Of a DNA stretch of 50,161 nt, positions 1 through 50,161 are shown in pieces. The stretch comes from an uncultured Candidatus Saccharibacteria bacterium (GTDB taxonomy: Bacteria; Patescibacteriota; Minisyncoccia; Minisyncoccales; RBG-13-42-11), in the NCBI GenBank assembly GCA_964467045.1, contig CAYXOH010000001.1, positions 4,850 to 55,010 on the forward strand, read 5' to 3'. Both the position numbers and the translations under genes were made by a program. Positions within the stretch are counted from its first letter, which is position 1; each line of letters opens with the position of its first letter. The notes below the pieces were generated by a model. It saw nothing but the letters and a program-made list of their open reading frames with translations, was not told the origin of the DNA and made no database searches.

Positions 1-1025
1 CTGTCAATTCTGACATTAGCTGTGATAGTGCCTGCTCCCAATCTGCAGCCTTTGTCAAAGATTGAATCTCCAAAATATCCTGAATGAGTATGAACGTCTT
101 CCTGAAAAATTGAGCGGGTAGCTTCAGCTAAAGCGCCGATTAAAACATTGTTTTCTAAGTTTGTATATTCCCTGACCAAAGAATTATTACCGATTACGCA
201 GTTGTCCCCGATATAACAAGGTCCCTTAATCACTGCTCCTTCATATATTTTTGCATTATTGCCAACATAAACTTTTCCTTTAATAACAACGTTTTTAGAA
301 ATCTGAGCTGAATTCTCAATTTTCCCCTTTAAGTATTTATCCATTAACATCTTGGTTATTTTTAATAAATCCCAGGGATATTTTAGAGACGGCACTTCTT
401 GTTCTACGTTTATTGCTAATCCTGCACCCTTTTCTTTGATGTAAAGGTTGAGTGCTTCCTCAAAAGCATACATTTTTTCCTCAATCCTTTTGAGATAATC
501 AATAAACTCCTTGGGCAAGATGTAAATTCCAATTACTCTAATATTTGAGGGTTCCTTGCCCTTTTCTGGTTTTTCTACCAAACCTATTACCTTATCTGGA
601 TTTGATTTATCCCTTACAAGGATGCCGTAATCCCAGGGCCTATCAGTTTCCTTACTGAACAATACTAATTCTGATTTTCCTTTTTGCAATTTTAATATGT
701 CCTCTATCTCAAAATGGTATGGATCTAAAACTAAAAACTGGCCATCAACCAAGCTTTCTGCCTTTAGAATGGCATCGCCCATTCCTTTCGGTTCTGGTTG
801 AACTACGTATTTAATATCAATATTAAATTGATACTCTTTCAATCCCTCTTCAACTTCTTTTTTAGGATCTTGAATTATGATAATATCTTTAATCCCGGAT
901 TCCTTTAAACTTTCAATAGTATACCAAATCAAAGGTTTCCCCATTATTTTAAGGAGACATTTATGACGCTGGTTCAGGGGCCAGAAACGAGATGACTCCC
1001 CGGCTGCTAAAATTACTGCCTGCAT
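1..1025 (-). CDS. Sugar-1-phosphate nucleotidyltransferase with C-terminal left-handed beta-helix domain (GlmU / archaeal ST0452-like); C-terminus lies beyond the window edge
   Basis: Not in the ORF track (no stop inside the window). My reverse translation from the ATG at 1025 reads [54 protein letters not shown]... (LAAGxxxR NTP-transferase loop). The window edge reads ...[19 protein letters not shown] (hexapeptide repeats). The start overlaps the yvcK-like stop by 13 nt. Confidence 0.8.
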
Positions 1026-2023
1026 AGTTTATAGATAACTTTTGCTAATTTTTTTGAATCATGAAAGACAATTGTTCTTTGATTAGCGTCTTTCACAAGA
1101 ATATCTGCTGAATCCAATTGACGTATTCTATTGTCCAAAAATCTTCCCCCAATAAATTTTTTATTTTTTATCGGGTTACTATCATAATCAATAAATTCTG
1201 CTTTGGGAAATATCTTTCTAACTTTTTTCATTAATTCCGGTTTTAATTTTTCGGTATTAAATATTACATAATCAAGAATTCCTTTCCCTAAATATTTTTC
1301 AAGAATTCTTACAAAATCTTCAACTTTAAAATTATCAGTATTTCCCTCTTGAGTCATAAGGTTACAAATGAAGATTTTCTTACCTTTTGAATGTCTTATA
1401 GACTCTGAAACACCATCAACCAAAAGATTTGGCAGTACACTCGTATAAAACTTTCCGGGTCCAATAATGATAACATCAGCATTCTTTATTGCTGAAATTG
1501 CTTTTGGGTTTGCCTGACTTTCGGGATTCAAAGAAATGTCCTTTATTCCTATTCTGGATACGCTTTTTGAGTTAATAATACTTTCTTCTCCTGTTATTTT
1601 CTTATTATTTTTCAAGGTTGCCGTTATTCTTGCCTTTCTTAAGGTTATGGGATATATTTTTGCCTTTATATTTAATCTCTTGCTTAACTTTCTAATGGCT
1701 TTATCCCAATTCCCTTTTTCCTCTTTGACTGCTTTAACAATTAAAAGATTCCCCAAATTATGCCCCTTAAAGGGACCGATATCAAAACGAAAATGAAAAT
1801 CCTTTATAAAATCTTTATCTTTTGAAGTAGCAATTAGACATTGACGAATGTCGCCGGGAGGAAGAATGTGAAAATCTCTAGCTAATTTACCACTTGAACC
1901 GCCATCATCAAATACCGTAACAATAGCGCTCAACTCTAAGGGAAAATCAACTAAACCAGATAAAATCATAGAAACTCCTGTTCCCCCTCCAAGACAGACG
2001 ACTTTTTTAACTCCCTTTGACAT
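1013..2023 (-). CDS. yvcK: YvcK/GlmR-type protein (CofD / UPF0052 family)
   Basis: 336-aa ORF. The [10 protein letters not shown]-terminal loop and the FDDGGSSG and LPPGDIRQC motifs are hallmarks of the YvcK/CofD family. Confidence 0.8.
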
Positions 2024-2058
2024 AAATTCTCTTTTATTGTAGAATAGACAAGTAAATT

Positions 2059-3318
2059 ATGCAAGATAAATTTCTGATAAAAGGTGGTATTTCTCTTTCT
2101 GGAGAAGTAGAAATCTCAGGATATAAAAATGCAGCGGGAGCAGTTCTGGCTGCTGCTTTGCTTTCTAAGACCCCTTCAACAATAGATAATCTGCCTTTGG
2201 TGTCTGATGTTTTAAACCAAATTGAAATCTTAAAACAGATAGGAGCTGAAGTAGAATGGCTAGATCAGAAAAAAATTAAAATAAATCCAGCTAATATTAT
2301 TCCGGAAAGAATTCCTACAAATCTTTTTGAAAAAATGAGGGTTTCGGTTTTATTTATAGGGCCTCTTTTAGCCAGATTTAAAAAACTAAGGATACCACAT
2401 CCTGGCGGAGATAAAATTGGCTTAAGGCCAATTTCTACTCATCTCAAAGCTCTTGAAGATTTTGGAGTAAAAATTGAAGAAAAAGATGGCTTTTATTATT
2501 TTGAGGCACCAGACGACCTGGAAGGAAAAAAGGTGGTTTTGAAAGAATTTTCCGTAACAACAACTGAAAACTTAATGATGTTAGCTGCTTTATCCAAAGG
2601 AAAAACAAAAATTGAACTAGCTGCTGCTGAACCTCAGGTTCAGGACCTGGGAAACTTCCTAAAAAAGATGGGGCTGCCAATTGAAGGAATAGGCACTCAT
2701 ACAATTACCATTGAGGGACAAGAAACCTTGAGGGGAACAGAATTTAAGATTTGCCCTGATTTATTGGAAGCTGGCACCTTTTTAATCGCTCTTGCCCTGA
2801 CAAATGGTGAAGGAAGAATAAAGAACGTAAATCCTGACCATCTAACAATGTTTTTAGAAAAATTAAAAGAAATCGGAGTTAATCTCGAAACTTCTGATAG
2901 TGAAATCTTAATTAAGCCATCCAGCGAACTAAAATGCGCAAAAATTCAGGCTCTGCCCTATCCCGGATTCCCAACTGACCTTCAGCCTCAAATTTCAGTT
3001 TTACTGACTCAAGCCCAAGGGAAAAGTTTAATCCATGAACCTTTATATGAAAACCGCTTTCAATATCTTCACGAATTAAGAAAAATGGGGGCAGATATTG
3101 AAATTACCGACCCTCATCGGGCTTTAATTTTTGGCAAAAAAGAGTTGACTGGCAATAATCTAAACGCCTTAGATATTCGTTCAGGCGCTGCTCTAATTTT
3201 AGCGGGTTTAATTTCAAAAGAAAAAACCTTAATTGAAAATATTTCTCAAATTGACAGGGGTTACGAAAAAATAGAAGAGAAGTTAAGAAAACTCGGCGCC
3301 CAAATCGAAAAAATATAA
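2059..3318 (+). CDS. murA: UDP-N-acetylglucosamine 1-carboxyvinyltransferase
   Basis: 419-aa ORF with a MurA-type N-terminus (KGG..LSGEVEISGYKNAA) and typical length. The active-site loop reads HPGGDKIGLRPI, with Asp at 2410-2412 where E. coli MurA has Cys115. Confidence 0.95.
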   Translation: MQDKFLIKGGISLSGEVEISGYKNAAGAVLAAALLSKTPSTIDNLPLVSDVLNQIEILKQIGAEVEWLDQKKIKINPANIIPERIPTNLFEKMRVSVLFIGPLLARFKKLRIPHPGGDKIGLRPISTHLKALEDFGVKIEEKDGFYYFEAPDDLEGKKVVLKEFSVTTTENLMMLAALSKGKTKIELAAAEPQVQDLGNFLKKMGLPIEGIGTHTITIEGQETLRGTEFKICPDLLEAGTFLIALALTNGEGRIKNVNPDHLTMFLEKLKEIGVNLETSDSEILIKPSSELKCAKIQALPYPGFPTDLQPQISVLLTQAQGKSLIHEPLYENRFQYLHELRKMGADIEITDPHRALIFGKKELTGNNLNALDIRSGAALILAGLISKEKTLIENISQIDRGYEKIEEKLRKLGAQIEKI

Positions 3319-3346
3319 TTTTTAACAGGTTAAATTCTATTTTAAA

Positions 3347-3372
3347 AACCGCCTTCCTGGCGATTTTTTATT
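3347..3372 (+). terminator. Weak intrinsic terminator candidate after murA
   Basis: A-run, then a CGCC-ttcct-GGCG stem (only 4 bp), followed by ATTTTTTATT. Confidence 0.3.
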
Positions 3373-3475
3373 ATTCTGTTACTCACTATTTTTTTGAAAA
3401 TTAAAAAGGCCAAAAAAAATTAATAAAAGGTGATACTGAATCACTTTTGTAGGTTGAACGAGAATTAATGAGATT

Positions 3476-3934
3476 TTAAACAAATCGCTTTTTCTTGATA
3501 AAAAGTACTATGCTGCCTATTACACCAACTAAAAATGCTATTGGGCAAACAAAGATTGCCATGATAAAGAAAAAAGGCTCGTCCCCCCCTGGGCCAATTC
3601 TATCCCAAAAACCTTGACCAAAAAAGTAAATAAATAAACCGTAAATAAAGTTGTGTAAAATAATGCTGACAGGCATCCCAATAACAGAAGCTCCTGTAAG
3701 TAGTAAAAACCTCTTGGGCCATCCTTTTACTCTTTCCTTTAAGGTTAAAAATGTCAAAATTACACCAAGAAGAAGAGATATAATTGCAAGAGTGACGAAA
3801 AGTGGCCAAAGGGGACGCCTTACGGGCATTGTCATTGGGATAAAAATATAACTTACTGCCATAATAAAAGTTACGACCAAGGTCCAAAATACTGTTGTTA
3901 GTAAAAACCCTTTTCTTTTAATTAAGTTTTCCAT
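3476..3934 (-). CDS. Hypothetical integral membrane protein (about four hydrophobic helices)
   Basis: 152-aa ORF, strongly hydrophobic, with no recognisable family. The nested antisense and alternative-frame ORFs in the track are ignored. Confidence 0.6.
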   Translation of the reverse strand: MENLIKRKGFLLTTVFWTLVVTFIMAVSYIFIPMTMPVRRPLWPLFVTLAIISLLLGVILTFLTLKERVKGWPKRFLLLTGASVIGMPVSIILHNFIYGLFIYFFGQGFWDRIGPGGDEPFFFIMAIFVCPIAFLVGVIGSIVLFIKKKRFV

Positions 3935-3942
3935 ATTTAATT

Positions 3943-3951
3943 ATTCTACCA
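3943..3951 (-). promoter_or_regulatory. Extended -10 (TGGTAGAAT) 8 nt upstream of the ATG at 3934; predicts a leaderless mRNA
   Basis: The minus strand reads ..TTTTTTGGTAGAATAATTAAATATG. The same module recurs at 4636-4644. Confidence 0.4.
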
Positions 3952-4067
3952 AAAAACCGTCTGATTGGCGATTTTTTTTTACGAGCTCCCCCAGTTCAAA
4001 GCTTATTATAATTCTGGAAAACAGGGATTATATGGCGGGGATGAAGGAAAAATTGGCGGAGATTAAG
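3943..4067. repeat. Copy 1 of a duplicated ~130-bp intergenic control module
   Basis: ATTCTACCAAAAAACCG..GGCGA....CCCCAGTTCAAAGCTTATTATAATT..GATTATATG..GATGAAGGAAAAATTG..GGAGATTAAG, shared with 4636-4768. Confidence 0.85.
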
Positions 4068-4112
4068 AATATCTATAAAAATTTAAACCTATTCGCTGTC
4101 GAAGCTAAATAG
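4032..4112 (+). CDS. Candidate 26-codon small ORF (MAGMKEKLAEIKNIYKNLNLFAVEAK)
   Basis: It starts inside repeat copy 1. A paralogous ORF starts at the same point of copy 2. There is no strong SD; expression is unproven. Confidence 0.25.
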   Translation: MAGMKEKLAEIKNIYKNLNLFAVEAK

Positions 4113-4125
4113 AGTTAGAATGTAT

Positions 4126-4629
4126 TTATTTAAGGTTATCAACCAATGTTCCGCTCATAGAAGCGGGAAAAGTAACGATTATGATGCGTTTTAAGGCCAA
4201 AATCCAATCCGTCTGCCAGGGAGCTTGTTGAATTAGCGTCATTAAAATAGAAACAACTACTAAAGAAAGCAGATAAGTAAAGACAATTCTTTTAAAAAAT
4301 TCGAGCTGATGTCCTTTAATGTTGCCTTTGTAAAAATTAAAATAAACAAAGGCAGAAATAAACAAAAGAGACATTATAAGTATCCCAAATACGTTGTTTA
4401 ATGGTAATTTTCCACCTAAATCCCAAACTTCTTGAGTAAAGCTTACGGGAATAGATAAAATTGCAGCTCCCACAATTACCTGAAGAGCATCTTTTAAATG
4501 GAACTCAACCATAAAAGGAGACAGTGTTTTATGAAGTACCTTCCCTCCTTCATCTTTAATAATAAGTAATTCTTTTAATATCCCGCCCACTCGGACAATT
4601 CTTCTAATTGTTTTGAATTTTTCCGTCAT
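4126..4629 (-). CDS. DUF2391-like integral membrane protein
   Basis: 167-aa ORF. A soluble N-terminal segment is followed by about four TM helices, an arrangement I recognise from the DUF2391/TIGR02587 family. The family call is from memory. Confidence 0.65.
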   Translation of the reverse strand: MTEKFKTIRRIVRVGGILKELLIIKDEGGKVLHKTLSPFMVEFHLKDALQVIVGAAILSIPVSFTQEVWDLGGKLPLNNVFGILIMSLLFISAFVYFNFYKGNIKGHQLEFFKRIVFTYLLSLVVVSILMTLIQQAPWQTDWILALKRIIIVTFPASMSGTLVDNLK

Positions 4630-4635
4630 TATCCA

Positions 4636-4644
4636 ATTCTACCA
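4636..4644 (-). promoter_or_regulatory. Extended -10 (TGGTAGAAT) 6 nt upstream of the ATG at 4629; predicts a leaderless mRNA
   Basis: The minus strand reads ..TTTTTTGGTAGAATTGGATAATG. Confidence 0.4.
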
Positions 4645-4768
4645 AAAAACCGCCCAAAAGGCGATAAGTATAATAAGGAGTAACTCAATCCCCAGTTCAA
4701 AGCTTATTATAATTTTAGAAAATAGAGATTATATGAGTATGATGAAGGAAAAATTGATGGAGATTAAG
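4636..4768. repeat. Copy 2 of the duplicated intergenic control module
   Basis: See 3943-4067. A 25-nt core, CCCCAGTTCAAAGCTTATTATAATT, is identical in both copies. Confidence 0.85.
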
Positions 4769-4807
4769 GAGTTTTACAGAACGCCGATTTTGAGTTTGGG
4801 GAAATAA
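4733..4807 (+). CDS. Candidate 24-codon small ORF (MSMMKEKLMEIKEFYRTPILSLGK)
   Basis: Internal ATG of track ORF 4613..4807. Paralogue of 4032-4112 (M-x-x-MKEKL-x-EIK shared). Confidence 0.25.
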   Translation: MSMMKEKLMEIKEFYRTPILSLGK

Positions 4808-4846
4808 AAAAACGGATATTGGCACTTGCCTCACCGTCTTTCTTTC

Positions 4847-5158
4847 TTATTTTTCTTTATCTGGTTTGATAATAATGCCGACTCTTTTATAGCCACCACC
4901 TGGTTTAAGGTTAGAAACATTCCCGCATCCCCACTCAGTCTTCTTCTGACTTGCTAAGGTTATATTCAACCCTCTTAAATCGCTTAAATATTCACATCTA
5001 ACCCGTTTTCTCGTCCAACTGTCGTTAGTTTCAGGACCAGCCCAGGGAAGATAGAAAGGACAAGTATCTTGTTCCGCACAAAGAATTCTGCCACTTTCAT
5101 ACGGATTATTTCTTATCTCTTCTATTTTTAATGCTGTTAATGTGCTTTCTTTTGCCAT
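4847..5158 (-). CDS. Hypothetical 103-aa Cys-containing protein
   Basis: Start moved to MAKESTL.. (ATG 5158) because AAAGGAGGATAAG precedes it. The longer track ORF would also run through the iorB terminator hairpin. Confidence 0.6.
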   Translation of the reverse strand: MAKESTLTALKIEEIRNNPYESGRILCAEQDTCPFYLPWAGPETNDSWTRKRVRCEYLSDLRGLNITLASQKKTEWGCGNVSNLKPGGGYKRVGIIIKPDKEK

Positions 5159-5202
5159 CTTATCCTCCTTTAATGTTGTATTTTTAATCTTACTAATTTG
5201 TA

Positions 5203-5229
5203 TAAAAAAAATCAAGCCCTGATGGCTTG
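5203..5229 (-). terminator. Intrinsic terminator after iorB
   Basis: The minus strand reads CAAGCC-atcag-GGCTTG followed by ATTTTTTTT. Confidence 0.6.
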
Positions 5230-5236
5230 AAAATCG

Positions 5237-5260
5237 TAGCTCCGGGGGTAGGATTCGAAC
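5237..5260 (-). other. Isolated tRNA 3'-end-like fragment (T-loop, 3' T-stem, 3' acceptor strand)
   Basis: The minus strand reads GTTCGAATCCTACCCCCGGAGCTA. The upstream bases cannot form the 5' half of a T arm, so this is not a tRNA gene. Confidence 0.4.
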
Positions 5261-5267
5261 TTTTAGA

Positions 5268-5822
5268 TTAGCTTTTTACCAAATTAAAGGTTTTGAGATT
5301 CAATTCCAGATATTTTGCTGGAATTATTTTTTTAATAGCTTTTTCAATAGAATTTGGTTTTATGGGAATTAATCCTTTAAAAACAGCAAAACTGATTAAA
5401 TAAATTCCAGAAACCACATCTGTACCAAGCTTTTCTTTACAAATTTCTGATGCGGGAATCAAATTAATGTTCTTGCTAATTTTCTTCAGGCTGTCTAAAA
5501 TTTCTTTCTCGGCCAGATTTTTTACCAAGGGGATAGGAATAATATGTTTGTTGATTAAAAACCTTGTCTTTTGATTAGCAAAATTGAGCGCTCGCAAAGT
5601 CTCCTGCATTTCCAAACCTAAAATCAAATCAGCTCTCCCTTGGGGTATTAAAGGTGAATAAACCTTCTTGCCAAGTTTAATATGAACCTCAACAGAGCCG
5701 CCTCTTTGAGATAAGCCGTGAAGTTCAGAAGTTCTTATATCAAGCCCCTCAATTAAAGCGGCTTCAGCAATAATCTGCAAAAGAGTAATTAACCCTTGGC
5801 CGCCCGTTCCGACTATCACCAT
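5268..5822 (-). CDS. iorB: Indolepyruvate/2-oxoacid:ferredoxin oxidoreductase subunit beta
   Basis: MVIVGTGGQG(LIT) N-terminus and length fit IorB/OFOR gamma-type subunits. The ATG at 5822 is preferred over 5855, which would overlap the iorA end. Confidence 0.8.
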   Translation of the reverse strand: MVIVGTGGQGLITLLQIIAEAALIEGLDIRTSELHGLSQRGGSVEVHIKLGKKVYSPLIPQGRADLILGLEMQETLRALNFANQKTRFLINKHIIPIPLVKNLAEKEILDSLKKISKNINLIPASEICKEKLGTDVVSGIYLISFAVFKGLIPIKPNSIEKAIKKIIPAKYLELNLKTFNLVKS

Positions 5823-5833
5823 ATTAAACTGGC

Positions 5834-7465
5834 CTATTTTTTTATCTGGATACATGGTCTTTTAGCAATTATTACTGAAACCTCTGGTTTTCCTAAAAAT
5901 TCTTTTATGGTTTGAATAAATTCCTTCTGGTTTACAGGATCAATTGTTTTTACATTCTTTACCCCACAGCCCCTGATAACTGCTTCAATTTTAATTCCAT
6001 TAGGCGTAACGGGAGCTGCCGGATGAGGCTGATGGCCGGTCATAGCAGTAGTTTCGTTGTTCAGAATAATAATTAAAGGATTTGATTTGTTAAAAACTGT
6101 ATTAATTAAGGCAGGAATTCCGGCATGAAAAAAGGTGCTGTCCCCGATAATAGTTATTAACTTTTGGCCAGTAGCTTTTTTAATTCCGTGAGCAATGCCA
6201 ATTGAAGAACCCATACAGGAAAGATAATCTTGAAGATAGTGGGGCGGAAAACCGGCTAACATATAACAGCCGATATCTCCGCCAAAAACTACATTTTTAG
6301 TATCAACGGCTTTTTTAATCCCTCCAAAAACCAACCAGTAGGGACAGCCGGGACAGAGCTGGGGGAAACGTTTGGGAGCCTGTCTTTTCAATTTGACAGG
6401 TGGCATTTTGTACTTTTTATTTGTAAATTTAGCAATGGCCGAGGTAACAATTCCGGGCTTTAGTTCATCAACTTCAGGAATTAACTTTTTACCAGCCACT
6501 GCCAACTTACAGTTTACTTCTTTAGCTATTATTGCTACTTCTTTTTCTAAAAACGGCTCTAATTCTTCAACTATTAAAACTTTTTTAAAGTTCTTAATAA
6601 ACTTTTTAATTTTCTTTTCGGGCAAAGGATAAAAAAATCCCAGCTTTAAAACTGGTAAATCTAAATTCAGTTCTTTTAATGCTTCCATAACATATAAATA
6701 AGATATACCTGAAGTAATTACTCCCAAACTGGATTTTTTTGATGATTGTTTGTTGATTTGGGATTCTTCGGAAAACTCTCTTATTTTATCAATCTTTTCT
6801 AAAAGTTCTGTTTTCATCTCCATAACTCTCGGCGGCAGAGTAACAAACTTTTTGTAATCTTTAACAAATCTTCCTTCCGGGGTTTTTGATTTAGTAAACT
6901 GGATTTTACTCAAGCTTACTATGCCTCTCTGGTGAGCTACCCTGGTAGTTGTTCTTATCATCACCGGAATTTTAAACTTTTCTGAAATTTGGAAACCTAA
7001 TTTAACAAAATCCTTACATTCTTGAGGATCGGCCGGCTCTAAGGTTGGAATGTGGGCTAAATAAGAAATTCCCCTGGTATTCTCTTCTGACTGGGCTGAG
7101 CTGTGACAGGAAGGATCATCAGCTGATATTATTACTGTCGGACCCTTGGTTCCTGTATAGACAAAGGGAAGTAAAGCATCTAGGGCAACATTTGTCCCGA
7201 AATTCTTCATGGCCATTAAGGTTTTTAATCCGGAAAAAGAAGCGCCGACAGCTGCTTCTAAAGCTACTTTTTCATTTGTCGAAAATTCAAAATAGACCCC
7301 TACTTTAGGGGCAATTTTAAAGAAAGTATTGCCAATTTCTGAAGCTGGCGTTCCAGGATAAGTAGAGACAAATTGAACGCCCGATTCAAGGGCGCCTCTG
7401 ACAATTGCTTCGTTACCAAGTAAAATGATTTTTTTCCTTGGTTTATTCAAAAGGAGTTCCTCCAT
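5834..7465 (-). CDS. iorA: Indolepyruvate:ferredoxin oxidoreductase subunit alpha (TPP-binding)
   Basis: 543-aa ORF with GNEAIVRGALESGV, GTPASEI, CPGCPYW and GDSTFFHAG (TPP) motifs. The ORF ends at ..AKRPCIQIKK, so the C-terminal 2x[4Fe-4S] module found in many IorA proteins is not encoded. Confidence 0.85.
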   Translation of the reverse strand: MEELLLNKPRKKIILLGNEAIVRGALESGVQFVSTYPGTPASEIGNTFFKIAPKVGVYFEFSTNEKVALEAAVGASFSGLKTLMAMKNFGTNVALDALLPFVYTGTKGPTVIISADDPSCHSSAQSEENTRGISYLAHIPTLEPADPQECKDFVKLGFQISEKFKIPVMIRTTTRVAHQRGIVSLSKIQFTKSKTPEGRFVKDYKKFVTLPPRVMEMKTELLEKIDKIREFSEESQINKQSSKKSSLGVITSGISYLYVMEALKELNLDLPVLKLGFFYPLPEKKIKKFIKNFKKVLIVEELEPFLEKEVAIIAKEVNCKLAVAGKKLIPEVDELKPGIVTSAIAKFTNKKYKMPPVKLKRQAPKRFPQLCPGCPYWLVFGGIKKAVDTKNVVFGGDIGCYMLAGFPPHYLQDYLSCMGSSIGIAHGIKKATGQKLITIIGDSTFFHAGIPALINTVFNKSNPLIIILNNETTAMTGHQPHPAAPVTPNGIKIEAVIRGCGVKNVKTIDPVNQKEFIQTIKEFLGKPEVSVIIAKRPCIQIKK

Positions 7466-7476
7466 ATAATATTATT

Positions 7477-9306
7477 TTATTCTACTGTTACGGACTTGGC
7501 AAGATTCCTTGGTTTATCTACGTCGCGCCCAAGCAATGTGGCCACATAATAAGCGAAGAGGTGTAAAGGAATAATGGCTAAAATTGGAGTTAGCATTTCT
7601 AAAGTTTTAGGAATATAAATTACATCGTCAGCTATCTTTTTTATTTCTTCGTTTCCTTGAGTAGCTATGGCAATAACCGGACCCTTTCTGGCTTTAATTT
7701 CCTGAATATTAGAGAACATTTTTTCATAAACCGAATCTGAAGGACAAACTGCCACAGTAGGAAAATTCTCATCTACCAAAGCAATAGGACCGTGTTTCAG
7801 TTCGCCTCCCCCGACTCCTTCAGCGTGCAAATAAGAGATCTCTTTTAATTTTAATGCCCCTTCCAAAGCAATGGAGTAGTTATATTTTCTGCCGATAAAC
7901 CAAAAGTTTTTAAAACCTTTGTATTTTTCAGCTATTTCCTTTATTTGGGGAGCTTGTTTCAGAACTTCTCGGGCCAAATCCGGTAATTTTTTAAGTTCAG
8001 AAATAATTCTTTTTCCGGTTATTAAAGACATTTCTCTTTGCCTCCCCAAATATACTGTTAATAATGCCAAAGAAGTTAATTGGCCAACAAATGCCTTGGT
8101 GGAAGCAACAGCAATTTCAGGACCTGAATAGATGTAAAAACCGGCATCGGTCTCTCTGGCTTGAGTTGAGCCTACAACGTTAGTAATTCCGATTGTTAAA
8201 TTTCCCTTCTTTTTAGCTTCTTTTAAGGAAGCCAGAGTATCGGCTGTTTCTCCAGATTGGGAAACAAAAATAACCGCAGTATCTTTACTTAAAATTGATT
8301 TTCGGCAACGGAACTCCGAACCAAAATCTACTTCAGTAGGAATACCAGCATATTCTTCAAACATATATCTGCTAACCTGCGTAGCATAACCTGCCGTACC
8401 ACAAGCAACCAGAACTAAACGGTTCATTTTTCTTAATCTATCTGACAGGCTATCTAAACTTCCCAATTTGACTGCTCCATCCTCTTCTAATAGTCTGCCC
8501 CTGATGGCATTTTCAATCGCTTCTGGTTCTTCCATTATTTCTTTTAACATAAAGTGCGGATATTCGCCCCTCTGAGCTTCTTCTAATTCCCATTCTATTT
8601 CCTCTGGCTGTTTTTCTTTGAGAATGGAAAAATTATCCGGTGTAACAGTGACTATTTCTCCATCATCAAGATAAATGACTTTTTTGGTATGAGCAATGAC
8701 AGCAGCCGGGTCAGAAGCAATTAAAAATTCATTTTCCCCTAAACCCAGAAGCAAGGGGCTGCCCAATTTAGCAGCAACAATTTTATTCGGGTCGTTCTTA
8801 GAAATGACAACCAAACCATAGGTTCCTTTAAGATGACCCAGGGCTTTTCTGACAGCTTCTTCCAAATTTCCTTGAAAAAATTTCTCAATGAGATGAACTA
8901 CTACTTCGGTATCAGTGTCTGAAGAAAATTGATGACCCTCCTTAAGCAATTCTTTTTTTAGCTCAACATAGTTTTCAATAATACCATTGTGAACTAAATA
9001 GATATTTTTTTGACAATCAAAATGGGGATGGGCATTATTTTCGGTAGCTTCGCCGTGCGTTGCCCAACGGGTATGCAAAATAATGGGGTTGGCAAAAGTG
9101 GCAGCATAATTATTATTTACCTTTTTTTCCAAATTAATAATTTTCCCTACTGCTTTCTGACAAATAATTTCTTTTTTATTTCTGTCCCAAAAAGCAAAAC
9201 CAGCGGAATCATAACCGCGATATTCCAATCTTTTTAGAGCTTCTAAGCCTAACTTAAGAGTATTTGGATTTTCTTTTTTTGAGATGTAGCCTACTATGCC
9301 ACACAT
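7477..9306 (-). CDS. glmS: Glutamine--fructose-6-phosphate aminotransferase
   Basis: 609 aa. MCGIVGY N-terminal nucleophile, two SIS domains, and the typical C-terminal ..LAKSVTVE. Confidence 0.95.
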   Translation of the reverse strand: MCGIVGYISKKENPNTLKLGLEALKRLEYRGYDSAGFAFWDRNKKEIICQKAVGKIINLEKKVNNNYAATFANPIILHTRWATHGEATENNAHPHFDCQKNIYLVHNGIIENYVELKKELLKEGHQFSSDTDTEVVVHLIEKFFQGNLEEAVRKALGHLKGTYGLVVISKNDPNKIVAAKLGSPLLLGLGENEFLIASDPAAVIAHTKKVIYLDDGEIVTVTPDNFSILKEKQPEEIEWELEEAQRGEYPHFMLKEIMEEPEAIENAIRGRLLEEDGAVKLGSLDSLSDRLRKMNRLVLVACGTAGYATQVSRYMFEEYAGIPTEVDFGSEFRCRKSILSKDTAVIFVSQSGETADTLASLKEAKKKGNLTIGITNVVGSTQARETDAGFYIYSGPEIAVASTKAFVGQLTSLALLTVYLGRQREMSLITGKRIISELKKLPDLAREVLKQAPQIKEIAEKYKGFKNFWFIGRKYNYSIALEGALKLKEISYLHAEGVGGGELKHGPIALVDENFPTVAVCPSDSVYEKMFSNIQEIKARKGPVIAIATQGNEEIKKIADDVIYIPKTLEMLTPILAIIPLHLFAYYVATLLGRDVDKPRNLAKSVTVE

Positions 9307-9315
9307 GTTTCTATG

Positions 9316-11712
9316 TTATATGACGATGTTGATTAGTTTACCGGGAACGAAGATAACTCTTTTGATTTTTTTGTCAGCTATCATATTTTTAATCTTTTCT
9401 CTGGAAATTACAAGGGTCTTAGCCTTTTCCTCGGAAAGATCGGCTTCAACTTTGATTTTGTCTCTAACCTTACCATTGACCTGAATAACTAAAGTTATTA
9501 TTTCTTCCTTGATTAATTTGGGATTATATTTCGGCCATTTTTGAAAAGCGATGCTTGCTTTCTGGCCCATTAATCTCCAGAGTTCTTCTGAAATATGGGG
9601 CGCTAAAGGATAAAGTAAGATTAACATATGTTCAAGTGCTTCTTTTCCAACGTTTTCTTTTCTTTCCTGACATAAATTAACAAATTCCATAAAAGCGGCT
9701 ACAGCGGTGTTAAATTTTGTTGCTTCCAAATCCCCATCTATTTTTTTGTTCAGTTTATGTATGGCTCTTAAAATTTCCGGACTGCTTTCCTTGTTTTTAA
9801 TACATTCAGAAATCAGTCTCCAAACTTTTTCCAAAAATCTATAAACTCCCCTTACTCCTTGGGTACTCCAGGTAATAGTTTCTCCAAAGGGCCCCATAAA
9901 CATTTCATAAACCCTTAAAGTGTCTGCTCCGTATTTATTGACAATTTCATCGGGGTTAATGACATTTCCGAAAGATTTTGACATCTTCCTTCCGTCTTCT
10001 GCTAAAACTATACCCTGAGATGTTCTTTTGGAATAAGGTTCTTTTTGAGGAACAACACCGAGATCAAAAAGGAACTTATAAATGAACCGGGAGTATAAAA
10101 GATGCAAAGTCGTATGCTCCATACCGCCATTGTACCAATCAACCGGCAACCAGTATTTTATTTTCTTTTTATCGGCTAAATCTTTATTATTATCAGGATC
10201 GGTATAGCGAAGGAAATACCAATTAGAACCTGCCCAATTGGGCATAGTATCTGTTTCTCTTTTAGCTTTGCCTCCACATTTGGGGCATTTGACATTAACC
10301 CAGTCAGAAACAGCAGCTAAGGGAGATTCACCAGTGCCGGTTGGCTGGTATTTCTCAACATAGGGAAGTTCTACCGACAAATCTTTTTCTGACACCGGCA
10401 CGGCGCCGCATTTCTGACAATGAATTATCGGAATTGGCTCTCCCCAATAATGCTGACGGGAAAAAACCCAGTCTCGCAGTTTATATTGAACTGTTTTTCT
10501 ACCAGAACCTTTTTTTTCAAGCCAACCTGTAATTTTTTCAATTGCTTCCTGAGAAGATAATCCGTTAAACTGGCCAGAATTAACCAACTTACCATAATCA
10601 ACAAAAGCGTCTCTAGAAAGATCACCACCAGAAATAACCTCCCTGGTTTCCAAACCATATTTTTTAGCAAAATCATAATCCCGATAATCGTGGGCCGGAA
10701 CTACCATGACAGCTCCTCCACCATAAGCAGATATCACATAATCCCCTACCCAAATTGGAACTTTCTCATTATTTATAGGATTTATGCAATAACCACCGGT
10801 AAAAACTCCGGTTTTCTCTTTTTCTAATTGTTCTCTTTCAAAATCGCTTTTCTTTTTAGCCTCAGCGATGTATTTTTCAACTTCTTCTTTTTGTTCTGGC
10901 TTAATTATTTTTTTAACCAAAGGGTGTTCTGGAGATATCACAACAGCCGTTACCCCAAACAGAGTATCAGTTCTGGTAGTAAAAACTTGAATTATATCTT
11001 CTGAATCTTTAAATTTGAAATCAATTTCGCTACCATAACTCTTACCAATCCAGTTTATCTGCTGGGCTTTTACTCTTTCTGGATAATCAACATCTTTCAA
11101 ATCATCAATCAACCTGTCAGCATAAGCTGTAATTTTCAGCATCCATTGTTTTAAGACTTTTTTCTCCGCTGGGGTACCACAGCGTTCGCAAGAACCTCCA
11201 ACCACTTCCTCATTAGCCAAACCAATCTTACAAGAGGGACACCAGTTTATCGGAATTTCAGCCTGATAGGCTAAACTCTTTTCAAAAAGTTTAAGAAAAA
11301 TCCACTGAGTCCATTTATAGTATTTAGGATCGGTCGTATTAATTTCTCTTGACCAATCAAAGGAAAGACCCAGGCTTTTAATTTGTCTCTTATAATTAGC
11401 AATATTTTTCTCAGTAGCTACTTGAGGGTGAATGCCGGTTCTGATAGCGTAGTTCTCTGTTGGCAATCCAAAAGCATCCCAGCCAATAGGAAATAAGACA
11501 TTGTAACCTTCCATTCTTTTTTTTCTAACTAGAGCATCTAAAGCAACGTAGGATCTCGCGTGACCAACATGAAGACCGTCTCCCGAAGGATAGGGAAACT
11601 CAATTAAGATGTATTTTTTTGGTTCTTTAGAAAAATCCTCTGCCCGAAACAATTTTTCTTTCTCCCAGTAACCCTGCCATTTTTTCTCAAACTCCTGTGG
11701 ATTATAGCTCAT
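9316..11712 (-). CDS. leuS: Leucine--tRNA ligase
   Basis: 798 aa. HVGH (HIGH) and KMSKS motifs, and a WDAFGLP editing-domain context. Confidence 0.95.
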   Translation of the reverse strand: MSYNPQEFEKKWQGYWEKEKLFRAEDFSKEPKKYILIEFPYPSGDGLHVGHARSYVALDALVRKKRMEGYNVLFPIGWDAFGLPTENYAIRTGIHPQVATEKNIANYKRQIKSLGLSFDWSREINTTDPKYYKWTQWIFLKLFEKSLAYQAEIPINWCPSCKIGLANEEVVGGSCERCGTPAEKKVLKQWMLKITAYADRLIDDLKDVDYPERVKAQQINWIGKSYGSEIDFKFKDSEDIIQVFTTRTDTLFGVTAVVISPEHPLVKKIIKPEQKEEVEKYIAEAKKKSDFEREQLEKEKTGVFTGGYCINPINNEKVPIWVGDYVISAYGGGAVMVVPAHDYRDYDFAKKYGLETREVISGGDLSRDAFVDYGKLVNSGQFNGLSSQEAIEKITGWLEKKGSGRKTVQYKLRDWVFSRQHYWGEPIPIIHCQKCGAVPVSEKDLSVELPYVEKYQPTGTGESPLAAVSDWVNVKCPKCGGKAKRETDTMPNWAGSNWYFLRYTDPDNNKDLADKKKIKYWLPVDWYNGGMEHTTLHLLYSRFIYKFLFDLGVVPQKEPYSKRTSQGIVLAEDGRKMSKSFGNVINPDEIVNKYGADTLRVYEMFMGPFGETITWSTQGVRGVYRFLEKVWRLISECIKNKESSPEILRAIHKLNKKIDGDLEATKFNTAVAAFMEFVNLCQERKENVGKEALEHMLILLYPLAPHISEELWRLMGQKASIAFQKWPKYNPKLIKEEIITLVIQVNGKVRDKIKVEADLSEEKAKTLVISREKIKNMIADKKIKRVIFVPGKLINIVI

Positions 11713-11739
11713 ATTGTTTTAATTTATTCTTAAAATATA

Positions 11740-12540
11740 TCAAACTTGAGCATTTTTTAAAGCTCCACAACACAAACAATTCCTCTGGTTTTTAATTTTA
11801 GGAATGGTATTTATGAGCAGCTTCCTGATATTTTCTACATTGGCCTTCATGGTTTGAATTACTGCTTCTGTATTAACAGGATGAGATTGCCAGGCGTCGT
11901 AATCGGTAACCATTGCCAAAGAAATATAACAAAGCTCAAGCTCTCTGGCTAAAATTGCCTCCGGGACTAAAGTCATTCCAATAACATCAGCAAACTTTCT
12001 GAAGAATTTTGACTCAGCTCGAGTAGAAAACCTGGGACCCTCAATGCACAAATAAGTTCCCTTTTGGTGAATTGAAATTTTCATTCGCTTGCCTTCTTTG
12101 TAGAATATTTTTCTCAATTCAGGACAAAAAGGATCTGCCAATGATACATGAATTGCTCCTTGATCGTAAAAAGTATAATCTCTCTTTCTGGTAAAATCTA
12201 AGAATTGCTCACAAATAACAATATCTCCTGGTTTAAAACTCTTTTTCAAAGAACCTACAGCGCCTATACCAATTATTCTTTCAATGCCTATTTTTCTTAA
12301 ACTCCAAATATTAGCCTTTTGAGGAACTTGATGGGGAGGAAGTTGATGCCTCTTTCCATGCCTGGCCAAAAATGCCACTTCTTTACCTAAAAAACTACCT
12401 ATTTCAATTGGGGCAGAAGGATAGCCAAAGGGAGTTTTAATTTTTATTTCTTTTTCTTTATTAAAAATTCCCGGATCGTAAATTCCGCTTCCTCCAATAA
12501 TTGCTATCCGAGGTTTAGATCTTAAATAATGTTTTGGCAT
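11740..12540 (-). CDS. mtnP: S-methyl-5'-thioadenosine phosphorylase
   Basis: 266 aa. IIGGSG, ARHG..H..PPH.V...ANIW and GMTLVPEAILARE motifs of the MTAP/PNP family. Confidence 0.85.
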   Translation of the reverse strand: MPKHYLRSKPRIAIIGGSGIYDPGIFNKEKEIKIKTPFGYPSAPIEIGSFLGKEVAFLARHGKRHQLPPHQVPQKANIWSLRKIGIERIIGIGAVGSLKKSFKPGDIVICEQFLDFTRKRDYTFYDQGAIHVSLADPFCPELRKIFYKEGKRMKISIHQKGTYLCIEGPRFSTRAESKFFRKFADVIGMTLVPEAILARELELCYISLAMVTDYDAWQSHPVNTEAVIQTMKANVENIRKLLINTIPKIKNQRNCLCCGALKNAQV

Positions 12541-13342
12541 TTTCAGTGGTTATTTTAGCTACTTTTTCATAACTCACTTTCTTTATTTCAGCAATTTCTT
12601 CAGCGATATATCTTACATAAACAGGTTCATTTCTCTTAACTCCAGCTGATGGAGGTGTTAAATATGGACAATCTGTTTCTATTAAAATTTTTTCTAAAGG
12701 CGTTTTTTGGATTATTTCTTTTAAATCTAATTTGTAGATAATTCCGTTGAAACCAAGATAAAAACCCATTTTCAGATATTCTCCTGCTTGCTCCCAAGTC
12801 CCGGTAAAACAATGAACCACTCCTCTAATTTTTGAAGTATTAAATTCTTTTATCGCTCCAATTAAATCATTGTGGGCCATCCGGCAGTGAAAAATAACCG
12901 GCAAATCAAGGTCTTTGGCCAACTTCAATTGATTTAAAAACGTTTCCTTTTGCTTTTCTTTAAACAGCTCTAACTTCTTTTTAGTTTTTGGCTTGTAATA
13001 ATAATCCAAACCAATCTCACCAATAGCTACTACTTTTTCGCTTTTTGCTAATTCTCTGTATTCTTCATAATTGAAATCTTCTTCCCTGGAATTAAAAGAG
13101 CTTTCTTCTTCATCAAATTTTATTTTCACTAAACCGGTATTTAAATGAATAGGGTGGAGACCTACGGCAGCATAAACGCCCTGAGAATACTTTTCTGTAA
13201 TCTCTACTGCTTTCTTGCTTGTCTCATACTGGGAACCTATATTTATCATCCAAACATCATTATCTAAGCTTTTCTTAATCACTTCATCAGCATCATTCTT
13301 ATACGCGCTGAAATTAACATGGGCATGGGTATCAATTAACAT
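12515..13342 (-). CDS. tatD: TatD-family metal-dependent hydrolase
   Basis: 275 aa. MLIDTHAHVNF start and the ETDCPYL motif near the C-terminus. Confidence 0.85.
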   Translation of the reverse strand: MLIDTHAHVNFSAYKNDADEVIKKSLDNDVWMINIGSQYETSKKAVEITEKYSQGVYAAVGLHPIHLNTGLVKIKFDEEESSFNSREEDFNYEEYRELAKSEKVVAIGEIGLDYYYKPKTKKKLELFKEKQKETFLNQLKLAKDLDLPVIFHCRMAHNDLIGAIKEFNTSKIRGVVHCFTGTWEQAGEYLKMGFYLGFNGIIYKLDLKEIIQKTPLEKILIETDCPYLTPPSAGVKRNEPVYVRYIAEEIAEIKKVSYEKVAKITTENAKTLFKI

Positions 13343-14769
13343 TAGATTCTCGGGAATAAAGGTTTACTTTTTTTAGTTTCCATTTGTTCTAATATTTTCT
13401 CTGAGGTTTCTGGTAAAAAGGGTTCTAATAATTTTGCTATTTCTGAAATAGCAAATAATAAATTACTGATAACTTCTTTTTGGTTTTTACCTTCTTCCCA
13501 GGGTCGCTCCTTTTCGATATAGCCATCACAAAAACTAATCAATTCCCAAATTAAAACCAAAACCTCATTAAATCTAAACTCATCTAACTCTTTTTTACAA
13601 TTTTTCCAAGTTTTATTTATTTTATTTTTAAATTCGTAATCTGGTTTAATTCGTAATTGGTAAGAAACTTTTTCTGCCATTGTTAATACTCTAGCTACTA
13701 AATTGCCAAGTCCAGAAGCTAAATCTGAGTTATATCTTCCTTTAAATTTCTGATAAGTAAAGTCCCCATCTTCGGTTGCTGGAATTTCTCTTAAAAGGAA
13801 ATATCTTACCGCATCAGTACCATATTTCTTTACTAATTCTACGGGACAAACTATATTGCCTAATGATTTGGACATTTTTTGACCAGCAAAAGTAATAAAG
13901 CCATGAACTAAGATATTTTTTGGTAAAGGAAGTTTTAAGGCAAAAAGGATAGCTGGCCAAAGTAAAATATGAAATCGAAAAATATCTTTTCCCAGACAAT
14001 GAACGTCAGCTGGCCAGAACTTTCGAAATTTAGCACTGTTTTTGGCGAAATCCAGGGCAGAAATATAATTTAACAAGGCTTCAAACCAAATGTAGATAGT
14101 CTGGCTATCATCGTCGGGAACTGGTATCCCCCATTTTAATTTTTCTTTTGAGCGAGAACAACTTATATCCTCCACTCCCTGGTCAATAAAGGCTAAAATC
14201 TCATTCTTTCTGCTTTCAGGAAAAATCTTAATCTCATCATTTTCTATTACCTTTTTAACTTTATCTGAATATTTTGAAAGTTTAAAAAAATAATTCTCTT
14301 CTTCAATAATCTCTGGTTTTTGCTGGTGATGAGGACATCTTCCATCAACCAAGTCTTTTTTCTTAATAAATGCTTCGCAGCCAACACAATAAAGGCCTTG
14401 GTACTTTTTTTCGTAAATATCGCCGTTGGCTTTTAATTCTGACCAAACCTTTCTCACCGTCGGCCAATGTCTTTTCTGGTCAGTAGTCCTGATAAAATCG
14501 TCATTTGAGAGATTTAAAACCTTCTTCAGCCTTTTATATTTACTGGAGAACTCATCACAAAATTCTTTTGGTTCTTTCTTGCATCCCTCTGCTGCTCTTA
14601 AGACTTTCTGACCATGTTCATCAGTTCCGGTCAAAAAGAAAACTTCCTCTCCTAAATTTCTGTGGTGGCGGGCTAAAATATCTGCCTGGACTAACTCCAA
14701 AGAAAAACCGATATGGGGCGGAGCGTTGGTATAAGCAATACTGGTTGTAATATAAAATTTCTTTGCCAT
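13342..14769 (-). CDS. metG: Methionine--tRNA ligase (short form, no C-terminal tRNA-binding appendix)
   Basis: 475 aa. PPHIGF (HIGH variant), CxxC knuckle region, and KMSKSLGN. The stop overlaps the tatD ATG by 1 nt. Confidence 0.95.
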   Translation of the reverse strand: MAKKFYITTSIAYTNAPPHIGFSLELVQADILARHHRNLGEEVFFLTGTDEHGQKVLRAAEGCKKEPKEFCDEFSSKYKRLKKVLNLSNDDFIRTTDQKRHWPTVRKVWSELKANGDIYEKKYQGLYCVGCEAFIKKKDLVDGRCPHHQQKPEIIEEENYFFKLSKYSDKVKKVIENDEIKIFPESRKNEILAFIDQGVEDISCSRSKEKLKWGIPVPDDDSQTIYIWFEALLNYISALDFAKNSAKFRKFWPADVHCLGKDIFRFHILLWPAILFALKLPLPKNILVHGFITFAGQKMSKSLGNIVCPVELVKKYGTDAVRYFLLREIPATEDGDFTYQKFKGRYNSDLASGLGNLVARVLTMAEKVSYQLRIKPDYEFKNKINKTWKNCKKELDEFRFNEVLVLIWELISFCDGYIEKERPWEEGKNQKEVISNLLFAISEIAKLLEPFLPETSEKILEQMETKKSKPLFPRI

Positions 14770-14774
14770 AATTT

Positions 14775-14797
14775 AAAAAAAGAGGGGGCACCTCTTT
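14775..14797 (-). terminator. Intrinsic terminator after rsmI
   Basis: The minus strand reads AAAGAGG-tgccc-CCTCTTT followed by TTTTAAAT. Confidence 0.55.
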
Positions 14798-14830
14798 CTA
14801 TTTTATCATAAAATTAGCTTGATTTAAATC

Positions 14831-15553
14831 TTATTTTTCTTTTTTAACAATGACCACAAATTCTCCTTTTATTTCTCCTGCTGGTATTTTTTTTATCACT
14901 TCCTCAATATTCCCGCGGTAAATCGTTTCAAACTTTTTAGTTAATTCACGACAAACAACAATTCTTAATTCTTTGTTCGCTGAGCGCAAGCGAGGCGGGA
15001 GATGAGGCGTAGCTTCAGCGACCTTAATTCCTAATTCGTTTAAGGTTTTGACTATTCTGTACGGAGATTCATAAAAAACAACCGGAAGTTTTGAATTAGC
15101 TATTTCTTCAAAAAACTTATTTCTTTTCTTTTTAACCGGCGGGAATCCCAAAAATGAAAATTTATCCATCGGAAAACCAGAAACACTGGCTGCCGCAATT
15201 ACAGCCGAGGCTCCGGGTAGGGGCACTACCTTCACCTGATTATTTAGTGACTCAATGACTTTTTCCACTAATTTTCCGCCGGGATCAGAAACTCCAGGAG
15301 TTCCAGCATCAGAAACCAAGGCTAAGTTTTTCCCCTCTTTTAAAATATTAATAATATATTCCACTTTCTTTAACTGGCTGTGTTCGTGATAACTTAAGGT
15401 TGGTTTTTTGATATTATAGTGATCCAGTAATTTTCTTGTTTCCCTGGTATCTTCGCATAAAATTAAATCAACCTCCTTTAAAACTTCTAATGCACGGAGG
15501 CTGACGTCTTTAAGGTTTCCGATTGGTGTAGCAACAATATAAAGCGCACTCAT
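14831..15553 (-). CDS. rsmI: 16S rRNA (cytidine1402-2'-O)-methyltransferase, with a short element-derived insertion
   Basis: 240 aa. LYIVATPIGNLKDVSLRA..LCEDTR signature and RELTKKFE. The extra peptide KVAEATPHLPPRLRSAN is encoded by the repeat at 14975-15023. Confidence 0.9.
   Translation of the reverse strand: MSALYIVATPIGNLKDVSLRALEVLKEVDLILCEDTRETRKLLDHYNIKKPTLSYHEHSQLKKVEYIINILKEGKNLALVSDAGTPGVSDPGGKLVEKVIESLNNQVKVVPLPGASAVIAAASVSGFPMDKFSFLGFPPVKKKRNKFFEEIANSKLPVVFYESPYRIVKTLNELGIKVAEATPHLPPRLRSANKELRIVVCRELTKKFETIYRGNIEEVIKKIPAGEIKGEFVVIVKKEK
14975..15023 (-). repeat. Two-hairpin element copy, in frame and sense inside rsmI
   Basis: The minus strand reads GGTCGCTGAAGCTACGCCTCATCTCCCGCCTCGCTTGCGCTCAGCGAAC. 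It aligns with the copy at 48001-48057. Confidence 0.8.
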
Positions 15554-16611
15554 AAGACCAGGGGTCTTTCTCTTTTTGGGGAAGGAGAAACAGAAGTTTC
15601 GTACTCTTTTCTTTTCTTTAAAAAGTCTCTTAAAAATTCAAATATTACTCCAGCTAAAGGAATAGCTAAAATTGCTCCTAAAATTCCCAAAAGCTTTCCG
15701 CCAATTGCTAAGGCCACCAACACTAAGACAGGCGGCAGGCCAACAAATCTTTTGGTCAAAACCGGAGTAATGATATTGCCTTCTATTTGCTGGATTAAGA
15801 TAAAAGCCACTAAAACAAAGAGAGCTTTCAACCAAGAATCCAAACCAACAAAAATAAAAGCAATAAGTCCGGCGATAATTGGCCCCAGAACAGGGATAAA
15901 ATCAAGGATTCCCGCTAAAATCGCCAAAATTAAAGCATACTTCACCTTAAACAGATAAAGAGTAAGAAATACAGCTAACCCAACAAAAATACAAACTAAA
16001 ACCCGTGAGCCAAACCAGCCAGCTACCTTAGCTCGAGAATTTTCCCAAAGAGATAAAACATATTTCTCATGCTTTTTTGGAGTCAAAAGCCCAATTACTC
16101 TTTCTGTTGCTTTTTCTTCTAAGGAAAGAAAGAGAGCAATGGCTAAAACAAAAATAGTTGAGCCAATTCCTCCGAAGATAACCGCTAAGGCATTTAATAT
16201 ATCAGAGGAGGCTTTTTGAAGGGTTCTCCCAAGAGCTTGGATAAAAGTATCCATACTTTCAAAAGCTTCTATTCCCAAGCCTTTTAATGACGGAGCAATT
16301 TTTTCAAAATACTGTGGGAAAAGCTGAGAAAATTGCTTAATTTCTATAACAAACATCGGAGCTATTGCATAAATAAGCAAAGATAAAATTCCAAATATTC
16401 CGATGTAAACAAAAATAACTGCTAATGCTTTGGGGATACGTAAACGACGAAGAAAATTAATAGCCGGCTCAAATAAAACAGAGATAATTAAAGCAAAAAG
16501 AACCCAAATTAAAATATCTCTGACTAAGAAAATAAGATAGAATCCCAGGAAAGCAAGGGCGATTTTGAAAATTGTTCCCCAGGAAACGTCTAAAACTCTG
16601 TCACCATTCAT
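15550..16611 (-). CDS. AI-2E family transporter (PerM/UPF0118)
   Basis: 353 aa, about 8 TM helices, with the DFIPVLGPIIAG motif typical of the family. 4-nt overlap with rsmI. Confidence 0.8.
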   Translation of the reverse strand: MNGDRVLDVSWGTIFKIALAFLGFYLIFLVRDILIWVLFALIISVLFEPAINFLRRLRIPKALAVIFVYIGIFGILSLLIYAIAPMFVIEIKQFSQLFPQYFEKIAPSLKGLGIEAFESMDTFIQALGRTLQKASSDILNALAVIFGGIGSTIFVLAIALFLSLEEKATERVIGLLTPKKHEKYVLSLWENSRAKVAGWFGSRVLVCIFVGLAVFLTLYLFKVKYALILAILAGILDFIPVLGPIIAGLIAFIFVGLDSWLKALFVLVAFILIQQIEGNIITPVLTKRFVGLPPVLVLVALAIGGKLLGILGAILAIPLAGVIFEFLRDFLKKRKEYETSVSPSPKRERPLVL

Positions 16612-16629
16612 ACGATTTTTTATTTATAA

Positions 16630-16683
16630 GTTCGATGAGATAAATCTCATCTCTCGTCTTAATTTATATTTTATCTCTCGAAC
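16630..16683 (+). repeat. Two-hairpin element copy (intergenic), bounded by an imperfect 11-12 bp inverted repeat
   Basis: GTTCGATGAGATAAATCTCATCTCTCGTC....ATCTCTCGAAC. The first hairpin is GATGAGAT/ATCTCATC. Confidence 0.7.
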
Positions 16684-16719
16684 GTCGAGATGAAATTTTA
16701 ATTTCATTGAGCAAACGAA
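16684..16719 (+). repeat. Short sub-type element (GTCGAGATGAAATT-tta-AATTTCATTGAG)
   Basis: Near-identical architecture to 50012-50052 (GTCGAAATGAAACT-ga-AGTTTCATTGAG). Confidence 0.65.
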
Positions 16720-16748
16720 TTATGGAAAAGAAGGTTTACCTTCTTTGA

Positions 16749-18017
16749 CTATAATTTTAATAACTTTTCAAATTTTTCTTTATCTTTATGTGGACCAATT
16801 AAAGCTAAATTTAAATTTTTGTTTCTAAAAATATCTTTTGCTACTTTAAGGATATCATTTGGAGTAATTTTATCAATTTTAGCAAAGATTTCCTTTGGGG
16901 TAAGAATTCTTTTTTCAAATATTTCTTGAGTAGCATAAAAGGATGCTTTAGCATCGGAAGATTCTAATAATAATGCTAATTTTCCTTTAAGATTATCTTT
17001 AGCTTTTTTAAGTTCTGATTCAGAAATCTTATTTTGAGATACCTTTCTATATTCTTTTAAAATAGCTGAAATTGCTTTTTCAATTCTCTGATTATCCACT
17101 CCGGCCCGAGCAGTAAAATAACCCGTATCGGGATTTGCCTCTACTTCGGTTTTAATGTAATAAGCCAATCCTAATTTTTCTCTAATTTCTACGAATAACC
17201 TAGAACTCATCATTCCGCCTAAAATTATTCCCAAAACATCCTGGGTGTATCGTTGAGGATGAAAAACATTATATCCCCTCACTCCAAGATATAAGTGTGA
17301 TTGGTCGGTTTTTCTATATTCTAAAAGACATTGAGGACTTTTTTGTTTTTCAATGACTTTTAGCTTTTGGCTTGGACCTACTTCAGCTACGTTAATAAAG
17401 TATTTTTGTATTAATTTCTTAGATTTTTGCTTATTAAAGTTTCCTGCTATGCATAAAATCGTATTTGAAGGGACATATTGTTTCTTCCTGTAATTTATTA
17501 GACTATTGCGGGTTATTCTCCTGACACTTTCTTTAGTGCCGGCAATATCCCAGCCGGCCGGCTGATTACCATATAATAATTTTGGCCACATTACTCCTTC
17601 AACATAACTCATTGGATGGTCGTAAATCATATTAATTTCCTCAATAATTACTTTTTTTTCTTTTTCAATTTCTTTTTGTGGAAGTAAGCTGTTTAAAAAT
17701 ATATCCGAGACCCAATCAAATACTAATTCAAATTGGGAAGCTTCTACTTTGGCAAAGTATCCTGTAAAATCCTGACCGGTAAAAGCATTATAAATCCCCC
17801 CAATCTTGTCCAAGGGTTCTACTACCCCAACAGGAGTAGACCTTTTTTTGGTTCCCTTGAACATCATGTGTTCCAAAAAATGAGAAATCCCATTGATTTC
17901 CTTTGTCTCATACTTTGAACCGGTTCCAACCAAAATTAAAACAGTTACCGCCTGACTGCTTTTTTGAGGAACAGTAATAATCCTTAATCCATTTTTAAGA
18001 GTTGTTTTTGTATACAT
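16749..18017 (-). CDS. M16-family zinc peptidase (insulinase-like)
   Basis: 422 aa with the inverted zinc motif HFLEH plus a downstream E. Confidence 0.85.
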   Translation of the reverse strand: MYTKTTLKNGLRIITVPQKSSQAVTVLILVGTGSKYETKEINGISHFLEHMMFKGTKKRSTPVGVVEPLDKIGGIYNAFTGQDFTGYFAKVEASQFELVFDWVSDIFLNSLLPQKEIEKEKKVIIEEINMIYDHPMSYVEGVMWPKLLYGNQPAGWDIAGTKESVRRITRNSLINYRKKQYVPSNTILCIAGNFNKQKSKKLIQKYFINVAEVGPSQKLKVIEKQKSPQCLLEYRKTDQSHLYLGVRGYNVFHPQRYTQDVLGIILGGMMSSRLFVEIREKLGLAYYIKTEVEANPDTGYFTARAGVDNQRIEKAISAILKEYRKVSQNKISESELKKAKDNLKGKLALLLESSDAKASFYATQEIFEKRILTPKEIFAKIDKITPNDILKVAKDIFRNKNLNLALIGPHKDKEKFEKLLKL

Positions 18018-19318
18018 TCAACTAAATCTTTAATTTTTACTCTTTCTTGCGACATGGTGTCCCTGTCACGAACCGTCAGATCATCCTTTTCTAAAGTTTC
18101 AAAATCAATAGTCACAGCAAATAAGGTGCCGATTTCGTCTTGCCTGCGATAACGTCTTCCGATTGAACCCACTTCATCATACTGGGTCATAAAATGAGGC
18201 TTTAAAATTTCAAAAATCTCTTTAGCTTTCTTGACTAATTCTGGCTTATTTTTGACTAAAGGCATAACTGCCACTTTAATCGGCGCTATTTTCTTATCGA
18301 TTTTAAAAACTACTTCTATTTCCTTGGTAGCTTCGGTTGTCTTTGTTCTGCCACCCTTAATTTCCGTATAGGCATTGCACAAAACAGCCAAAAGAGCTCT
18401 TTCTAATCCCATGGTTGGTTCAATAACATAAGGATAATATTTCTTTTTTGTCTCTTCATCAAAATATTTCAAATCTTTCCCGGAAAACTGACTGTGTCTC
18501 TTTAAATCGTAATCTGTACGATTGGCTACGCCAGCTAACTCTGCCCAGCCAAAGGGAAACTTGTATTCAATATCAACTGTTCTTTTGGAATAATGGGCTA
18601 AGGATTTTTTAGGATGTTCGTAAAGACGCAGGTTCTCTTTCTTCAACCCCAAATCCAAAAAGAATTTTCGCCATTCCTCCAGCCAGAAATCAAACCATTG
18701 TTCATCTTTTCCCGGTTCAACAAAATATTCAATTTCGGCAAGGTCAAATTCTTTGGAACGAAAAGTAAAGTTCCCAGTAGTAATTTCATTTCTAAAACTC
18801 CGGCCAACCTGAGCAATGCCAAAAGGAACTTTTAAACGTTGAGATTCCTGAACTAGTTTAAAGTTGGTAAACATTGATTGGGCAGTTTCTGGTCTTAAAT
18901 AAGTTATATGGGCTTCGTCTTCCACCGGTCCCAGAAAAGTTTTAAACAATAAATTGAATTGCCGAGAAGGAGTGAAATCTTTACCCCCACATTGGGGACA
19001 CTCTTTTTTTGTTAATTGGTCTTCTCTAAAACGGGAATGGCATTTCTTGCACTCAATTAAAGGATCGGTAAAACTTTCAAGGTGTCCTGAAGCTTCCCAA
19101 GTTTTAGGATGCATTAAAACCGTACCATCTATCAAAACTACATCTTCTCGATTTTGAACAAATTTTTTAAGCCAGAGATTCCTGATATTATTTTTTAAAA
19201 GAGCGCCCAGGGGCCCGTAATCCCAAAGTGCCTCCACGCCTCCGTAAATCTCCGAGGATGGAAAAATAAAACCACGTCTTTTGCAAAGTGATACAATTTT
19301 TTCCATTAAAGCTGCCAT
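17984..19318 (-). CDS. glyQS: Glycine--tRNA ligase (dimeric class II type)
   Basis: 444 aa. The N-terminus ..CKRRGFIFPSSEIYGG....WDYGPLG is characteristic. Confidence 0.95.
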   Translation of the reverse strand: MAALMEKIVSLCKRRGFIFPSSEIYGGVEALWDYGPLGALLKNNIRNLWLKKFVQNREDVVLIDGTVLMHPKTWEASGHLESFTDPLIECKKCHSRFREDQLTKKECPQCGGKDFTPSRQFNLLFKTFLGPVEDEAHITYLRPETAQSMFTNFKLVQESQRLKVPFGIAQVGRSFRNEITTGNFTFRSKEFDLAEIEYFVEPGKDEQWFDFWLEEWRKFFLDLGLKKENLRLYEHPKKSLAHYSKRTVDIEYKFPFGWAELAGVANRTDYDLKRHSQFSGKDLKYFDEETKKKYYPYVIEPTMGLERALLAVLCNAYTEIKGGRTKTTEATKEIEVVFKIDKKIAPIKVAVMPLVKNKPELVKKAKEIFEILKPHFMTQYDEVGSIGRRYRRQDEIGTLFAVTIDFETLEKDDLTVRDRDTMSQERVKIKDLVECIQKQLLKMD

Positions 19319-19329
19319 AAATTTGAAAT

Positions 19330-21006
19330 TTATTGTACTACTCCCTGAGAATCGCTCACGGTTTCATCATCCGGTAAGGTAGTATCAATGGCCGTACTGC
19401 TGGCGGTTAATATGGTTTCCGTCCATTGATCCTGACCGCTGATTGTAGCAGCGCTAATTAAGTCCGGGGTTTTTCCTCTTTGTGAGCCGTTTGGGGTAAA
19501 TTCAATCTGGAAAGAAATATTAGGAGCATCATTCAGAACTCCCTGCCCAACTTCTAAATCACCTATCTCCCAAACTAATTCTTTGGATTGAGAATCAAAG
19601 GCAAATTTTTCAGATTCTTCCTCGGGAAAAATTTTACCGGTTAACTTTACTTGAACTGGTAAAACAGCTTTTACTTTGGTGTTTTTTGCTTCCGAATAGT
19701 AATTCTTAACTTGCCAAATTATTGTATAGGTAGTGGCCTCGCCAACAGTTGGTGGTAGGGGTCCTGAATTTCCAAAAACTTCTTCCTGAAAATACCCCTT
19801 TTGGACGATTTCTATTTTTGATTTAACTTTATTGACAAATTCTTCTCTGGCTTGGGGGAGAATAATTCTATTTTTAATCACTGGGTTTTTATTTTCAGGA
19901 GAAGAAATGTGCCATTCATCTTTTAGTTCAACCCAAAACTCTACCTTACCTTCTTCTAATGAATCTAAAAACTGTAGTTCGGGAACTCGTCTCCAATCAA
20001 AAACGATGGAATTATCTCCTGGTTCAAAATTACCAAAATCTGATTTTATACTCTGTAAATCAAAAGCTTCTCCTTCTAATTTGTTGACTAAAGACATATA
20101 AGTTAAAGATTCCTCTCCGATATTCTTAAAGAAAATCTCGTAGTGTAGCAAATCTCCAGGAGAAGCAATATATTCTGGATTATTATTGATTTGCTGAGTA
20201 ATATGTAAATCTGGCTGAACAATTTCTATTCCTTTAGCCGCTTCCTTTAAGAGGACGATTTCTCCATTCTGCCAGCTGCCAATTTTTGCCTGAAAAACTT
20301 TCTCTTCTCCAACTTCTCCTCTAATTTTCCCGGTAATTTCAACTCTTCCGCCGTCAGCTTTATTTAAAAGTCCAATTTCCCAGTCAGTTTTTTCCAATGA
20401 TTCAGGAATAGCACTAATAAATTCAAACTCTGAAGGATAACTAATTGTTATTCTTAAATCAGAAAGCGGATAATCTACATTGGAAAAATAATTCAATCTA
20501 AAGCTCAATTCCTTTCCAGATTCAATTTTTGATGGAATATCAAATTCAAAGGTCAGGGGCACCTTATTAATTTTAGTAGTAAATGTAGTAGATGATTCAT
20601 AGCCAGCTTTTAAATTTTTGGGCCGGTAGCTCAGTAAGGCTTTAGCCGTCTTAATTTCTCCTTCTTTGCCTAAAAGTCGGGCTTTAAAGCTAAAGGTTTT
20701 TTCTTCGCCGGGATAAATCGCCCCGCCAAAATCATCTGAGCCCTTAGTAACCCTCAGAGATTCTTCTCCGACTGGTATAGAATAGTCGGGATACTCAAAA
20801 ATTAATTCAGGTTCCTCCAAGCGAGTGGTTCCGTTATTTTTATACTTAACAATATATTCAATTTCCTGGAGAAGATCGGCTTCTTCCGGACCCAAGATTT
20901 CCACCTTTAAAATATCTTTAGAATAAATATTCTTTTGAAAAAAATAAAAACCTAAAACGCCTGCTAAAATAGCTAAAAATATAATAAAAAGGGTAGCTTT
21001 TTTCAT
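19330..21006 (-). CDS. Hypothetical membrane-anchored extracytoplasmic protein
   Basis: 558 aa. A single N-terminal hydrophobic helix (ATLFIIFLAILAGVLGFYFF) is followed by long beta-rich repetitive sequence. No catalytic motif recognised. Confidence 0.7.
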   Translation of the reverse strand: MKKATLFIIFLAILAGVLGFYFFQKNIYSKDILKVEILGPEEADLLQEIEYIVKYKNNGTTRLEEPELIFEYPDYSIPVGEESLRVTKGSDDFGGAIYPGEEKTFSFKARLLGKEGEIKTAKALLSYRPKNLKAGYESSTTFTTKINKVPLTFEFDIPSKIESGKELSFRLNYFSNVDYPLSDLRITISYPSEFEFISAIPESLEKTDWEIGLLNKADGGRVEITGKIRGEVGEEKVFQAKIGSWQNGEIVLLKEAAKGIEIVQPDLHITQQINNNPEYIASPGDLLHYEIFFKNIGEESLTYMSLVNKLEGEAFDLQSIKSDFGNFEPGDNSIVFDWRRVPELQFLDSLEEGKVEFWVELKDEWHISSPENKNPVIKNRIILPQAREEFVNKVKSKIEIVQKGYFQEEVFGNSGPLPPTVGEATTYTIIWQVKNYYSEAKNTKVKAVLPVQVKLTGKIFPEEESEKFAFDSQSKELVWEIGDLEVGQGVLNDAPNISFQIEFTPNGSQRGKTPDLISAATISGQDQWTETILTASSTAIDTTLPDDETVSDSQGVVQ

Positions 21007-21026
21007 AATATATTTAATTTACCAAA

Positions 21027-21755
21027 TTATTTAATTTGTTCCAAGACTGCCGATAAATAATAGTTGGATATTTTGTTTAATTCGTTGAATGTTTGATTAT
21101 CAATCCTTAATCTTCTTAGAATGGCTAAATCTTTCCTTAAAATAATCCTTAATATTTTTACGGCATCGGAGCTAATTGGCTGGAGAAATTTTGTCTTATC
21201 CTTACATTCCTCTCCTATCAGCCCTCCTTCTTTTAAGCTAAAGGAAATATTATTAGGGATTATTTTTTTCTGACAAATAGAACAGTAATAAAGCTCTACT
21301 TGATAGCCTAAAATAGAAAGAAGATTCCAGAGAAAATAATAGTATATCATAGAACATTGAACAGGGAACGGGAAATGGCTATTGAGTGTTGTAAATGTTT
21401 CCGTTAATAGATGCCAGATTTTGGGGTCGGGCTCCTCTCCTTTAAACAAATTGTCCACCGCATCAGAAATTCGATGGGCAATTGCTATTTTTTTTAGATC
21501 TCCTCTTAAATTTTTAAAGTTGTTGATTAAGATAGCATCAGTTAAGGTTTTGTGGGTTTTTCCCTGAATAAATTCGATTTCTGAAAGATAGAAAATTTCT
21601 AAACCCGCTCTTAGTTTTGATTCTATTTTTCTTTCAGCTTTTGCTAATAAATCCAACCTTCCAAAATCTTTAGTATAAATTGTAAAAATTCTGTCTGCTT
21701 CTCCACGATTAATTTTCTTCAAGATAAAACCTGGCGTTCGGTAATGCAGAAACAT
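21027..21755 (-). CDS. recO: DNA repair protein RecO
   Basis: 242 aa. OB-fold N-terminus (GFILKKINRGEADRIFTIYTKDFGRL) and a C-x2-C ... zinc-like segment (CSICQKK). Confidence 0.85.
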   Translation of the reverse strand: MFLHYRTPGFILKKINRGEADRIFTIYTKDFGRLDLLAKAERKIESKLRAGLEIFYLSEIEFIQGKTHKTLTDAILINNFKNLRGDLKKIAIAHRISDAVDNLFKGEEPDPKIWHLLTETFTTLNSHFPFPVQCSMIYYYFLWNLLSILGYQVELYYCSICQKKIIPNNISFSLKEGGLIGEECKDKTKFLQPISSDAVKILRIILRKDLAILRRLRIDNQTFNELNKISNYYLSAVLEQIK

Positions 21756-21765
21756 ATTTATTTGA

Positions 21766-22068
21766 TTAGTATGGCTTAACTCCAGTAATATCTTGTAAAA
21801 ATCTGATTTTTCTATCAGTACCTACCCTTTCTTGGCTTGTCTTAGCTCGATGTCTTTCCGTCCTTAACTCTCTTAGTCGTCTTTTAACCTCTATTTCTGA
21901 AATATGGCTGCTAAATCTCGAATGGGGAAACATTTCTTTTTCCATTTTCATTCTTTGTTGCAGAGAATACATTCTGCCGCCAGCTCCCGGAATATATGGA
22001 GAAGATTTTTTTAATATTTCTCTCAATTCAGGCCTGGTAATTCCTTTTTTCTTGTTGAAAATAGACAT
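21766..22068 (-). CDS. Hypothetical small basic protein
   Basis: 100-aa ORF packed between recO and ileS. No recognisable family. Confidence 0.55.
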   Translation of the reverse strand: MSIFNKKKGITRPELREILKKSSPYIPGAGGRMYSLQQRMKMEKEMFPHSRFSSHISEIEVKRRLRELRTERHRAKTSQERVGTDRKIRFLQDITGVKPY

Positions 22069-22071
22069 AAT

Positions 22072-25000
22072 TTAAATCTTTTTAATTGCTAACCATAATT
22101 TTTGTTGCTCGACCTTTAATTCTTTTTTTATACCAAAAACTTGTTTTGGTTTTTCTCCTAAAACAAAATTTTTGACTTTTGCTTCTTTGATAATAAATTC
22201 TTTATTTTTTTGGAGGATTTTGTTTAAATTACCTTCTCCAAGAAATCTGACTAAAATTTTATCTTTTGGTTTCAAGTTGGCTTTCTTTCTCATCTCTTGG
22301 ATATTGCGGATTATCTCCCTGACGATGCCTTCTTCTTTAAGTAGCGGAGTTATTTTAGTATCTAATTCTAATTTTTCTTTAAGTTTAGAGTCAAAAACCA
22401 CTTCCTTAATGTTAACTTCTTCAGCAATTAAATTAAGTAAATCATTATCAATTTTTGACTTTTCGCTTTTAATTTTTAATTTTTGAAGCGGTTGTCTAAC
22501 TTTTATTCCGGCCCTTGCCCGCTCGGCCAGTGCTCTGGCAACAATTTCTCTTACCTCTCTCATCTTTTTTTCTAATTTATCATCTTTTATTTTTTTATTT
22601 TCTTCCGGCCAATCTTCTAAATGGCAACTTCTTTTCTTCCCCAGCCCCCGATAGATCACTTCACTTAGGAACGGAATAAAAGGAGCAGTTAGTTTGCTTA
22701 GAGTTAAAAGTGCAAAACTTAAAGTTTCCGAGACCTCTTTTAATTCTTTTTTGCTGGCAGGTTTTTGAAATCTCTTTCTGGAACGCCGGATGTACCATAA
22801 AGAAAGATCTTCAACTACAAAATTCTCAATTGCCCTAGCCGCACCAGTCACATTATACCTATTCAATCTTTGAGTGGCTTCCCGGATAAGATTATCTAGC
22901 CTGGCAATAACCCATTTATCAAGAATATGTTTGGATTTTGGAATTTGGGATTTGGAGTTTGGAATTTCTTTTTTTTGAGCATAGGTTCTTAAAAAAATAT
23001 ATGAGTTCCAGAAAGTCAAGATGAATTTTTTCAGAGCTTGGTCTACTTCTCTTTCAGAAAATAACTTAGCATCTCCCGGCTGGTTTATGGTGTAAAAGTA
23101 CCAGCGAGTGGCATCTGCTCCATATTCTTCAATAATAGAATTCGGTTCAACTACATTGCCTTTGGATTTTGACATCTTATCTCCTTTTTCATCTAAAACA
23201 TGACCCAAAGAGATAGCATTTTTATAAGTCGGCCCTTTCTTTAATAAAGTAGAGATAGCCAAAAGTGTATAAAACCACCCCCGGGTTTGATCAATGGCTT
23301 CAGAAATATAATCTGCCGGGAACTGTTCTTCCTGTAATTTTTGGTTTCCGAAAGGATAATGATATTGAGCAAAAGGCATAGCCCCTGAATCAAACCAGCA
23401 ATCAATCACTTCCGGAGTTCTCTCCATTAAGTTCTGGCATTTGGGACAATAAAATTTAACTTTATCAATGTAAGGACGGTGGAAATCTAATTCCATATTT
23501 TCGTTATACGGCAAATTACTGAACTTTAATTTTCTCAACTCTCCCGTTTTAATATGGGACCTCATTCTTTTTTCTACCATTTGTTTTTGGGAAAGTCCTT
23601 CGTTTGCCCCGGCCAAGGCAGTAATGGGGAATTCATGACTGATAATCAAAACTGTTTTATTCTGATATTTTTTATCGGTATCTTTTAAAAAAGAGTGCAT
23701 TCTTTTTTGTGCATCTGAATAATTTTCTCCTTTTGGTGCTCTAACTTTGAATCTTTTCAGATAATAATCTAATTTTTTAAGTTTTCTTTCCGGATCCCAA
23801 AATCTCCCCGCTATTTTAACTGATTTTCCGTTCAGACCGCCCATATCAAGTTCTCTTAATCTTTTGTCAAATTTCGGTTTAACTCCTGTCTCTCTTTCTA
23901 TAATTTCAGCTGTCTGTCTTGTTCTCAAAAGATCCGAAGAAAAAATTAAATCAATTTTAGCTTTTTTTATTTTTTCAGCCACTTTTGCAATTTGTCTTCT
24001 TCCTCTTTTTGTCAGGGAACATTTGCTTTTTTCTGGCCAGCAAGAAACTAAATTTTTGACATTTCTATCGGACTCCCCGTGTCTCAAAATAAGATATTTA
24101 TTACTGCTGAATTTTTTCAAGAGCAGGTCCTTTTTTGAACCAATAATTTCCACTTGGCCACATTTTTTACATTGCCAAACAGGCAGAGGTGTCCCCCAGT
24201 ATCTTTCCCTAGAAAAAGCCCAATCTTTAATTTCTCTTAACCATTCACCAAATCTCCCCTTTTTTAAATGAGCTGGAATCCAATTAATTTTTTGACTATT
24301 TGCAAGCAAACCTTTTCTGACCTTCTTTACATTTATAAACCAGCTTTGTTTAGCATAATAAAGCAAGGGTGAATTACATCGCCAACAAAAAGGATAATCG
24401 TGACTATAGGGCTCTTTTTTGAAAAGCAGGTTTCTCTTTTTTAAATCTTCAACAATTAAAGGATCAGCCTTTTTAACAAATATTCCTTTCCATGGTTTAA
24501 CTTCCGGAACGAAACAGCCAACTTCATCTACAGTAATAAAAATTGGTAAATTCTTTTCTTTTCCTAATTCCATGTCTTCTTCGCCAAAAGCCGGAGCTAT
24601 ATGAACCAATCCTGTTCCCTCTTCTAAAGAAACAAAGTTGCCAGCAACTATAAACCAAGCTTTTTTATCGGGTTTCATAAATTTATACAAAGGTTCGTAT
24701 TCTAACCCAATTAATTCTTTTCCTTTAATTTCTTCAACAATTTTCCCCTCCACCCCGGAAGCTTTCATTCTTTCCTTGGCTAAAATTAAATAGCAAGCCT
24801 CTTCCCTTGAGGAAGAAGGCGAAGATAAAGATGAGGACGAAGTCTTCATCGCCGATTCATTGTCAGCTTTCACTTTTACATAAGTTAAATTTGGGTTTAC
24901 AGCAACAGCAACATTACCGGGCAATGTCCAGGGAGTGGTCGTCCAAACCAATAAGCTGGTATCTGATTTTAATTTAAATTTTACATATATTGCCGGCTCT

Positions 25001-25587
25001 TCAATTCTTTCGTACCCCAAAGACACTTCATGAGAAGATAAACTCGTTCCACATCTTGGACAATAAGGAACTACTTTGTAATCCTGATAAATGAGGCCCT
25101 TTTTATAAATTTCTTTTAAAATCCACCAAACGCTTTCAATATATTCTGTTTCATATGTAATATAAGGATTTTTTAAATCCAACCAGAAACCGATTCTTTC
25201 GGTTAAACCTTCCCAATCTTTTTTATAATTCCAAACCGATTGTTTGCATAGTTTATTAAACTTAGCTATGCCGTATTTCTCAATATCTTTTTTGCTTTTC
25301 AATCCCAATTTCTTTTCAGTTTCTAATTCAACCGGCAATCCATGGGTATCCCAGCCAGCTTTCCTCAAAACTTTAAATCCCTGCATAGTTTTGTATCTAC
25401 AAATAATATCCTTATAAATTCTGCTTAAAACATGATGGATACCCGGTTTAGCATTAGCGGTTGGAGGTCCTTCAAAAAATACAAAATCCGGCGCCTTTTT
25501 CCGCTGCAAAATGGATTTTTCAAAAACTTGATTGTCTTGCCAAAATTTCAATATTTTCTTTTCGTTTTTGGGAAAATTTATCTCCAT
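22072..25587 (-). CDS. ileS: Isoleucine--tRNA ligase (type 2) carrying an embedded histidine-phosphatase domain and two repeat-derived insertions
   Basis: Start set at MEINFPKNEKKILKFWQ (ATG 25587, 8 nt after the argS stop); the track ORF extends 44 codons into argS. Has the PPTANAKPGIHHVLSR (HIGH-type) motif, the WAFSRERYWGTPLPVW motif and DKMSKSKGN. Confidence 0.93.
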   Translation of the reverse strand: MEINFPKNEKKILKFWQDNQVFEKSILQRKKAPDFVFFEGPPTANAKPGIHHVLSRIYKDIICRYKTMQGFKVLRKAGWDTHGLPVELETEKKLGLKSKKDIEKYGIAKFNKLCKQSVWNYKKDWEGLTERIGFWLDLKNPYITYETEYIESVWWILKEIYKKGLIYQDYKVVPYCPRCGTSLSSHEVSLGYERIEEPAIYVKFKLKSDTSLLVWTTTPWTLPGNVAVAVNPNLTYVKVKADNESAMKTSSSSLSSPSSSREEACYLILAKERMKASGVEGKIVEEIKGKELIGLEYEPLYKFMKPDKKAWFIVAGNFVSLEEGTGLVHIAPAFGEEDMELGKEKNLPIFITVDEVGCFVPEVKPWKGIFVKKADPLIVEDLKKRNLLFKKEPYSHDYPFCWRCNSPLLYYAKQSWFINVKKVRKGLLANSQKINWIPAHLKKGRFGEWLREIKDWAFSRERYWGTPLPVWQCKKCGQVEIIGSKKDLLLKKFSSNKYLILRHGESDRNVKNLVSCWPEKSKCSLTKRGRRQIAKVAEKIKKAKIDLIFSSDLLRTRQTAEIIERETGVKPKFDKRLRELDMGGLNGKSVKIAGRFWDPERKLKKLDYYLKRFKVRAPKGENYSDAQKRMHSFLKDTDKKYQNKTVLIISHEFPITALAGANEGLSQKQMVEKRMRSHIKTGELRKLKFSNLPYNENMELDFHRPYIDKVKFYCPKCQNLMERTPEVIDCWFDSGAMPFAQYHYPFGNQKLQEEQFPADYISEAIDQTRGWFYTLLAISTLLKKGPTYKNAISLGHVLDEKGDKMSKSKGNVVEPNSIIEEYGADATRWYFYTINQPGDAKLFSEREVDQALKKFILTFWNSYIFLRTYAQKKEIPNSKSQIPKSKHILDKWVIARLDNLIREATQRLNRYNVTGAARAIENFVVEDLSLWYIRRSRKRFQKPASKKELKEVSETLSFALLTLSKLTAPFIPFLSEVIYRGLGKKRSCHLEDWPEENKKIKDDKLEKKMREVREIVARALAERARAGIKVRQPLQKLKIKSEKSKIDNDLLNLIAEEVNIKEVVFDSKLKEKLELDTKITPLLKEEGIVREIIRNIQEMRKKANLKPKDKILVRFLGEGNLNKILQKNKEFIIKEAKVKNFVLGEKPKQVFGIKKELKVEQQKLWLAIKKI
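22928..22967 (-). repeat. Heptanucleotide tandem array (coding strand AYYCCAA x ~5.5) inside ileS
   Basis: The plus strand reads GTTTGG ATTTTGG AATTTGG GATTTGG AGTTTGG AATTT and encodes EIPNSKSQIPKSK. A sister array is at 25874-25906. Confidence 0.85.
23500..24102 (-). other. Histidine-phosphatase (PGAM / His_Phos_1-like) domain inserted in IleRS
   Basis: Residues ..YLILRHGESDRN....LTKRGRRQIAKV....IFSSDLLRTRQTAEII....LRELDMGGLNG....PKGENYSD..KRM..FL....VLIISHEFPI. All signature blocks of the family appear in order, between IleRS blocks KCGQVEIIGS and DFHRPYID. Confidence 0.8.
24793..24857 (-). repeat. Two-hairpin element copy, in frame and sense inside ileS
   Basis: The minus strand reads AATCGGCGATGAAGACTTCGTCCTCATCTTTATCTTCGCCTTCTTCCTCAAGGGAAGAGGCTTGC and encodes ESAMKTSSSSLSSPSSSREEAC. 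Confidence 0.8.
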
Positions 25588-25595
25588 AACTTTAT

Positions 25596-27143
25596 TTACA
25601 TTTTCTCTGGGGCAGAAATTCCCATTAATTCTAAAGTGTTCTTTAAGATAATTTTTGTAGCCAAAACCAGAGCTAAACGAGCTTGTGACAAAGACCTGCT
25701 TCCGGTCAGGACTCGACAATCCCTATAGAATTGATGGAAAGCGGTTGCCAGCTCTATTGAATATTGTGGTAATCGCTGAATTTGATAATCCTTGGCAGTG
25801 TCTTCAATAATTTCCGGCAATCTAATCAGTTGTTTAACCAAGTTAAATTCTGAAGGATGAACTAATAATTTTAAGTTTGGATTTTGGGATTTGGAATTTG
25901 GAATTTTTCGCAAGATACTGCAAATCCGGGCGTGGGCATACTGGACATAATAAACAGGACTTTTAGCAGATCTCTCTTTGGCCAAATCCACATCAAACTC
26001 CATCTGGGTATCTAACGATTTCATTAAATAAAAAAATCTTACTGCATCCAATCCCACTTCATTTATTAACCAGTCCAGAGTTATAACTTGCCCCTTCCTT
26101 TTAGAAATCTTTCCCTTTTTTAATCTGACTACCTGAGAAATTAAGATATCTAAATCTCCCTTATACCCCAACATCTTGGCCACTGCTTTTATTTTGCCGA
26201 CATGCCCCTGGTGATCAGCGCCCCAAATATTAATTATTCTATCAAATTTCCTTTCAAACTTATCTTTATGATAGACAATGTCAGAAAGCAAATAAGTTGG
26301 TTCTCCTGTTTCTCTAATTACTACCCAGTCTTTTACGTCACCATATTTTGAAGTTTTTAACCAAACAGCTCTTTCTTTTTTGTAAACTAAGTTTTTATTC
26401 GCCAGCCAATTTCTAATCTTGATTATCTTTCTTTTCTGGTATAAATCATTTTCTTCCGAAATCCATTTATCAAACTTAATTTTCATTTTATTTTCAATAA
26501 AATTTTTGATGTCTTTCTGAATTGATTGAGCTAACAGATATCCAGCCTCTCCTTCATTTTTAGATTTTTTTATTTTATTTTCTATTCTTTTAATTGCTTT
26601 TCTTAAATAATTTGTCAAATAAGTGGTTCCTCTACCCAAAGCAGTTTTTCCTAATTCTTTTATCTGGACACTGTTTTTAGAATCATTAATGTAATATTCA
26701 CGAGTAACCTTATAGCCAGATTTTTCTAAAATATTAGCCAGAGCATCACCAAAAAAAGCTCCCCTGCCGTGTCCTAAATGCAAGAGACCTGTAGGGTTAG
26801 CTGAAATAAATTCAATGTTCACCCTGCACTTTTTTCCGAAAAGTGCAGGGTGAAATTTTCCATAATTCTTTCCCTCCTTCAAAATATCTTTTACCTGTTT
26901 TTGTAAATATTCCCTGGAAAGAAAAAAATTGATAAAACCATTTTTCACTTCTACCTTCTCTAAAATGGGCGATTTTATGTTTTTAGCGATCTCTTGAGGG
27001 TTTTTCTTAAGAACCATCGCTACATTGGTAGCATAATCACCAAAGACTAGATCCACCGGCTCTTCTATTTCAACTTCTATCTTTTTCCCATAAAGACTTC
27101 TAATTGATTTTTCTACTGAATTTTTAATTTCTTCTTTAACCAT
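25596..27143 (-). CDS. argS: Arginine--tRNA ligase
   Basis: 515 aa. SANPTGLLHLGHGRGA (HIGH) and the C-terminal anticodon-binding domain ending ..ISAPEKM. Confidence 0.93.
   Translation of the reverse strand: MVKEEIKNSVEKSIRSLYGKKIEVEIEEPVDLVFGDYATNVAMVLKKNPQEIAKNIKSPILEKVEVKNGFINFFLSREYLQKQVKDILKEGKNYGKFHPALFGKKCRVNIEFISANPTGLLHLGHGRGAFFGDALANILEKSGYKVTREYYINDSKNSVQIKELGKTALGRGTTYLTNYLRKAIKRIENKIKKSKNEGEAGYLLAQSIQKDIKNFIENKMKIKFDKWISEENDLYQKRKIIKIRNWLANKNLVYKKERAVWLKTSKYGDVKDWVVIRETGEPTYLLSDIVYHKDKFERKFDRIINIWGADHQGHVGKIKAVAKMLGYKGDLDILISQVVRLKKGKISKRKGQVITLDWLINEVGLDAVRFFYLMKSLDTQMEFDVDLAKERSAKSPVYYVQYAHARICSILRKIPNSKSQNPNLKLLVHPSEFNLVKQLIRLPEIIEDTAKDYQIQRLPQYSIELATAFHQFYRDCRVLTGSRSLSQARLALVLATKIILKNTLELMGISAPEKM
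25874..25906 (-). repeat. Heptanucleotide tandem array (AYYCCAA x ~4.5) inside argS
   Basis: The plus strand reads AGTTTGG ATTTTGG GATTTGG AATTTGG AATTT and encodes KIPNSKSQNPNLK. It has the same frame and nearly the same sequence as the ileS array. Confidence 0.85.
26818..26854. repeat. Perfect 16-bp-stem hairpin inside argS coding sequence
   Basis: TTCACCCTGCACTTTT-ttccg-AAAAGTGCAGGGTGAA. It encodes KFHPALFGKKCRVN just before the HIGH region. Confidence 0.9.
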
Positions 27144-27206
27144 ATTATGTTTAATTTTACCTTATTTTCCTTTAAAATTAAAGTTTTTAATGATAAGATA
27201 AGTTTG

Positions 27207-27284
27207 ATGAAAATATTAGCTGAAAACCCCGCACCAAAACTTTCGGTTTGGTACGGGGCAGGCAAAAAAGCTTATGGATTATGA
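27207..27284 (+). CDS. Candidate 25-codon upstream ORF (MKILAENPAPKLSVWYGAGKKAYGL) overlapping the smpB start (ATGA)
   Basis: Its first seven codons encode the same MKILAEN as smpB but differ at six synonymous positions. Its stop TGA (27282-27284) overlaps the smpB ATG (27281-27283). Confidence 0.3.
   Translation: MKILAENPAPKLSVWYGAGKKAYGL
27227..27258 (+). promoter_or_regulatory. Imperfect 14-bp-stem hairpin in the smpB leader / uORF
   Basis: CCCCGCACCAAAAC-tttc-GGTTTGGTACGGGG (12 of 14 positions pair). Confidence 0.5.
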
Positions 27285-27733
27285 AAATTCTCGCAGAGAA
27301 TAAAAAAGCGTATTATAATTACCAAATTTTGGAGAAATTTGAGGCGGGAGTTTCTTTAACCGGCCAGGAGGTGAAATCCTTGAAAACAAGGGGAGTAAAT
27401 TTAGCAGGGAACTATATAATTTTAAAAGGTAAAGAGGTTTTTTGGGTAGGGGCTAATATCCCTCCCTACCAACCCAAAAATGCTCCTGCTGATTATGATC
27501 CAGCAAGAGCAAGAAAACTTCTTTTAAAGAAATCTGAAATAAGACGCCTCATTGGCAAGGTAAAAGAAAAAGGGTTGACTTTAGTGCCCTTAAGGGTATA
27601 TACTAAAAACGCTAAAATAAAGCTTGAATTCGGAATTGCCAAGGGGAAGCAAAAGACTGATAAAAGAGAACTAATTAAAAAACGAGAAACAGACAGAGAA
27701 ATCCGCAGAGCGCTTAAGGGCAAAATCCAATAA
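27281..27733 (+). CDS. smpB: SsrA-binding protein
   Basis: MKILAENKKAYYNYQILEKFEAGVSLTGQEVKSLK.. is a canonical SmpB N-terminus. The TTG start at 27248 in the track adds 11 non-conserved residues. Confidence 0.9.
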   Translation: MKILAENKKAYYNYQILEKFEAGVSLTGQEVKSLKTRGVNLAGNYIILKGKEVFWVGANIPPYQPKNAPADYDPARARKLLLKKSEIRRLIGKVKEKGLTLVPLRVYTKNAKIKLEFGIAKGKQKTDKRELIKKRETDREIRRALKGKIQ

Positions 27734-27783
27734 TGGAGAGGGCCGGGCTTTACCCGTGACTAATTAGGTATTGTATTACTAAT

Positions 27784-28132
27784 GGGGGTGAAAGGTTTAG
27801 ACAGGAATTTCAGTCAAAATAGGCAGATAGAGCTACTGGAATCTCTTAAAACTTCCAGTAAAACAAATAAGTGTCAACTTATTTAAGAAACCTGCTTTAG
27901 CTTACGTTTAAAGCAGCATCCGATTTATTGATTCTCGCTAGGTAAAAACCGGGTGTCATATTCAGCGAGATAAGATAGTTCTTTTGTCTCGAAAACTATC
28001 TAAAAGATAGAGACGAGTGGTACCAGAATTTTTGTCTGTTTTTTATCTGGTATTTCAAAAATCAAAACAGAATAAATCTGTAGAGATATTTTGACTAAAT
28101 TTTTGGACGGGAGTTCGCCCTCCCCACCTCCA
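27784..28132 (+). ncRNA. ssrA: tmRNA (transfer-messenger RNA)
   Basis: 5' GGGGGTGAAAGGTTTAGACAGG and 3' GGACGGGAGTTCGCCCTCCCCACCTCCA form the tRNA-Ala-like domain (acceptor GGGGGTG/CACCTCC with G3:U70; T stem GGGAG/CTCCC). It lies directly after smpB. An internal frame ..AAG AAA CCT GCT TTA GCT TAC GTT TAA (..KKPALAYV*, stop 27909-27911) lies in an 8-bp helix like a tag ORF; the resume codon is not assigned. CCA is not encoded (the sequence reads ACA). Confidence 0.85.
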
Positions 28133-28142
28133 CAAAAATCTG

Positions 28143-28649
28143 ATAAAAAAAACATTTATCAACAATCAAATAAGAGCTAAGGAAGTAAGATTAATTGACG
28201 AAACCGGAAAGCAAATGGGAGTAGTTAATTTAGAAGAAGCGCTTCAAGTTGCCAGGGAGCGCAATTTAGATTTAATTCAAGTCACAGAGAAAGTTGAACC
28301 TCCGGTTTGTAAACTGGGAGATTATGGAAAATATCTCTACCGAGAAGAGAAAAAGGAAAAAGCAGCCCATAAACATAAAGGGGGCCAACTGAAGGGGATA
28401 AGGTTAAGTTTTAATATATCCCAACATGATTTAGAAACACGAGTCCATCAGGCAGAAAAATTTTTAAATAAAGGAGATACAGTCAGGGTGGAACTGCTGT
28501 TAAGAGGAAGGGAAAAAACCCTTCAAGATGTAGCTAAGGGAAAAATAGATAAATTTTTAGAAATTTTAAGAGGTACAACTCAAATAAAAATTGAAAGAGA
28601 ATTAAAAAGGGAGTTTAGAGGATTAACTATGATTATTTCCAAACAATAA
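28143..28649 (+). CDS. infC: Translation initiation factor IF-3 with a non-AUG start
   Basis: The conserved N-terminus INNQIRAKEVRLIDETGKQ is encoded upstream of the first ATG (28215). No in-frame ATG/GTG/TTG exists there. The candidates are ATA 28143 and ATC 28158, so the exact start is uncertain. Confidence 0.85.
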   Translation: MKKTFINNQIRAKEVRLIDETGKQMGVVNLEEALQVARERNLDLIQVTEKVEPPVCKLGDYGKYLYREEKKEKAAHKHKGGQLKGIRLSFNISQHDLETRVHQAEKFLNKGDTVRVELLLRGREKTLQDVAKGKIDKFLEILRGTTQIKIERELKREFRGLTMIISKQ

Positions 28650-28650
28650 T

Positions 28651-28851
28651 ATGAGTAAGTTAAAAACCAGAAAATCATTTACCAAACGTTTCAAAATTAC
28701 TAAAACTGGAAAAATATTGAGAAGGGCTACCGGTCTTAACCATTATCGGGCAAAAAAATCCGGTCAAAAAATAAGACAAAGTAGAAAATGGGTTAAAGTT
28801 TCCAGAAGTGAAGCTAAAAAAATAAAGAAATTACTGCCACATCGTCGATGA
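28651..28851 (+). CDS. rpmI: 50S ribosomal protein L35
   Basis: 66 aa. MSKLKTRKSFTKRFKITKTGKILRR.. is typical L35. The stop TGA lies inside the first repeat unit. Confidence 0.93.
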   Translation: MSKLKTRKSFTKRFKITKTGKILRRATGLNHYRAKKSGQKIRQSRKWVKVSRSEAKKIKKLLPHRR

Positions 28852-29009
28852 ATTTAAAGATTCATCTTCATCTGCGCCCACTACGTGGGCTTGATAACAG
28901 TCGATGAATTTAAAGATTCATCTTCATCTGCGCCCACTACGTGGGCTTGATAACAGTCGATGAATTTAAAGATTCATCTTCATCTGCGCCCACTACGTGG
29001 GCTTGATAC
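28845..29009 (+). repeat. Three direct tandem units (56, 56, 53 nt) of the two-hairpin element filling the rpmI-rplT spacer
   Basis: The unit is TCGATGAATTTAAAGATTCATCTTCATCTGCGCCCACTACGTGGGCTTGATAACAG, starting at 28845, 28901 and 28957. The hairpins are GATGAAT/ATTCATC and GCCCAC-tac-GTGGGC. Confidence 0.92.
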
Positions 29010-29357
29010 ATGACTAGAGTAAAAAGAGGAAAAATTGCTCACAAAAGAAGAAAGCGTTTATTAAAATACGCCAAAGGTTTCCGCTGGGGCAGAAAAACAA
29101 AATACAGATTAGCTAAAGATGCTCTCTATCATGCTTGGGAATACGCTTACCGAGACAGAAGAACAAAGAAAAGAGAGTTTAGAAAACTCTGGCAAATCCA
29201 GATTAATGCTGCTTGCAGACAAGCTGGAATTTCTTATAGCAGATTTATTTACGGCCTCAAAAAAAACAAAATTGGCTTAGATAGAAAAATTTTATCTGAA
29301 CTAGCTCAAAACCACTCCGAAATTTTTGAAAAACTCGTAGAAAAAGTAAGAGGCTAA
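29010..29357 (+). CDS. rplT: 50S ribosomal protein L20
   Basis: 115 aa. MTRVKRGKIAHKRRKRLLKYAKGFRWG.. is canonical L20. Confidence 0.95.
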   Translation: MTRVKRGKIAHKRRKRLLKYAKGFRWGRKTKYRLAKDALYHAWEYAYRDRRTKKREFRKLWQIQINAACRQAGISYSRFIYGLKKNKIGLDRKILSELAQNHSEIFEKLVEKVRG

Positions 29358-29386
29358 GGGAAATCTTTCTTTATACATAAAAAAAT

Positions 29387-29411
29387 GCCCACTCTTTACG
29401 GTGGGCTTTTG
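29387..29411 (+). terminator. Intrinsic terminator after rplT
   Basis: GCCCAC-tctttacg-GTGGGC followed by TTTTG. It overlaps the 3' end of the convergent small ORF. Confidence 0.6.
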
Positions 29412-29614
29412 TCTATTATAAGACCTAAAAATCTACTATAATCTTTAGTATAAACCTCGCCCTTACCTCTGCGTATCATTAATTCTTCATCGCTGAGATT
29501 TACGGGCTTAAGTTGATGTTTTGGATTGTCTTTCAATCCTCGTACTGGACATTCTTCCTCATCGGGATCAGTGGTTATCCCGCAACTACATTCTTTCCAT
29601 GGGCTTTTGGGCAT
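29396..29614 (-). CDS. Hypothetical 72-aa Cys-containing protein
   Basis: The ORF is preceded by GAAAAGGAGGTATTCTCA-ATG (full GGAGG SD). No recognisable family. Confidence 0.5.
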   Translation of the reverse strand: MPKSPWKECSCGITTDPDEEECPVRGLKDNPKHQLKPVNLSDEELMIRRGKGEVYTKDYSRFLGLIIDKSPP

Positions 29615-29690
29615 TGAGAATACCTCCTTTTCATTTAAGCTATTATGTACTACTTTAACTTAGTTTATTATACTATTTAATTATTTAAAA

Positions 29691-31175
29691 CTAAATAGGT
29701 CGGATGTCGGCTTCTTCCTGAAGCTGTTTTATATTCTTAAATCCCTGTTTTTGCAGAGATTGTTTTACTCCAATAATTAATTTAGGGAGGAAATTATAGC
29801 CAGACCCTCGATAAGGGACCTTGACTACTACACCTTCAGCAATTCTTGTTTTTACTTTATCTACTGCATATCTGATAGCCGATCTCTGTTCCATAGCCTC
29901 CAAAGACCCCATGCCTCGATATTTTTTAACCATTCTATTCTCTTCGTAATCAAACTCTTTCTCACCGGGCGATTCATCTAAACCAGCAAGAATACTTCCC
30001 ATCATTACAGTTTGAGCGCCTAAGGATAAAGCTTTACTAATATCTCCTGGTTTTTGAACGTCTTGTCCTGCCTCATCCATTACCCTTATTCCTCCATCAG
30101 CAATTAAGGGCATGAAGCCATATTTTGATTCCAACCTTTTAGCTTCCTGAGCACAATCCCAAACCGCTGAAGCCTGGGCTCTGCCCGTCCCGAGTTCCTG
30201 CTGGGTGATACAGGCTGCTCCCGGACCAATGCCTACTCTTATTGCATCGCAAAATTCAAAAGCCTCCTCCATAATTTTTCTAACCATCTCTGCTGAATCA
30301 ACGTTTCCTAAAATAACCTGCAAATCAGGAAAATTTTCTTTAACAAACTTAGCAATTCCTAATTGTTCCCTAAAAACTACGCTGGCATCAACAACTATGC
30401 CGTCAGCCCCGGCATCAGACGCTTTGCCAATTCTCTCTTTAACCAGACTCAACCTGGATTCTGCAGCAATAAATACTTTTAATTGTTTGTTTCCGTCTTT
30501 GGTTGCTAAAGGAAACTGTTCATTTTTCCTAATGTCTGAGTCAGTCACTAAAGCGACTATGTTATCTGCTTCATCTATTATAATTAAAGTATCCAAATTG
30601 TTCTCTCTTATAATCTTATTAGCCGCATTAAGATTGTTTCTATCAACTATTTCTGATTTTTTACCCACGATTAATTTTTCCCTGGGAGTCATCACCTCGC
30701 TTAATTTAGTTTCCATGTCTGCCCTATATCTAACATCCCTATGGGTGACGATTCCTTTTAATTTTGAATTTAGAGTTCCATCTTCAGTAATGGGAGTACT
30801 GAAAAATCCATATTTTTCTGCAATATTATAAACATCTTGAATCGTATTTTGAGAAGATAAAACAACAGGATCATAAACAAACCCTGCCTCAAATTCTTTT
30901 ACTTTTTCTACTTCTTCGATTTGTTCGTCTATAGTTTGGAAATTATAATGGATAACCCCGATTCCTCCCATCAAAGCCATTAAAATTGCCATTTGAGATT
31001 CGGTAACCGTATCCATTGGGGAGGAAACGAAAGGGGTTTTCAAGATTATTTTTTTAGTAAACTGAGTTGTCAAATTTACTGTATCCCGCTCAAAATCAGG
31101 CAACCTATTGGGAACGAGAGTAATATCTTTGTACCAAAATTCTTTATTTTGTAAGTCAGGATGTAATTTTGCCAT
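29691..31175 (-). CDS. guaB: Inosine-5'-monophosphate dehydrogenase (with CBS pair)
   Basis: 494 aa. ..LTTQFTKKIILKTPFVSSPMDTVTES.., GIGPGAACITQ (catalytic Cys loop) and ADGGIR motifs. Confidence 0.9.
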   Translation of the reverse strand: MAKLHPDLQNKEFWYKDITLVPNRLPDFERDTVNLTTQFTKKIILKTPFVSSPMDTVTESQMAILMALMGGIGVIHYNFQTIDEQIEEVEKVKEFEAGFVYDPVVLSSQNTIQDVYNIAEKYGFFSTPITEDGTLNSKLKGIVTHRDVRYRADMETKLSEVMTPREKLIVGKKSEIVDRNNLNAANKIIRENNLDTLIIIDEADNIVALVTDSDIRKNEQFPLATKDGNKQLKVFIAAESRLSLVKERIGKASDAGADGIVVDASVVFREQLGIAKFVKENFPDLQVILGNVDSAEMVRKIMEEAFEFCDAIRVGIGPGAACITQQELGTGRAQASAVWDCAQEAKRLESKYGFMPLIADGGIRVMDEAGQDVQKPGDISKALSLGAQTVMMGSILAGLDESPGEKEFDYEENRMVKKYRGMGSLEAMEQRSAIRYAVDKVKTRIAEGVVVKVPYRGSGYNFLPKLIIGVKQSLQKQGFKNIKQLQEEADIRPI

Positions 31176-31512
31176 GGGTGTTAATTATTATTCCTTCGTT
31201 TTTTAATAAAGTGTTTTTCCTTTTAGTTCCCCGATTATAGCCACCAATTTTTCCAGTTGATGAAGACTTCGTTTTCATCTCCACGCTTCGCTTCGCTCGC
31301 GTATCTGATTTTATAATTCTGTGACAGGGAATTTTTGGATTTACATTTTTATTTAACACATTCCCTACTGCTCGCCAAGCCTTAGGCCTTCCGACAAGCT
31401 TAGCTACTTGTTTATAAGTCATTACTCTTCCCCTTGGAATTTTCTTAACAACCTCATAAACCTTATCTTCAAAATTTGTTTTATGTTCTATGTTCCATGT
31501 TCTATGTTTCAT
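31156..31512 (-). CDS. ogt: Methylated-DNA--protein-cysteine methyltransferase (Ogt/MGMT C-terminal domain type) with an element-derived insertion
   Basis: 118 aa. IPRGRVMTYKQVA, PCHRII (active site) and GKIGGY. A 16-aa insertion, TRAKRSVEMKTKSSST, lies between them. Confidence 0.85.
   Translation of the reverse strand: MKHRTWNIEHKTNFEDKVYEVVKKIPRGRVMTYKQVAKLVGRPKAWRAVGNVLNKNVNPKIPCHRIIKSDTRAKRSVEMKTKSSSTGKIGGYNRGTKRKNTLLKNEGIIINTHGKITS
31256..31302 (+). repeat. Two-hairpin element copy inside ogt, antisense to the gene, frame preserved
   Basis: The plus strand reads GTTGATGAAGACTTCGTTTTCATCTCCACGCTTCGCTTCGCTCGCGT. The first 24 nt are almost identical to the ileS copy. Confidence 0.8.
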
Positions 31513-31520
31513 GTTCTATG
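31482..31520. repeat. Heptanucleotide tandem array (plus YATGTTY, minus RAACATR, ~5.5 units) spanning the NUDIX stop and the ogt start
   Basis: TATGTTC TATGTTC CATGTTC TATGTTT CATGTTC TATGAG. The ogt ATG (31512) and the NUDIX TAG (31502-31504) both lie inside it. Confidence 0.85.
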
Positions 31521-31942
31521 AGATAGTTATTTGCTTTTTTGAGAATTTCTTTAGCATTTTTATATGTAAGTTGTTTTAGAGCATCAGCGTAAGGCAACCA
31601 TTCAAATCCTATGTGCTCCCAGGAAATTTTAACTTCTTTTTCTTTTGTTTCCGCCAGGAGAAATGTAACAAATTTCAAAATATTTTTTCCTTCAAATTTA
31701 AAAAAATATTTAATGGTTTCTTTAAAATCGCTGACAAAGGCAATATTTTTTAAACCCGTTTCTTCTCTTACCTCTCTTTTAACCGTATCTTCCATTTTTT
31801 CTCCTTTCTCAATATGCCCTTTAGGTAAATCCCAATAATCTTTTTGGGCCCGGGAACCAGAAGGATAATGCAAAAGCAAAAATAAGGGCCTTTCACCCTC
31901 TTTTCTAAAAATTATTGCTCCAGCCGATTTTTCTATTGGCAT
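31502..31942 (-). CDS. NUDIX hydrolase
   Basis: 146 aa with the Nudix box GHIEKGEKMEDTVKREVREETGL. Confidence 0.85.
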   Translation of the reverse strand: MPIEKSAGAIIFRKEGERPLFLLLHYPSGSRAQKDYWDLPKGHIEKGEKMEDTVKREVREETGLKNIAFVSDFKETIKYFFKFEGKNILKFVTFLLAETKEKEVKISWEHIGFEWLPYADALKQLTYKNAKEILKKANNYLIEHET

Positions 31943-31945
31943 GAT

Positions 31946-33658
31946 TTAGTGAAAAAACTTTAATAATTTTTCTAACGGCAAGCAATTTATGATGTCTTCT
32001 CTTTCTGCCCAGCCCCGCCTGGCTTGGGCGATGCCTAATTCAATATATCTTAACTGGTCTTTATGATGAGCGTCAGTGTTAATTATCATTTTTACCCCGG
32101 CCTCTTTTGCCCTTCTGATGTTTTGGTCGTTTAAATCTAATCTTTCAGGATAAGAATTAATTTCTAAACATATATTATGTTCTTTGGCTGCTTTCAAAAT
32201 TTTATCAAAATCACACTGAAACTCATCTCTCCTTTTTAAGATTCTGCCGGTGGGATGAGAAATAATATCAATATTTGGATTTTTCATCGCCCGAATTATT
32301 CTTTCTGTCATTTGCTCTTTTTCCATCTTGAAGCTGGAGTGAATACCGGCAATAGCATAATCTAATTCTTTTAGGGCCGAATCTTTAATGTCTATTGAGC
32401 CGTCATTTAAAATATTGGTTTCAGCTCCTTGTAAAATTTTAAAATTCTTAAGTTTAGAATTCAGTTTATTAATTTCTTTTCTTTGTCGAGCTAATTTCTT
32501 TTCATCTAACCCGTGTTCAATTCTTAAAAATTTAGTGTGATCAGAAATTCCTAAATATTCATAACCCATATTTTGAGCTGTCTTGGCTAATTCCTGGATT
32601 GAATTCACTCCACCGTCCCAATTAGAATGACAATGTAAGTCTCCTTTGATGTCTTTGTAGCCAATGACTTTAGGAAGATTCCCCTTTTGAGCTGCCTCTA
32701 CTTCGCCTTGATTTTCTCTTAATTCTGGTTCCATCCACTCCATACCAAGTTTTTTGTAAATCCCCTCTTCTGTTTCACCAGCAATCATCTTTTTATCCCT
32801 GAATAATCCATATTCTGAAAGTTTTAATCCCTTATTTATAGCAATCCTCCGGGTAGCTATGTTGTGCTCTTTGGAACCAGTAAAATACTGGAGAGCTGAA
32901 CCGTAGCTTTTTTTAGGCAAAACCCTTACATCTATGTCAAATCCTTCTTCTGCCCTGACAGAAGATTTAGTGGGACCCTTACCCCATACTTTCACCACTT
33001 CTGGTTGGGAAACAACAAAATCCATTACCTTTTCCGGTTTTTGGGAAATAACCAAAAAATCAGCATCACCAATTGTTTCTTTCATTCTTCTGACTGAACC
33101 CGCATAGTCTACTCTTTCTACCTCTTTTAAATCGTTTAATTTTTTATAAATTATTTTTACCCGTGGCAGAATCTCGCCCAAAAGAAATCTTCCTTTACTT
33201 CTCTTTAAGAAAGCAATTCCTTCTAAAATATTTTTTTCAGTTTTTTCATCAAATCCAAATAAAAGAGAAATTTTATGAGATTTGGCGGCTCTTTCTAAAT
33301 CCTTTAAATTTCTGATGCCCAATTTTTGATAAAGCACTTTTACTCTCTTTGGACCCAATCCTTCCACTGCCGTTAATTCTTCCACCTTAACCGGTGTTTG
33401 TTTTTTTAGCTCCTCGTAATACTTAATTTTGCCCCTTTTTAAATACTCTTCAATCTTTTCTGCAATGCTTTTACCTACCCCGGGAATTTCTTCCAAAGCC
33501 TTAATCCCCCCTTTTTTGTAAATTTCTTCTACGTTTTCTTCCAAACTTTCCAAAGTAATAGCTGCTTTTTGATAAGCATAGGGTTTAAAAGCTACCCCTT
33601 CCATTTCCAAAAAATCAGCAATCTCATATAAAATGTTAGCCAGTTCTTGGTTCTTCAT
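31946..33658 (-). CDS. polX: DNA polymerase X family protein with C-terminal PHP domain
   Basis: Start set at MKNQELANILYEIADFLE (ATG 33658). HhH motifs (GVGKSIAEKI, GLGPKRV) and a PHP domain (GDLHCHSNWDGG .. DAHH). The track start (TTG 33679) lies inside the repeat. Confidence 0.9.
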   Translation of the reverse strand: MKNQELANILYEIADFLEMEGVAFKPYAYQKAAITLESLEENVEEIYKKGGIKALEEIPGVGKSIAEKIEEYLKRGKIKYYEELKKQTPVKVEELTAVEGLGPKRVKVLYQKLGIRNLKDLERAAKSHKISLLFGFDEKTEKNILEGIAFLKRSKGRFLLGEILPRVKIIYKKLNDLKEVERVDYAGSVRRMKETIGDADFLVISQKPEKVMDFVVSQPEVVKVWGKGPTKSSVRAEEGFDIDVRVLPKKSYGSALQYFTGSKEHNIATRRIAINKGLKLSEYGLFRDKKMIAGETEEGIYKKLGMEWMEPELRENQGEVEAAQKGNLPKVIGYKDIKGDLHCHSNWDGGVNSIQELAKTAQNMGYEYLGISDHTKFLRIEHGLDEKKLARQRKEINKLNSKLKNFKILQGAETNILNDGSIDIKDSALKELDYAIAGIHSSFKMEKEQMTERIIRAMKNPNIDIISHPTGRILKRRDEFQCDFDKILKAAKEHNICLEINSYPERLDLNDQNIRRAKEAGVKMIINTDAHHKDQLRYIELGIAQARRGWAEREDIINCLPLEKLLKFFH

Positions 33659-33660
33659 AT

Positions 33661-33772
33661 GCCGAGCCTCGTATAACAAGGCGAATGTAAAGATGAGAAC
33701 AAAATTCTCATCGCCTGCCGAGCCCCGCCCTGCGAGGCGAAGGCGAAGATGAGAAGAAAATTCTCATCGCCT
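33661..33772 (-). repeat. Two direct tandem 56-nt units of the two-hairpin element filling the spacer upstream of polX
   Basis: The units are 33661-33716 and 33717-33772. The minus strand of unit 2 reads AGGCGATGAGAATTTTCTTCTCATCTTCGCCTTCGCCTCGCAGGGCGGGGCTCGGC. Confidence 0.88.
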
Positions 33773-34398
33773 TAAAATAGTTTCTCACTTGGTGGCACTT
33801 TTGGCACAAAATGGTCTTTCGGAAAAATCTGATTACGGATTAAAAACAAAACTGAGGAAGAAATTAAACCAAGGAAAGATACCAAAATAAAAACAGTTTT
33901 AAATCCTAAAATAGTAGCAAGTAATCCACCAAAAGCAGCAGCAAAACCAAAAGCAATACCGAGACCGGTACTTTCAATACTCCAGGAAAATGCTTCCCAT
34001 CCTTTATCTATGTGTCGGGTAAAAATTCCAGCCCAACTGGGAATAACACAGGCCATAGCTAAACCCCTGATAAATTCCAATAAAAAAATGTGCCAAAGTT
34101 GAGTAGAAAGGAAATAACCCAGGGGAATTAAATTAGCAATATACATACCCCAAATTAAAAAAACGAGATCATCTTTCTCTCCTTTTTTAAAATCAAAAAA
34201 ATAGGCAATAAACGGTTGAGCAATAGATTTTGTAATCCAATATGTTGCGGCGATAAAACCTACCATTGCTAAACTTCCCCCTTTAATTTGTTGAGTTAGA
34301 AATATCGCAAAAATAGGTCCGATTAAGCCCCAACCAGATTGAAGAATAAAATCAGAAGTAATTAAAATCTTAATAACTTTATTAATACCAATTTTCAT
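33772..34398 (-). CDS. Six-helix membrane protein resembling half of an MFS transporter
   Basis: 208 aa, about six hydrophobic helices. The family call is tentative. Confidence 0.6.
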   Translation of the reverse strand: MKIGINKVIKILITSDFILQSGWGLIGPIFAIFLTQQIKGGSLAMVGFIAATYWITKSIAQPFIAYFFDFKKGEKDDLVFLIWGMYIANLIPLGYFLSTQLWHIFLLEFIRGLAMACVIPSWAGIFTRHIDKGWEAFSWSIESTGLGIAFGFAAAFGGLLATILGFKTVFILVSFLGLISSSVLFLIRNQIFPKDHFVPKVPPSEKLF

Positions 34399-34399
34399 T

Positions 34400-34813
34400 T
34401 TAAGTTGTCGCGTTGATAATTTTCACCATTATATCTCTATTCCGCGGACGATTATCAAAATCTAAAAATACAATTTGCTGCCAGGTACCTAAAGCTAAAC
34501 GTCCATTTTCTAAGGAGACAACCAAAAAGGGGTTAATTAAGGCTGATCTAACGTGAGCGTAACCATTACAATCCCCCCATTTTTTGCAGTGCTCATAATC
34601 TTTGGTCATCGGAGCAATTTTATCCAAAACTCTTTTTAAATCCTCAATAAGACCTGGTTCATATTCAATAGTTGTAATGCCGCAAGTTGACCCGGGAGAA
34701 GAAACCAAGCAAATTCCGTTTTTAACTTTTGACTCTTCAACTACTTTTTCAACATCTAGGGTGATATCAATGATATCTGTAAATCCCTTGGTAGATATTT
34801 TAAATTTCTGCAT
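34400..34813 (-). CDS. yjbQ: YjbQ/UPF0047 family protein (secondary thiamine-phosphate synthase-like)
   Basis: 137 aa. ..TCGITTIEYEPGL..DL...... NGYAHVRSAL ... GTWQQIVFLDFD are family signatures. Confidence 0.85.
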   Translation of the reverse strand: MQKFKISTKGFTDIIDITLDVEKVVEESKVKNGICLVSSPGSTCGITTIEYEPGLIEDLKRVLDKIAPMTKDYEHCKKWGDCNGYAHVRSALINPFLVVSLENGRLALGTWQQIVFLDFDNRPRNRDIMVKIINATT

Positions 34814-35825
34814 TATTTTTGTCAGCTAACTTATCTATTTTATTAAAAAAATTATTTTTGATTACGATTAAGCCAAAGCGGAATAGAACTGCCAAGCCAG
34901 CTAAGGCAATAATTAATTCTGATCCTCTGATAATCATAGTAAAAGCAGTAGCTGTAGAAATTCCCAGGCCTAAAGAGCTAAATGCAAAAGTTTGAATTGC
35001 TTCGTGGGAGCCCAAAGCGGTAGGGATAGGAATCATTACTGCTAAGTAGTTAAACCCTAATATAGATAAAGTAGGCAAGGCGCCGATGCTCCTACCTAAA
35101 AAGAAAATTAAAAGTCCAGCTCTGGCATACATCACCCCGGCTCTAAAAAAAGAAAGAATAAAGGAAGTCCAAAAGGCTTTATTTTCTAACCTGAAGAAGT
35201 TAAACATTTCTTTTTCTGCCTGCAAAACCACATTGTTATCCTTAATATTCTTTAGTCCGAACAATCTAAAAGCAATCTTAACCATACTTTTCCTTCGAAA
35301 AATCCGTAAATAAACAAATGATATTCCCAAGACAAAGAATAAAAAAACTCCCCCAAAAATTATTGCTAAATTAGCTGGAGGAAAACCTATCATTAAAAGA
35401 AAAATTATCACGCCAAATAAAATAACTACTAAATTAGCGGTCCATTCTAAAATTCTATCAATGATGACTGATGTTAATCCTTTTGTCCAGGAAATATTAT
35501 TGCTTTTTTTTAAGATATAACTCCTGAAAATTTCACCGACCCAAAGCAAAATAGGAGCCAAAAACATCACCGAAAAACCAGCTAAAAAGGGTCTAAAAAG
35601 ACTCCAAAAAGAAACTCTGATTCCCTCTCCCTTTAAAATCTCCTGCCATTTCCAATTACCTATTAGCATTATTAACAAGGTTAAAATAAAGATAACCAGA
35701 CCGTTGATTCCGGTAAAGACTGAAAGGGAATTTTTTATCTCCTGCCAGCCCACTGTCTTACCAATCCAAACAAACAAACCAATACCCACTAAGAAAGAAA
35801 TTATAAATAGGATAAATTTTTTCAT
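34800..35825 (-). CDS. UPF0104 / lysylphosphatidylglycerol-synthase-TM-like (flippase-like) membrane protein
   Basis: 341 aa, about 8 TM helices. The family call rests on overall topology and length only. Confidence 0.6.
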   Translation of the reverse strand: MKKFILFIISFLVGIGLFVWIGKTVGWQEIKNSLSVFTGINGLVIFILTLLIMLIGNWKWQEILKGEGIRVSFWSLFRPFLAGFSVMFLAPILLWVGEIFRSYILKKSNNISWTKGLTSVIIDRILEWTANLVVILFGVIIFLLMIGFPPANLAIIFGGVFLFFVLGISFVYLRIFRRKSMVKIAFRLFGLKNIKDNNVVLQAEKEMFNFFRLENKAFWTSFILSFFRAGVMYARAGLLIFFLGRSIGALPTLSILGFNYLAVMIPIPTALGSHEAIQTFAFSSLGLGISTATAFTMIIRGSELIIALAGLAVLFRFGLIVIKNNFFNKIDKLADKNNAEI

Positions 35826-36586
35826 CTTATAAGCTGTTTTAATATTTTAGCATTTTCTACAGCATATCCCAGAGCATCGTTATTAAAATAAACATAAACG
35901 TCTTCCCTTTGTTTAAGCCACTGCTTTATCTCGCCAGCCAAAAAACTCAGTTCCTTTTTAGTGTAATTGGAGGTAAATAAAACTCTTGAGCCATGCATTC
36001 TTATATAGATGAAACCAGCAGTTATTGCAGCCGCCCGCGGGTAATCGGGAGAGTCAGCAATTACCCAAGCTATATTATATTTTCTAAGTAGTCTGTAAAT
36101 CTTCTTATCACACCAGGATTGATGACGAAATTCAAAAGCATACTTCAGAAAATGTAGAGTATGGAACAGAGAACCAGATTTGGTAATAAGTTTAAGAAAA
36201 TTTTCCAATCTTTGGATATTTTCTGAAGTTGCTTGAAAAGACGGAGGAAATTGAAACAAAATGGGCCCCAGTTTTTCTTTAAGATTTAGGGCATTATTTA
36301 AAAACTTTTTCCAAGCAGTTTTAACTCCTTTTAATCTTTTAATATGAGTAATGAACCTGCTTGCTTTAACTGCAAATAAAAAATATTCAGGGGTTTCTGA
36401 ATACCATTTCCGATAAGTACTTGGTCGAGGTAAATGATAAAAAGAGTAATTTATTTCAGCAGTTTTAAAATGTTGCGAGAAATATTTAAGTTTATGTTTT
36501 AATGGTAAATCTTCAGGATAAAAAGGGCCAACCCAGTGGCTGTAAACCCAGCCGGAAGTACCGATGTAAACTTTGCCCTTGGGCAT
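35822..36586 (-). CDS. DUF72 (YecE) family protein
   Basis: 254 aa. The IGTSGWVYSHWVGPFYPEDLP N-terminus is the DUF72 signature. Confidence 0.85.
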   Translation of the reverse strand: MPKGKVYIGTSGWVYSHWVGPFYPEDLPLKHKLKYFSQHFKTAEINYSFYHLPRPSTYRKWYSETPEYFLFAVKASRFITHIKRLKGVKTAWKKFLNNALNLKEKLGPILFQFPPSFQATSENIQRLENFLKLITKSGSLFHTLHFLKYAFEFRHQSWCDKKIYRLLRKYNIAWVIADSPDYPRAAAITAGFIYIRMHGSRVLFTSNYTKKELSFLAGEIKQWLKQREDVYVYFNNDALGYAVENAKILKQLIR

Positions 36587-36589
36587 AAA

Positions 36590-37339
36590 TTAGCGTAATT
36601 TTTTCTCAAGAAAACCCACAATTTCCGATCTCACTTCGGGAGAAGACCAAGTGTAAATGTGGCCCGGCGTTTCAAGAGCTTGACCTAAAGTAAGATTTTT
36701 TCCTGCCAGTTGAGCAGCCAGCCATCTACCAGGAGCTTTGAATAAAGAAGAAAATAATACCTGAGTTTCTCCCTTAACCAAAGTATCTGTTCTGCTCTTT
36801 AATTGAAGGATGTCTTTCGAAGGAGAAGTTTGGTACCAAAATGGAGATCCTACAGATAACGCACAAAAAGAATCTTTTGCCTCATTTGATATTTTCTTAT
36901 AGGTCTCGGTAGCAAAAACAGCTCCATTTGAAAGACCGGTTATAATTATCTTCTTGTCAGGTGAATTTTCTACAACAAGCTCCAATTCTCTAGCTAAAAC
37001 TCCAGAGGAAAAATCAAAGAAACTGAAAAACTCCCTAGCACTAGAAATCTTTCCCCAAAAAGTATCCCTTGTTCTGTTGTAAGGAATAACAATTGATTTG
37101 TATCCCCAATCATTCAAAGTTTGCTGAATACCTTCAATAATTGGATAAAAATCTTCTGCCCCTTCTAAGGGAGTATCTCCCCAGCCACCAGAATTAAAAA
37201 TAATGATGACATCGTTATCAGCAGCCATGTTTAAAATCTCCTGCGGCTGTAAGTCACTTGGAACTATTTCTGGCCCAAAAAGGAAAAATAAACAACCAAA
37301 GATAACCGATATTAATATTATTTTTTTTGATGTTTGCAT
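36590..37339 (-). CDS. Secreted or membrane-anchored alpha/beta-hydrolase-like protein
   Basis: 249 aa. N-terminal hydrophobic segment and a GLSNG (G-x-S-x-G) nucleophile elbow. Confidence 0.55.
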   Translation of the reverse strand: MQTSKKIILISVIFGCLFFLFGPEIVPSDLQPQEILNMAADNDVIIIFNSGGWGDTPLEGAEDFYPIIEGIQQTLNDWGYKSIVIPYNRTRDTFWGKISSAREFFSFFDFSSGVLARELELVVENSPDKKIIITGLSNGAVFATETYKKISNEAKDSFCALSVGSPFWYQTSPSKDILQLKSRTDTLVKGETQVLFSSLFKAPGRWLAAQLAGKNLTLGQALETPGHIYTWSSPEVRSEIVGFLEKKLR

Positions 37340-37962
37340 TTTTTATGAAACTTTTGATCTAAAATTTCCATAAATTCAAGTAGAACCGGGTCGTCAACTA
37401 ATTCCTCTATTTGAATCCACCATGGCTCAATTGCAAATTTATCTCCCCCCTTCCAATATTCTAAAGCTTGTAACAAATTCTCTATTCTATCTACCTGACG
37501 GACAAATCTCCCTTCTTTTGTTAGTCCCCTCTCATAGGCATTCCATAAACCTTTTATTTCTTTTCGTAAATCGGGAGGTAATTTTTTAATAAGTTTTTTT
37601 AATGCCTTATCTTCTTTTTTATATTTTTCAAGAAAAAACCTTTCTTTCTTTTTTTTAGAAAGTCTTGGCCAATTATTAAAAATTTCTTTCCATTGCTTTT
37701 TATCTCTTGGAAGAATTTTATCATAAGGAGTGGTATCGCCAGCACATACTTCACATAAGTCGTGAATTAAAGACATTTTTAGAATTTTATTCGTATTAAG
37801 CTTCCCTTTACAAGATAAAATCCAGGCCATTATCGTCATCCTAAAGGTATGGGCGGCGATCGTCTCAGGATCCTCTATACCTCTTATCACCCAACCTTTT
37901 CTTTTAACTTTTTTTAATCTTCCAACATCAATTAAAAAATTAAGGATATTTTTCATAGACAA
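37318..37962 (-). CDS. HD-domain phosphohydrolase (YfbR/HDDC2-like)
   Basis: 214 aa. ..IAAHTFRM.. and SLIHDLCEVCAGD (H..HD..D). Confidence 0.8.
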   Translation of the reverse strand: MSMKNILNFLIDVGRLKKVKRKGWVIRGIEDPETIAAHTFRMTIMAWILSCKGKLNTNKILKMSLIHDLCEVCAGDTTPYDKILPRDKKQWKEIFNNWPRLSKKKKERFFLEKYKKEDKALKKLIKKLPPDLRKEIKGLWNAYERGLTKEGRFVRQVDRIENLLQALEYWKGGDKFAIEPWWIQIEELVDDPVLLEFMEILDQKFHKKCKHQKK

Positions 37963-37987
37963 GTTAAATTTAGCATAATTTATCCAA

Positions 37988-38014
37988 TTAAAAAAGAGAG
38001 GAAATTTCCTCTCT
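37988..38014 (-). terminator. Intrinsic terminator after greA
   Basis: The minus strand reads AGAGAGGAAATTTCCTCTCT (perfect palindrome) followed by TTTTTAATT. Confidence 0.6.
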
Positions 38015-38036
38015 TCAATCCAAAATAGAGTTATTT

Positions 38037-38513
38037 TTAAACTATTTTATACTTTATTTTCTTGACCCTATAGGTTGTCTTTATCGGTGAAGAAACAAGA
38101 ATTTCATCGCCAACCCGGTGGCCTAAAAGCGCTTTACCAACCGGTGATTCATCACTAATCTTTCCTATAGAAGGGTTGGCTTCCAAAGAGCCTACAAGAG
38201 TAAACTCATCATTCTGACCGTCTACCCGGACTAAAACTGTCGCTCCTAAATTGACGATATTTTGTTTATCTTTCGATGGTGGTTTTATTAATTCAGCATT
38301 TTTTAGAATGTTTTCTGATTCAATTAGTCTTGACTCCAAAAAATTTAAATCTTCCTGAAAGGAGAGGTATTCAGGGTTCAAATCCTCTGAATGCAAAACC
38401 TTGGGGGATTCGCCCTTAGTTTTTGCTAGTTTTAATTGCTTAAGTTCCCTGTGTTCCTTTTTTAATCTTTCTAATCCTTCTTTAGTTAGATAAAACTTTT
38501 TTTCTTCTGGCAT
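38037..38513 (-). CDS. greA: Transcription elongation factor GreA
   Basis: 158 aa. A coiled-coil N-terminus and the C-terminal ..ISDESPVGKALLGHRVGDEI.V..P signature. Confidence 0.92.
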   Translation of the reverse strand: MPEEKKFYLTKEGLERLKKEHRELKQLKLAKTKGESPKVLHSEDLNPEYLSFQEDLNFLESRLIESENILKNAELIKPPSKDKQNIVNLGATVLVRVDGQNDEFTLVGSLEANPSIGKISDESPVGKALLGHRVGDEILVSSPIKTTYRVKKIKYKIV

Positions 38514-38525
38514 AATTTTTTTTAA

Positions 38526-38584
38526 AATCCCCTTGGTTGAGGGGATTGAAGCCTGTTGAATGAAAATTATTTTAATCCCCTCAA
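38526..38584 (-). promoter_or_regulatory. greA leader with two mutually exclusive hairpins
   Basis: In the RNA, TTGAGGGGATT (38584-38574) or GGGGATT (38532-38526) can each pair with AATCCCCTCAA (38547-38537). The proximal hairpin is followed by TTAAAAAAAAATT-ATG. Confidence 0.35.
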
Positions 38585-38920
38585 TGCTTTAATTTTCTGT
38601 AGGCTAAGCCGCAAACAATAAAAACCCATTTGGTACAAAATGTCATTCCGATTGATTTAATTGAGCTATTTTTCTGATTAAACATTGATGAGATAATCTT
38701 TAGTAACTATCCTCTTTTTTAAATTATAGGCAGGTAAAGAATTTTGTCAAGATACTTTAGAAAACTAACCAAATTATAGGTTTTGCTTTATTCTTTAAAT
38801 TTCTCCCTCAGGACTATCTATTTTATAGAAAGCAAGGCGGGTTGTCAAGAGAGGAAGATGATTCTAAAAGAAACTTGCTGGATCTTTTATTTTAGTCCTA
38901 GAAAATCTAAAATAAACTAT

Positions 38921-39943
38921 ATGGTTGAGATAGATGGGATATATTTAGAGGGCGGCGGACAGATTTTGCGGACGGCTATTGCCTTAGCGGTAGTTACCAA
39001 GAAACCCTGCCGGGTTTTTAATATTCGTAAAGGACGCCCTAAGTCAGGTCTGGTCCAACAGCATCTTTTAGGAATTCAAGCCTTAGCTCAACTTTGTGAA
39101 GGAAAATTAGAAGGGGATTATTTGGGCTCAGAAGAAATTAAATTTTTTCCTGGAGAAAAATACAGGGACCGGGTCTCTGTAAATATTCCAACGGCCGGCA
39201 GCCTGACATTGGTTTTACAAGCTTTAATTCCCCCATCTCTCTCAGTTCCCTCTCCGACAACTATAATTTTCAACGGCGGAGCTACTGATACTTTTTTCTC
39301 ACCAACCATTGATTACTTTCGTTTCGTTTTTCTAAAAATCTTAGGGAAAATGGCTGCTAAAATAGAAATAAATATTCTGAAAAGAGGATATTATCCGGAA
39401 GGCGGAGCTCAGCTAGAATTGATAATTTGTCCAGCCAAATTAAAAAATCTAAATCTGACCGATAGAGGACTATTCAAAAGTATTGCTGCGATTTCTGGTG
39501 CTTCGGAAATTTTAAAAGACAAAAAAGTTGCCGAAAGACAATTGGCGGGAGTAAGAGAAGTTTTGGGTAAATTAAACTTGCCCATTGAAGAAAAGATAGA
39601 ATATTATCAAACTAAAAATTCCGGAAGCCAGGTTTTTTTAATGGCCGAATTTGAAAATACAATAATCGGTACTGACAATCTTGGAAAATTGGGAAAAAGA
39701 GCAGAAGATGTCGGCAAAGAAGCAGCCCTGGGACTGTTAAAAGAACAGAAATCCGAAGCTTGTTTAGATAAATATTTAGCTGACCAGATTCTCCCCTATT
39801 TAGCTCTGGCTGACGGTAAAAGTCAGGTCGCTGTTTCTGAAATTACTAATCATTGCAAAACTAACATTTGGGTTATTGAGAAATTTCTTGAGGGAAAATT
39901 TGAAACTAAAGGAAATTTAATTAAATGGTTTCCAAGTCGATGA
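38921..39943 (+). CDS. rtcA: RNA 3'-terminal phosphate cyclase
   Basis: Start set at MVEIDGIYLEGGGQILRTAIALA (ATG 38921); the 46 upstream codons of the track ORF are not conserved-looking. The stop TGA lies in the repeat at 39936. Confidence 0.88.
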   Translation: MVEIDGIYLEGGGQILRTAIALAVVTKKPCRVFNIRKGRPKSGLVQQHLLGIQALAQLCEGKLEGDYLGSEEIKFFPGEKYRDRVSVNIPTAGSLTLVLQALIPPSLSVPSPTTIIFNGGATDTFFSPTIDYFRFVFLKILGKMAAKIEINILKRGYYPEGGAQLELIICPAKLKNLNLTDRGLFKSIAAISGASEILKDKKVAERQLAGVREVLGKLNLPIEEKIEYYQTKNSGSQVFLMAEFENTIIGTDNLGKLGKRAEDVGKEAALGLLKEQKSEACLDKYLADQILPYLALADGKSQVAVSEITNHCKTNIWVIEKFLEGKFETKGNLIKWFPSR

Positions 39944-39987
39944 AAAATTTTTCATCTTCACCTTCATCCGCCGGAGGCGAACTCGGT
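39936..39987 (+). repeat. Two-hairpin element copy filling the rtcA-ispH spacer
   Basis: GTCGATGAAAAATTTTTCATCTTCACCTTCATCCGCCGGAGGCGAACTCGGTAA. The hairpins are GATGAAAAA/TTTTTCATC and CGCC-gga-GGCG. Confidence 0.85.
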
Positions 39988-39989
39988 AA

Positions 39990-40832
39990 ATGAAAATTAT
40001 TATTGCTAAAAATATTGGTTTCTGTTCCGGGGTCAAAAGAGCAATATCAGTTACAGAACAAGCTTTAAAAGAAAAGACAAAACCCGTTCAGTTTCTGGGC
40101 AGCTTAGTTCATAACGAAAATATTATTGATAAGTTTTTAAAGAGAGGAGTAATTTTAAAAAAGAACTTGAAAGAAATAAAACCCGGCATTTTAATCATCC
40201 AGGCCCACGGTTTTTCTCCTTTCCCCAAAAAATTTGATGAAAAAATCCTTATCAGAGATGCTACTTGTCCCCTGGTAAAAAAAGTCCAAATGCTGGCTAA
40301 CTCCCTCTGGAAAAATAGCTATCAGGTAATTATCATCGGAGATAAGAATCATTCTGAAACTAAGGGGATTAAAGGATATACTAAAAACAAGGCTGTGATT
40401 GTAGAAAATAAAGAACAGGCAAAAAATCTTCCTAAATTTAAAAGGGTGGCTGTGGTAACTCAAACAACTCAAAATTTAAATAATGTAAATGAAATTTTAA
40501 AAGTTTTAAAAAGAAGGCATAAGAAAATAAAATATTTTAATACTCTTTGTTTGGAAGTCCAGAAGCGCCAAAAAGAAACAAGAGTAATTGCAGAAAAAAC
40601 TGACGGAATGCTGGTCATAGGCTCTAAAACTTCTGCTAATACCAAAGGGTTATATCAAATTTCAAAAAATTCCGGAAAACCGGTTTGGTGGGTAAACTCA
40701 TTGGACGAATTAAAAAAACAAAATATTAAAGACGCTATAGTTTTAGGAGTAGTTTCTGGAACATCTGCTGATAATGCAGAAGTTGAAAAAATTAAGAATT
40801 ATTTAAAAAGGGCTCGGCAGGCAAATGGCTAA
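39990..40832 (+). CDS. ispH: 4-hydroxy-3-methylbut-2-enyl diphosphate reductase
   Basis: 280 aa. MKIIIAKNIGFCSGVKRAI.. with conserved Cys positions (CSG, ATCPLV, NTLC). Confidence 0.92.
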   Translation: MKIIIAKNIGFCSGVKRAISVTEQALKEKTKPVQFLGSLVHNENIIDKFLKRGVILKKNLKEIKPGILIIQAHGFSPFPKKFDEKILIRDATCPLVKKVQMLANSLWKNSYQVIIIGDKNHSETKGIKGYTKNKAVIVENKEQAKNLPKFKRVAVVTQTTQNLNNVNEILKVLKRRHKKIKYFNTLCLEVQKRQKETRVIAEKTDGMLVIGSKTSANTKGLYQISKNSGKPVWWVNSLDELKKQNIKDAIVLGVVSGTSADNAEVEKIKNYLKRARQANG

Positions 40833-41868
40833 AAGAAAGAAAACAAAAGTAGTAAAAATAGGCAAAGTAAAAATTGGGGGAAATTACCCTATTATTGTTC
40901 AGTCAATGACCAACACTGATACTTTTAATATTGGAAAAACCGTCAAACAGATTAAAGAATTAGAGAAAGCGGGGTGTGAAATAGTAAGAGTGGGAGTGCC
41001 TGATTTAAAATCTGCCAGAGCGCTTTCAAAAATCAAAAAACAGATAAATATTCCTCTGGTAGCCGATATTCATTTTTCAGCAGAGCTGGCTTTGGAAGCC
41101 ATAAATCAAGGAGTGGATAAATTAAGAATCAATCCTGGTAATTTTCCCAAAGAAAAATTAAAAGAGATAGTAGAAGCGACAAAAAGAAAAAAAATTCCAA
41201 TCAGAATTGGCATTAATTCAGGTTCCCTTGAAAAAGATTTATTGGGAAAACACAAGAGAGTAACTTCGGAAATGATGGTCAAGTCTGCTCTGAGAAATGT
41301 TAAATTATTGGAAAAACTTGGCTTTAGAAATTTGGTTATTTCCTTGAAAGCACCCGATGTTTTAAGAACAGTAAAAGCATATAAATTACTTTCCCGAAAA
41401 ACAAATTATCCTCTTCATCTCGGCGTAACCGAGGCTGGCAGTGAGTTTTCTGGCACAATAAAATCATCCATTGCTTTAGGTTCTCTGTTAATGGATGGTC
41501 TCGGTAATACAATCAGAGTTTCCTTGAGTGCAGATCCGGTTGAAGAAGTAAGAGCAGGCTGGGAAATATTAAAGAGTTTGGGTTTAAGAGAGCGAGGCAT
41601 TAAAATTATTAGTTGTCCTACCTGCGCCAGATCTCAAATAGATGTAATAAAGCTTACCAAAGATATTGAAAAAGAAACCAGCCAGATTAAAAAACCACTA
41701 ACCATGGCTGTTATGGGCTGCGTGGTTAATGGTTTAGGAGAAGGAAGAGAAGCTGATTTGGGAATTGTCGGCCTAGCCAGCAAAATGGCGCTGATTATGC
41801 GTAACGGCAAAATTCAAAAAAGGGTAAAGGAAAAAGAAATACTAAAAGAATTTAAGAAGCTACTTTAA
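40825..41868 (+). CDS. ispG: 4-hydroxy-3-methylbut-2-en-1-yl diphosphate synthase
   Basis: 347 aa. ..IGGNYPIIVQSMTNT.., RVSLSADPVEEV and ISCPTCAR..MGCVVNG. Confidence 0.92.
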   Translation: MAKRKKTKVVKIGKVKIGGNYPIIVQSMTNTDTFNIGKTVKQIKELEKAGCEIVRVGVPDLKSARALSKIKKQINIPLVADIHFSAELALEAINQGVDKLRINPGNFPKEKLKEIVEATKRKKIPIRIGINSGSLEKDLLGKHKRVTSEMMVKSALRNVKLLEKLGFRNLVISLKAPDVLRTVKAYKLLSRKTNYPLHLGVTEAGSEFSGTIKSSIALGSLLMDGLGNTIRVSLSADPVEEVRAGWEILKSLGLRERGIKIISCPTCARSQIDVIKLTKDIEKETSQIKKPLTMAVMGCVVNGLGEGREADLGIVGLASKMALIMRNGKIQKRVKEKEILKEFKKLL

Positions 41869-42868
41869 AATAAGCCTCTATAAGCTTTACAATAAACAGA
41901 ATATAAAGCAGCAGATACATAGCTCCTTCCCAAATATGGATTCTTCTTGAAATTCCGGAAATTACAAAAAGAAGAGTACTAATAACTAAAAATGGCAACC
42001 CAATTGTAAAAGTAAGTTCATCAACCGCCAGAGGTTTAATTAAAGCTGGAATACCGACCACTATTAAAATATTAAAAACATTGGAGCCAAAGATATTTCC
42101 TAAAGCAATTTCATATTTTTTCTTCAGGGCCGCTCTAACTGAAACTACTAATTCCGGCAGTGAAGTGCCCACGGCGACAGCAGTTATAACAATCAGAGAA
42201 GGAGTGACAATTTTAAAAATTTCAGATAATTTAATTACCGATTCAATTGTATAATTAGCTCCTATTGCTAACCCCACGGCTCCCAATATTAAAAAGAGAA
42301 AAACTTTGGGAGTAAGTTTAGGGGTTTTTATTTTTATTTCTTCCTTAACTATCTTTTCTTTTCTCCTTTCTATTCTTGAGGGTAAAACCTCAATTAGTTC
42401 TGAAGTTTCTTCCCCTGCTTTTCTCTGCTGAAAAATAGTGTACAAAAAATAAATAATAAAGGCCAAGATAAGTAAGATTCCCTCGCTAAAAAAAATCTCC
42501 CGGTCCCACATAATAAAAACGAAAAGGGCTGTAACGGCAGCTAAAAGGGGGGCATCTAAATCAATTAAGCTTCTCTTGACGATAAGAGTTTTAGCCACTA
42601 TTGCTGAGAGTCCAACAATTAAAAGAATATTGGCGATATTAGAACCCAAAGCATTGGCAACAACAATTTCTGTTGTCCCCTTAAGGACGGCAGCAATTGA
42701 AGTGGCTAACTCAGGAAAAGAAGTTCCTAGGGCAACAATAGTAACACCTATAATAAAAGGTGAAATTTTAAAAGCTAGTCCAATTTTCTCTGAATTTTCA
42801 ACAAACCAGTCTGCTGATTTCACCAAGAGAGCCAAACTGGCAATAAAAATCAAAATCCACAAAATCAT
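41852..42868 (-). CDS. Calcium/sodium antiporter (CaCA, YrbG-like)
   Basis: 338 aa with two alpha-repeats, GTSFPELATS and GTSLPELVVS. Confidence 0.85.
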   Translation of the reverse strand: MILWILIFIASLALLVKSADWFVENSEKIGLAFKISPFIIGVTIVALGTSFPELATSIAAVLKGTTEIVVANALGSNIANILLIVGLSAIVAKTLIVKRSLIDLDAPLLAAVTALFVFIMWDREIFFSEGILLILAFIIYFLYTIFQQRKAGEETSELIEVLPSRIERRKEKIVKEEIKIKTPKLTPKVFLFLILGAVGLAIGANYTIESVIKLSEIFKIVTPSLIVITAVAVGTSLPELVVSVRAALKKKYEIALGNIFGSNVFNILIVVGIPALIKPLAVDELTFTIGLPFLVISTLLFVISGISRRIHIWEGAMYLLLYILFIVKLIEAYFKVAS

Positions 42869-42879
42869 CTTATTTTAGT

Positions 42880-43245
42880 TTAACAAGTTAAATGAAAAAG
42901 GCCAACAACCTTATTCTCCTCGCCCTCTTCTTCTTCCGAATCTTCATTAATAATATTGAAGGTTTTAGTTGCTTCTTCTGTCCTGTCAATAATTAATTTT
43001 ATCCCTCGTTCTTTAATAAATCTTTCAGCTTGTTCTGTTACTTTGGCCAATCCTGAAACACCGGTTCCTAAAATAATGGTATCCGGATTTTGCTCTGTTG
43101 CTCTTTTAATGTCATCAACATCAAAAACATGGCTTTCTTCCCGCCACCATTCTAAAACTTCACCAGTCCAACGAACCTCAACGTCATACTTATAGGTTTT
43201 TCCATCAATAGTAATTGAGCCAAATTTATATTCTTCTATCATCAA
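42880..43245 (-). CDS. Mth938-like (DUF498) domain protein
   Basis: 121 aa. ..IILGTG.....V......F..RGI.. and the C-terminal ..LFHLTC fit the family. An acidic stretch EDSEEEEGEEN precedes the C-terminus. Confidence 0.65.
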   Translation of the reverse strand: MMIEEYKFGSITIDGKTYKYDVEVRWTGEVLEWWREESHVFDVDDIKRATEQNPDTIILGTGVSGLAKVTEQAERFIKERGIKLIIDRTEEATKTFNIINEDSEEEEGEENKVVGLFHLTC

Positions 43246-44552
43246 AATAAAGTTTCTTGTCTTATTAGTTCTTTTTGCTCTTCTTTCGAAAAAATTCTTA
43301 TCTTGCCATAGACCCCGTCGTATCCTGCTTCTTTGACGACTTTCCCCTCCCTTACTCTCATTATCCCCTCGGCAATTTCAGGTAAAGTTATTTTTTCTAA
43401 ATTTTCCTTGGTAGTATCTAAAAGAATATTAAACTCTGAGTTAAAATTTTCAATTAAATTTTTATATTCTTTCTCTACTTGTTTTGTGCCAGTATTATGT
43501 CCTAAAGCATCGGCAATAATTTCTTCTAAGGGAACCAAATTTTTAAAAGGTATTCTTTTCTCCGGAAGGTAGCCCTCTTCTCTGTCGGCTAACTGCTCTA
43601 CCCTGTTTAAAACACCAACAGTTAGGGGTTTGCCGCAAACCGGACAAATTCCGTTATATTTTTTTGTTTCTTGCGGCGATAACTTGATTTCACAGCTTCG
43701 ATGACCGTCATAATGGTATTTTCCTTCCTCGGGATAAAATTCAATTGTATATAAAAATTTCTGAGGATCTTTATCTTTTATTGCCTGAGTAATAGCAGCA
43801 TAACTTATTTCTGTGTTAAAAACATTGGCTTCTCTGCCTATTTTTGACGGCGAATGGCTATCACTGTTTGAGATTAAAGTAACCTTATCCAATGCTGATA
43901 ACCGCCAATTCATAGCTGGATCAGAAGAAAGGCCCGTCTCGATAGAATATATGTATTTTGAGTAGTCCTCAAAACACTCTTCTATAGAATCAAAGCCAGA
44001 TTTTGACCCAAAGATAGCAAACCAAGGAGTCCAAGCATGAGCGGGAATAATTAAACAATCCTGGGAAATACTTAAAACAATTTTAGTTAATTCTTTAGCG
44101 TCTAATCCTAAAATTGGCCGGCCATCAGATTTTAGATTGCCAACCCAGCCTAATTGAACATTAATTTTCTCTACTACTTCAAAGGAGGGTGCAAAAACTA
44201 TTATATGAATTTTCCTAACCTTGCCTTTGGACAAAGAGGATAAATCCTCTTTTTTACCCTTTGCTATCGCTTGGGTTTTAGAATAAACACAGCTAATTTC
44301 AGTGGTTAGAAGAAAACGTATCTCTGAATTTGAACTTTTTAACCTAAATAAACCCGGTTCGGCTGGTTCTAATTTTTGTTTTAAATTATTAAACCATTCG
44401 GGATGCGTAAAATCACCTGTTCCTAAAACTTTAATCCCCTTTATTCTCGCCCACTTATCAAGATTCTCTAAATCCATTTGAGGAGAAGTCGCCCGAGAAT
44501 ATTTTGAATGTAAATGAAAATCTGCTATAAATTGCATGGTCTCAGAAAGCAA
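43242..44552 (-). CDS. Endonuclease Q (PHP-domain, TIGR00375 family)
   Basis: 436 aa. FIADFHLHSKYSRATS.., GTGDFTHPEW and a C-x2-C Zn segment (CPVCGKPLTVGV). Confidence 0.8.
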   Translation of the reverse strand: MLSETMQFIADFHLHSKYSRATSPQMDLENLDKWARIKGIKVLGTGDFTHPEWFNNLKQKLEPAEPGLFRLKSSNSEIRFLLTTEISCVYSKTQAIAKGKKEDLSSLSKGKVRKIHIIVFAPSFEVVEKINVQLGWVGNLKSDGRPILGLDAKELTKIVLSISQDCLIIPAHAWTPWFAIFGSKSGFDSIEECFEDYSKYIYSIETGLSSDPAMNWRLSALDKVTLISNSDSHSPSKIGREANVFNTEISYAAITQAIKDKDPQKFLYTIEFYPEEGKYHYDGHRSCEIKLSPQETKKYNGICPVCGKPLTVGVLNRVEQLADREEGYLPEKRIPFKNLVPLEEIIADALGHNTGTKQVEKEYKNLIENFNSEFNILLDTTKENLEKITLPEIAEGIMRVREGKVVKEAGYDGVYGKIRIFSKEEQKELIRQETLF

Positions 44553-45690
44553 AAACTTGAGAAATGGCCCCCAAGATAAAAATTGCCATTAAAAAGTATA
44601 ATAAAACAGAGGGAATTTTAAAATTATACTCTGGTACTCTATCTCCCAACTTTTTTGCTTGTTTAAAAACTAGAATGATGATAATTCCCTCAATCACCCC
44701 AACAATTGTCCCAATAAAACTAATTGTTCCAATAAAGCTGCGAAAGCCAACTAAAAATAAGATTAAAGGCAGGCCGCAGGTAAAAAGAACAGCTGAAAGC
44801 TTTGAAAAACCGTAATCATAAATTAGGGTATTCCTTAAATAAAGGCCAATTATCAAAAATGAATCAGCTAAGGTTATAACAGCTGCCAGTGCGCCAAAGA
44901 GGATAATTTTATGGCCTAAAAAAGGGATTAATCCCTGGAGAGTTTCAGGGGAGGTTCCCTCCCCGCTTACTCCTACCATAACCAAAGCAAAAAGTACGTA
45001 AAGAATAGCAATGATAAAAAATGTAGCGATTATAATCTTCTTAAGCTTCTTCCTTTCTTCGGAAGTTCTTAAGACTTCTATTATTTCTGGCACGGCCGAA
45101 AAACCTATTAAGGAGAACATAATTACTCCATAGGGCAGAAAGATATTGGGGGGGTTTACTAAAGTATAATTATCAAGATTAATCTTGGGAAAAGCAAAGC
45201 AAAAAACTATAAATATAATTATAAAGAAAAGGAAATTGGTTACAATCTCAGTCGGAGCAATTAATTTTGTTCCTTTGAAGATAAAATAAGATAAAGATGC
45301 TAAAAAAAATAAACTTAGATAAAAAGAGGGCAGGTCTAAAATGGGAGAAAAAACAATCTTTAAGAAATCTCCGCCAATAATAATATAGGCTAGCAGTGCT
45401 CCCGTTAAACCAACTATAACTGAGATAGTGATAAAAACCCTACCCTGCTTTCCTAAGTATTTTTGAGCAAAACCAGGCAGACGATGTTTTTCTTTGGTTC
45501 TTAAAACTATTTCTCCAAAAAATAAATGAACGCAAAGTGCTGTTCCTCCTAAAATTAAAAGATAAAAAAAGCTAGGTATTAACCCGCTTTTAGCTACTAC
45601 ATAAGGAATTCCGAAAATTCCTGCCCCGACAATAGTCCCAATTAAAATAGATAAAGCAAAGAAAAGGTTTTTCTTGTGCCCAAACATCAC
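44542..45690 (-). CDS. Amino-acid permease (aromatic/Trp-Tyr permease-like, ~11 TM)
   Basis: 382 aa, polytopic, with an N-terminal GTIVGAGIFGIP motif. Confidence 0.72.
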   Translation of the reverse strand: MMFGHKKNLFFALSILIGTIVGAGIFGIPYVVAKSGLIPSFFYLLILGGTALCVHLFFGEIVLRTKEKHRLPGFAQKYLGKQGRVFITISVIVGLTGALLAYIIIGGDFLKIVFSPILDLPSFYLSLFFLASLSYFIFKGTKLIAPTEIVTNFLFFIIIFIVFCFAFPKINLDNYTLVNPPNIFLPYGVIMFSLIGFSAVPEIIEVLRTSEERKKLKKIIIATFFIIAILYVLFALVMVGVSGEGTSPETLQGLIPFLGHKIILFGALAAVITLADSFLIIGLYLRNTLIYDYGFSKLSAVLFTCGLPLILFLVGFRSFIGTISFIGTIVGVIEGIIIILVFKQAKKLGDRVPEYNFKIPSVLLYFLMAIFILGAISQVFAF

Positions 45691-45728
45691 CTTGAAGATC
45701 CAGAGAACAATTAATTAAAACTTTAAAC

Positions 45729-45998
45729 TTACTCTACTTTATAAACCTTGTAGCCATCCCTTACTTTCTGAGCAGTTTTTAAACCCACAGAATTTCCCTT
45801 CTTGGCTTCTTCTATTTTTTTGTGTTCTATTTCCATTGAATCAATCGTTTGAGTAAAATCAGTTTCTCCACCAATAATCCTAATAGTCTCCCCCACTTTA
45901 AGCTTTCCAGAAAGCTCAATGACAGCTACGCCAATGTTGCCGAAATAATGGGTGATTTTTCCTATTAATTTTCCTTCTTCAAGCTTTTCTTCTGGCAT
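45729..45998 (-). CDS. Small EF-Tu-domain-2-like beta-barrel protein (translation elongation factor-like protein)
   Basis: 89 aa. ..IGKITHYFGNIGVAVIELSGKLKVGETIRI.G.. resembles stand-alone EF-Tu domain II proteins. Confidence 0.65.
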   Translation of the reverse strand: MPEEKLEEGKLIGKITHYFGNIGVAVIELSGKLKVGETIRIIGGETDFTQTIDSMEIEHKKIEEAKKGNSVGLKTAQKVRDGYKVYKVE

Positions 45999-46085
45999 AA
46001 ATTTAACGTTTTAGTTTGTCAAAAGCGACCTTTAAATAGTTTAATTCTATAAATATATTGTAGCACAATCTCCTCAAATGAAAAG

Positions 46086-46110
46086 CAGGAAGAAAATCTT
46101 CCTGTTTTTT
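46086..46110. terminator. Bidirectional-looking hairpin terminator downstream of the tRNA locus
   Basis: AAAAG-CAGGAAG-aaaat-CTTCCTG-TTTTTT. On the minus strand it follows the tRNA genes by about 200 nt. Confidence 0.5.
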
Positions 46111-46308
46111 CATAAGGGGGAATAATCCCCGATAAAATTGACTTTTCACTAAGTCTGGCTGGACATTGACCAGGCAGCTGCTGCAGCCTCCTTTATCAAA
46201 GATTATTTGTCCTTAGAGTATAAAACTCGCACCCCCTCGTTTCTAAGTTTAAATTATAATCAGGAGCTGTGTCAACTGCGTTTTATCCCCATTTTATTCA
46301 CAATAATG

Positions 46309-46466
46309 TGTCCCTGGGCTGATTCGAACAGCCAATCTTCCCGCCCCTTTTTGATGTCCCTACTCCGAATCGAACGGAGATCCCAACCTCCGGAGGGTTG
46401 TACTTTATCCGTTAAGCTATAGGGACTTAAAAAGGCGGGACGTTTTATCCATTAAACCACAGGGAC
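46309..46466 (-). tRNA. Arg-type tRNA-like gene whose anticodon loop is replaced by an extended helix enclosing a complete tRNA gene
   Basis: The 5' part (46466-46427) is GTCCCTG TG GTTT AATGGATA AAAC G TCCCG CCTTTTTAA. The 3' part (46354-46309) is TCAAAAAGGGG CGGGA AGATT GGCTG TTCGAAT CAGCC CAGGGAC A. The acceptor, D, anticodon and T stems all pair; no canonical anticodon loop can be formed. Confidence 0.55.
46355..46426 (-). tRNA. tRNA-Arg (anticodon CCG)
   Basis: GTCCCTA TA GCTT AACGGATA AAGT A CAACC CTCCGGA GGTTG GGAT CTCCG TTCGATT CGGAG TAGGGAC A. This is a full cloverleaf with U33, G37 and discriminator A. CCA is not encoded. Confidence 0.92.
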
Positions 46467-46467
46467 G

Positions 46468-47181
46468 TTATTTCTCAGCCACCAGATAAATATTACTTTC
46501 CTTTGTTTTGGTTTTTTTTAGGATTCCAATTTTTTTAATTTTAAGGCCTGCTTTTTGGATTATTTTTCTCAATCCACTAGCCGTAAAACAATGAATATAT
46601 CTTAGAGTAATATCCTGCCATAAAACAAAAAAATCACCAAAATCTAATTTTGCTTTTCCAAAAATCTTCAGGAGTTGATATTTAAAGAAGGCTTTAACTC
46701 TCTTGTATTCACCTATTAAAATCATTCGAAAAGGATTCAGGTTCCAAACGGTTAAAATAAGAACGCCTCCGGGTTTTAAAATCCTCCTTGTTTCTTTTAA
46801 TAATTGGAGCTGAAGTTCTTCGGAAGGAAGATGATGGATAACAGCAAAGCTAAAAACTTTATCAAAGGAATTTTCAGGAAAAGGTAAGCTTAAAGCATCA
46901 GCAATCCTAAGGTCAACTTTGGGATATTTTTTTCTGGCGATCTCAATCATCTTTTCAGAATTATCCACTCCCACATATTCAATCTTTTTCTGAAAAACTT
47001 CAGAAAATCTTCCATTACCGCAACCCAAATCTAAAACTTTGTCACCTGGGGTGATATACTGTAAAAGTAGACTCTTTTGTTCCTCTGGAATATATTCTCT
47101 AGTCTTTGAAAAATCTTCAGCAATCTGGTTATAATCTTTCCGAGTTTTTTCTAATAAATATTTTGCGTATTCTTTATCCAT
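46468..47181 (-). CDS. Class I SAM-dependent methyltransferase, Trm9/ALKBH8-MT-like
   Basis: Start set at MDKEYAKYLLEKT (ATG 47181). IAEDFSKTR, VLDLGCGNGRF and FSFAVIHHLPSEE...LLKETRRILKPGG.LILTVWN match my memory of the Trm9 signature blocks (AVIHH, L.PGG, VW). Confidence 0.75.
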   Translation of the reverse strand: MDKEYAKYLLEKTRKDYNQIAEDFSKTREYIPEEQKSLLLQYITPGDKVLDLGCGNGRFSEVFQKKIEYVGVDNSEKMIEIARKKYPKVDLRIADALSLPFPENSFDKVFSFAVIHHLPSEELQLQLLKETRRILKPGGVLILTVWNLNPFRMILIGEYKRVKAFFKYQLLKIFGKAKLDFGDFFVLWQDITLRYIHCFTASGLRKIIQKAGLKIKKIGILKKTKTKESNIYLVAEK

Positions 47182-48781
47182 GGATGTCCAAAAAATCATT
47201 ATCCAAGAATTAATCAAAACCAAAGCAAAGACTTTGGAGGATTTAGCTAAGGTTAAAAGATGGGCGGCTAAAAAATATAAAACCCCTTGCTCCAGTAATA
47301 TTATTCTACTAAAAACTTACCACGAATTAGTCAAAAATAAAAAGGTAAAAAAATCCTCCATTATTGAAACCTTACTCAGAACCAGACCTATCCGTTCTCT
47401 TTCCGGCATTGTTAATATTTCAGTCTTAACTAAACCTTATCCTTGTCCTGGTAAATGTTTATATTGCCCCCTGGAAAAAGGCATTCCTAAAAGTTATTTA
47501 TCAGGAGAACCTGCAGTAGAAAGGGCTAAAAAACTAAATTACAATCCCTATTTACAAGTTGAAAAGAGAATTGAAATGCTGGAAGCTACAGGCCACCCCA
47601 CAGATAAAATTGAATTAAGAATTGTTGGTGGAACTTGGTCCTGTTACCCAAAAGATTACCAGAGTCAATTTATAAAGAAATGTTTTGATGCTTGTGATAA
47701 GAAGATTGGTAAAACTCTGAAGGAATCTCAAAGATTGAATGAAAAAGCAAAACACAGAATAATTGGTTTATCAATTGAAACAAGGCCAGATTTTATTAAT
47801 CCAACCGAAATCAAAAGGTTAAGGAATTTTGGCGTAACCATGGTAGAGTTGGGAGTTCAATCTATTTATGATGATGTTTTGAAATTAAATTTAAGAGGCC
47901 ACGGAGTCAAAAGAACAATTGTAGCCACAAAACTTTTAAAAGATACCGGTTTCAAAATCCTTTACCAAATGATGCCAAACCTTCCGGGTTCTAATTTAAA
48001 GGTCGCTGAGACAAAGTCTCATCTTCCGCCTCGCGCTACTTTGCAGCGCTCAGCAAGAGATGAAAAAATGTTTGAAGAATTATTTTCCAATCCTAATTTT
48101 CAGCCAGATTTATTAAAGATTTATCCTTGCGCCTTAGTAAAAGAAGCTCCTTTATATAAATGGTGGAAACAAGGAAAATACAAACCTTATACAGAAAAAC
48201 AATTAATAAGCTTAATAAAATCTATTAAACAGAAAATTCCTTATTATGTAAGAATTCAAAGAATAAGTAGAGATATTCCTTCCCCGGCCATTGTTGCAGG
48301 GGGTGCCAAAGTTTCTAACTTGCGTCAGATTCTACTTGGGAATATGAAAAGAGAGGGTTGGCAATGTAAATGTATCAGATGCAGAGAAGTAAAAGAAAAT
48401 TACGATCGGAAGGAAAAGGTTTACCTCTTTAGAATAAATTACATAGCTTCTGATGGAAAAGAAATATTCCTAAGTTTTGAAAATAAAAACAGAACAAAGA
48501 TTTTCAGTCTGCTCCGTCTTCGCATCACCTCTCAAAAAACAGCCATCATCAGAGAACTCCACACTTACGGCCAGCTCCAGCCAATAGCAGAGAAAGTTTC
48601 TGTTATTTCTCCTCAACACAAAGGATTAGGTAAAAGACTAATGAAAGAAGCAGAAAAAATAACCAAAAAAGAATTTGGTTTGAATAAAATTGCCGTAATT
48701 TCCGGCGTCGGAGCAAGAAATTATTATCGTAAACTAGGCTACAAACTAAAAAACACTTATATGACGAAAGTCCCTCTTTAA
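47180..48781 (+). CDS. elp3: Elp3-type radical-SAM / GNAT tRNA uridine(34) carboxymethyl-modification enzyme, with an element-derived insertion
   Basis: 533 aa. Radical-SAM cluster CPGKCLYCP, MPNLPGS, LKIYPC and C-terminal GNAT QHKGLGKRLMKEAE. The extra peptide LKVAETKSHLPPRATLQRSAR is encoded by the repeat. Confidence 0.9.
   Translation: MDVQKIIIQELIKTKAKTLEDLAKVKRWAAKKYKTPCSSNIILLKTYHELVKNKKVKKSSIIETLLRTRPIRSLSGIVNISVLTKPYPCPGKCLYCPLEKGIPKSYLSGEPAVERAKKLNYNPYLQVEKRIEMLEATGHPTDKIELRIVGGTWSCYPKDYQSQFIKKCFDACDKKIGKTLKESQRLNEKAKHRIIGLSIETRPDFINPTEIKRLRNFGVTMVELGVQSIYDDVLKLNLRGHGVKRTIVATKLLKDTGFKILYQMMPNLPGSNLKVAETKSHLPPRATLQRSARDEKMFEELFSNPNFQPDLLKIYPCALVKEAPLYKWWKQGKYKPYTEKQLISLIKSIKQKIPYYVRIQRISRDIPSPAIVAGGAKVSNLRQILLGNMKREGWQCKCIRCREVKENYDRKEKVYLFRINYIASDGKEIFLSFENKNRTKIFSLLRLRITSQKTAIIRELHTYGQLQPIAEKVSVISPQHKGLGKRLMKEAEKITKKEFGLNKIAVISGVGARNYYRKLGYKLKNTYMTKVPL
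48001..48057 (+). repeat. Two-hairpin element copy, in frame and sense inside elp3
   Basis: GGTCGCTGAGACAAAGTCTCATCTTCCGCCTCGCGCTACTTTGCAGCGCTCAGCAAG, with terminal inverted repeat GCTGAG/CTCAGC. Confidence 0.85.
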
Positions 48782-48794
48782 GATTTTCTTAATT

Positions 48795-49988
48795 TTAGAA
48801 AATCTCAGGCCGATAGCCGTCTAGACAGCGCAACCTTTTTTGAGCCTTAACTTTCTCTGAAATAGAAATGTTGCTTTTTTGAATTCCTTTTTCTAAAATT
48901 TCCAAAGTTTTATCATAGGTTTCTCTATCAACAGGAAAAGGAGTGCCGTCTTTCCCTCCAACGGAAAAAGTGTAACGAGCCGGGTCTTGATAAGAGGGTT
49001 TTGCTCCGTAAATTATTTCTGAAACCAAAGAAAGGGCTCTGATTGTCCTCGGACCTATACCCTTCAATGAAAGAAATTGTTCAAAGTTTTTTGGCTCTTC
49101 GGCCCGGGCTCCTGAAATTGTTTTCTCTAACCTTTTCAAATCAAATTTTTCTTCGACAACAGGATGCCAGTAGAATTCTTTGTCGTATAATTTCATTGTT
49201 GTCAGATTTTTTGATTTTTTAACGCGATGAAGTTTTCCGCTCTCGGGTTTGCCTTCATCTTTACTTTCGCTCGGCTTCGCCTCGCTTAGTGTTTGAATTA
49301 AATTTAAATCTTTTAAGAATTGCTTTGGCTCTTCTTTAACTAAACCGAGAGAAATTTCTCTGTTATTGTTGCTTTTTTTTGCGGTTAAATTAAGAGGTTT
49401 TGCCCTAGCTCCGGATATAATGCCTGAATGAGGTTCCTCGATAAAATCTTTAGCAGCGGAAGATAGCCAATGATAACGGCGAGCGGTCTGATTTTGCGTA
49501 TTCATTCCCTGCTGAACAACTACCCAGTTACCCGATTTAGTAAATAAAAAATTATGCTGATAAATCTGGTATTTATCCTGAATAAGAGCAGAATCAACTT
49601 TAGCGGCCATTTTTGAAGCGTAAATTAATTTCGAGGCGAAAGGAAATTGCCTAGAAATTCCGTAAGCAGTAATTTCTTCCGGGGTTTTTCTTGATTCTCT
49701 TTTGCCACCGCAAACATAAACTCCTAACTGGTCTTGTATTTCAAAAAGTCCGGCTTTCAGTGCCCCCAGGGTTGTCACCGTCAGGCCCGAGGAATTCCAA
49801 TCAAAACCCATAACACACCCCAAGCTCTGGAACCAAACCGGATCTGACAATCTCTTTAAAAATTCTTCCGGACCGAATTCTTCAACAATTGCCAGAGCAA
49901 CACCTCGGCCAAGCCTTTTCATTCTTTCAAAAAGCCATCTCGGACACCGCCCATAATCAAGAGGTACTGTAGCAATTCCTGTTCTCAT
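48795..49988 (-). CDS. DUF763 domain protein (HhH-containing), with an element-derived insertion
   Basis: 397 aa. ..PLDYGRCPRWLFERM.., LSDPVWFQSLGCVMGFDWNSSGLT and LKGIGPRTIRAL (HhH). The family call is from memory. Confidence 0.75.
   Translation of the reverse strand: MRTGIATVPLDYGRCPRWLFERMKRLGRGVALAIVEEFGPEEFLKRLSDPVWFQSLGCVMGFDWNSSGLTVTTLGALKAGLFEIQDQLGVYVCGGKRESRKTPEEITAYGISRQFPFASKLIYASKMAAKVDSALIQDKYQIYQHNFLFTKSGNWVVVQQGMNTQNQTARRYHWLSSAAKDFIEEPHSGIISGARAKPLNLTAKKSNNNREISLGLVKEEPKQFLKDLNLIQTLSEAKPSESKDEGKPESGKLHRVKKSKNLTTMKLYDKEFYWHPVVEEKFDLKRLEKTISGARAEEPKNFEQFLSLKGIGPRTIRALSLVSEIIYGAKPSYQDPARYTFSVGGKDGTPFPVDRETYDKTLEILEKGIQKSNISISEKVKAQKRLRCLDGYRPEIF
49223..49286 (+). repeat. Two-hairpin element copy inside the DUF763 gene, antisense to the gene, frame preserved
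   Basis: CGCGATGAAG-(20 nt)-CTTCATCTTTACTTTCGCTCGGCTTCGCCTCGCT. It encodes (antisense) LSEAKPSESKDEGKPESGKLHR. Confidence 0.75.
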
Positions 49989-50011
49989 ATACTGAGCTTT
50001 TATTTATAAAA

Positions 50012-50052
50012 GCGACAGTCGAAATGAAACTGAAGTTTCATTGAGTGTCGTC
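50012..50052 (+). repeat. Short sub-type element (GTCGAAATGAAACT-ga-AGTTTCATTGAG) flanked by GCGACA/TGTCGTC
   Basis: Same architecture as 16684-16719. Confidence 0.65.
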
Positions 50053-50071
50053 ATCACCTACTTTCATTTTA

Positions 50072-50099
50072 CAAAAAAACCACCTAAATAAATAGGTGG
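50072..50099 (-). terminator. Intrinsic terminator for a minus-strand transcript entering from the right window edge
   Basis: The minus strand reads CCACCTA-tttatt-TAGGTGG followed by TTTTTTTGT. Confidence 0.6.
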
Positions 50100-50106
50100 G
50101 AATTTA

Positions 50107-50161
50107 GGCTGTGGGCCCTGGACGATGTTAGAACCTGTCTAATTAGAAGTCTTCTGCCAGA
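50107..50161 (-). ncRNA. Possible 3' half of a small SRP (4.5S-like) RNA, truncated by the window edge
   Basis: The minus strand reads ..TCTGGCAGAAGAC...CATCGTCCAGGGCCCACAGCC. It resembles the E. coli 4.5S 3' strand (..AAGGCAGAUGAC...GCUGGCAGGGCCCCCACCC) and is GC-rich relative to its surroundings. A terminator follows immediately. One reading frame is also open, so a protein C-terminus is not excluded. Confidence 0.3.

What the first reader, a model, noticed from the sequence alone, without database searches (positions are those of the whole stretch)
39936..39987. In its third frame the element supplies the stop codon: rtcA and rpmI both end in ..CGA TGA, the element's first bases
The element start GTCGATGA reads GT CGA TGA in its third frame. 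The only two copies in that register sit at gene ends. rtcA ends ..CCA AGT CGA TGA (39936-39943) and rpmI ends ..CAT CGT CGA TGA (28845-28851). The copies inside genes use the two open frames (GTC GCT GAG.. or G GCG ATG AAG..). This frame-dependent distribution is what selection against truncating insertions would produce. It also means both proteins have element-derived C-terminal Arg-stop. The element then runs up to 2 nt before the ispH ATG (39990), so the whole spacer is element sequence.
Basis: seen in the sequence. Interest (0 to 1): 0.6.

Follow-up and report, generated by a model that had tools for sequence, protein, structure and literature searches.

The report
Mobile hairpin repeat re-creating stop codons
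A roughly 55-base two-hairpin repeat that has spread through this tiny-genome (Patescibacteria/CPR) bacterium and its relatives lands exactly at gene junctions, where its first bases (CGA TGA) replace the upstream gene's stop codon and the downstream gene's ATG is left intact at its far end; this is a new variant of the known "selfish palindromic repeat in genes" theme.

Summary
rtcA (ends 39943) and rpmI (ends 28851) both stop at the TGA of GTCGATGA, the 5' end of a 53-57 nt two-hairpin repeat. The window holds at least 13 copies, and about 100 more occur in related Patescibacteria loci.

- **Frames.** In-gene sense copies with an intact TGA sit only in the two open frames (13 in frame a, 3 in frame b). 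The two frame-c copies inside long ORFs have lost the TGA.
- **Empty sites.** In a ~92% identical salt-marsh relative, rtcA ends CCA AGA TGA, overlapping the ispH ATG. The window has 53 nt inserted between AG and ATGA. The ancestral end was therefore already Arg-stop. The insertion adds one Ser and moves Arg-stop onto element DNA in the same frame.
- **General pattern.** Three empty/filled pairs show no target duplication. The 3' flank is conserved as WWTGA. In about 16 copies a downstream gene's ATG starts exactly 1 nt after the element. IspD (L241) and InfC (L283) in relatives end in the same AGT CGN TGA.

The gene-end, frame-c association therefore follows mainly from where the element inserts: next to (A/T)TGA, including ATGA stop/start overlaps. 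Purifying selection alone does not explain it. No mobiliser was found, and no description of the element was found in the searchable literature.

The parts
39936..39988 (+). Element copy that fills the rtcA/ispH spacer. The segment absent from the empty allele is 39937-39989 (53 nt, TCGATGA...CTCGGTAA).
   Evidence: R1 54.4 bits. Joint 39936|39990 in 151-nt contigs of runs X2 and X4.
39941..39943 (+). TGA stop codon of rtcA, inside the inserted DNA (..CCA AGT CGA TGA).
39990..39993 (+). ATGA: the ispH start codon. In the empty allele its TGA is also the rtcA stop (AGA TGA overlap).
28844..29008 (+). Three identical tandem copies (period 56) between rpmI and rplT. Other samples carry 2 copies (L120, L121) and relative L267 carries 1.
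28849..28851 (+). TGA stop codon of rpmI, in the first array copy (..CAT CGT CGA TGA).
29010..29013 (+). ATGA: the rplT start codon, 1 nt after the last array copy.
33660..33771 (-). Two tandem copies (80% identical; they differ mainly by compensatory changes in hairpin 2). They fill the spacer between a half-size MFS gene (its own TAA abuts the element) and polX (ATGA 1 nt after the element).
48002..48055 (+). In-frame copy (frame a) inside elp3, encoding VAETKSHLPPRATLQRSA. Absent from close relative L346. Present at the same codon in the more distant L347 and L348.
24791..24853 (-). In-frame copy (frame b) inside ileS, encoding about AMKTSSSSLSSPSSSREEA.
14978..15022 (-). In-frame copy (frame a, GTCGCTGA variant) inside the rsmI-like methylase, encoding VAEATPHLPPRLRSA.
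49223..49291 (+). Copy antisense to the DUF763 gene. It adds 23 aa (TLSEAKPSESKDEGKPESGKLHR). The 69 nt are absent from L346.
31256..31293 (+). Short copy lacking hairpin 2, antisense to ogt. It adds about 16 aa between PCHRIIKSD and GKIGGY.
49990..50045 (-). Diverged copy in the 5' leader of the DUF763 gene, ending 1 nt before its ATGA. Absent from L347 and L348.
16631..16749 (-). AT-decayed copies between the M16 peptidase gene and the AI-2E transporter gene, ending at its ATGA.
   Evidence: weak scores, 12-13 bits.

Best explanation
GTCGATGA is the 5' end of a 53-57 nt two-hairpin repeat. Its layout is G[G/T]CGATGA, then stem-loop 1, then TCATCTTCACCTTCGCC, then a GC-rich hairpin 2 of variable sequence, then GCTCGGTA.

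**Shown.**
- The repeat is, or recently was, mobile in Patescibacteria of the Nealsonbacteria/Paceibacteria type.
- It enters DNA without duplicating the target.
- It usually sits 1-2 nt 5' of an (A/T)TGA.
- In two of the three empty/filled pairs, the first consensus G belongs to the target rather than to the insert.

**Shown for rtcA; inferred for rpmI, IspD in L241 and InfC in L283.**
- These genomes are compact and have almost no Shine-Dalgarno sequences, so many such targets are gene junctions.
- At an ATGA stop/start overlap (..xy^A TGA), the insertion cuts the upstream gene off from its stop codon.
- The insert begins N-CGA-TGA, so an Arg codon and a TGA reappear one codon later in the same frame (xyN CGA TGA).
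- The original ATG stays as the downstream start codon at the element's 3' end.
- The net effect is one extra residue upstream and no change downstream.

**Other contexts.**
- At TAA-ATG or TAG-ATG junctions the upstream stop is kept.
- Inside genes only copies in open frames persist (a much more often than b, or antisense). They appear as 16-23 aa inserts.

**Inferred.** Transposition proceeds through single-stranded hairpin DNA, in the manner of IS200/IS605 or REP elements, with insertion 3' of TCAW on the bottom strand. Tandem arrays then grow and shrink by slippage.
For: **It is a family.**
- R1 finds 13 copies in the window.
- It finds about 100 in 250 kb of pattern-ascertained CPR loci.
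- It finds 12 in 226 kb of rtcA-ascertained loci and 12 in 254 kb of rplT-ascertained loci.

**It is or was mobile, and there is no target duplication.**
- rtcA/ispH: joint 39936|39990.
- L346 lacks the Elp3 copy (54 nt) and the DUF763 copy (69 nt).
- The rpmI/rplT junction carries 0, 1, 2 or 3 copies in L268, L267, L120/L121 and the window.
- The infC/rpmI junction is filled in L268, L270, L282 and L283 and empty in most of about 70 relatives.

**Target.**
- The 3' flank reads WWTGA.
- A gene's ATGA lies exactly at +1 in about 16 copies.
- A native, unoccupied AAGATGAAAA overlap exists at 35822/35825.

**The stop is re-created.** The AGT CGN TGA end recurs at rtcA, rpmI (window, L267), IspD (L241; Pfam IspD 3-220/221 followed by IspH) and InfC (L283, whose nearest relatives end AAA AAA TGA in an overlap).

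**Frames.**

**The palindrome is held at the DNA level.** 95.6% of cells are paired, against 38-53% for slid controls. There are 45 two-sided changes against 3 one-sided, and almost no G-U pairs.

**Gene starts.** Only 6 of 41 genes have a Shine-Dalgarno-like motif.
Against: - No transposase was found among 35 window ORFs scanned against Pfam.
- The genome-wide mobiliser search could not be run.
- Insert boundaries are not identical in the three pairs. The Elp3 copy fits best shifted by 1-2 nt, and its nearest TGA is 5 nt away.
- The rtcA empty allele comes from a ~92% identical relative, seen as low-depth 151-nt contigs in 2 of 8 samples. Bases right at the joint could not be inspected.
- L268 has AGTCGATGA at the rpmI/rplT junction without an element. 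That needs the extra assumption of a deletion footprint.
- Hairpin 2 varies in sequence from copy to copy, which is unusual for a transposase recognition hairpin.
- The census loci were partly ascertained through the element itself.
Confidence: 0.6

Rival explanations
1. The element inserts at random, purifying selection removes truncating (frame-c) insertions inside genes, and the only frame-c survivors are those that landed in the last codons of a gene.
For: No intact-TGA copy lies in frame c inside long ORFs, and the two frame-c in-gene copies have lost the TGA. In-gene copies occur only in open frames, sense or antisense.
Against: - Random insertion does not predict the conserved WWTGA 3' flank.
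- It does not predict about 16 copies ending exactly 1 nt before a gene's ATGA.
- It does not predict the identical AGT CGN TGA signature at four different genes.
- It does not predict an empty site that is itself an AGATGA overlap.
- Frame a outnumbers frame b by 13 to 3, which selection on stop codons alone does not explain.
Confidence: 0.2
2. The repeat is chiefly a functional RNA module of polycistronic mRNAs, such as an intercistronic stabiliser, a processing site or a stop-restart coupling device. It would be kept by selection at gene junctions and would not be a mobile element.
For: - The two hairpins show strong covariation.
- The repeat is placed precisely between stop and start.
- The G-rich 3' arm of hairpin 2 is the only Shine-Dalgarno-like sequence near those starts.
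Against: - Copies lie inside coding sequence in both orientations.
- Presence differs between close relatives at the same junction.
- Most orthologous junctions lack it.
- Tandem copy number varies.
- The near absence of G-U pairs argues for a constraint symmetric across both strands, that is, at the DNA level.
- There is no Rfam match.
- No RNA data could be found.
Confidence: 0.1
3. GTCGATGA at the two gene ends is native junction sequence (an ATGA overlap preceded by GTCG). The repeat starts only after it, so the stops are not element-derived at all.
For: L268 has ..AAA AGT CGA TGA CTA GAG with no element. In the rtcA empty allele the G at 39936 and the ATGA are native.
Against: - [G/T]CGATGA is present at the 5' end of essentially every copy, including array-internal and in-gene copies.
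- A pattern scan that did not require the 5' end still returned it.
- The empty rtcA allele lacks TCGATGA.
- The nearest relatives of L283 infC lack GTCGC.
Confidence: 0.05
4. The tandem units are a guide-RNA array (TIGR-Tas or CRISPR-like), or a box C/D-like RNA with CGAUGA as box C and WUGA as box D.
For: - The 5' CGATGA and 3' WTGA superficially resemble box C and box D.
- TIGR arrays with box C/D motifs occur in CPR Parcubacteria (PMC12045711).
Against: - Array units are 100% identical and have no variable spacers.
- The unit is 53-57 nt, not 36.
- Copies are dispersed and also lie inside genes.
- No Nop/Tas-like gene lies nearby.
- GATGA is fully Watson-Crick paired to TCATC in hairpin 1, which leaves no GA for a K-turn.
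Confidence: 0.02

Closest known systems
Rickettsia palindromic elements (RPE; Ogata et al. 2000, from my own knowledge; mentioned in PMC1779305)
   Same: - Short palindromic repeats in a reduced genome.
- They insert in-frame into many unrelated protein-coding genes as well as intergenic DNA.
- They add short peptide segments without destroying the host protein.
- No mobiliser has been identified.
   Different: - This element is less than half the size (53-57 nt against about 100-150 bp).
- It occurs in Patescibacteria, not Rickettsia.
- It has a strong preference for the exact stop/start junction.
- It has a conserved 3'-flanking TGA and a built-in CGA TGA that re-creates a stop.
- Sequence similarity to RPEs was not tested.
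Enterobacterial RU-1/ERIC-type small mobile sequences fused to gene ends (Delihas 2007, PMC2759123)
   Same: Repeat units found fused to the 3' ends of genes. They eliminate the normal stop codon and supply C-terminal residues and a new stop.
   Different: - Those are 103-168 bp MITE-like units.
- They add 13-35 residues in sporadic cases.
- No precise junction targeting or stop/start preservation is described.
IS200/IS605-derived non-autonomous elements and REP/REPIN elements (from my own knowledge of IS608, ISDra2 and RAYT systems)
   Same: - Small hairpin-bearing units.
- No target-site duplication.
- Insertion adjacent to a short conserved tetra- or pentanucleotide, in a fixed orientation.
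- A tendency to form head-to-tail arrays.
- A DNA-level hairpin constraint.
   Different: - No Y1 (HUH) transposase or RAYT was found in the window.
- Hairpin 2 varies in sequence between copies.
- There is no GTAG-type REP head.
- The boundaries differ by 1-2 nt between the three reconstructed sites.
Correia/CREE elements of Neisseria and other TA-duplicating MITEs (from my own knowledge)
   Same: Abundant short repeats at gene boundaries that can alter gene ends and expression.
   Different: Those have terminal inverted repeats and a TA duplication. Here three empty/filled pairs show no duplication, and only 12 of 58 5' flanks are TA.

Membership tests
RPE-like coding palindromic repeats (functional class) | Repeat copies inserted in-frame in unrelated protein-coding genes, absent from orthologues | tested here: met
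   - Copies lie in Elp3, IleRS, RsmI-like, Ogt and DUF763 genes.
- The Elp3 and DUF763 inserts are absent from L346.
- RtcA orthologues carry further copies.
RPE (Rickettsia family proper) | 100-150 bp unit, Rickettsia host, similarity to RPE consensus sequences | tested here: not met
   The unit is 53-57 nt. Hosts are Patescibacteria. Sequence similarity to RPE consensus sequences was not tested.
Classical MITE (Tc1/IS630-, IS5-type and similar) | Target-site duplication flanking the insert | tested here: not met
   There is no duplication at the rtcA/ispH, Elp3 or DUF763 sites.
Classical MITE | Terminal inverted repeats | tested here: inconclusive
   The GTCGCTGAG...CTCAGCG subfamily has a 6-7 nt terminal inverted repeat. 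The main family has none that is convincing; its palindromes are internal.
IS200/IS605-derived or REP-type hairpin elements | Subterminal hairpins and no target duplication | tested here: met
   There are two hairpins, 95.6% paired, and no duplication.
IS200/IS605-derived or REP-type hairpin elements | Insertion next to a fixed short target sequence, in one orientation | tested here: inconclusive
   - The 3' flank reads WWTGA with T 76%, G 66% and A 87%.
- Two of three reconstructed sites insert 1 nt before TGA.
- The Elp3 site inserts 5 nt before it.
IS200/IS605-derived or REP-type hairpin elements | A cognate Y1 HUH transposase (TnpA or RAYT) in the genome | not testable with these tools
   None was found among 35 window ORFs.
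Any Rfam RNA family | A match at the family's gathering score | tested here: not met
   At gathering score only tmRNA and one tRNA match. E-value scans of two element regions give only chance-level hits.
TIGR arrays | Tandem units with variable split spacers, next to a Tas (Nop-domain) gene | tested here: not met
   The units are identical. Neighbouring genes are L35/L20, MFS and PolX.
Intrinsic terminator | GC-rich hairpin followed by a T-run | tested here: not met
   Hairpin 2 is followed by CTCGGTA(A/T)ATG, not a T-run.

The most novel reading that the evidence does not exclude
This may be a previously undescribed, widespread family of Patescibacteria elements that are 'translation-neutral by construction'.
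- Each is a roughly 55-nt hairpin transposon that leaves no target duplication.
- It homes to the nucleotide before (A/T)TGA, and so to ATGA stop/start overlaps and to start codons.
- It carries a stop-codon mimic at its 5' end and preserves the start codon at its 3' end.
- It can excise precisely or leave a one-codon footprint.
- It would be a major source of the small lineage-specific inserts seen in CPR proteins.
- It might be mobilised by an unrecognised or trans-acting ssDNA transposase.
Probability: 0.4. Interest if true: 0.7.

Novelty: new variant of a known kind. Interest (0 to 1): 0.55.

Why it matters
CPR/Patescibacteria genomes are extremely compact. Their genes overlap, Shine-Dalgarno sequences are nearly absent, and the proteins carry many unexplained small inserts.

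This element shows one way such a genome tolerates selfish DNA. It inserts at the single nucleotide between two genes and regenerates the signals it displaces.

- **Annotation.** The element explains odd C-terminal ..SR* ends, spacers of 53-170 nt that consist wholly of repeat, and 16-23 aa low-complexity inserts in conserved enzymes.
- **Evolution.** It gives clean natural examples of repeat-derived coding sequence, of recurrence or precise loss at the same codon (Elp3), and of one-codon footprints.
- **Mechanism.** If the (A/T)TGA targeting holds up, it points to a very small mobile unit with an unknown mobiliser in organisms thought to carry few transposons.

Tried and rejected
1. **TA target-site duplication (Correia/Tc1-like).** Many copies read TA|G..CTCGG|TA. 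However, only 12 of 58 5' flanks are TA, and three empty/filled pairs show no duplication.
2. **ATGA as a true target-site duplication.** The left ATGA is separated from the left flank by TCG, so it is not a classical duplication.
3. **L268 as the pristine empty rpmI/rplT site.** It retains TCG before ATGA. I now read it as a footprint of a deletion between the two ATGA repeats. This is inference.
4. **Box C/D K-turn or TIGR array.** Rejected; see the rival explanations.
5. **Rfam.** Nothing found.
6. **Transposase.** None among 35 window ORFs scanned against Pfam.
7. **Literature.** Six full-text searches found no description of a CPR repeat of this kind.
8. **L015 2598 as a further stop-donating case.** Dropped. 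The 130-aa ORF reads through other element copies and has no Pfam match.
9. **Collection pattern scans.** Both were swamped by chance hits in GC-rich genomes. Only loci below 47% GC were used.
10. **Stricter read mapping.** At 92% minimum likeness the empty-allele contigs are no longer laid. They come from a ~92% identical relative, not from the same strain.
11. **RNA runs.** None were found, so transcription, processing and translation of in-gene copies are untested.
12. **Other small inserts in RtcA orthologues** (L235, L247, L250). These are different hairpin sequences and were not pursued.
Full report
**1. The observation**

- rtcA ends ..CCA AGT CGA TGA at 39943. Pfam finds RTC and RTC_insert.
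- rpmI ends ..CAT CGT CGA TGA at 28851. Pfam finds Ribosomal_L35p.
- GTCGATGA occurs four times against 0.43 expected. Each occurrence is the 5' end of a repeat copy.
- The copy after rtcA runs to 39988, and the ispH (LytB) ATG is at 39990.
- After rpmI there are three 100% identical 56-nt tandem units. They end 1 nt before the rplT ATG at 29010.
- TGA is an ordinary stop codon in this organism. Of 46 genes, 8 end in TGA, 34 in TAA and 4 in TAG, and all Pfam matches are full length.

**2. What the element is**

*Structure.* I aligned 31 copies from the window and from related genomes. The unit is G[G/T]CGATGA, then a stem-loop in which GATGA pairs with TCATC, then TCATCTTCACCTTCGCC, then a GC-rich hairpin, then GCTCGGTA.
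- The stem of the second hairpin differs from copy to copy but stays complementary.
- 95.6% of cells are paired, against 38-53% when the partners are slid.
- There are 45 two-sided changes against 14 ± 3 in shuffles, only 3 one-sided changes, and almost no G-U pairs.
- That pattern points to a palindrome held on both DNA strands rather than an RNA-only structure.

*Copies in the window.* Covariance model R1 finds 13 copies.

| Position | Context |
|---|---|
| 28844-29008(+) | rpmI/rplT array, three copies |
| 39936-39988(+) | rtcA/ispH spacer |
| 33660-33771(-) | two tandem copies between a half-size MFS gene and polX |
| 48002-48055(+) | in-frame in elp3 |
| 24791-24853(-) | in-frame in ileS |
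| 14978-15022(-) | in-frame in an rsmI-like gene |
| 31256-31293(+) | antisense in ogt |
| 49223-49291(+) | antisense in a DUF763 gene |
| 49990-50045(-) | leader of the DUF763 gene, ending 1 nt before its ATG |

Decayed copies also lie at 16631-16749.

*Copies elsewhere.*
- Two pattern scans of 185,579 species genomes returned many chance hits in GC-rich genomes.
- Every low-GC hit came from Patescibacteria: Nealsonbacteria, Paceibacter normanii, 'Parcubacteria', and MAGs labelled Saccharibacteria.
- R1 finds about 100 copies in those 250 kb.
- It finds 12 copies in 226 kb around rtcA orthologues and 12 in 254 kb around rplT orthologues. Density therefore varies strongly between lineages.
- The window is from a salt-marsh metagenome organism. 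Its RtcA and L20 are 76-85% identical to such MAGs.
- Rfam has no matching family, and six literature searches found no description.

**3. Evidence that the element is, or was, mobile, and where it goes**

*(a) rtcA/ispH.*
- In two of eight salt-marsh samples, a 151-nt contig about 92% identical to the window joins 39936 directly to 39990.
- That allele reads ..TTT CCA AGA TGA AAA TT.. There rtcA ends Arg-TGA, and the TGA overlaps the ispH ATG.
- The window has 53 extra bases (TCGATGA...CTCGGTAA) between AG and ATGA. No target duplication is present.
- A distant relative (L255) also has rtcA and ispH overlapping by ATGA without the element.

*(b) L346.* This is a syntenic contig from a close relative (Elp3 85-91% identical).
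- It lacks the 54-nt Elp3 copy. L346 reads AAT TTG AAA|AGA GAT GAA.
- It lacks the 69-nt DUF763 copy. L346 reads TTTTAAC|CTGAATT, whereas the window reads TTTTAAC[GCGATGA..TTAGTGT]TTGAATT.
- Neither site shows a duplication.

*(c) Elp3 in L347 and L348.*
- Elp3 of these more distant loci (76% identical) carries the insert at the same codon, with a compensatorily changed hairpin 2.
- This means either recurrent insertion at one site or precise loss in the L346 lineage.

*(d) The rpmI/rplT junction.*
- It carries 3 copies in the window and 2 in two other samples, where rplT is identical (L120, L121).
- It carries 1 copy in L267 and none in L268 or about 70 other relatives.

*(e) The infC/rpmI junction.* It is empty in the window but filled in L268, L270, L282 and L283.

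*Flanks across 62 non-array copies.*
- The 3' flank is W, W, T (76%), G (66%), A (87%). The tetramer at +2..+5 is ATGA in 20 cases and TTGA in 9.
- The base 5' of the element is A in 60%.
- In about 16 copies an ORF of at least 60 aa starts with ATGA exactly 1 nt after the model end.
- In at least 12 junctions, one copy or one array is the entire spacer between two co-directional genes.

**4. How the stop codon comes to lie in the element**

- In the rtcA and DUF763 pairs the insert starts at consensus base 2 ([T/G]CGATGA..) and ends one base after GGTA. The native base before the insert and the native WTGA after it belong to the target.
- At an ATGA overlap the upstream gene is in phase xy^A TGA. 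After insertion it reads xyN CGA TGA. The element's TGA is then necessarily in the upstream gene's frame, one codon further on.
- The displaced ATGA still starts the downstream gene.
- This accounts for the recurrent AGT CGN TGA ('SR*') ends:
  - rtcA in the window;
  - rpmI in L267, with CGT CGA TGA in the window;
  - IspD followed by IspH in L241 (Pfam-confirmed);
  - InfC in L283, whose nearest relatives end ..ACA AAA AAA TGA in an ATGA overlap.
- L268 has AAA AGT CGA TGA CTA GAG at the rpmI/rplT junction with no element. That equals the predicted empty site plus TCG. I interpret it as a deletion between the element's own ATGA and the target ATGA that left a one-codon scar. This is inference.
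- Most junction copies do not donate the stop. The upstream gene keeps TAA or TAG, ending 0-11 nt before the element or using its first G as TA|G (8 of about 13 cases).

**5. Frames**

| Position relative to ORFs of at least 150 aa | TGA intact | TGA lost |
|---|---|---|
| Sense, frame a (GGC GAT GAA..) | 13 (one artefact removed) | 1 |
| Sense, frame b | 3 | 0 |
| Sense, frame c | 0 | 2 (GTCGAAGA, GTCAGATG) |
| Antisense | 6 | 8 |

- The absence of frame c with an intact TGA is expected by definition.
- The excess of frame a over frame b is not explained.

**6. Verdict on the interpretation**

*Right:* the two stops are element DNA, and the element fills the spacer.

*Needs revision:*
- The ancestral rtcA end was already Arg-TGA. 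The net protein change is one added Ser.
- The association between gene ends and frame c follows from target choice plus the element's 5' sequence. Selection acts mainly on in-gene copies.

**7. Mechanism and rivals**

- My best guess is a hairpin element that leaves no target duplication and moves as single-stranded DNA, as IS200/IS605 and REP elements do. It would insert 3' of TCAW on the bottom strand, and arrays would then change by slippage.
- Evidence against this is substantial:
  - no transposase was found among 35 window ORFs;
  - hairpin 2 is not conserved in sequence;
  - the Elp3 boundaries are shifted by 1-2 nt.
- A purely RNA-functional module is unlikely. Copies lie inside genes in both orientations, and presence is patchy among close relatives. 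Secondary use cannot be excluded, because only 6 of 41 genes have any Shine-Dalgarno-like motif and three of those motifs are element sequence.
- TIGR arrays and box C/D RNAs were considered and rejected.

**8. Comparison and novelty**

- *Closest in behaviour:* Rickettsia palindromic elements, which also insert in-frame into genes.
- *Closest precedent for gene-end fusions:* RU-1/ERIC, where the normal stop codon is eliminated (PMC2759123).
- *Closest in anatomy:* IS200/IS605-derived and REP elements.
- *New here:*
  - the very small size;
  - the Patescibacteria host range;
  - placement at single-nucleotide precision at stop/start junctions, with both signals regenerated;
  - the empty, filled and footprint series.
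- I rate it a new variant of a known kind, of moderate interest.

Noticed in passing
window 22072-25719 (-), residues 542-714: The isoleucyl-tRNA synthetase carries a complete histidine-phosphatase (His_Phos_1, phosphoglycerate-mutase-like) domain inserted inside the class I catalytic core. This is separate from the small element insert at 24791-24853.
   Followed up: no
window 33772-34398 (-): The MFS_1 gene is only 208 aa and matches the first half of the profile (positions 6-173 of 347). It ends in TAA directly abutting the two-copy element array. It may be a half-size transporter or a truncated gene.
   Followed up: no
window 40806-40827 (+): - The ispH C-terminal tail and ispG start read AAAAGGGCTCGGCAGGCAAATGG.
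- This looks like a remnant of an element 3' end joined to a 5' start (CTCGGCA|GGC.A.TG).
- The spot has indels and substitutions in the metagenome contigs (40818-40834).
- It supplies one of the few Shine-Dalgarno-like matches.
   Followed up: partly
window 48002-48055; L346, L347, L348; P0004, P0010: The Elp3 insert sits at exactly the same codon (K|R-D-E) in homologues only 76% identical. Closer homologues (85-91%) lack it. This points to either a site-specific hot spot or precise excision.
   Followed up: partly
L233-L265 (rtcA orthologues), e.g. L250, L235, L247, L240: RtcA orthologues carry many other lineage-specific 8-20 aa inserts made of unrelated GC-rich hairpins. In L250 the hairpin CCCCACACCAAAGTTGGTGTGGGG is flanked by a 9-nt direct repeat GGGGCTTGC. 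Small hairpin insertions in CPR proteins therefore seem to come from more than one family.
   Followed up: partly
window, all gene starts: Only 6 of 41 genes have any Shine-Dalgarno-like motif within 25 nt upstream. Upstream regions are A/T-rich and many genes overlap (ATGA, TAATG). This suggests Shine-Dalgarno-independent initiation.
   Followed up: partly
window 3989-4080 and 4690-4781 (+): A 92-nt direct repeat (82% identical) lies next to two neighbouring small genes (4126..4629, a DUF2391-like gene, and 4847..5215). It may be a local duplication.
   Followed up: no
window 22930-22967 and 25869-25920: TTTGGAA-type heptamer tandem repeats (5.4 and 4.4 copies) occur at two places 2.9 kb apart. 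One lies inside ileS and one inside the neighbouring gene.
   Followed up: no
window 28844-29008 versus L120/L121: The rpmI/rplT array has 3 units in the window but 2 units in contigs from two other JGI samples that encode an identical L20. This is either real copy-number polymorphism or assembly collapse.
   Followed up: partly
window 27248-28135 (+): smpB (27248..27733) is directly followed by the tmRNA gene (27784-28135; Rfam 139 bits), just upstream of the infC-rpmI-rplT operon.
   Followed up: no

Follow-up and report, generated by a model that had tools for sequence, protein, structure and literature searches.

A complete tRNA-Arg(CCG) gene lies within the remains of a second gene of the same isoacceptor in an uncultured Candidatus Saccharibacteria bacterium, and the 158-nt segment that holds both (positions 46466-46309, minus strand, of the window, the whole 50,161-nt stretch of DNA that was analyzed) is probably the record of a gene replacement, in which an older resident tRNA-Arg(CCG) gave way to a different allele nested inside it. 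Comparison of the sequences of related loci shows that nesting has arisen at this locus on at least 9-10 separate occasions among related Patescibacteria.

Anatomy of the nested locus

The nest is composed of five consecutive elements, all on the minus strand, and its sequence from 46466 to 46309 agrees exactly with the reading given in the initial annotation. The outer 5' relic (46441..46466), which corresponds to tRNA positions 1-26, comprises the acceptor strand GTCCCTG, the dinucleotide TG, a D arm of the form GTTT-AATGGATA-AAAC, and G26. It is followed by the 5' arm of the insert, TCCCGCCTTTTT, with a linker AA (46427..46440); by the complete inner tRNA-Arg(CCG) (46355..46426); and by a linker TC and the 3' arm, AAAAAGGGGCGGGA, which carries a GG bulge and pairs with the 5' arm in the MFE helix (46339..46354). 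The outer 3' relic (46309..46338), recognized through an nhmmer match and its identity to an intact gene in locus L130, covers tRNA positions 44-73, and includes the variable region AGATT, a T arm (GGCTG-TTCGAAT-CAGCC), the acceptor 3' strand CAGGGAC and the discriminator A. In the MFE fold of the 158 nt, at -62.8 kcal/mol (z = -4.1, with 0 of 200 shuffles as stable), the acceptor stems of both copies form, as do the long helix and the outer D and T arms. The proposed 5-bp outer anticodon stem TCCCG/CGGGA, however, is better read as the outer end of inserted palindromic arms, since arms of the type CCCCGCC.../...GGCGGGG also bracket inner tRNAs that lie in T loops and D loops elsewhere.

The inner gene is called by both ARAGORN and Rfam RF00005, as had been claimed for positions 46426-46355, with a score of 59.5 bits against a gathering score of 29 over the full length of the model (1-71). 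Its 7-nt anticodon loop, CUCCGGA, has U33 and a purine at position 37, as expected of a canonical bacterial tRNA, and it is presumed to be the functional gene. The inner tRNA is 71/72 identical in the sister locus L001 and 69/72 identical to the un-nested tRNA of L101, while our own count from the sequence gives 19/26 agreement between inner and outer copies in the 5' part and unrelated T stems (outer GGCTG/CAGCC versus inner CTCCG/CGGAG). By these comparisons, the inner allele is distinct from the outer one, and is found un-nested in L101.

The outer pieces are called by neither ARAGORN nor RF00005 on the 158-nt segment. A profile HMM built from 58 distinct tRNA-Arg(CCG) genes and searched with nhmmer matches the 5' piece at model positions 1-27 (E = 2.5e-3) and the 3' piece at positions 45-73 (E = 0.1), the corresponding values for L001 being 1.7e-4 and 0.14. 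Together, the two halves are identical to the intact tRNA-Arg(CCG) of L130 at 51/56 positions (5', 23/26; 3', 28/30), and on this comparison they are another tRNA-Arg(CCG) allele, of which L130 holds an intact copy; the initial annotation had asked whether an uninterrupted version exists, and this is it. The outer copy combines two marks of a tRNA relic, namely homology to an intact tRNA elsewhere and loss of an essential part: model positions 28-44 are absent, and the anticodon arm (approximately 27/28-43) has been replaced. Joining the outer halves in silico yields an ARAGORN tRNA call at nearly every junction tried, which indicates that the outer body is a good cloverleaf; these calls rest on the body alone, with no usable anticodon stem-loop. 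Enumeration of the flank sequences upheld the earlier observation that no 7-nt loop closed by TCCCG/CGGGA presents U33 and a purine at 37, the only alternative being a 9-nt loop, CCUUUUUAA, which ARAGORN calls as Lys(UUU)-like. With no anticodon loop left, the outer pieces are unable to decode.

The genomic slot

The gene directly upstream (46468..47181, minus strand) encodes a Trm9-like Class I SAM methyltransferase (Pfam Methyltransf_11/25) that matches the Trm9 structure 5cm2_Z (E = 2.5e-14) among many generic methyltransferases, and lies divergent from a bona fide Elp3 gene (TIGR01211, 545 bits). Its TAA stop codon occupies 46468-46470, which bears out the previously noted 1-nt gap to the outer 5' end, and a consensus scan found no promoter-like site between this stop and the tRNA; the methyltransferase gene, which is the conserved synteny anchor of tRNA-Arg(CCG) loci, is probably co-transcribed with the tRNA. 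Immediately downstream of the nest, at 46246..46275 and also on the minus strand, the same scan places a promoter-like site (TTGACA, 18 nt, TAAACT), which would serve the next transcription unit and marks the 3' limit of the tRNA slot. TTGACA recurs 0-20 nt past the tRNA 3' end in many related loci, and in many relatives the methyltransferase stop codon falls within the first 10-15 nt of the tRNA, whose 3' end abuts the next promoter. No integrase or transposase was seen among the genes neighboring the nest.

Recurrence of nesting at related loci

Approximately 58 distinct Patescibacteria loci, sampled solely from those adjoining this methyltransferase, carry a tRNA-Arg(CCG) after the same gene. 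In approximately 46 of these the tRNA follows the methyltransferase gene directly and has no outer copy; approximately 12 are nested or relic-bearing. The junctions fall in the D loop (L117, L128), in the anticodon arm or loop (the window and L123, the latter in the loop) or in the T loop (L103, L108, L126) of the resident gene, and nesting reaches up to three levels, with L103 and L124 as the deepest cases and three levels of remnants in L124. In L103 and L108 the outer tRNA is complete except for the T loop, and retains its CCG anticodon arm; L108 is a cloverleaf within a cloverleaf, whose MFE fold puts the inner tRNA and its arms in the outer T loop. At the other extreme, L113 and L109 retain a 5' relic alone, the 3' part having been lost.

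Two sets of loci bear on replacement directly. The un-nested L102 and the nested L123 form a before/after pair: their methyltransferases are 81% identical, the 3' 40 nt of the L123 outer copy are identical to the L102 tRNA, and the two loci thus supply both an empty and a filled site, the presence/absence polymorphism at orthologous positions that is typical of MITE-like elements. The outer allele of L103 corresponds to the intact inner allele of L124 (approximately 92% identical in our own count) and is only approximately 70% identical to its own inner copy, which in turn occurs un-nested in L167. L108 and L124 share an arm and an outer remnant (32/37, own count) at a methyltransferase identity of just 59%, a combination that requires either that nests have moved horizontally or that remnants are under selection. 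No further sisters of the window-type nest were found: among the loci whose methyltransferases are 63-69% identical, L166, L167 and L171 are un-nested and L168-L170 have no tRNA. No record matching the exact 89-aa neighbor protein was found either.

These observations favor the suggestion, made in the initial annotation, that an Arg tRNA paralog was destroyed by the insertion of another tRNA copy, which the identities to L130 and L101 make the best fit, although that suggestion did not foresee a process that is recurrent, multi-level and linked to palindromic arms.

Sister loci and the fate of the outer copy

The window sequence recurs identically in the JGI contig L086, and four independent assemblies, drawn from ENA, JGI and Logan, agree to the letter on a sister version (L001-L004). 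Between the window and L001 the arms agree at 24/30 positions and the outer body at 53/56, a figure that is uninterpretable because the two share a recently exchanged block of approximately 3.2 kb, from Elp3 to the 89-aa gene, with 83-97% identity, against 55-70% in the flanks. A case for purifying selection on the outer body, based on this figure versus 79% at third codon positions, was withdrawn because of this confounding block.

This bears on the reading that comes closest to competing with replacement, and which we nevertheless consider unlikely: that the outer body has been kept as a natural tRNA scaffold, whose outer ends would undergo RNase P and 3' processing so as to detach the unit from the methyltransferase mRNA, stabilize it and expose the inner tRNA to another round of cleavage by RNase P/Z. 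Such a role would suit the state of the acceptor stem, D arm and T arm of the outer copy, preserved in full in the window and almost in full in L001, the start of the outer copy 1 nt past a stop codon with no promoter of its own, and the near-complete outer genes of L103 and L108. The connecting helix, however, has decayed in L001, where the flank duplex reaches -12.6 kcal/mol versus -21.0 in the window and the z-score of the fold is -0.9, and the outer T stem there contains a C.A mismatch. Elsewhere, the D/anticodon region of the L126 outer copy is scrambled, and the 5' relics of the orthologous nests L109 and L117 are approximately 70% identical at 61% third-codon identity; that older outer copies are truncated or scrambled indicates that they are relics, and most related loci do without any outer copy at all. 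In addition, RNase P reads the tRNA elbow, which insertion into a D or T loop would break. The scaffold hypothesis of the initial annotation thus finds no support in the decayed L001 helix, the mismatched T stem and the truncated or scrambled outer copies.

Arms of the insert

The arms measure 10-16 bp, start with CCCCGC and end with GCGGGG, thus forming terminal inverted repeats as in MITE-like elements, and among the approximately 58 tRNA-Arg(CCG) loci this type is confined to nested ones. The flank duplex of the window, identical in L086, reaches -21.0 kcal/mol versus a shuffled mean of -10.3, and flank duplexes range from -14 to -34.5 kcal/mol in nested loci versus -2 to -13 in approximately 50 un-nested loci. 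Past the first 6 nt, arm sequences diverge between events. The arm type of the window is found in L103, as CCCCGCCCTTTAT at a T-loop junction, so that one type occupies different contexts, another trait of MITE-like elements, and the 3' arm of the window is near-identical to that of L103 (TCAAAAAGGGCGGGG) and conserved at 12/16 positions in L001. The window and L103 thus pair one arm type with different cargo alleles, while the window and L108 pair one cargo allele with different arms, a mixing that does not fit a simple picture of one element with one cargo.

The tRNA-bearing units have no flanking repeat, or at most a possible 2-nt YG, and are accompanied by small target deletions; in the absence of a clear target-site duplication, classical transposition is unproven. 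Similar GC-armed palindromes with non-tRNA content also occur in these genomes, with flanking direct repeats of 4-5 nt (TTGA, TTTAT, TGAA). Two other derivations of the arms were rejected. An origin as relics of the acceptor and T stems of an intermediate tRNA fails in that all of the putative T stems are without the G53-C61 closing pair. A genome-wide motif, of the uptake-signal or REP-like kind, fails in that CCCCGYRC shows no enrichment in the window, with 2 occurrences versus 0.94 expected.

The probable replacement and its possible mechanism

The replacement began with a resident tRNA-Arg(CCG) directly after the methyltransferase gene, an allele that survives intact in L130. Its anticodon arm was exchanged for a cassette consisting of a GC-rich arm, a different complete tRNA-Arg(CCG) and the complementary arm. 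The inner tRNA would then work in its place, being transcribed with the methyltransferase mRNA and freed by RNase P and 3' processing, and the outer relics would decay or be deleted over time, their persistence perhaps being explained in part by the tight slot. We infer that the cassette comes in as a discrete piece of DNA bounded by palindromes, which could be a small, palindromic, MITE-like element with a tRNA as its load, or else a fragment taken up where hairpin loops had broken.

Tentatively, a wider proposal may be put forward, which we hold with considerably less assurance than the replacement itself: a protein-less, palindrome-armed cassette whose sole cargo is a tRNA could enter the D, anticodon or T loops of same-isoacceptor genes and take over their function, and would represent an undescribed bacterial mobile unit. 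Serial horizontal tRNA replacement of this kind would leave "Russian-doll" relics, would be a form of homing that needs no homing endonuclease gene, and would possibly involve structure-specific cutting or joining of folded single-stranded DNA or RNA. Searches of the loci and of viral contigs found no enzyme, donor copy, free armed cassette, circle or phage copy. A phage or viral vector was rejected, as no viral contig held the inner tRNA and all 120 of 120 viral arm-gap-arm matches were without a tRNA, and so was integrase-mediated att-site insertion, as the 5' and 3' pieces come from different, complementary stretches of a single gene and are not repeats, no integrase lies nearby and no phage copy was found. 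A donor in which the tRNA stands beside a G-first hairpin, as a circle or tandem opened in the hairpin loop, is attractive in that it would account for the YYYG...TGAA ends; none was present in 171 loci.

Other origins of the nest

A local origin, in which the resident gene was copied into itself and the copies then diverged, appears very improbable. That inner and outer genes are the same isoacceptor, co-oriented and similar in their D loops is what such a duplication would produce; each copy, however, has its closer relatives elsewhere (L130 for the outer, L101 for the inner), the T stems of the two are unrelated, the L103 outer copy is nearer to the working allele of L124 than to its own inner copy, and the arms are left unexplained.

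Still less credible is an intron-like arrangement, also among the hypotheses of the initial annotation, in which the arms and inner tRNA would be removed from the RNA and the outer exons joined, one gene thus giving two tRNAs. The window has no anticodon loop to restore, no junction yields U33 and a purine at 37, and T-loop junctions would not restore T54-Psi55-C56, even though junctions in D, anticodon and T loops are those of non-canonical archaeal tRNA introns, the CCG anticodon arm is intact in the L103 and L108 outer copies, and the GC-rich arms recall the helices that unite split tRNA halves in Nanoarchaeum (PMC4090602, PMC3978253). Direct reading of the junctions of the window, L103, L108 and L126 confirmed that there is no bulge-helix-bulge motif: the helix is continuous, and its unpaired nucleotides lie opposite one another in an internal loop instead of forming two 3-nt bulges staggered by 4 bp. 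The host is a bacterium, with a tmRNA in the 50-kb window, no tRNA splicing endonuclease or ligase occurs among the seven neighboring genes, and the decayed outer copies argue against function. A group I intron was rejected, as the insert has 100 nt, 72 of which are tRNA, and gives no Intron_gpI match; there is no other ribozyme match, and Rfam families beyond tRNA gave no match in the window region with the E limit set at 10, nor in 12 nested loci with the limit set at 0.01.

Lastly, although all data are metagenome assemblies, a sequence or assembly artefact at the junctions, which the initial annotation had named as a danger, has a negligible chance of being the explanation, given the identical copies in L086 and in L001-L004 and the different nests in many unrelated assemblies.

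Relation to known systems

GC-rich palindromic clusters are short, sporadic, protein-less elements of AT-rich reduced genomes, and are thought to be mobile; it is their structure rather than their sequence that is conserved, and their target repeats are very short (AG in yeast) (PMC4478555). The Neurospora palindromes adjoin tRNA genes, according to the mention made of Yin et al. 1981 in PMC4478555. The present units resemble them in being GC-rich palindromes with a sporadic distribution in an AT-rich reduced genome, with no encoded protein and at most a very short target repeat. A GC cluster, however, is a self-contained hairpin beside or between genes, with no described nesting or serial replacement, whereas here the arms are split around a complete tRNA, and the unit lies inside a tRNA gene of the same isoacceptor in a bacterial host. 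The disrupted tRNA genes of Archaea and red algae are likewise interrupted at several cloverleaf positions, including the D and T loops, with introns thought to have been transposed between positions (PMC4090602, PMC3978253, PMC3728597), and GC-rich helices unite their halves; they depend, however, on a bulge-helix-bulge and a splicing endonuclease, and it is their outer gene that functions. The present nests lack that motif and have a full tRNA as the insert, while the outer copy is non-decoding in the window and decaying in other lineages.

Eukaryotic DNA transposons of the Dada superfamily insert at defined positions in tRNA and snRNA genes (PMC3706591), but encode a DDE transposase, generate 6-7 bp target duplications and use multicopy targets, whereas here no transposase was seen, duplication is unclear, the target is single-copy and the cargo replaces its function. 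Group I introns interrupt the anticodon loops of bacterial tRNAs, Arg tRNAs included (PMC3984707), but are ribozymes of at least 200 nt that restore the tRNA, unlike this 100-nt insert, which has no ribozyme signature and nothing to restore.

The window also shares its geometry with an engineered system: Ponchon and Dardel reportedly devised a "tRNA scaffold" for recombinant RNA expression, in which a cargo-bearing helix replaces the anticodon stem-loop and the chimera is the wanted product. That scaffold is a laboratory design, whereas the comparison of related loci suggests that the nest is an insertion scar, with a cargo tRNA that needs excision. Intervening sequences (IVS) in hairpin loops of bacterial 23S and 16S rRNA form extended helices, vary sporadically among strains, and are cut out by RNase III, the ends staying unjoined. 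An IVS is devoid of genes and leaves a host RNA that works as fragments, whereas the nest has lost its host tRNA and gains the replacement with the insert. No description of nested or replaced tRNA genes in candidate-phyla bacteria was found in the literature searched.

Implications

For annotation, the locus calls for caution, as tRNA finders report the inner gene alone and overlook the relics, and an annotator could take the outer pieces for tRNAs that are split or intron-containing. The nest can be seen as the natural equivalent of the engineered tRNA scaffold. Should the replacement reading be true, it would show how single-copy tRNA genes can be exchanged between lineages with very small genomes; with the new copy arriving inside the old, function would never be lost, and the relics would serve to date and order the events. 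It would also point to unrecognized small palindromic elements in Patescibacteria that are able to carry a gene, and to structure-directed insertion aimed at tRNA loops.

Anatomy of the nest

The nest runs from 46466 to 46309 on the minus strand, its sequence having been confirmed by rereading, and carries at its center a complete tRNA-Arg(CCG) gene (46355-46426, minus strand) that both ARAGORN and Rfam recover (59.5 bits, the gathering score being 29), in agreement with the initial annotation. This inner gene is the only tRNA that either of them finds in the 50-kb window, in which a tmRNA gene is also present. The 40 nt before it and the 46 nt after it pair with each other. In the predicted fold of the 158-nt nest (minimum free energy -62.8 kcal/mol, z = -4.1) the outer acceptor stem (7 bp), D arm and T arm all form, and a helix of 12 bp, from which a GG bulges out, runs to the inner acceptor stem. 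A profile made from 58 distinct tRNA-Arg(CCG) genes aligns its positions 1-27 with the outer 5' piece (46441-46466) and its positions 45-73 with the outer 3' piece (46309-46338), and ARAGORN calls a tRNA in the halves joined in silico at almost any junction; the outer body is thus tRNA-derived. Positions 28-44, the whole anticodon arm, are absent from it. The TCCCG/CGGGA pairing, initially described as an anticodon stem, is instead the outer end of inserted arms, complementary GC-rich stretches (46427-46440 and 46339-46354) between the inner tRNA and the outer pieces, since such arms accompany nesting in other loci. The suggestion that the insert is intron-like is not supported, and no known kind of intron fits it: a 7-nt anticodon loop cannot be restored in the window, T54-Psi55-C56 would stay unrestored at T-loop junctions, the nucleotides left unpaired where the helix ends lie opposite one another and not in a staggered pair of 3-nt bulges (the absence of a bulge-helix-bulge motif had been correctly noted), and Rfam matches no known RNA in the nest other than the inner tRNA.

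Nesting in related loci

Relatives were sampled by aligning 40 homologues of the neighboring methyltransferase and by collecting 80 genome and 80 metagenome loci around them, with individual contigs added for the closest relatives (handles beginning with L denote these loci). A tRNA-Arg(CCG) gene directly 3' of this methyltransferase is widely kept, in about 58 distinct sequences; some 12 of these 58 loci carry a nest or relics. The closest relative with usable DNA, L001-L004, whose sequence is identical in four independent assemblies and whose methyltransferase is 83% identical, holds the same nest as the window; different nests are present in other, distant loci. In L108 the outer gene is a complete tRNA-Arg(CCG) body with its CUCCGGA loop intact, its T loop holds arms and inner tRNA, and folding prediction gives one perfect cloverleaf enclosed by another. 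Three levels of nesting are seen in L103 and, as remnants, in L124; the junction lies in the T loop in L126, where the outer D/anticodon region is scrambled, in the D loop in L117 and L128, and in the anticodon loop in L123, and only a 5' relic is left in L113 and L109. The inner genes of the nests are all tRNA-Arg(CCG), in the same orientation as the outer.

Complementary arms adjoining the inner tRNA are confined to nested loci, where the flank duplex amounts to -14 to -34.5 kcal/mol, versus -2 to -13 in about 50 un-nested ones. The arms start with CCCCGC and end with GCGGGG, often with YYYG ahead of them and TGAA behind, and their inner parts vary between nests with complementarity kept. 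Those of the window, TCCCGCCTTTTTAA / TCAAAAAGGGGCGGGA, are near-identical to the arms at the T-loop junction of L103, CCCCGCCCTTTAT / TCAAAAAGGGCGGGG; the arm motif is not enriched in the window.

Origin of the inner and outer genes

For the outer halves, L130 supplies an intact tRNA-Arg(CCG) with 51/56 positions identical; for the inner tRNA, the counterparts are an un-nested tRNA in L101 (69/72) and the inner tRNA of L108 (67/72). Inner and outer are much less alike than each is to its relative, and their T stems are unrelated. L124 carries the outer allele of L103 intact, as its inner gene (identity about 92% by direct count), and the inner allele of L103 stands un-nested in L167, where it overlaps the methyltransferase stop. 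L102 and L123, with methyltransferases 81% identical, form a before/after pair: the tRNA of L102 is plain, and its last 40 nt are unchanged in L123, downstream of the inserted tRNA, the 5' part of L123 also holding an empty GC-armed hairpin, 38 nt long, together with an AT-rich insert. Given these closer relatives elsewhere and this pair, a local duplication is unlikely as the source of the inner tRNA. The data are better read as a foreign allele having replaced the resident tRNA, with the outer gene as the older resident and the inner as the newcomer. The early proposal of an Arg tRNA destroyed by the insertion of another tRNA agrees with these matches, and the nest is likely to be what remains of a tRNA-Arg(CCG) gene together with the gene that replaced it, one case of a nested replacement that is recurrent at this locus.

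Two alleles deserve mention. The tRNA-Arg(CCG) at L120:916-988, with 5' acceptor strand GCCCTCG, 3' strand CGGGGAC and a C2.A71 mismatch, looks chimeric, as if recombined between two allele families. The inner tRNA at L001:3260-3331 (also in L002-L004) carries C56U in its T loop (TTTGATT), C56 being a nearly invariant base.

Fate of the outer pieces

The idea of a natural scaffold, in which the outer pieces are kept for function, initially finds some conservation in L001, where identity to the window is 53/56 in the outer body, 24/30 in the arms, and 71/72 in the inner tRNA, with 79% at methyltransferase third codon positions and 73.5% in the downstream spacer. A sliding comparison over 44600-49900 reveals, however, a mosaic: the block from Elp3 through methyltransferase, tRNA and leader to an 89-aa ORF (about 48800-45550) is 83-97% identical, versus 55-70% for the flanking DUF763 and amino-acid permease genes, which indicates recent recombination or transfer of this ~3.2-kb block. 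With the local neutral expectation thereby lost, constraint on the outer body was dropped as a conclusion from 53/56. In addition, the L001 duplex is weaker (-12.6 versus -21.0 kcal/mol in the window), its fold (z = -0.9) lacks the long helix, and its outer T stem contains a C.A mismatch; the 5' relics of the orthologous nests L109 and L117 are only about 70% identical, L109 has no 3' side, and the outer gene is wholly absent in most lineages. These features make the scaffold idea weak.

The tRNA slot and its neighborhood

The host is low in GC (35%), and its protein relatives, which are Nealsonbacteria/Paceibacteria-like, place it among the Patescibacteria. As first described, and as the gene coordinates bear out, a single nucleotide separates the nest from the stop codon, upstream of it, of a Trm9-like class I SAM methyltransferase gene (46468-47181, minus strand), divergently paired with a bona fide Elp3 gene (47180-48781, plus strand; TIGR01211, 545 bits), a pair which suggests an archaeal/eukaryote-type (m)cm5U34 pathway in a Patescibacterium. 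Neighbors of the pair include DUF763, DUF498, and a TIGR00375 (EndoQ-like) protein. No promoter-like site was found between the methyltransferase stop and the tRNA in the window.

In at least 10 loci (L007, L015, L019, L094, L110, L112, L118, L120, L122, L128) the methyltransferase frame extends 10 nt into the tRNA gene and ends at the TAG made by tRNA positions 8-10; in three more (L095, L099, L152) it extends 15 nt, to a stop at positions 13-15. U8-A9-G10 is near-universal in tRNA, and this overlap, with U8-A9-G10 as stop, is conserved across many lineages; the window differs in that the stop lies 1 nt ahead of the outer relic. The -35 box of the next promoter often abuts the tRNA 3' end in related loci, so that, between frame and promoter, the slot has no spare DNA.

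Other features surround the slot. Just past the nest (46283-46302, minus strand) lie two DnaA-box-like 9-mers, TGTGAATAA and TGGGGATAA, with similar ones (TGTGGATAA/TGTGGATAT) at the same place in L001, L103, L123, L167, and L166; such boxes could be signs of a region near an origin or under DnaA control. At L166:1990-2060 a ~36-nt tandem repeat (GGACGCCACCCACCACCCTTCAAGGTTGTGGA) directly follows the tRNA, with TGTGGATAA at its end, and at L168:1875-2100 (also at the starts of L169 and L170) the methyltransferase of that lineage is followed, in place of the tRNA, by a ~100-nt direct repeat starting GAACCTGCCTCGCTGACGCTCGGCAGAACCTTGATTCGCTA. After a promoter-like site (46275-46246), a conserved leader, TTGAGGGGGTGCGAG...CTCTAAGGAC...GAAGGAGG...CCCCCTCA, at about 46000-46245 (minus strand) precedes the 89-aa ORF, which has an EF-Tu domain-2-like fold (an LDcluster4 gene takes its place in L166/L171). 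This leader, 92% identical between window and L001, recognizable in loci whose methyltransferases are 50% identical and without an Rfam match, is probably structured and a candidate new riboswitch or leader.

Insertion mechanism

The junctions are concentrated in three parts of the resident tRNA: its D loop, following G18-G19 or A20; its anticodon arm or loop; and its T loop, at about 57/58. In two events (L103 level 2, L124 level 1) everything from D loop to T loop has been replaced. Small target deletions are common at nest junctions, and no clear target duplication was found there.

Small GC-armed palindromes with non-tRNA content also occur, at L135:3594-3674, L001:806-886, L006:3613-3740, L098:4833-4965, L108:3574-3639, L109:504-562, and window positions 27227-27258. 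Their arms start CCCCG..., that of the L135 element, CCCCGCACCTTTT, resembling the L108 arm; several, among them those of L135, L001, L006 and L098, are flanked by 4-5 nt direct repeats (TTGA, TTTAT, TGAA), and none has an Rfam match. They look like a MITE-like family or terminator hairpins, and the flanking repeats suggest that these genomes contain a family of such elements, small, palindromic and probably mobile. Our best guess is that the arm-tRNA-arm unit would belong to this family, or else be a fragment with a half-hairpin at either end, and that it becomes joined to the resident tRNA gene at loop positions. A simple transposon does not fit as its vehicle, since one arm type goes with cargo alleles differing by about 21% (window, L103), one cargo allele goes with two arm types (window, L108), and L108 and L124 share arm and outer remnant at 32/37 positions with methyltransferases only 59% identical. 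A free cassette, a circular or tandem donor, and a phage copy of the unit were looked for, and none was found.

Relation to known systems

Comparable arrangements include rRNA intervening sequences and the engineered tRNA scaffold. The nearest analogue is provided by the GC-rich palindromic clusters known from AT-rich mitochondrial genomes, some of which, in Neurospora, stand beside tRNA genes (PMC4478555, citing Yin et al. 1981). Further analogues are the disrupted tRNA genes of Archaea (PMC4090602, PMC3978253), the Dada transposons of eukaryotes, for which tRNA genes serve as targets (PMC3706591), and group I introns in bacterial tRNAs (PMC3984707). None of the analogues named combines a complete tRNA cargo, a target gene of the same isoacceptor, and serial nesting. 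In the literature searched, whose coverage is incomplete, no description of tRNA nesting in candidate-phyla bacteria was found, which is absence of evidence only. The insertion mechanism may be new, and the interest of the nest rests on its recurrence, on the multi-level nests, and on junctions directed to tRNA loops.

Follow-up and report, generated by a model that had tools for sequence, protein, structure and literature searches.

The window, the whole stretch of 50,161 nt of DNA that was analyzed, carries genes for two unrelated RNA-modifying enzymes, Elp3 and RsmI, each interrupted by a copy of the same short element.

47180..48781, + strand: Elp3 gene (radical SAM/GNAT tRNA U34 modification enzyme; TIGR01211, E=1.9e-163; Pfam PF04055 and PF16199)
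48002..48055, + strand: canonical 54-nt element copy (53 nt plus 1) in Elp3, in frame, encoding VAETKSHLPPRATLQRSA (covariance model 73.5 bits, E=5.7e-21)
14831..15553, - strand: RsmI gene (16S rRNA C1402 2'-O-methyltransferase; TIGR00096, E=3.6e-68)
14978..15022, - strand: short 45-nt element copy in RsmI, in frame, encoding VAEATPHLPPRLRSA (covariance model 46.7 bits, E=1.5e-12)

A preliminary description of this DNA proposed that one DNA element had entered both genes in one frame, a claim that is supported and that reaches far beyond two genes. The likeness lies at the DNA level, as described there: the two copies form the top inverted repeat of the whole 50-kb window (36 nt, 83%), and the reported terminal inverted repeat GCTGAG/CTCAGC is present. 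The coordinates given were shifted by 2-3 bases relative to the actual codons. In Elp3, 19 codons at 47999-48055 (insert part 48002-48055) read K-VAETKSHLPPRATLQRSA, and in RsmI, 16 codons at 14978-15025 (insert part 14978-15022) read K-VAEATPHLPPRLRSA. The core CATCTYCCGCCTCGC has exact matches in the window only at these two sites; allowing up to three mismatches gives four matches versus 0.62 expected, a count reached by no shuffle. Within the conserved blocks the two copies differ at three positions, all synonymous. The RsmI copy lacks the upper part of the second of the element's two hairpins and was left out of the covariance model seed, but was still recovered by the model at 46.7 bits.

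Both segments are true insertions, falling at gaps in solved-structure homologs and missing from most relatives. Compared with about 114 homologs, Elp3 has 18 extra codons between NLK and RDEKMF, and the solved-structure homolog 6iaz has an 18-residue gap at this position. The RsmI insert adds 14-15 residues relative to PDB entries 3kwp and 5hw4, and the relatives P0125 and P0153 also lack it. The alignment check proposed earlier bears out the insertions: the segment is lacking in about 114 of the nearest 120 Elp3 homologs and in most RsmI homologs. An equivalent segment in unrelated phyla, which would have refuted the idea, was found neither in the solved-structure homologs nor in the nearest 120 for each protein. 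Empty alleles occur in L006 for Elp3, a very close relative (92% amino acid identity), and in L010 for RsmI. In the AlphaFold model of RsmI (74.9, moderate) the inserted residues follow helix 167-181 and precede strand 196-204, in a segment of lower confidence; a surface loop fits the model without being proven by it. The Elp3 model (mean pLDDT 60) is too poor for locating the insert. A recurrent RsmI loop peptide, LEAKTYNLEP, was considered separately as another element and rejected, its coding DNA being AT-rich at the background of 33% GC.

The window holds about 14 element copies at nine loci, the remaining loci being as follows.

33660..33771, - strand: tandem pair of 56-nt variants (GGCGATGAGAA...CTCGGCA) lying between genes (scored by the covariance model at 37.5 bits, E=1.1e-9, and at 31.5 bits, E=8.2e-8)
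28844..29011, + strand: three-unit array of 56-nt tandem units, intergenic (direct-repeat family D1, units 95-100% identical)
39936..39987, + strand: decayed copy, intergenic, no spanning ORF (covariance model 19.5 bits, E=4.8e-4)
31256..31300, + strand: reverse-orientation copy in an MGMT-like gene (covariance model 14.2 bits, E=0.023)
24793..24855, - strand: 63-nt variant copy in IleRS, in frame (SAMKTSSSSLSSPSSSREEAC; weak model match, 9.9 bits, E=0.51)
49221..49289, + strand: 69-nt variant copy, reverse orientation, in a DUF763 gene (insertion of 23 codons that L001, L003, and L004 lack)
16631..16675, + strand: tentative, weak candidate relic, intergenic, no spanning ORF (covariance model 12.9 bits, E=0.057)

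The tandem pair (direct-repeat family D2) lies between a membrane-protein gene and PolX, and shares GGCGATGA...CTCATCTT...CTTCGCCT with the IleRS copy. The latter is a clean 21-codon insertion missing in the close relative L007 and in L008. Units of the three-unit array consist of GTCGATGA, hairpin 1, CATCT, and a hairpin GCCCAC/GTGGGC, with no long ORF across the array; they are weak covariance-model matches (11.7 bits, E=0.14 each), and their membership in the family rests on architecture, since such scores do not establish it by themselves. In the MGMT-like gene (31159..31515, - strand; PF01035) the ORF spans the copy, which reads in frame as ...TRAKRSVEMKTKSSST... and corresponds to about 17 additional residues directly after the PCHR motif when compared with PDB entry 4zyg. 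The DUF763 gene (48795..49988, - strand) reads its copy as LSEAKPSESKDEGKPESGKLHRV, and this copy is nearly identical to one at positions 94-161 of locus L023 (model E=0.0023).

Copies of the element measure 38-69 nt, the canonical form being 53+1 nt. A 5-nt tail, GTCGC, is followed by hairpin 1 (TGAGAC-TTC-GTCTCA), a C-rich spacer, and hairpin 2, in which a GCC/GGC lower stem carries an upper stem of 7 bp, free in sequence and closed by a TTC loop. The conserved 5' block is GTCGCTGAG. The terminal inverted repeat is limited to 6 bp (GCTGAG / CTC(A/G)GC), is offset at the 5' end by 3 nt, and overlaps hairpin 1. Positions assigned to pairs are paired in 91.9% of cases, versus 32-55% with partners slid, and compensatory changes occur at six of the seven pairs of hairpin 2. 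The covariation score (0.306 versus 0.140 in shuffles) was equaled by none of 500 shuffles. RNAalifold independently recovers both hairpins plus pairs 27-53 and 28-52. Folded as single-stranded DNA, the two strands of the consensus reach -15.1 kcal/mol (z=-3.85) and -17.0 kcal/mol (z=-4.68). The Elp3 and RsmI copies folded alone have no common hairpin (z of -0.7 and +0.6), the structure becoming visible only after many copies are aligned. Because pairing in hairpin 2 is kept while its sequence, and with it the peptide, changes, the constraint lies on the nucleic acid and not on the peptide. Mismatches of the G.U and C.A types are about equal, with no strand bias pointing to an RNA strand. No Rfam family matches the window copies or four element-bearing loci. 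An intein or intron was also considered and rejected, since 18 residues are far too short for an intein and these loci gave no Rfam match.

One strict pattern scan yielded 103 copies (7 matches from a genome scan and 86 from a metagenome scan, plus loci found earlier) that fall into 20 flank clusters and 19 sites, two clusters representing the same GatB site. The carriers are Nealsonbacteria-like (CPR) Patescibacteria. The canonical element lies within identified genes, confirmed by Pfam, at 18 of the 19 sites, and the VAE-x3-HLPPR...SA frame recurs in GatB, DnaG, EF-Ts, a release factor, MreB, SecF, TrmD, Tmk, iPGM, PCMT, and others; Pth is also among the identified hosts. Host genes, mostly essential, number at least 21 (18 from the pattern scan and three, IleRS, MGMT-like, and DUF763, in the window). 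More divergent copies are roughly half intergenic. About 5 of 24 genic sites hold the element in the opposite orientation, so that the other strand is read (19 forward versus 5 reverse, binomial p = 0.007). Of the six consensus frames, four are open, and the amphipathic +2 frame is never used. Copies have a GC content of 58-72% compared with 35% for the AT-rich genome. Locus L056 contains five copies in 3.3 kb, a region without a transposase, where only a toxin-antitoxin-like pair was seen between rpsP and a KH-domain gene, upstream of trmD. Viral contigs scanned with two element patterns gave no match, and neither did a 90-residue peptide concatemer used as a protein query (E<=10).

Comparison of filled and empty alleles at Elp3, RsmI, IleRS, and DUF763 reveals exact, scarless junctions, with no target-site duplication or microhomology beyond one base at these four sites. 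The empty alleles are found in close relatives, and loss cannot be distinguished from a site that was never occupied. In GatB, removal of the 18 insert residues restores the length of the T. maritima protein. Insertion occurs beside a one-sided target motif: the left neighbor is G, and AATTGANG follows to the right. Over the 20 clusters, position -1 is G in 19, +5 is G in 17, +6 is A in all 20, and +8 is G in 15, and at Elp3, RsmI, and GatB the right flank AATTGANG is native host sequence. The end base of the element (position 51) predicts flank position +5, with 27 of 27 for CTCGGC ends versus 2 of 7 for CTCAGC ends (Fisher p=7.5e-5). This covariation couples G with G and A with A and is therefore not Watson-Crick.

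The element is dispersed, enters genes as a block with scarless junctions beside a one-sided motif, and maintains its hairpins by compensatory change. We consider it probable that the peptides stem from very small, GC-rich, non-coding palindromic repeats dispersed through Nealsonbacteria-like AT-rich genomes, which are mobile, non-autonomous, and similar in behavior to the Rickettsia palindromic elements (RPEs). Genic copies would persist only where they add a short hydrophilic loop rich in Pro, Ser, and Ala at a tolerant position, and the VAETSSHLPPR..SA frame would recur because the tolerated genic copies are those that form such a loop. The reverse frames, which are likewise hydrophilic, account for the minority of cases.

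Copies at the same site are unexpectedly alike across lineages. In GatB, Tmk, EF-Ts, TrmD, and iPGM they are identical at 51-54 of 54 nt while the four-fold sites of the host genes are 43-66% identical, and in Elp3 and RsmI the corresponding values are 76-91% and 36-48%. In most genes the identity of same-site copies is 96-100%, although the lineages compared are saturated at neutral sites of the host genes. Each site has its own stem variant in different lineages, as with GCGCCGC, which three clades share at Elp3, and on the Elp3 tree carriers are scattered among sisters that lack the insert. Such identity against diverged hosts implies either constraint in situ, and hence function, or copies that are much younger than the host divergence. 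A purely selfish element is expected to decay after insertion, and the same-site identity runs counter to this expectation. A recent recombination tract carrying the insert was considered and found unsupported: synonymous-codon identity in the flanks is only slightly raised (65-72% versus 55-57% gene-wide), and near the GatB insert it is 7/13.

The combination of the same stem variant at the same codon, up to 100% identity, saturated hosts, no tract, and empty alleles could mean that the element acts as a non-coding "homing" or driven sequence, unlike an ordinary decaying transposon relic. We keep this as a minority possibility. If it were true, an active system would repeatedly install and remove the element at specific sites, with targeting tied to the end base, or else drive or host function would constrain every base of the element. 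An explanation other than ordinary transposition, in which the element is kept or re-installed by a homing-like process, by biased DNA uptake and recombination in the manner of a long uptake-signal sequence, or by a host function, for instance as a site bound by a DNA- or RNA-binding protein, strikes us as unlikely. The conservation would then reflect drive or purifying selection, and the excess of same-site over four-fold-site identity at all seven genes, the retention by each site of its own stem variant, the patchy distribution on the Elp3 tree, and the maintenance of a high GC content in an AT-rich genome all accord with it. Against it stand the absence of a recombination tract flanking the insert, the decayed relics within the window, which speak against a general host requirement, and the GatB site, which is shared by two different stem variants. 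A function at the mRNA level is disfavored by the balance of mismatch types and by the occurrence of both orientations to transcription, and known uptake sequences are not 54-nt blocks.

The recurrence of one peptide raises the question of whether KVAE-x3-HLPPR..RSA is itself a functional short linear motif, for example a proline-rich binding site, that was acquired as useful. The single reading frame at 19 of 24 genic sites, the synonymous nature of the window-copy differences in the conserved blocks, and the conservation of the N-terminal half, VAETSSHLPPR, in the protein would be expected of such a module. The C-terminal half, however, varies freely while base pairing is kept, and the conserved N-terminal peptide corresponds to a DNA block that is conserved in non-coding copies as well. 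Reverse copies encode unrelated peptides (...GDETKSQR, ...RAKRSVEMK...), tandem arrays occur between genes, and close relatives lack the insert. We therefore regard a selected peptide as very doubtful.

Equally little supports an untranslated intervening sequence, which would be cut out of the mRNA or skipped by the ribosome so that the proteins lack the peptide. In yeast mitochondrial genes, translation bypasses inserts that stem from GC clusters (PMC8811140), and the hairpins of the element are stable. Copies read through by clear host genes, however, are all stop-free multiples of three (45, 51, 54, 63, and 69 nt), whereas most intergenic copies measure 43, 52, 55, 56, or 64 nt and are not. 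This filter on length and stop codons is expected only if the inserts are translated, and the junctions have no matching take-off and landing codons. Translation is inferred from frame and length only and has not been observed. Assembly chimeras, adapter contamination, or chance similarity are effectively refuted: nothing beyond the general prior of metagenome assembly errors favors them, and the insert occurs at the same codon in independent JGI, ENA, and NCBI assemblies with lineage-specific substitutions, the frame is kept in every case, and the core motif count is far above the chance expectation.

For the reading that we favor, a mobile non-autonomous repeat, a trans-acting enzyme that recognizes single-stranded DNA hairpins would have to move the element; no such enzyme was found, and its existence is an inference. 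The best mechanistic fit would be HUH/Y1 "peel-and-paste" transposition, as in IS200/IS605 and the gene-less PATEs, or a system resembling REP/RAYT, so that the mover is possibly of the HUH type. The patchy same-site pattern may have arisen from scarless excision, from repeated insertion at the few best-matching targets, or from both. A tblastn search for IS200 TnpA in the window and all loci (805 kb) gave no match, which is a weak test because whole genomes were not covered. No transposase or other mobilizing gene was found in the same 805 kb, which does not cover whole genomes. The small size of the element, far below that of known PATEs or RPEs, and the lack of a Watson-Crick pattern in the covariation of its end base also count against this reading.

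Literature searches by topic and by sequence string found no earlier description in CPR/Patescibacteria. Patescibacteria have reduced genomes, and few mobile elements are known from them. Until now, palindromic repeats lying in frame within essential genes were essentially a curiosity of Rickettsia, with a loose parallel in yeast mitochondria, and the smaller, sharply defined version in Patescibacteria suggests a possible general fate of AT-rich reduced genomes. The element is only 53 bases long, has two hairpins and a target motif that can be read, and occurs in public groundwater metagenomes in many natural pairs of filled and empty alleles. It thereby offers a tractable model and brings several questions within direct reach: how gene-less hairpins move, whether they excise without a scar, and why copies remain near-identical as their hosts diverge. 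The inserts also inflate apparent protein divergence and may mislead CPR marker alignments and phylogenies (GatB, IleRS, EF-Ts, RF, DnaG, and SecF), and they mark positions, presumably on the surface, that tolerate 15-23 additional residues.

Several known systems share features with the element. DNA uptake sequences (DUS/USS) are likewise over-represented conserved motifs in coding regions with preferred frames, and their retention by drive instead of host function would explain conservation above neutral levels. Uptake sequences are 10-30 nt motifs that arise from point mutation, not hairpin-bearing inserted blocks, and the density here is lower, at about 0.3 per kb when all variants are counted and 0.04 per kb when only canonical copies are. 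Compared with MITEs, the element has an inverted repeat of only 6 bp and no target-site duplication at Elp3, RsmI, IleRS, or DUF763, and no autonomous insertion sequence with matching ends was seen in the 805 kb analyzed, which falls short of whole genomes. REPs and REPINs are likewise imperfect GC-rich palindromes of small size (20-40 nt per hairpin) that occur in many copies, with conserved bases beside the hairpin and sometimes a tandem or paired arrangement. REPs are extragenic by definition and carry a 5' GTAG signature, whereas the canonical element is genic at 18 of 19 sites, starts with GTCGC, and has the 5' block GTCGCTGAG; no RAYT gene was seen, which is a weak test.

The IS200/IS605 TnpA transposases and the gene-less PATEs insert next to a motif without scar or duplication (PMC10055086). 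The element resembles PATEs in two respects that were tested, namely the hairpins near both ends on one strand (covariation and folding) and the insertion beside a short one-sided motif without target duplication. The empty sites are scarless, as excision in the IS200/IS605 family would leave them, but sites that were never occupied would look the same. It is several-fold smaller, with hairpin feet no more than 5 nt from the ends, and its end-base covariation (G/G, A/A) departs from the Watson-Crick guide-target pairing that an IS608-type mechanism would use. In-frame residence within genes is not a known habit of the IS200/IS605 family, and no TnpA was found.

GC clusters occur in frame in var1 of yeast mitochondria, and the byp elements of Magnusiomyces mitochondria derive from them (PMC8811140). 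They too are short, GC-rich, palindromic, and mobile in an AT-rich genome, with occasional in-frame genic copies (the size polymorphism of var1), biased transmission or patchy presence, and variants formed by merging or duplication (PMC8811140). The clusters are mostly intergenic, with some in genes, and belong to an organelle and not a bacterium, which makes the comparison an analogy only. Their AG/TAG terminal repeats, read as target duplications, have no counterpart here in four filled/empty comparisons, and ribosomes bypass some genic clusters, while the copies here look translated.

The closest parallel is found in Rickettsia, where palindromic repeats lie in frame within genes and the mobilizing mechanism is unknown (PMC10969869). 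RPEs measure about 100-150 bp, fall into ten families, and belong to an alphaproteobacterial genus, whereas the present copies are 45-54 nt long and reside in Patescibacteria. The element further differs in being GC-rich in an AT-rich genome, in its two hairpins with stems of free sequence, in its one-sided motif, and in its near-identity across diverged lineages. By size and organism (Candidatus Nealsoniibacteriota) it does not qualify as a member of the RPE family, although no sequence comparison with RPEs was made. In both cases, a dispersed palindromic repeat in a reduced genome lies in frame in many unrelated, mostly housekeeping genes and adds a conserved peptide that is compatible with the protein fold; in this sense the element works like an RPE.

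Two genes in the AT-rich window (35.3% GC), encoding Elp3 and RsmI, contain an in-frame segment that they were previously proposed to share as one DNA element. The likeness is indeed at the nucleotide level: both segments have the blocks AAGGTCGCTGAR, 7 nt, CTCATCTYCCGCCTCGC, 11 or 2 nt, and GCGCTCAGCR, and together they form the top inverted repeat of the entire window (36 nt, 83%), within which the exact core motif occurs only at these two sites. The encoded peptides are K-VAETKSHLPPRATLQRSA in Elp3 and K-VAEATPHLPPRLRSA in RsmI, and homologues with solved structures show gaps of 18 (Elp3) and 14 residues (RsmI) at the insert position. The segments of the preliminary description stand, but its coordinates were 2-3 bases off, the inserts proper being 48002-48055 (Elp3) and 14978-15022 (RsmI). 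A covariance model built from element copies, with the RsmI copy outside the seed, detects every copy in the following list except the DUF763 insert:

14831..15553, minus strand: RsmI host gene (NCBIfam E=3.6e-68)
14978-15022, minus strand: element, RsmI copy (46.7 bits)
16631-16675: weak covariance-model match
24793-24855: 63-nt in-frame insert in IleRS (weak match)
28844-29011: 3x56-nt array (weak match)
31256-31300: reverse-oriented copy in MGMT-like gene (E=0.023)
33660-33771: tandem pair of 56-nt variant copies, flanked by PolX and a gene for a membrane protein (37.5 + 31.5 bits)
39936-39987: decayed intergenic copy (E=4.8e-4)
47180..48781, plus strand: Elp3 host gene (NCBIfam E=1.9e-163)
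48002-48055, plus strand: element, Elp3 copy (73.5 bits)
49221-49289: 69-nt reverse-oriented insert in DUF763, missing in the related loci L001, L003 and L004

Alignments of both protein families bear out the expectation that most homologues lack the insert. Only 6 of the 120 nearest Elp3 homologues carry the 18-codon block between NLK and RDEKMF (the query, the identical P0001, P0004, P0010, P0052 and one more), and P0002 and P0003, the closest Elp3 relatives, are without it. The 15-codon RsmI block is present in the query, P0121-P0124 and P0129, and missing in P0125, P0126, P0153 and most other homologues. Junctions are exact in DNA between occupied (L001-L005, L007-L009) and empty (L006, L010) Elp3/RsmI sites. 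A neighbour-joining tree of Elp3 with the insert columns left out splits the carriers among three clades, and the sister of each clade lacks the insert; Elp3 of the empty locus L006 retains 92% protein identity to that of the window and 81% at four-fold sites. In genome GCA_964354835.1 both sites are occupied, as is a third. The Elp3 and RsmI segments are thus insertions, and they are polymorphic among relatives.

The element is a dispersed repeat family. Scanning with the pattern GTCGCTGAGN6TCTCWTCTNNCGCYTCG, derived from eight known copies, found 7 places in species-representative genomes, including a complete Nealsonbacteria chromosome, and 86 in metagenome contigs; the source names on near-identical proteins identify the organism as Candidatus Nealsoniibacteriota (Patescibacteria/CPR). 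Adding the earlier loci brings the total to 103 copies in 20 flank clusters, which represent 19 distinct sites because two clusters share one GatB position. Hosts identified by Pfam are Elp3, RsmI, GatB, Pth, an FtsA-like protein, TrmD, iPGM, EF-Ts, DnaG, RNase HII, Tmk, release factor, MreB, SecF, PCMT, a FabA-like protein, a PHP protein and DUF1858, with no host identifiable by Pfam at 1 of the 19 sites. The frame VAE[TA]xSHLPPR...SA is used at 16 of the 19; at the Pth and FtsA-like sites the element is reversed and its other strand is read as ...GDETKSQR....

In all, the 50-kb window has about 14 copies, spread over 9 loci, five of them in genes; the IleRS insert is not found in the close relative L007. 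Across 62 other loci, the covariance model recovers roughly 25 additional copies that are more diverged; around half are intergenic, with lengths of 43, 52, 55, 56 or 64 nt. In the whole set, copies read through by a clear host gene are all multiples of three (45, 51, 54, 63 or 69 nt). One match (L104 2667-2719, minus strand; 17.2 bits, E=6e-4) lies reversed within IleRS in yet another lineage, not at the position of the window's IleRS insert. The array at 28844-29011 is built from 56-nt units, three in number and arranged head to tail, of which two are 100% identical; they have the element's architecture but differ from it at the 3' end (TTGATAACA). The tmRNA gene (27784-28135) lies about 700 nt upstream of the array, which is not a CRISPR array because spacers are absent. 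The MGMT-like protein (31159-31515, minus strand; 118 aa) consists only of the C-terminal DNA-binding/active-site domain and tolerates roughly 17 extra residues immediately after its PCHR active-site motif.

The window's IleRS (22072-25719, minus strand) is interrupted by an entire histidine-phosphatase domain (PF00300, residues 543-715), an architecture also seen in L007 165-3623, L008 1-3286 and L104 1-3103. Between the RtcB regions L001 7232-9373 and L002 6484-9468, one relative has an intein (PF14890); in the other, RtcB lacks an intein and is adjoined by a free-standing LAGLIDADG ORF. These genomes therefore harbour active homing elements.

A canonical copy comprises 53 nt plus one base, GTCGCTGAGACTTCGTCTCATCTCCCGCCTCGCCCCGCTTCGCGGGGCTCGGC; the upper part of hairpin 2 is missing from short forms, which measure 44 nt (RsmI, DnaG) or 38 nt. 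Among 37 distinct 53-nt copies, 91.9% of the pair positions of a two-hairpin model are paired, compared with 32-55% when partners are slid, and in hairpin 2 both partners have changed at 6 of the 7 pairs. None of 500 shuffles reaches the covariation score of 0.306 (0.140 in shuffles). RNAalifold recovers both hairpins plus a lower stem pairing 27-28 with 52-53, and pair 29-51 switches from C-G to T-A in several copies. Folding energies computed for single-stranded DNA are -15.1 kcal/mol (z=-3.85) for the consensus and -17.0 kcal/mol (z=-4.68) for its complement; mismatches of the G.U and C.A types occur at about the same frequency and thus favour neither strand. Since the stems change sequence yet stay paired, the peptide is free to vary in its C-terminal half, and the constraint acts on nucleic acid. 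The hairpin-1 loop reads GAA or TTC at one RsmI site (L007 10532-10575 vs L009 5769-5812) and also among Elp3 copies, a flip of a perfect palindrome that we take as indirect evidence for a hairpin or cruciform in vivo. In reverse-oriented copies at the Pth (L036, L051, L080) and FtsA-like (L014, L023) sites, a direct 15-nt duplication (CGCCTCGCTYGGCTT) replaces hairpin 2; one to three units in the 3' part give PSEA(K/E) repeats in the host protein.

Copies at the same site are strongly conserved. Elp3 and RsmI inserts are 76-91% identical between lineages with host four-fold identity of 36-48%, a comparison unbiased by DNA pattern because these copies were found through protein homology. Five further hosts, for which the search pattern left 31 of 53 positions free, give:

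GatB, L067 vs L068: host four-fold 0.50 (7/13 near insert; 79% protein identity), element 54/54
Tmk, three pairs: host four-fold 0.43-0.62, element 51-53/54
EF-Ts, L030 vs L048: host four-fold 0.66, element 53/54
TrmD, L018 vs L024: host four-fold 0.61, element 52/54
iPGM, L089 vs L025: host four-fold 0.65, element 53/54

L037, a third GatB lineage, has another stem variant at the same site (42/54 identical, four compensatory pairs), and the flanks of the compared inserts show no recombination tract. Two readings are compatible with this: each base may be under constraint where it lies, through its sequence in the conserved blocks and through pairing in the stems, or the copies may be far more recent than the divergence of their hosts and have been installed repeatedly at the same sites.

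No target duplication is seen in four filled-versus-empty comparisons (Elp3, RsmI, IleRS, DUF763). The base preceding the element is G in 19 of 20 flank clusters, and the right flank reads A-A-T-T-G-A-N-G (+6 A in 20/20, +5 G in 17/20 and +8 G in 15/20 clusters). This motif is also present in empty Elp3 and RsmI alleles, and GatB minus 18 residues has the length of T. maritima GatB, so the I-E codons (ATTGAA) belong to the gene; the right flank is native host sequence. The +5 G accompanies the element end CTCGGC at 27/27 independent sites and CTCAGC at 2/7 (Fisher p=7.5e-5); the end base thus predicts the flank, and the element falls into two subtypes that differ in target motif. In the variant form, the 5' end (GGCGATGAG) itself fits the target motif, which, we infer, may account for the head-to-tail arrays.

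Four of the six consensus frames are open. The forward frame, VAETSSHLPPRPASRGSA, has a mean hydropathy of -0.63, the reverse frames are more hydrophilic still, and the amphipathic +2 frame (SLRLRLISRLAPLRGAR) is never used; genic sites number 19 forward and five reverse (p=0.007). Selection, by inference, would filter genic insertions by their encoded peptide. Structure prediction, suggested in the preliminary description as a way to see whether both inserts map to surface loops, gives only a partial answer. In the RsmI model (mean pLDDT 74.9) the insert occupies a lower-confidence stretch between helix 167-181 and strand 196-204, a region of widely varying length among homologues, making surface exposure plausible but not proven; the Elp3 model (mean pLDDT 60) is too poor for placing the insert. 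RsmI homologues P0128, P0177, P0199, P0201 and P0233 have other extra peptides in this loop, 10-25 residues long and unrelated in appearance (for example ...TYLPASHLGSRPWQGGN...). One frequent loop variant, LEAKTYNLEP, is encoded by ordinary AT-rich DNA and so is not another element.

Taken together, these data establish a gene-less, GC-rich, two-hairpin repeat that enters as a block beside a one-sided motif, leaves empty alleles without scars, and persists within genes only where its length is a multiple of three and it contains no stop codon. At L056 3184-5137, four copies (+, -, -, +) bracket a small toxin-antitoxin-like gene pair between rpsP and a KH-domain gene, upstream of trmD, a layout suggesting that other cargo inserts at places which the repeats mark, or with their help.

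No Rfam family matches the element, and no previous account of it in CPR bacteria came up in literature searches, whether by topic or by sequence string. It fails the tested defining features of REPs, being not extragenic and without GTAG, and of MITEs, having no target duplication. Hairpins near both ends, a one-sided motif, absence of duplication and exact empty sites are common to IS200/IS605 and its gene-less derivatives, PATEs (PMC10055086), and on this basis we infer that the element may move by a similar peel-and-paste route. However, it is far smaller and its covariation is not Watson-Crick; an approximate IS200 query, a weak test, gave no tblastn match to the transposase TnpA in the window and fetched loci (805 kb). 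In composition and size the element resembles yeast mitochondrial GC clusters, which also occur in frame in var1 (PMC8811140). In its effect it is the Rickettsia palindromic element phenomenon (PMC10969869), although the phylum is another one and the element is only one-third as large.
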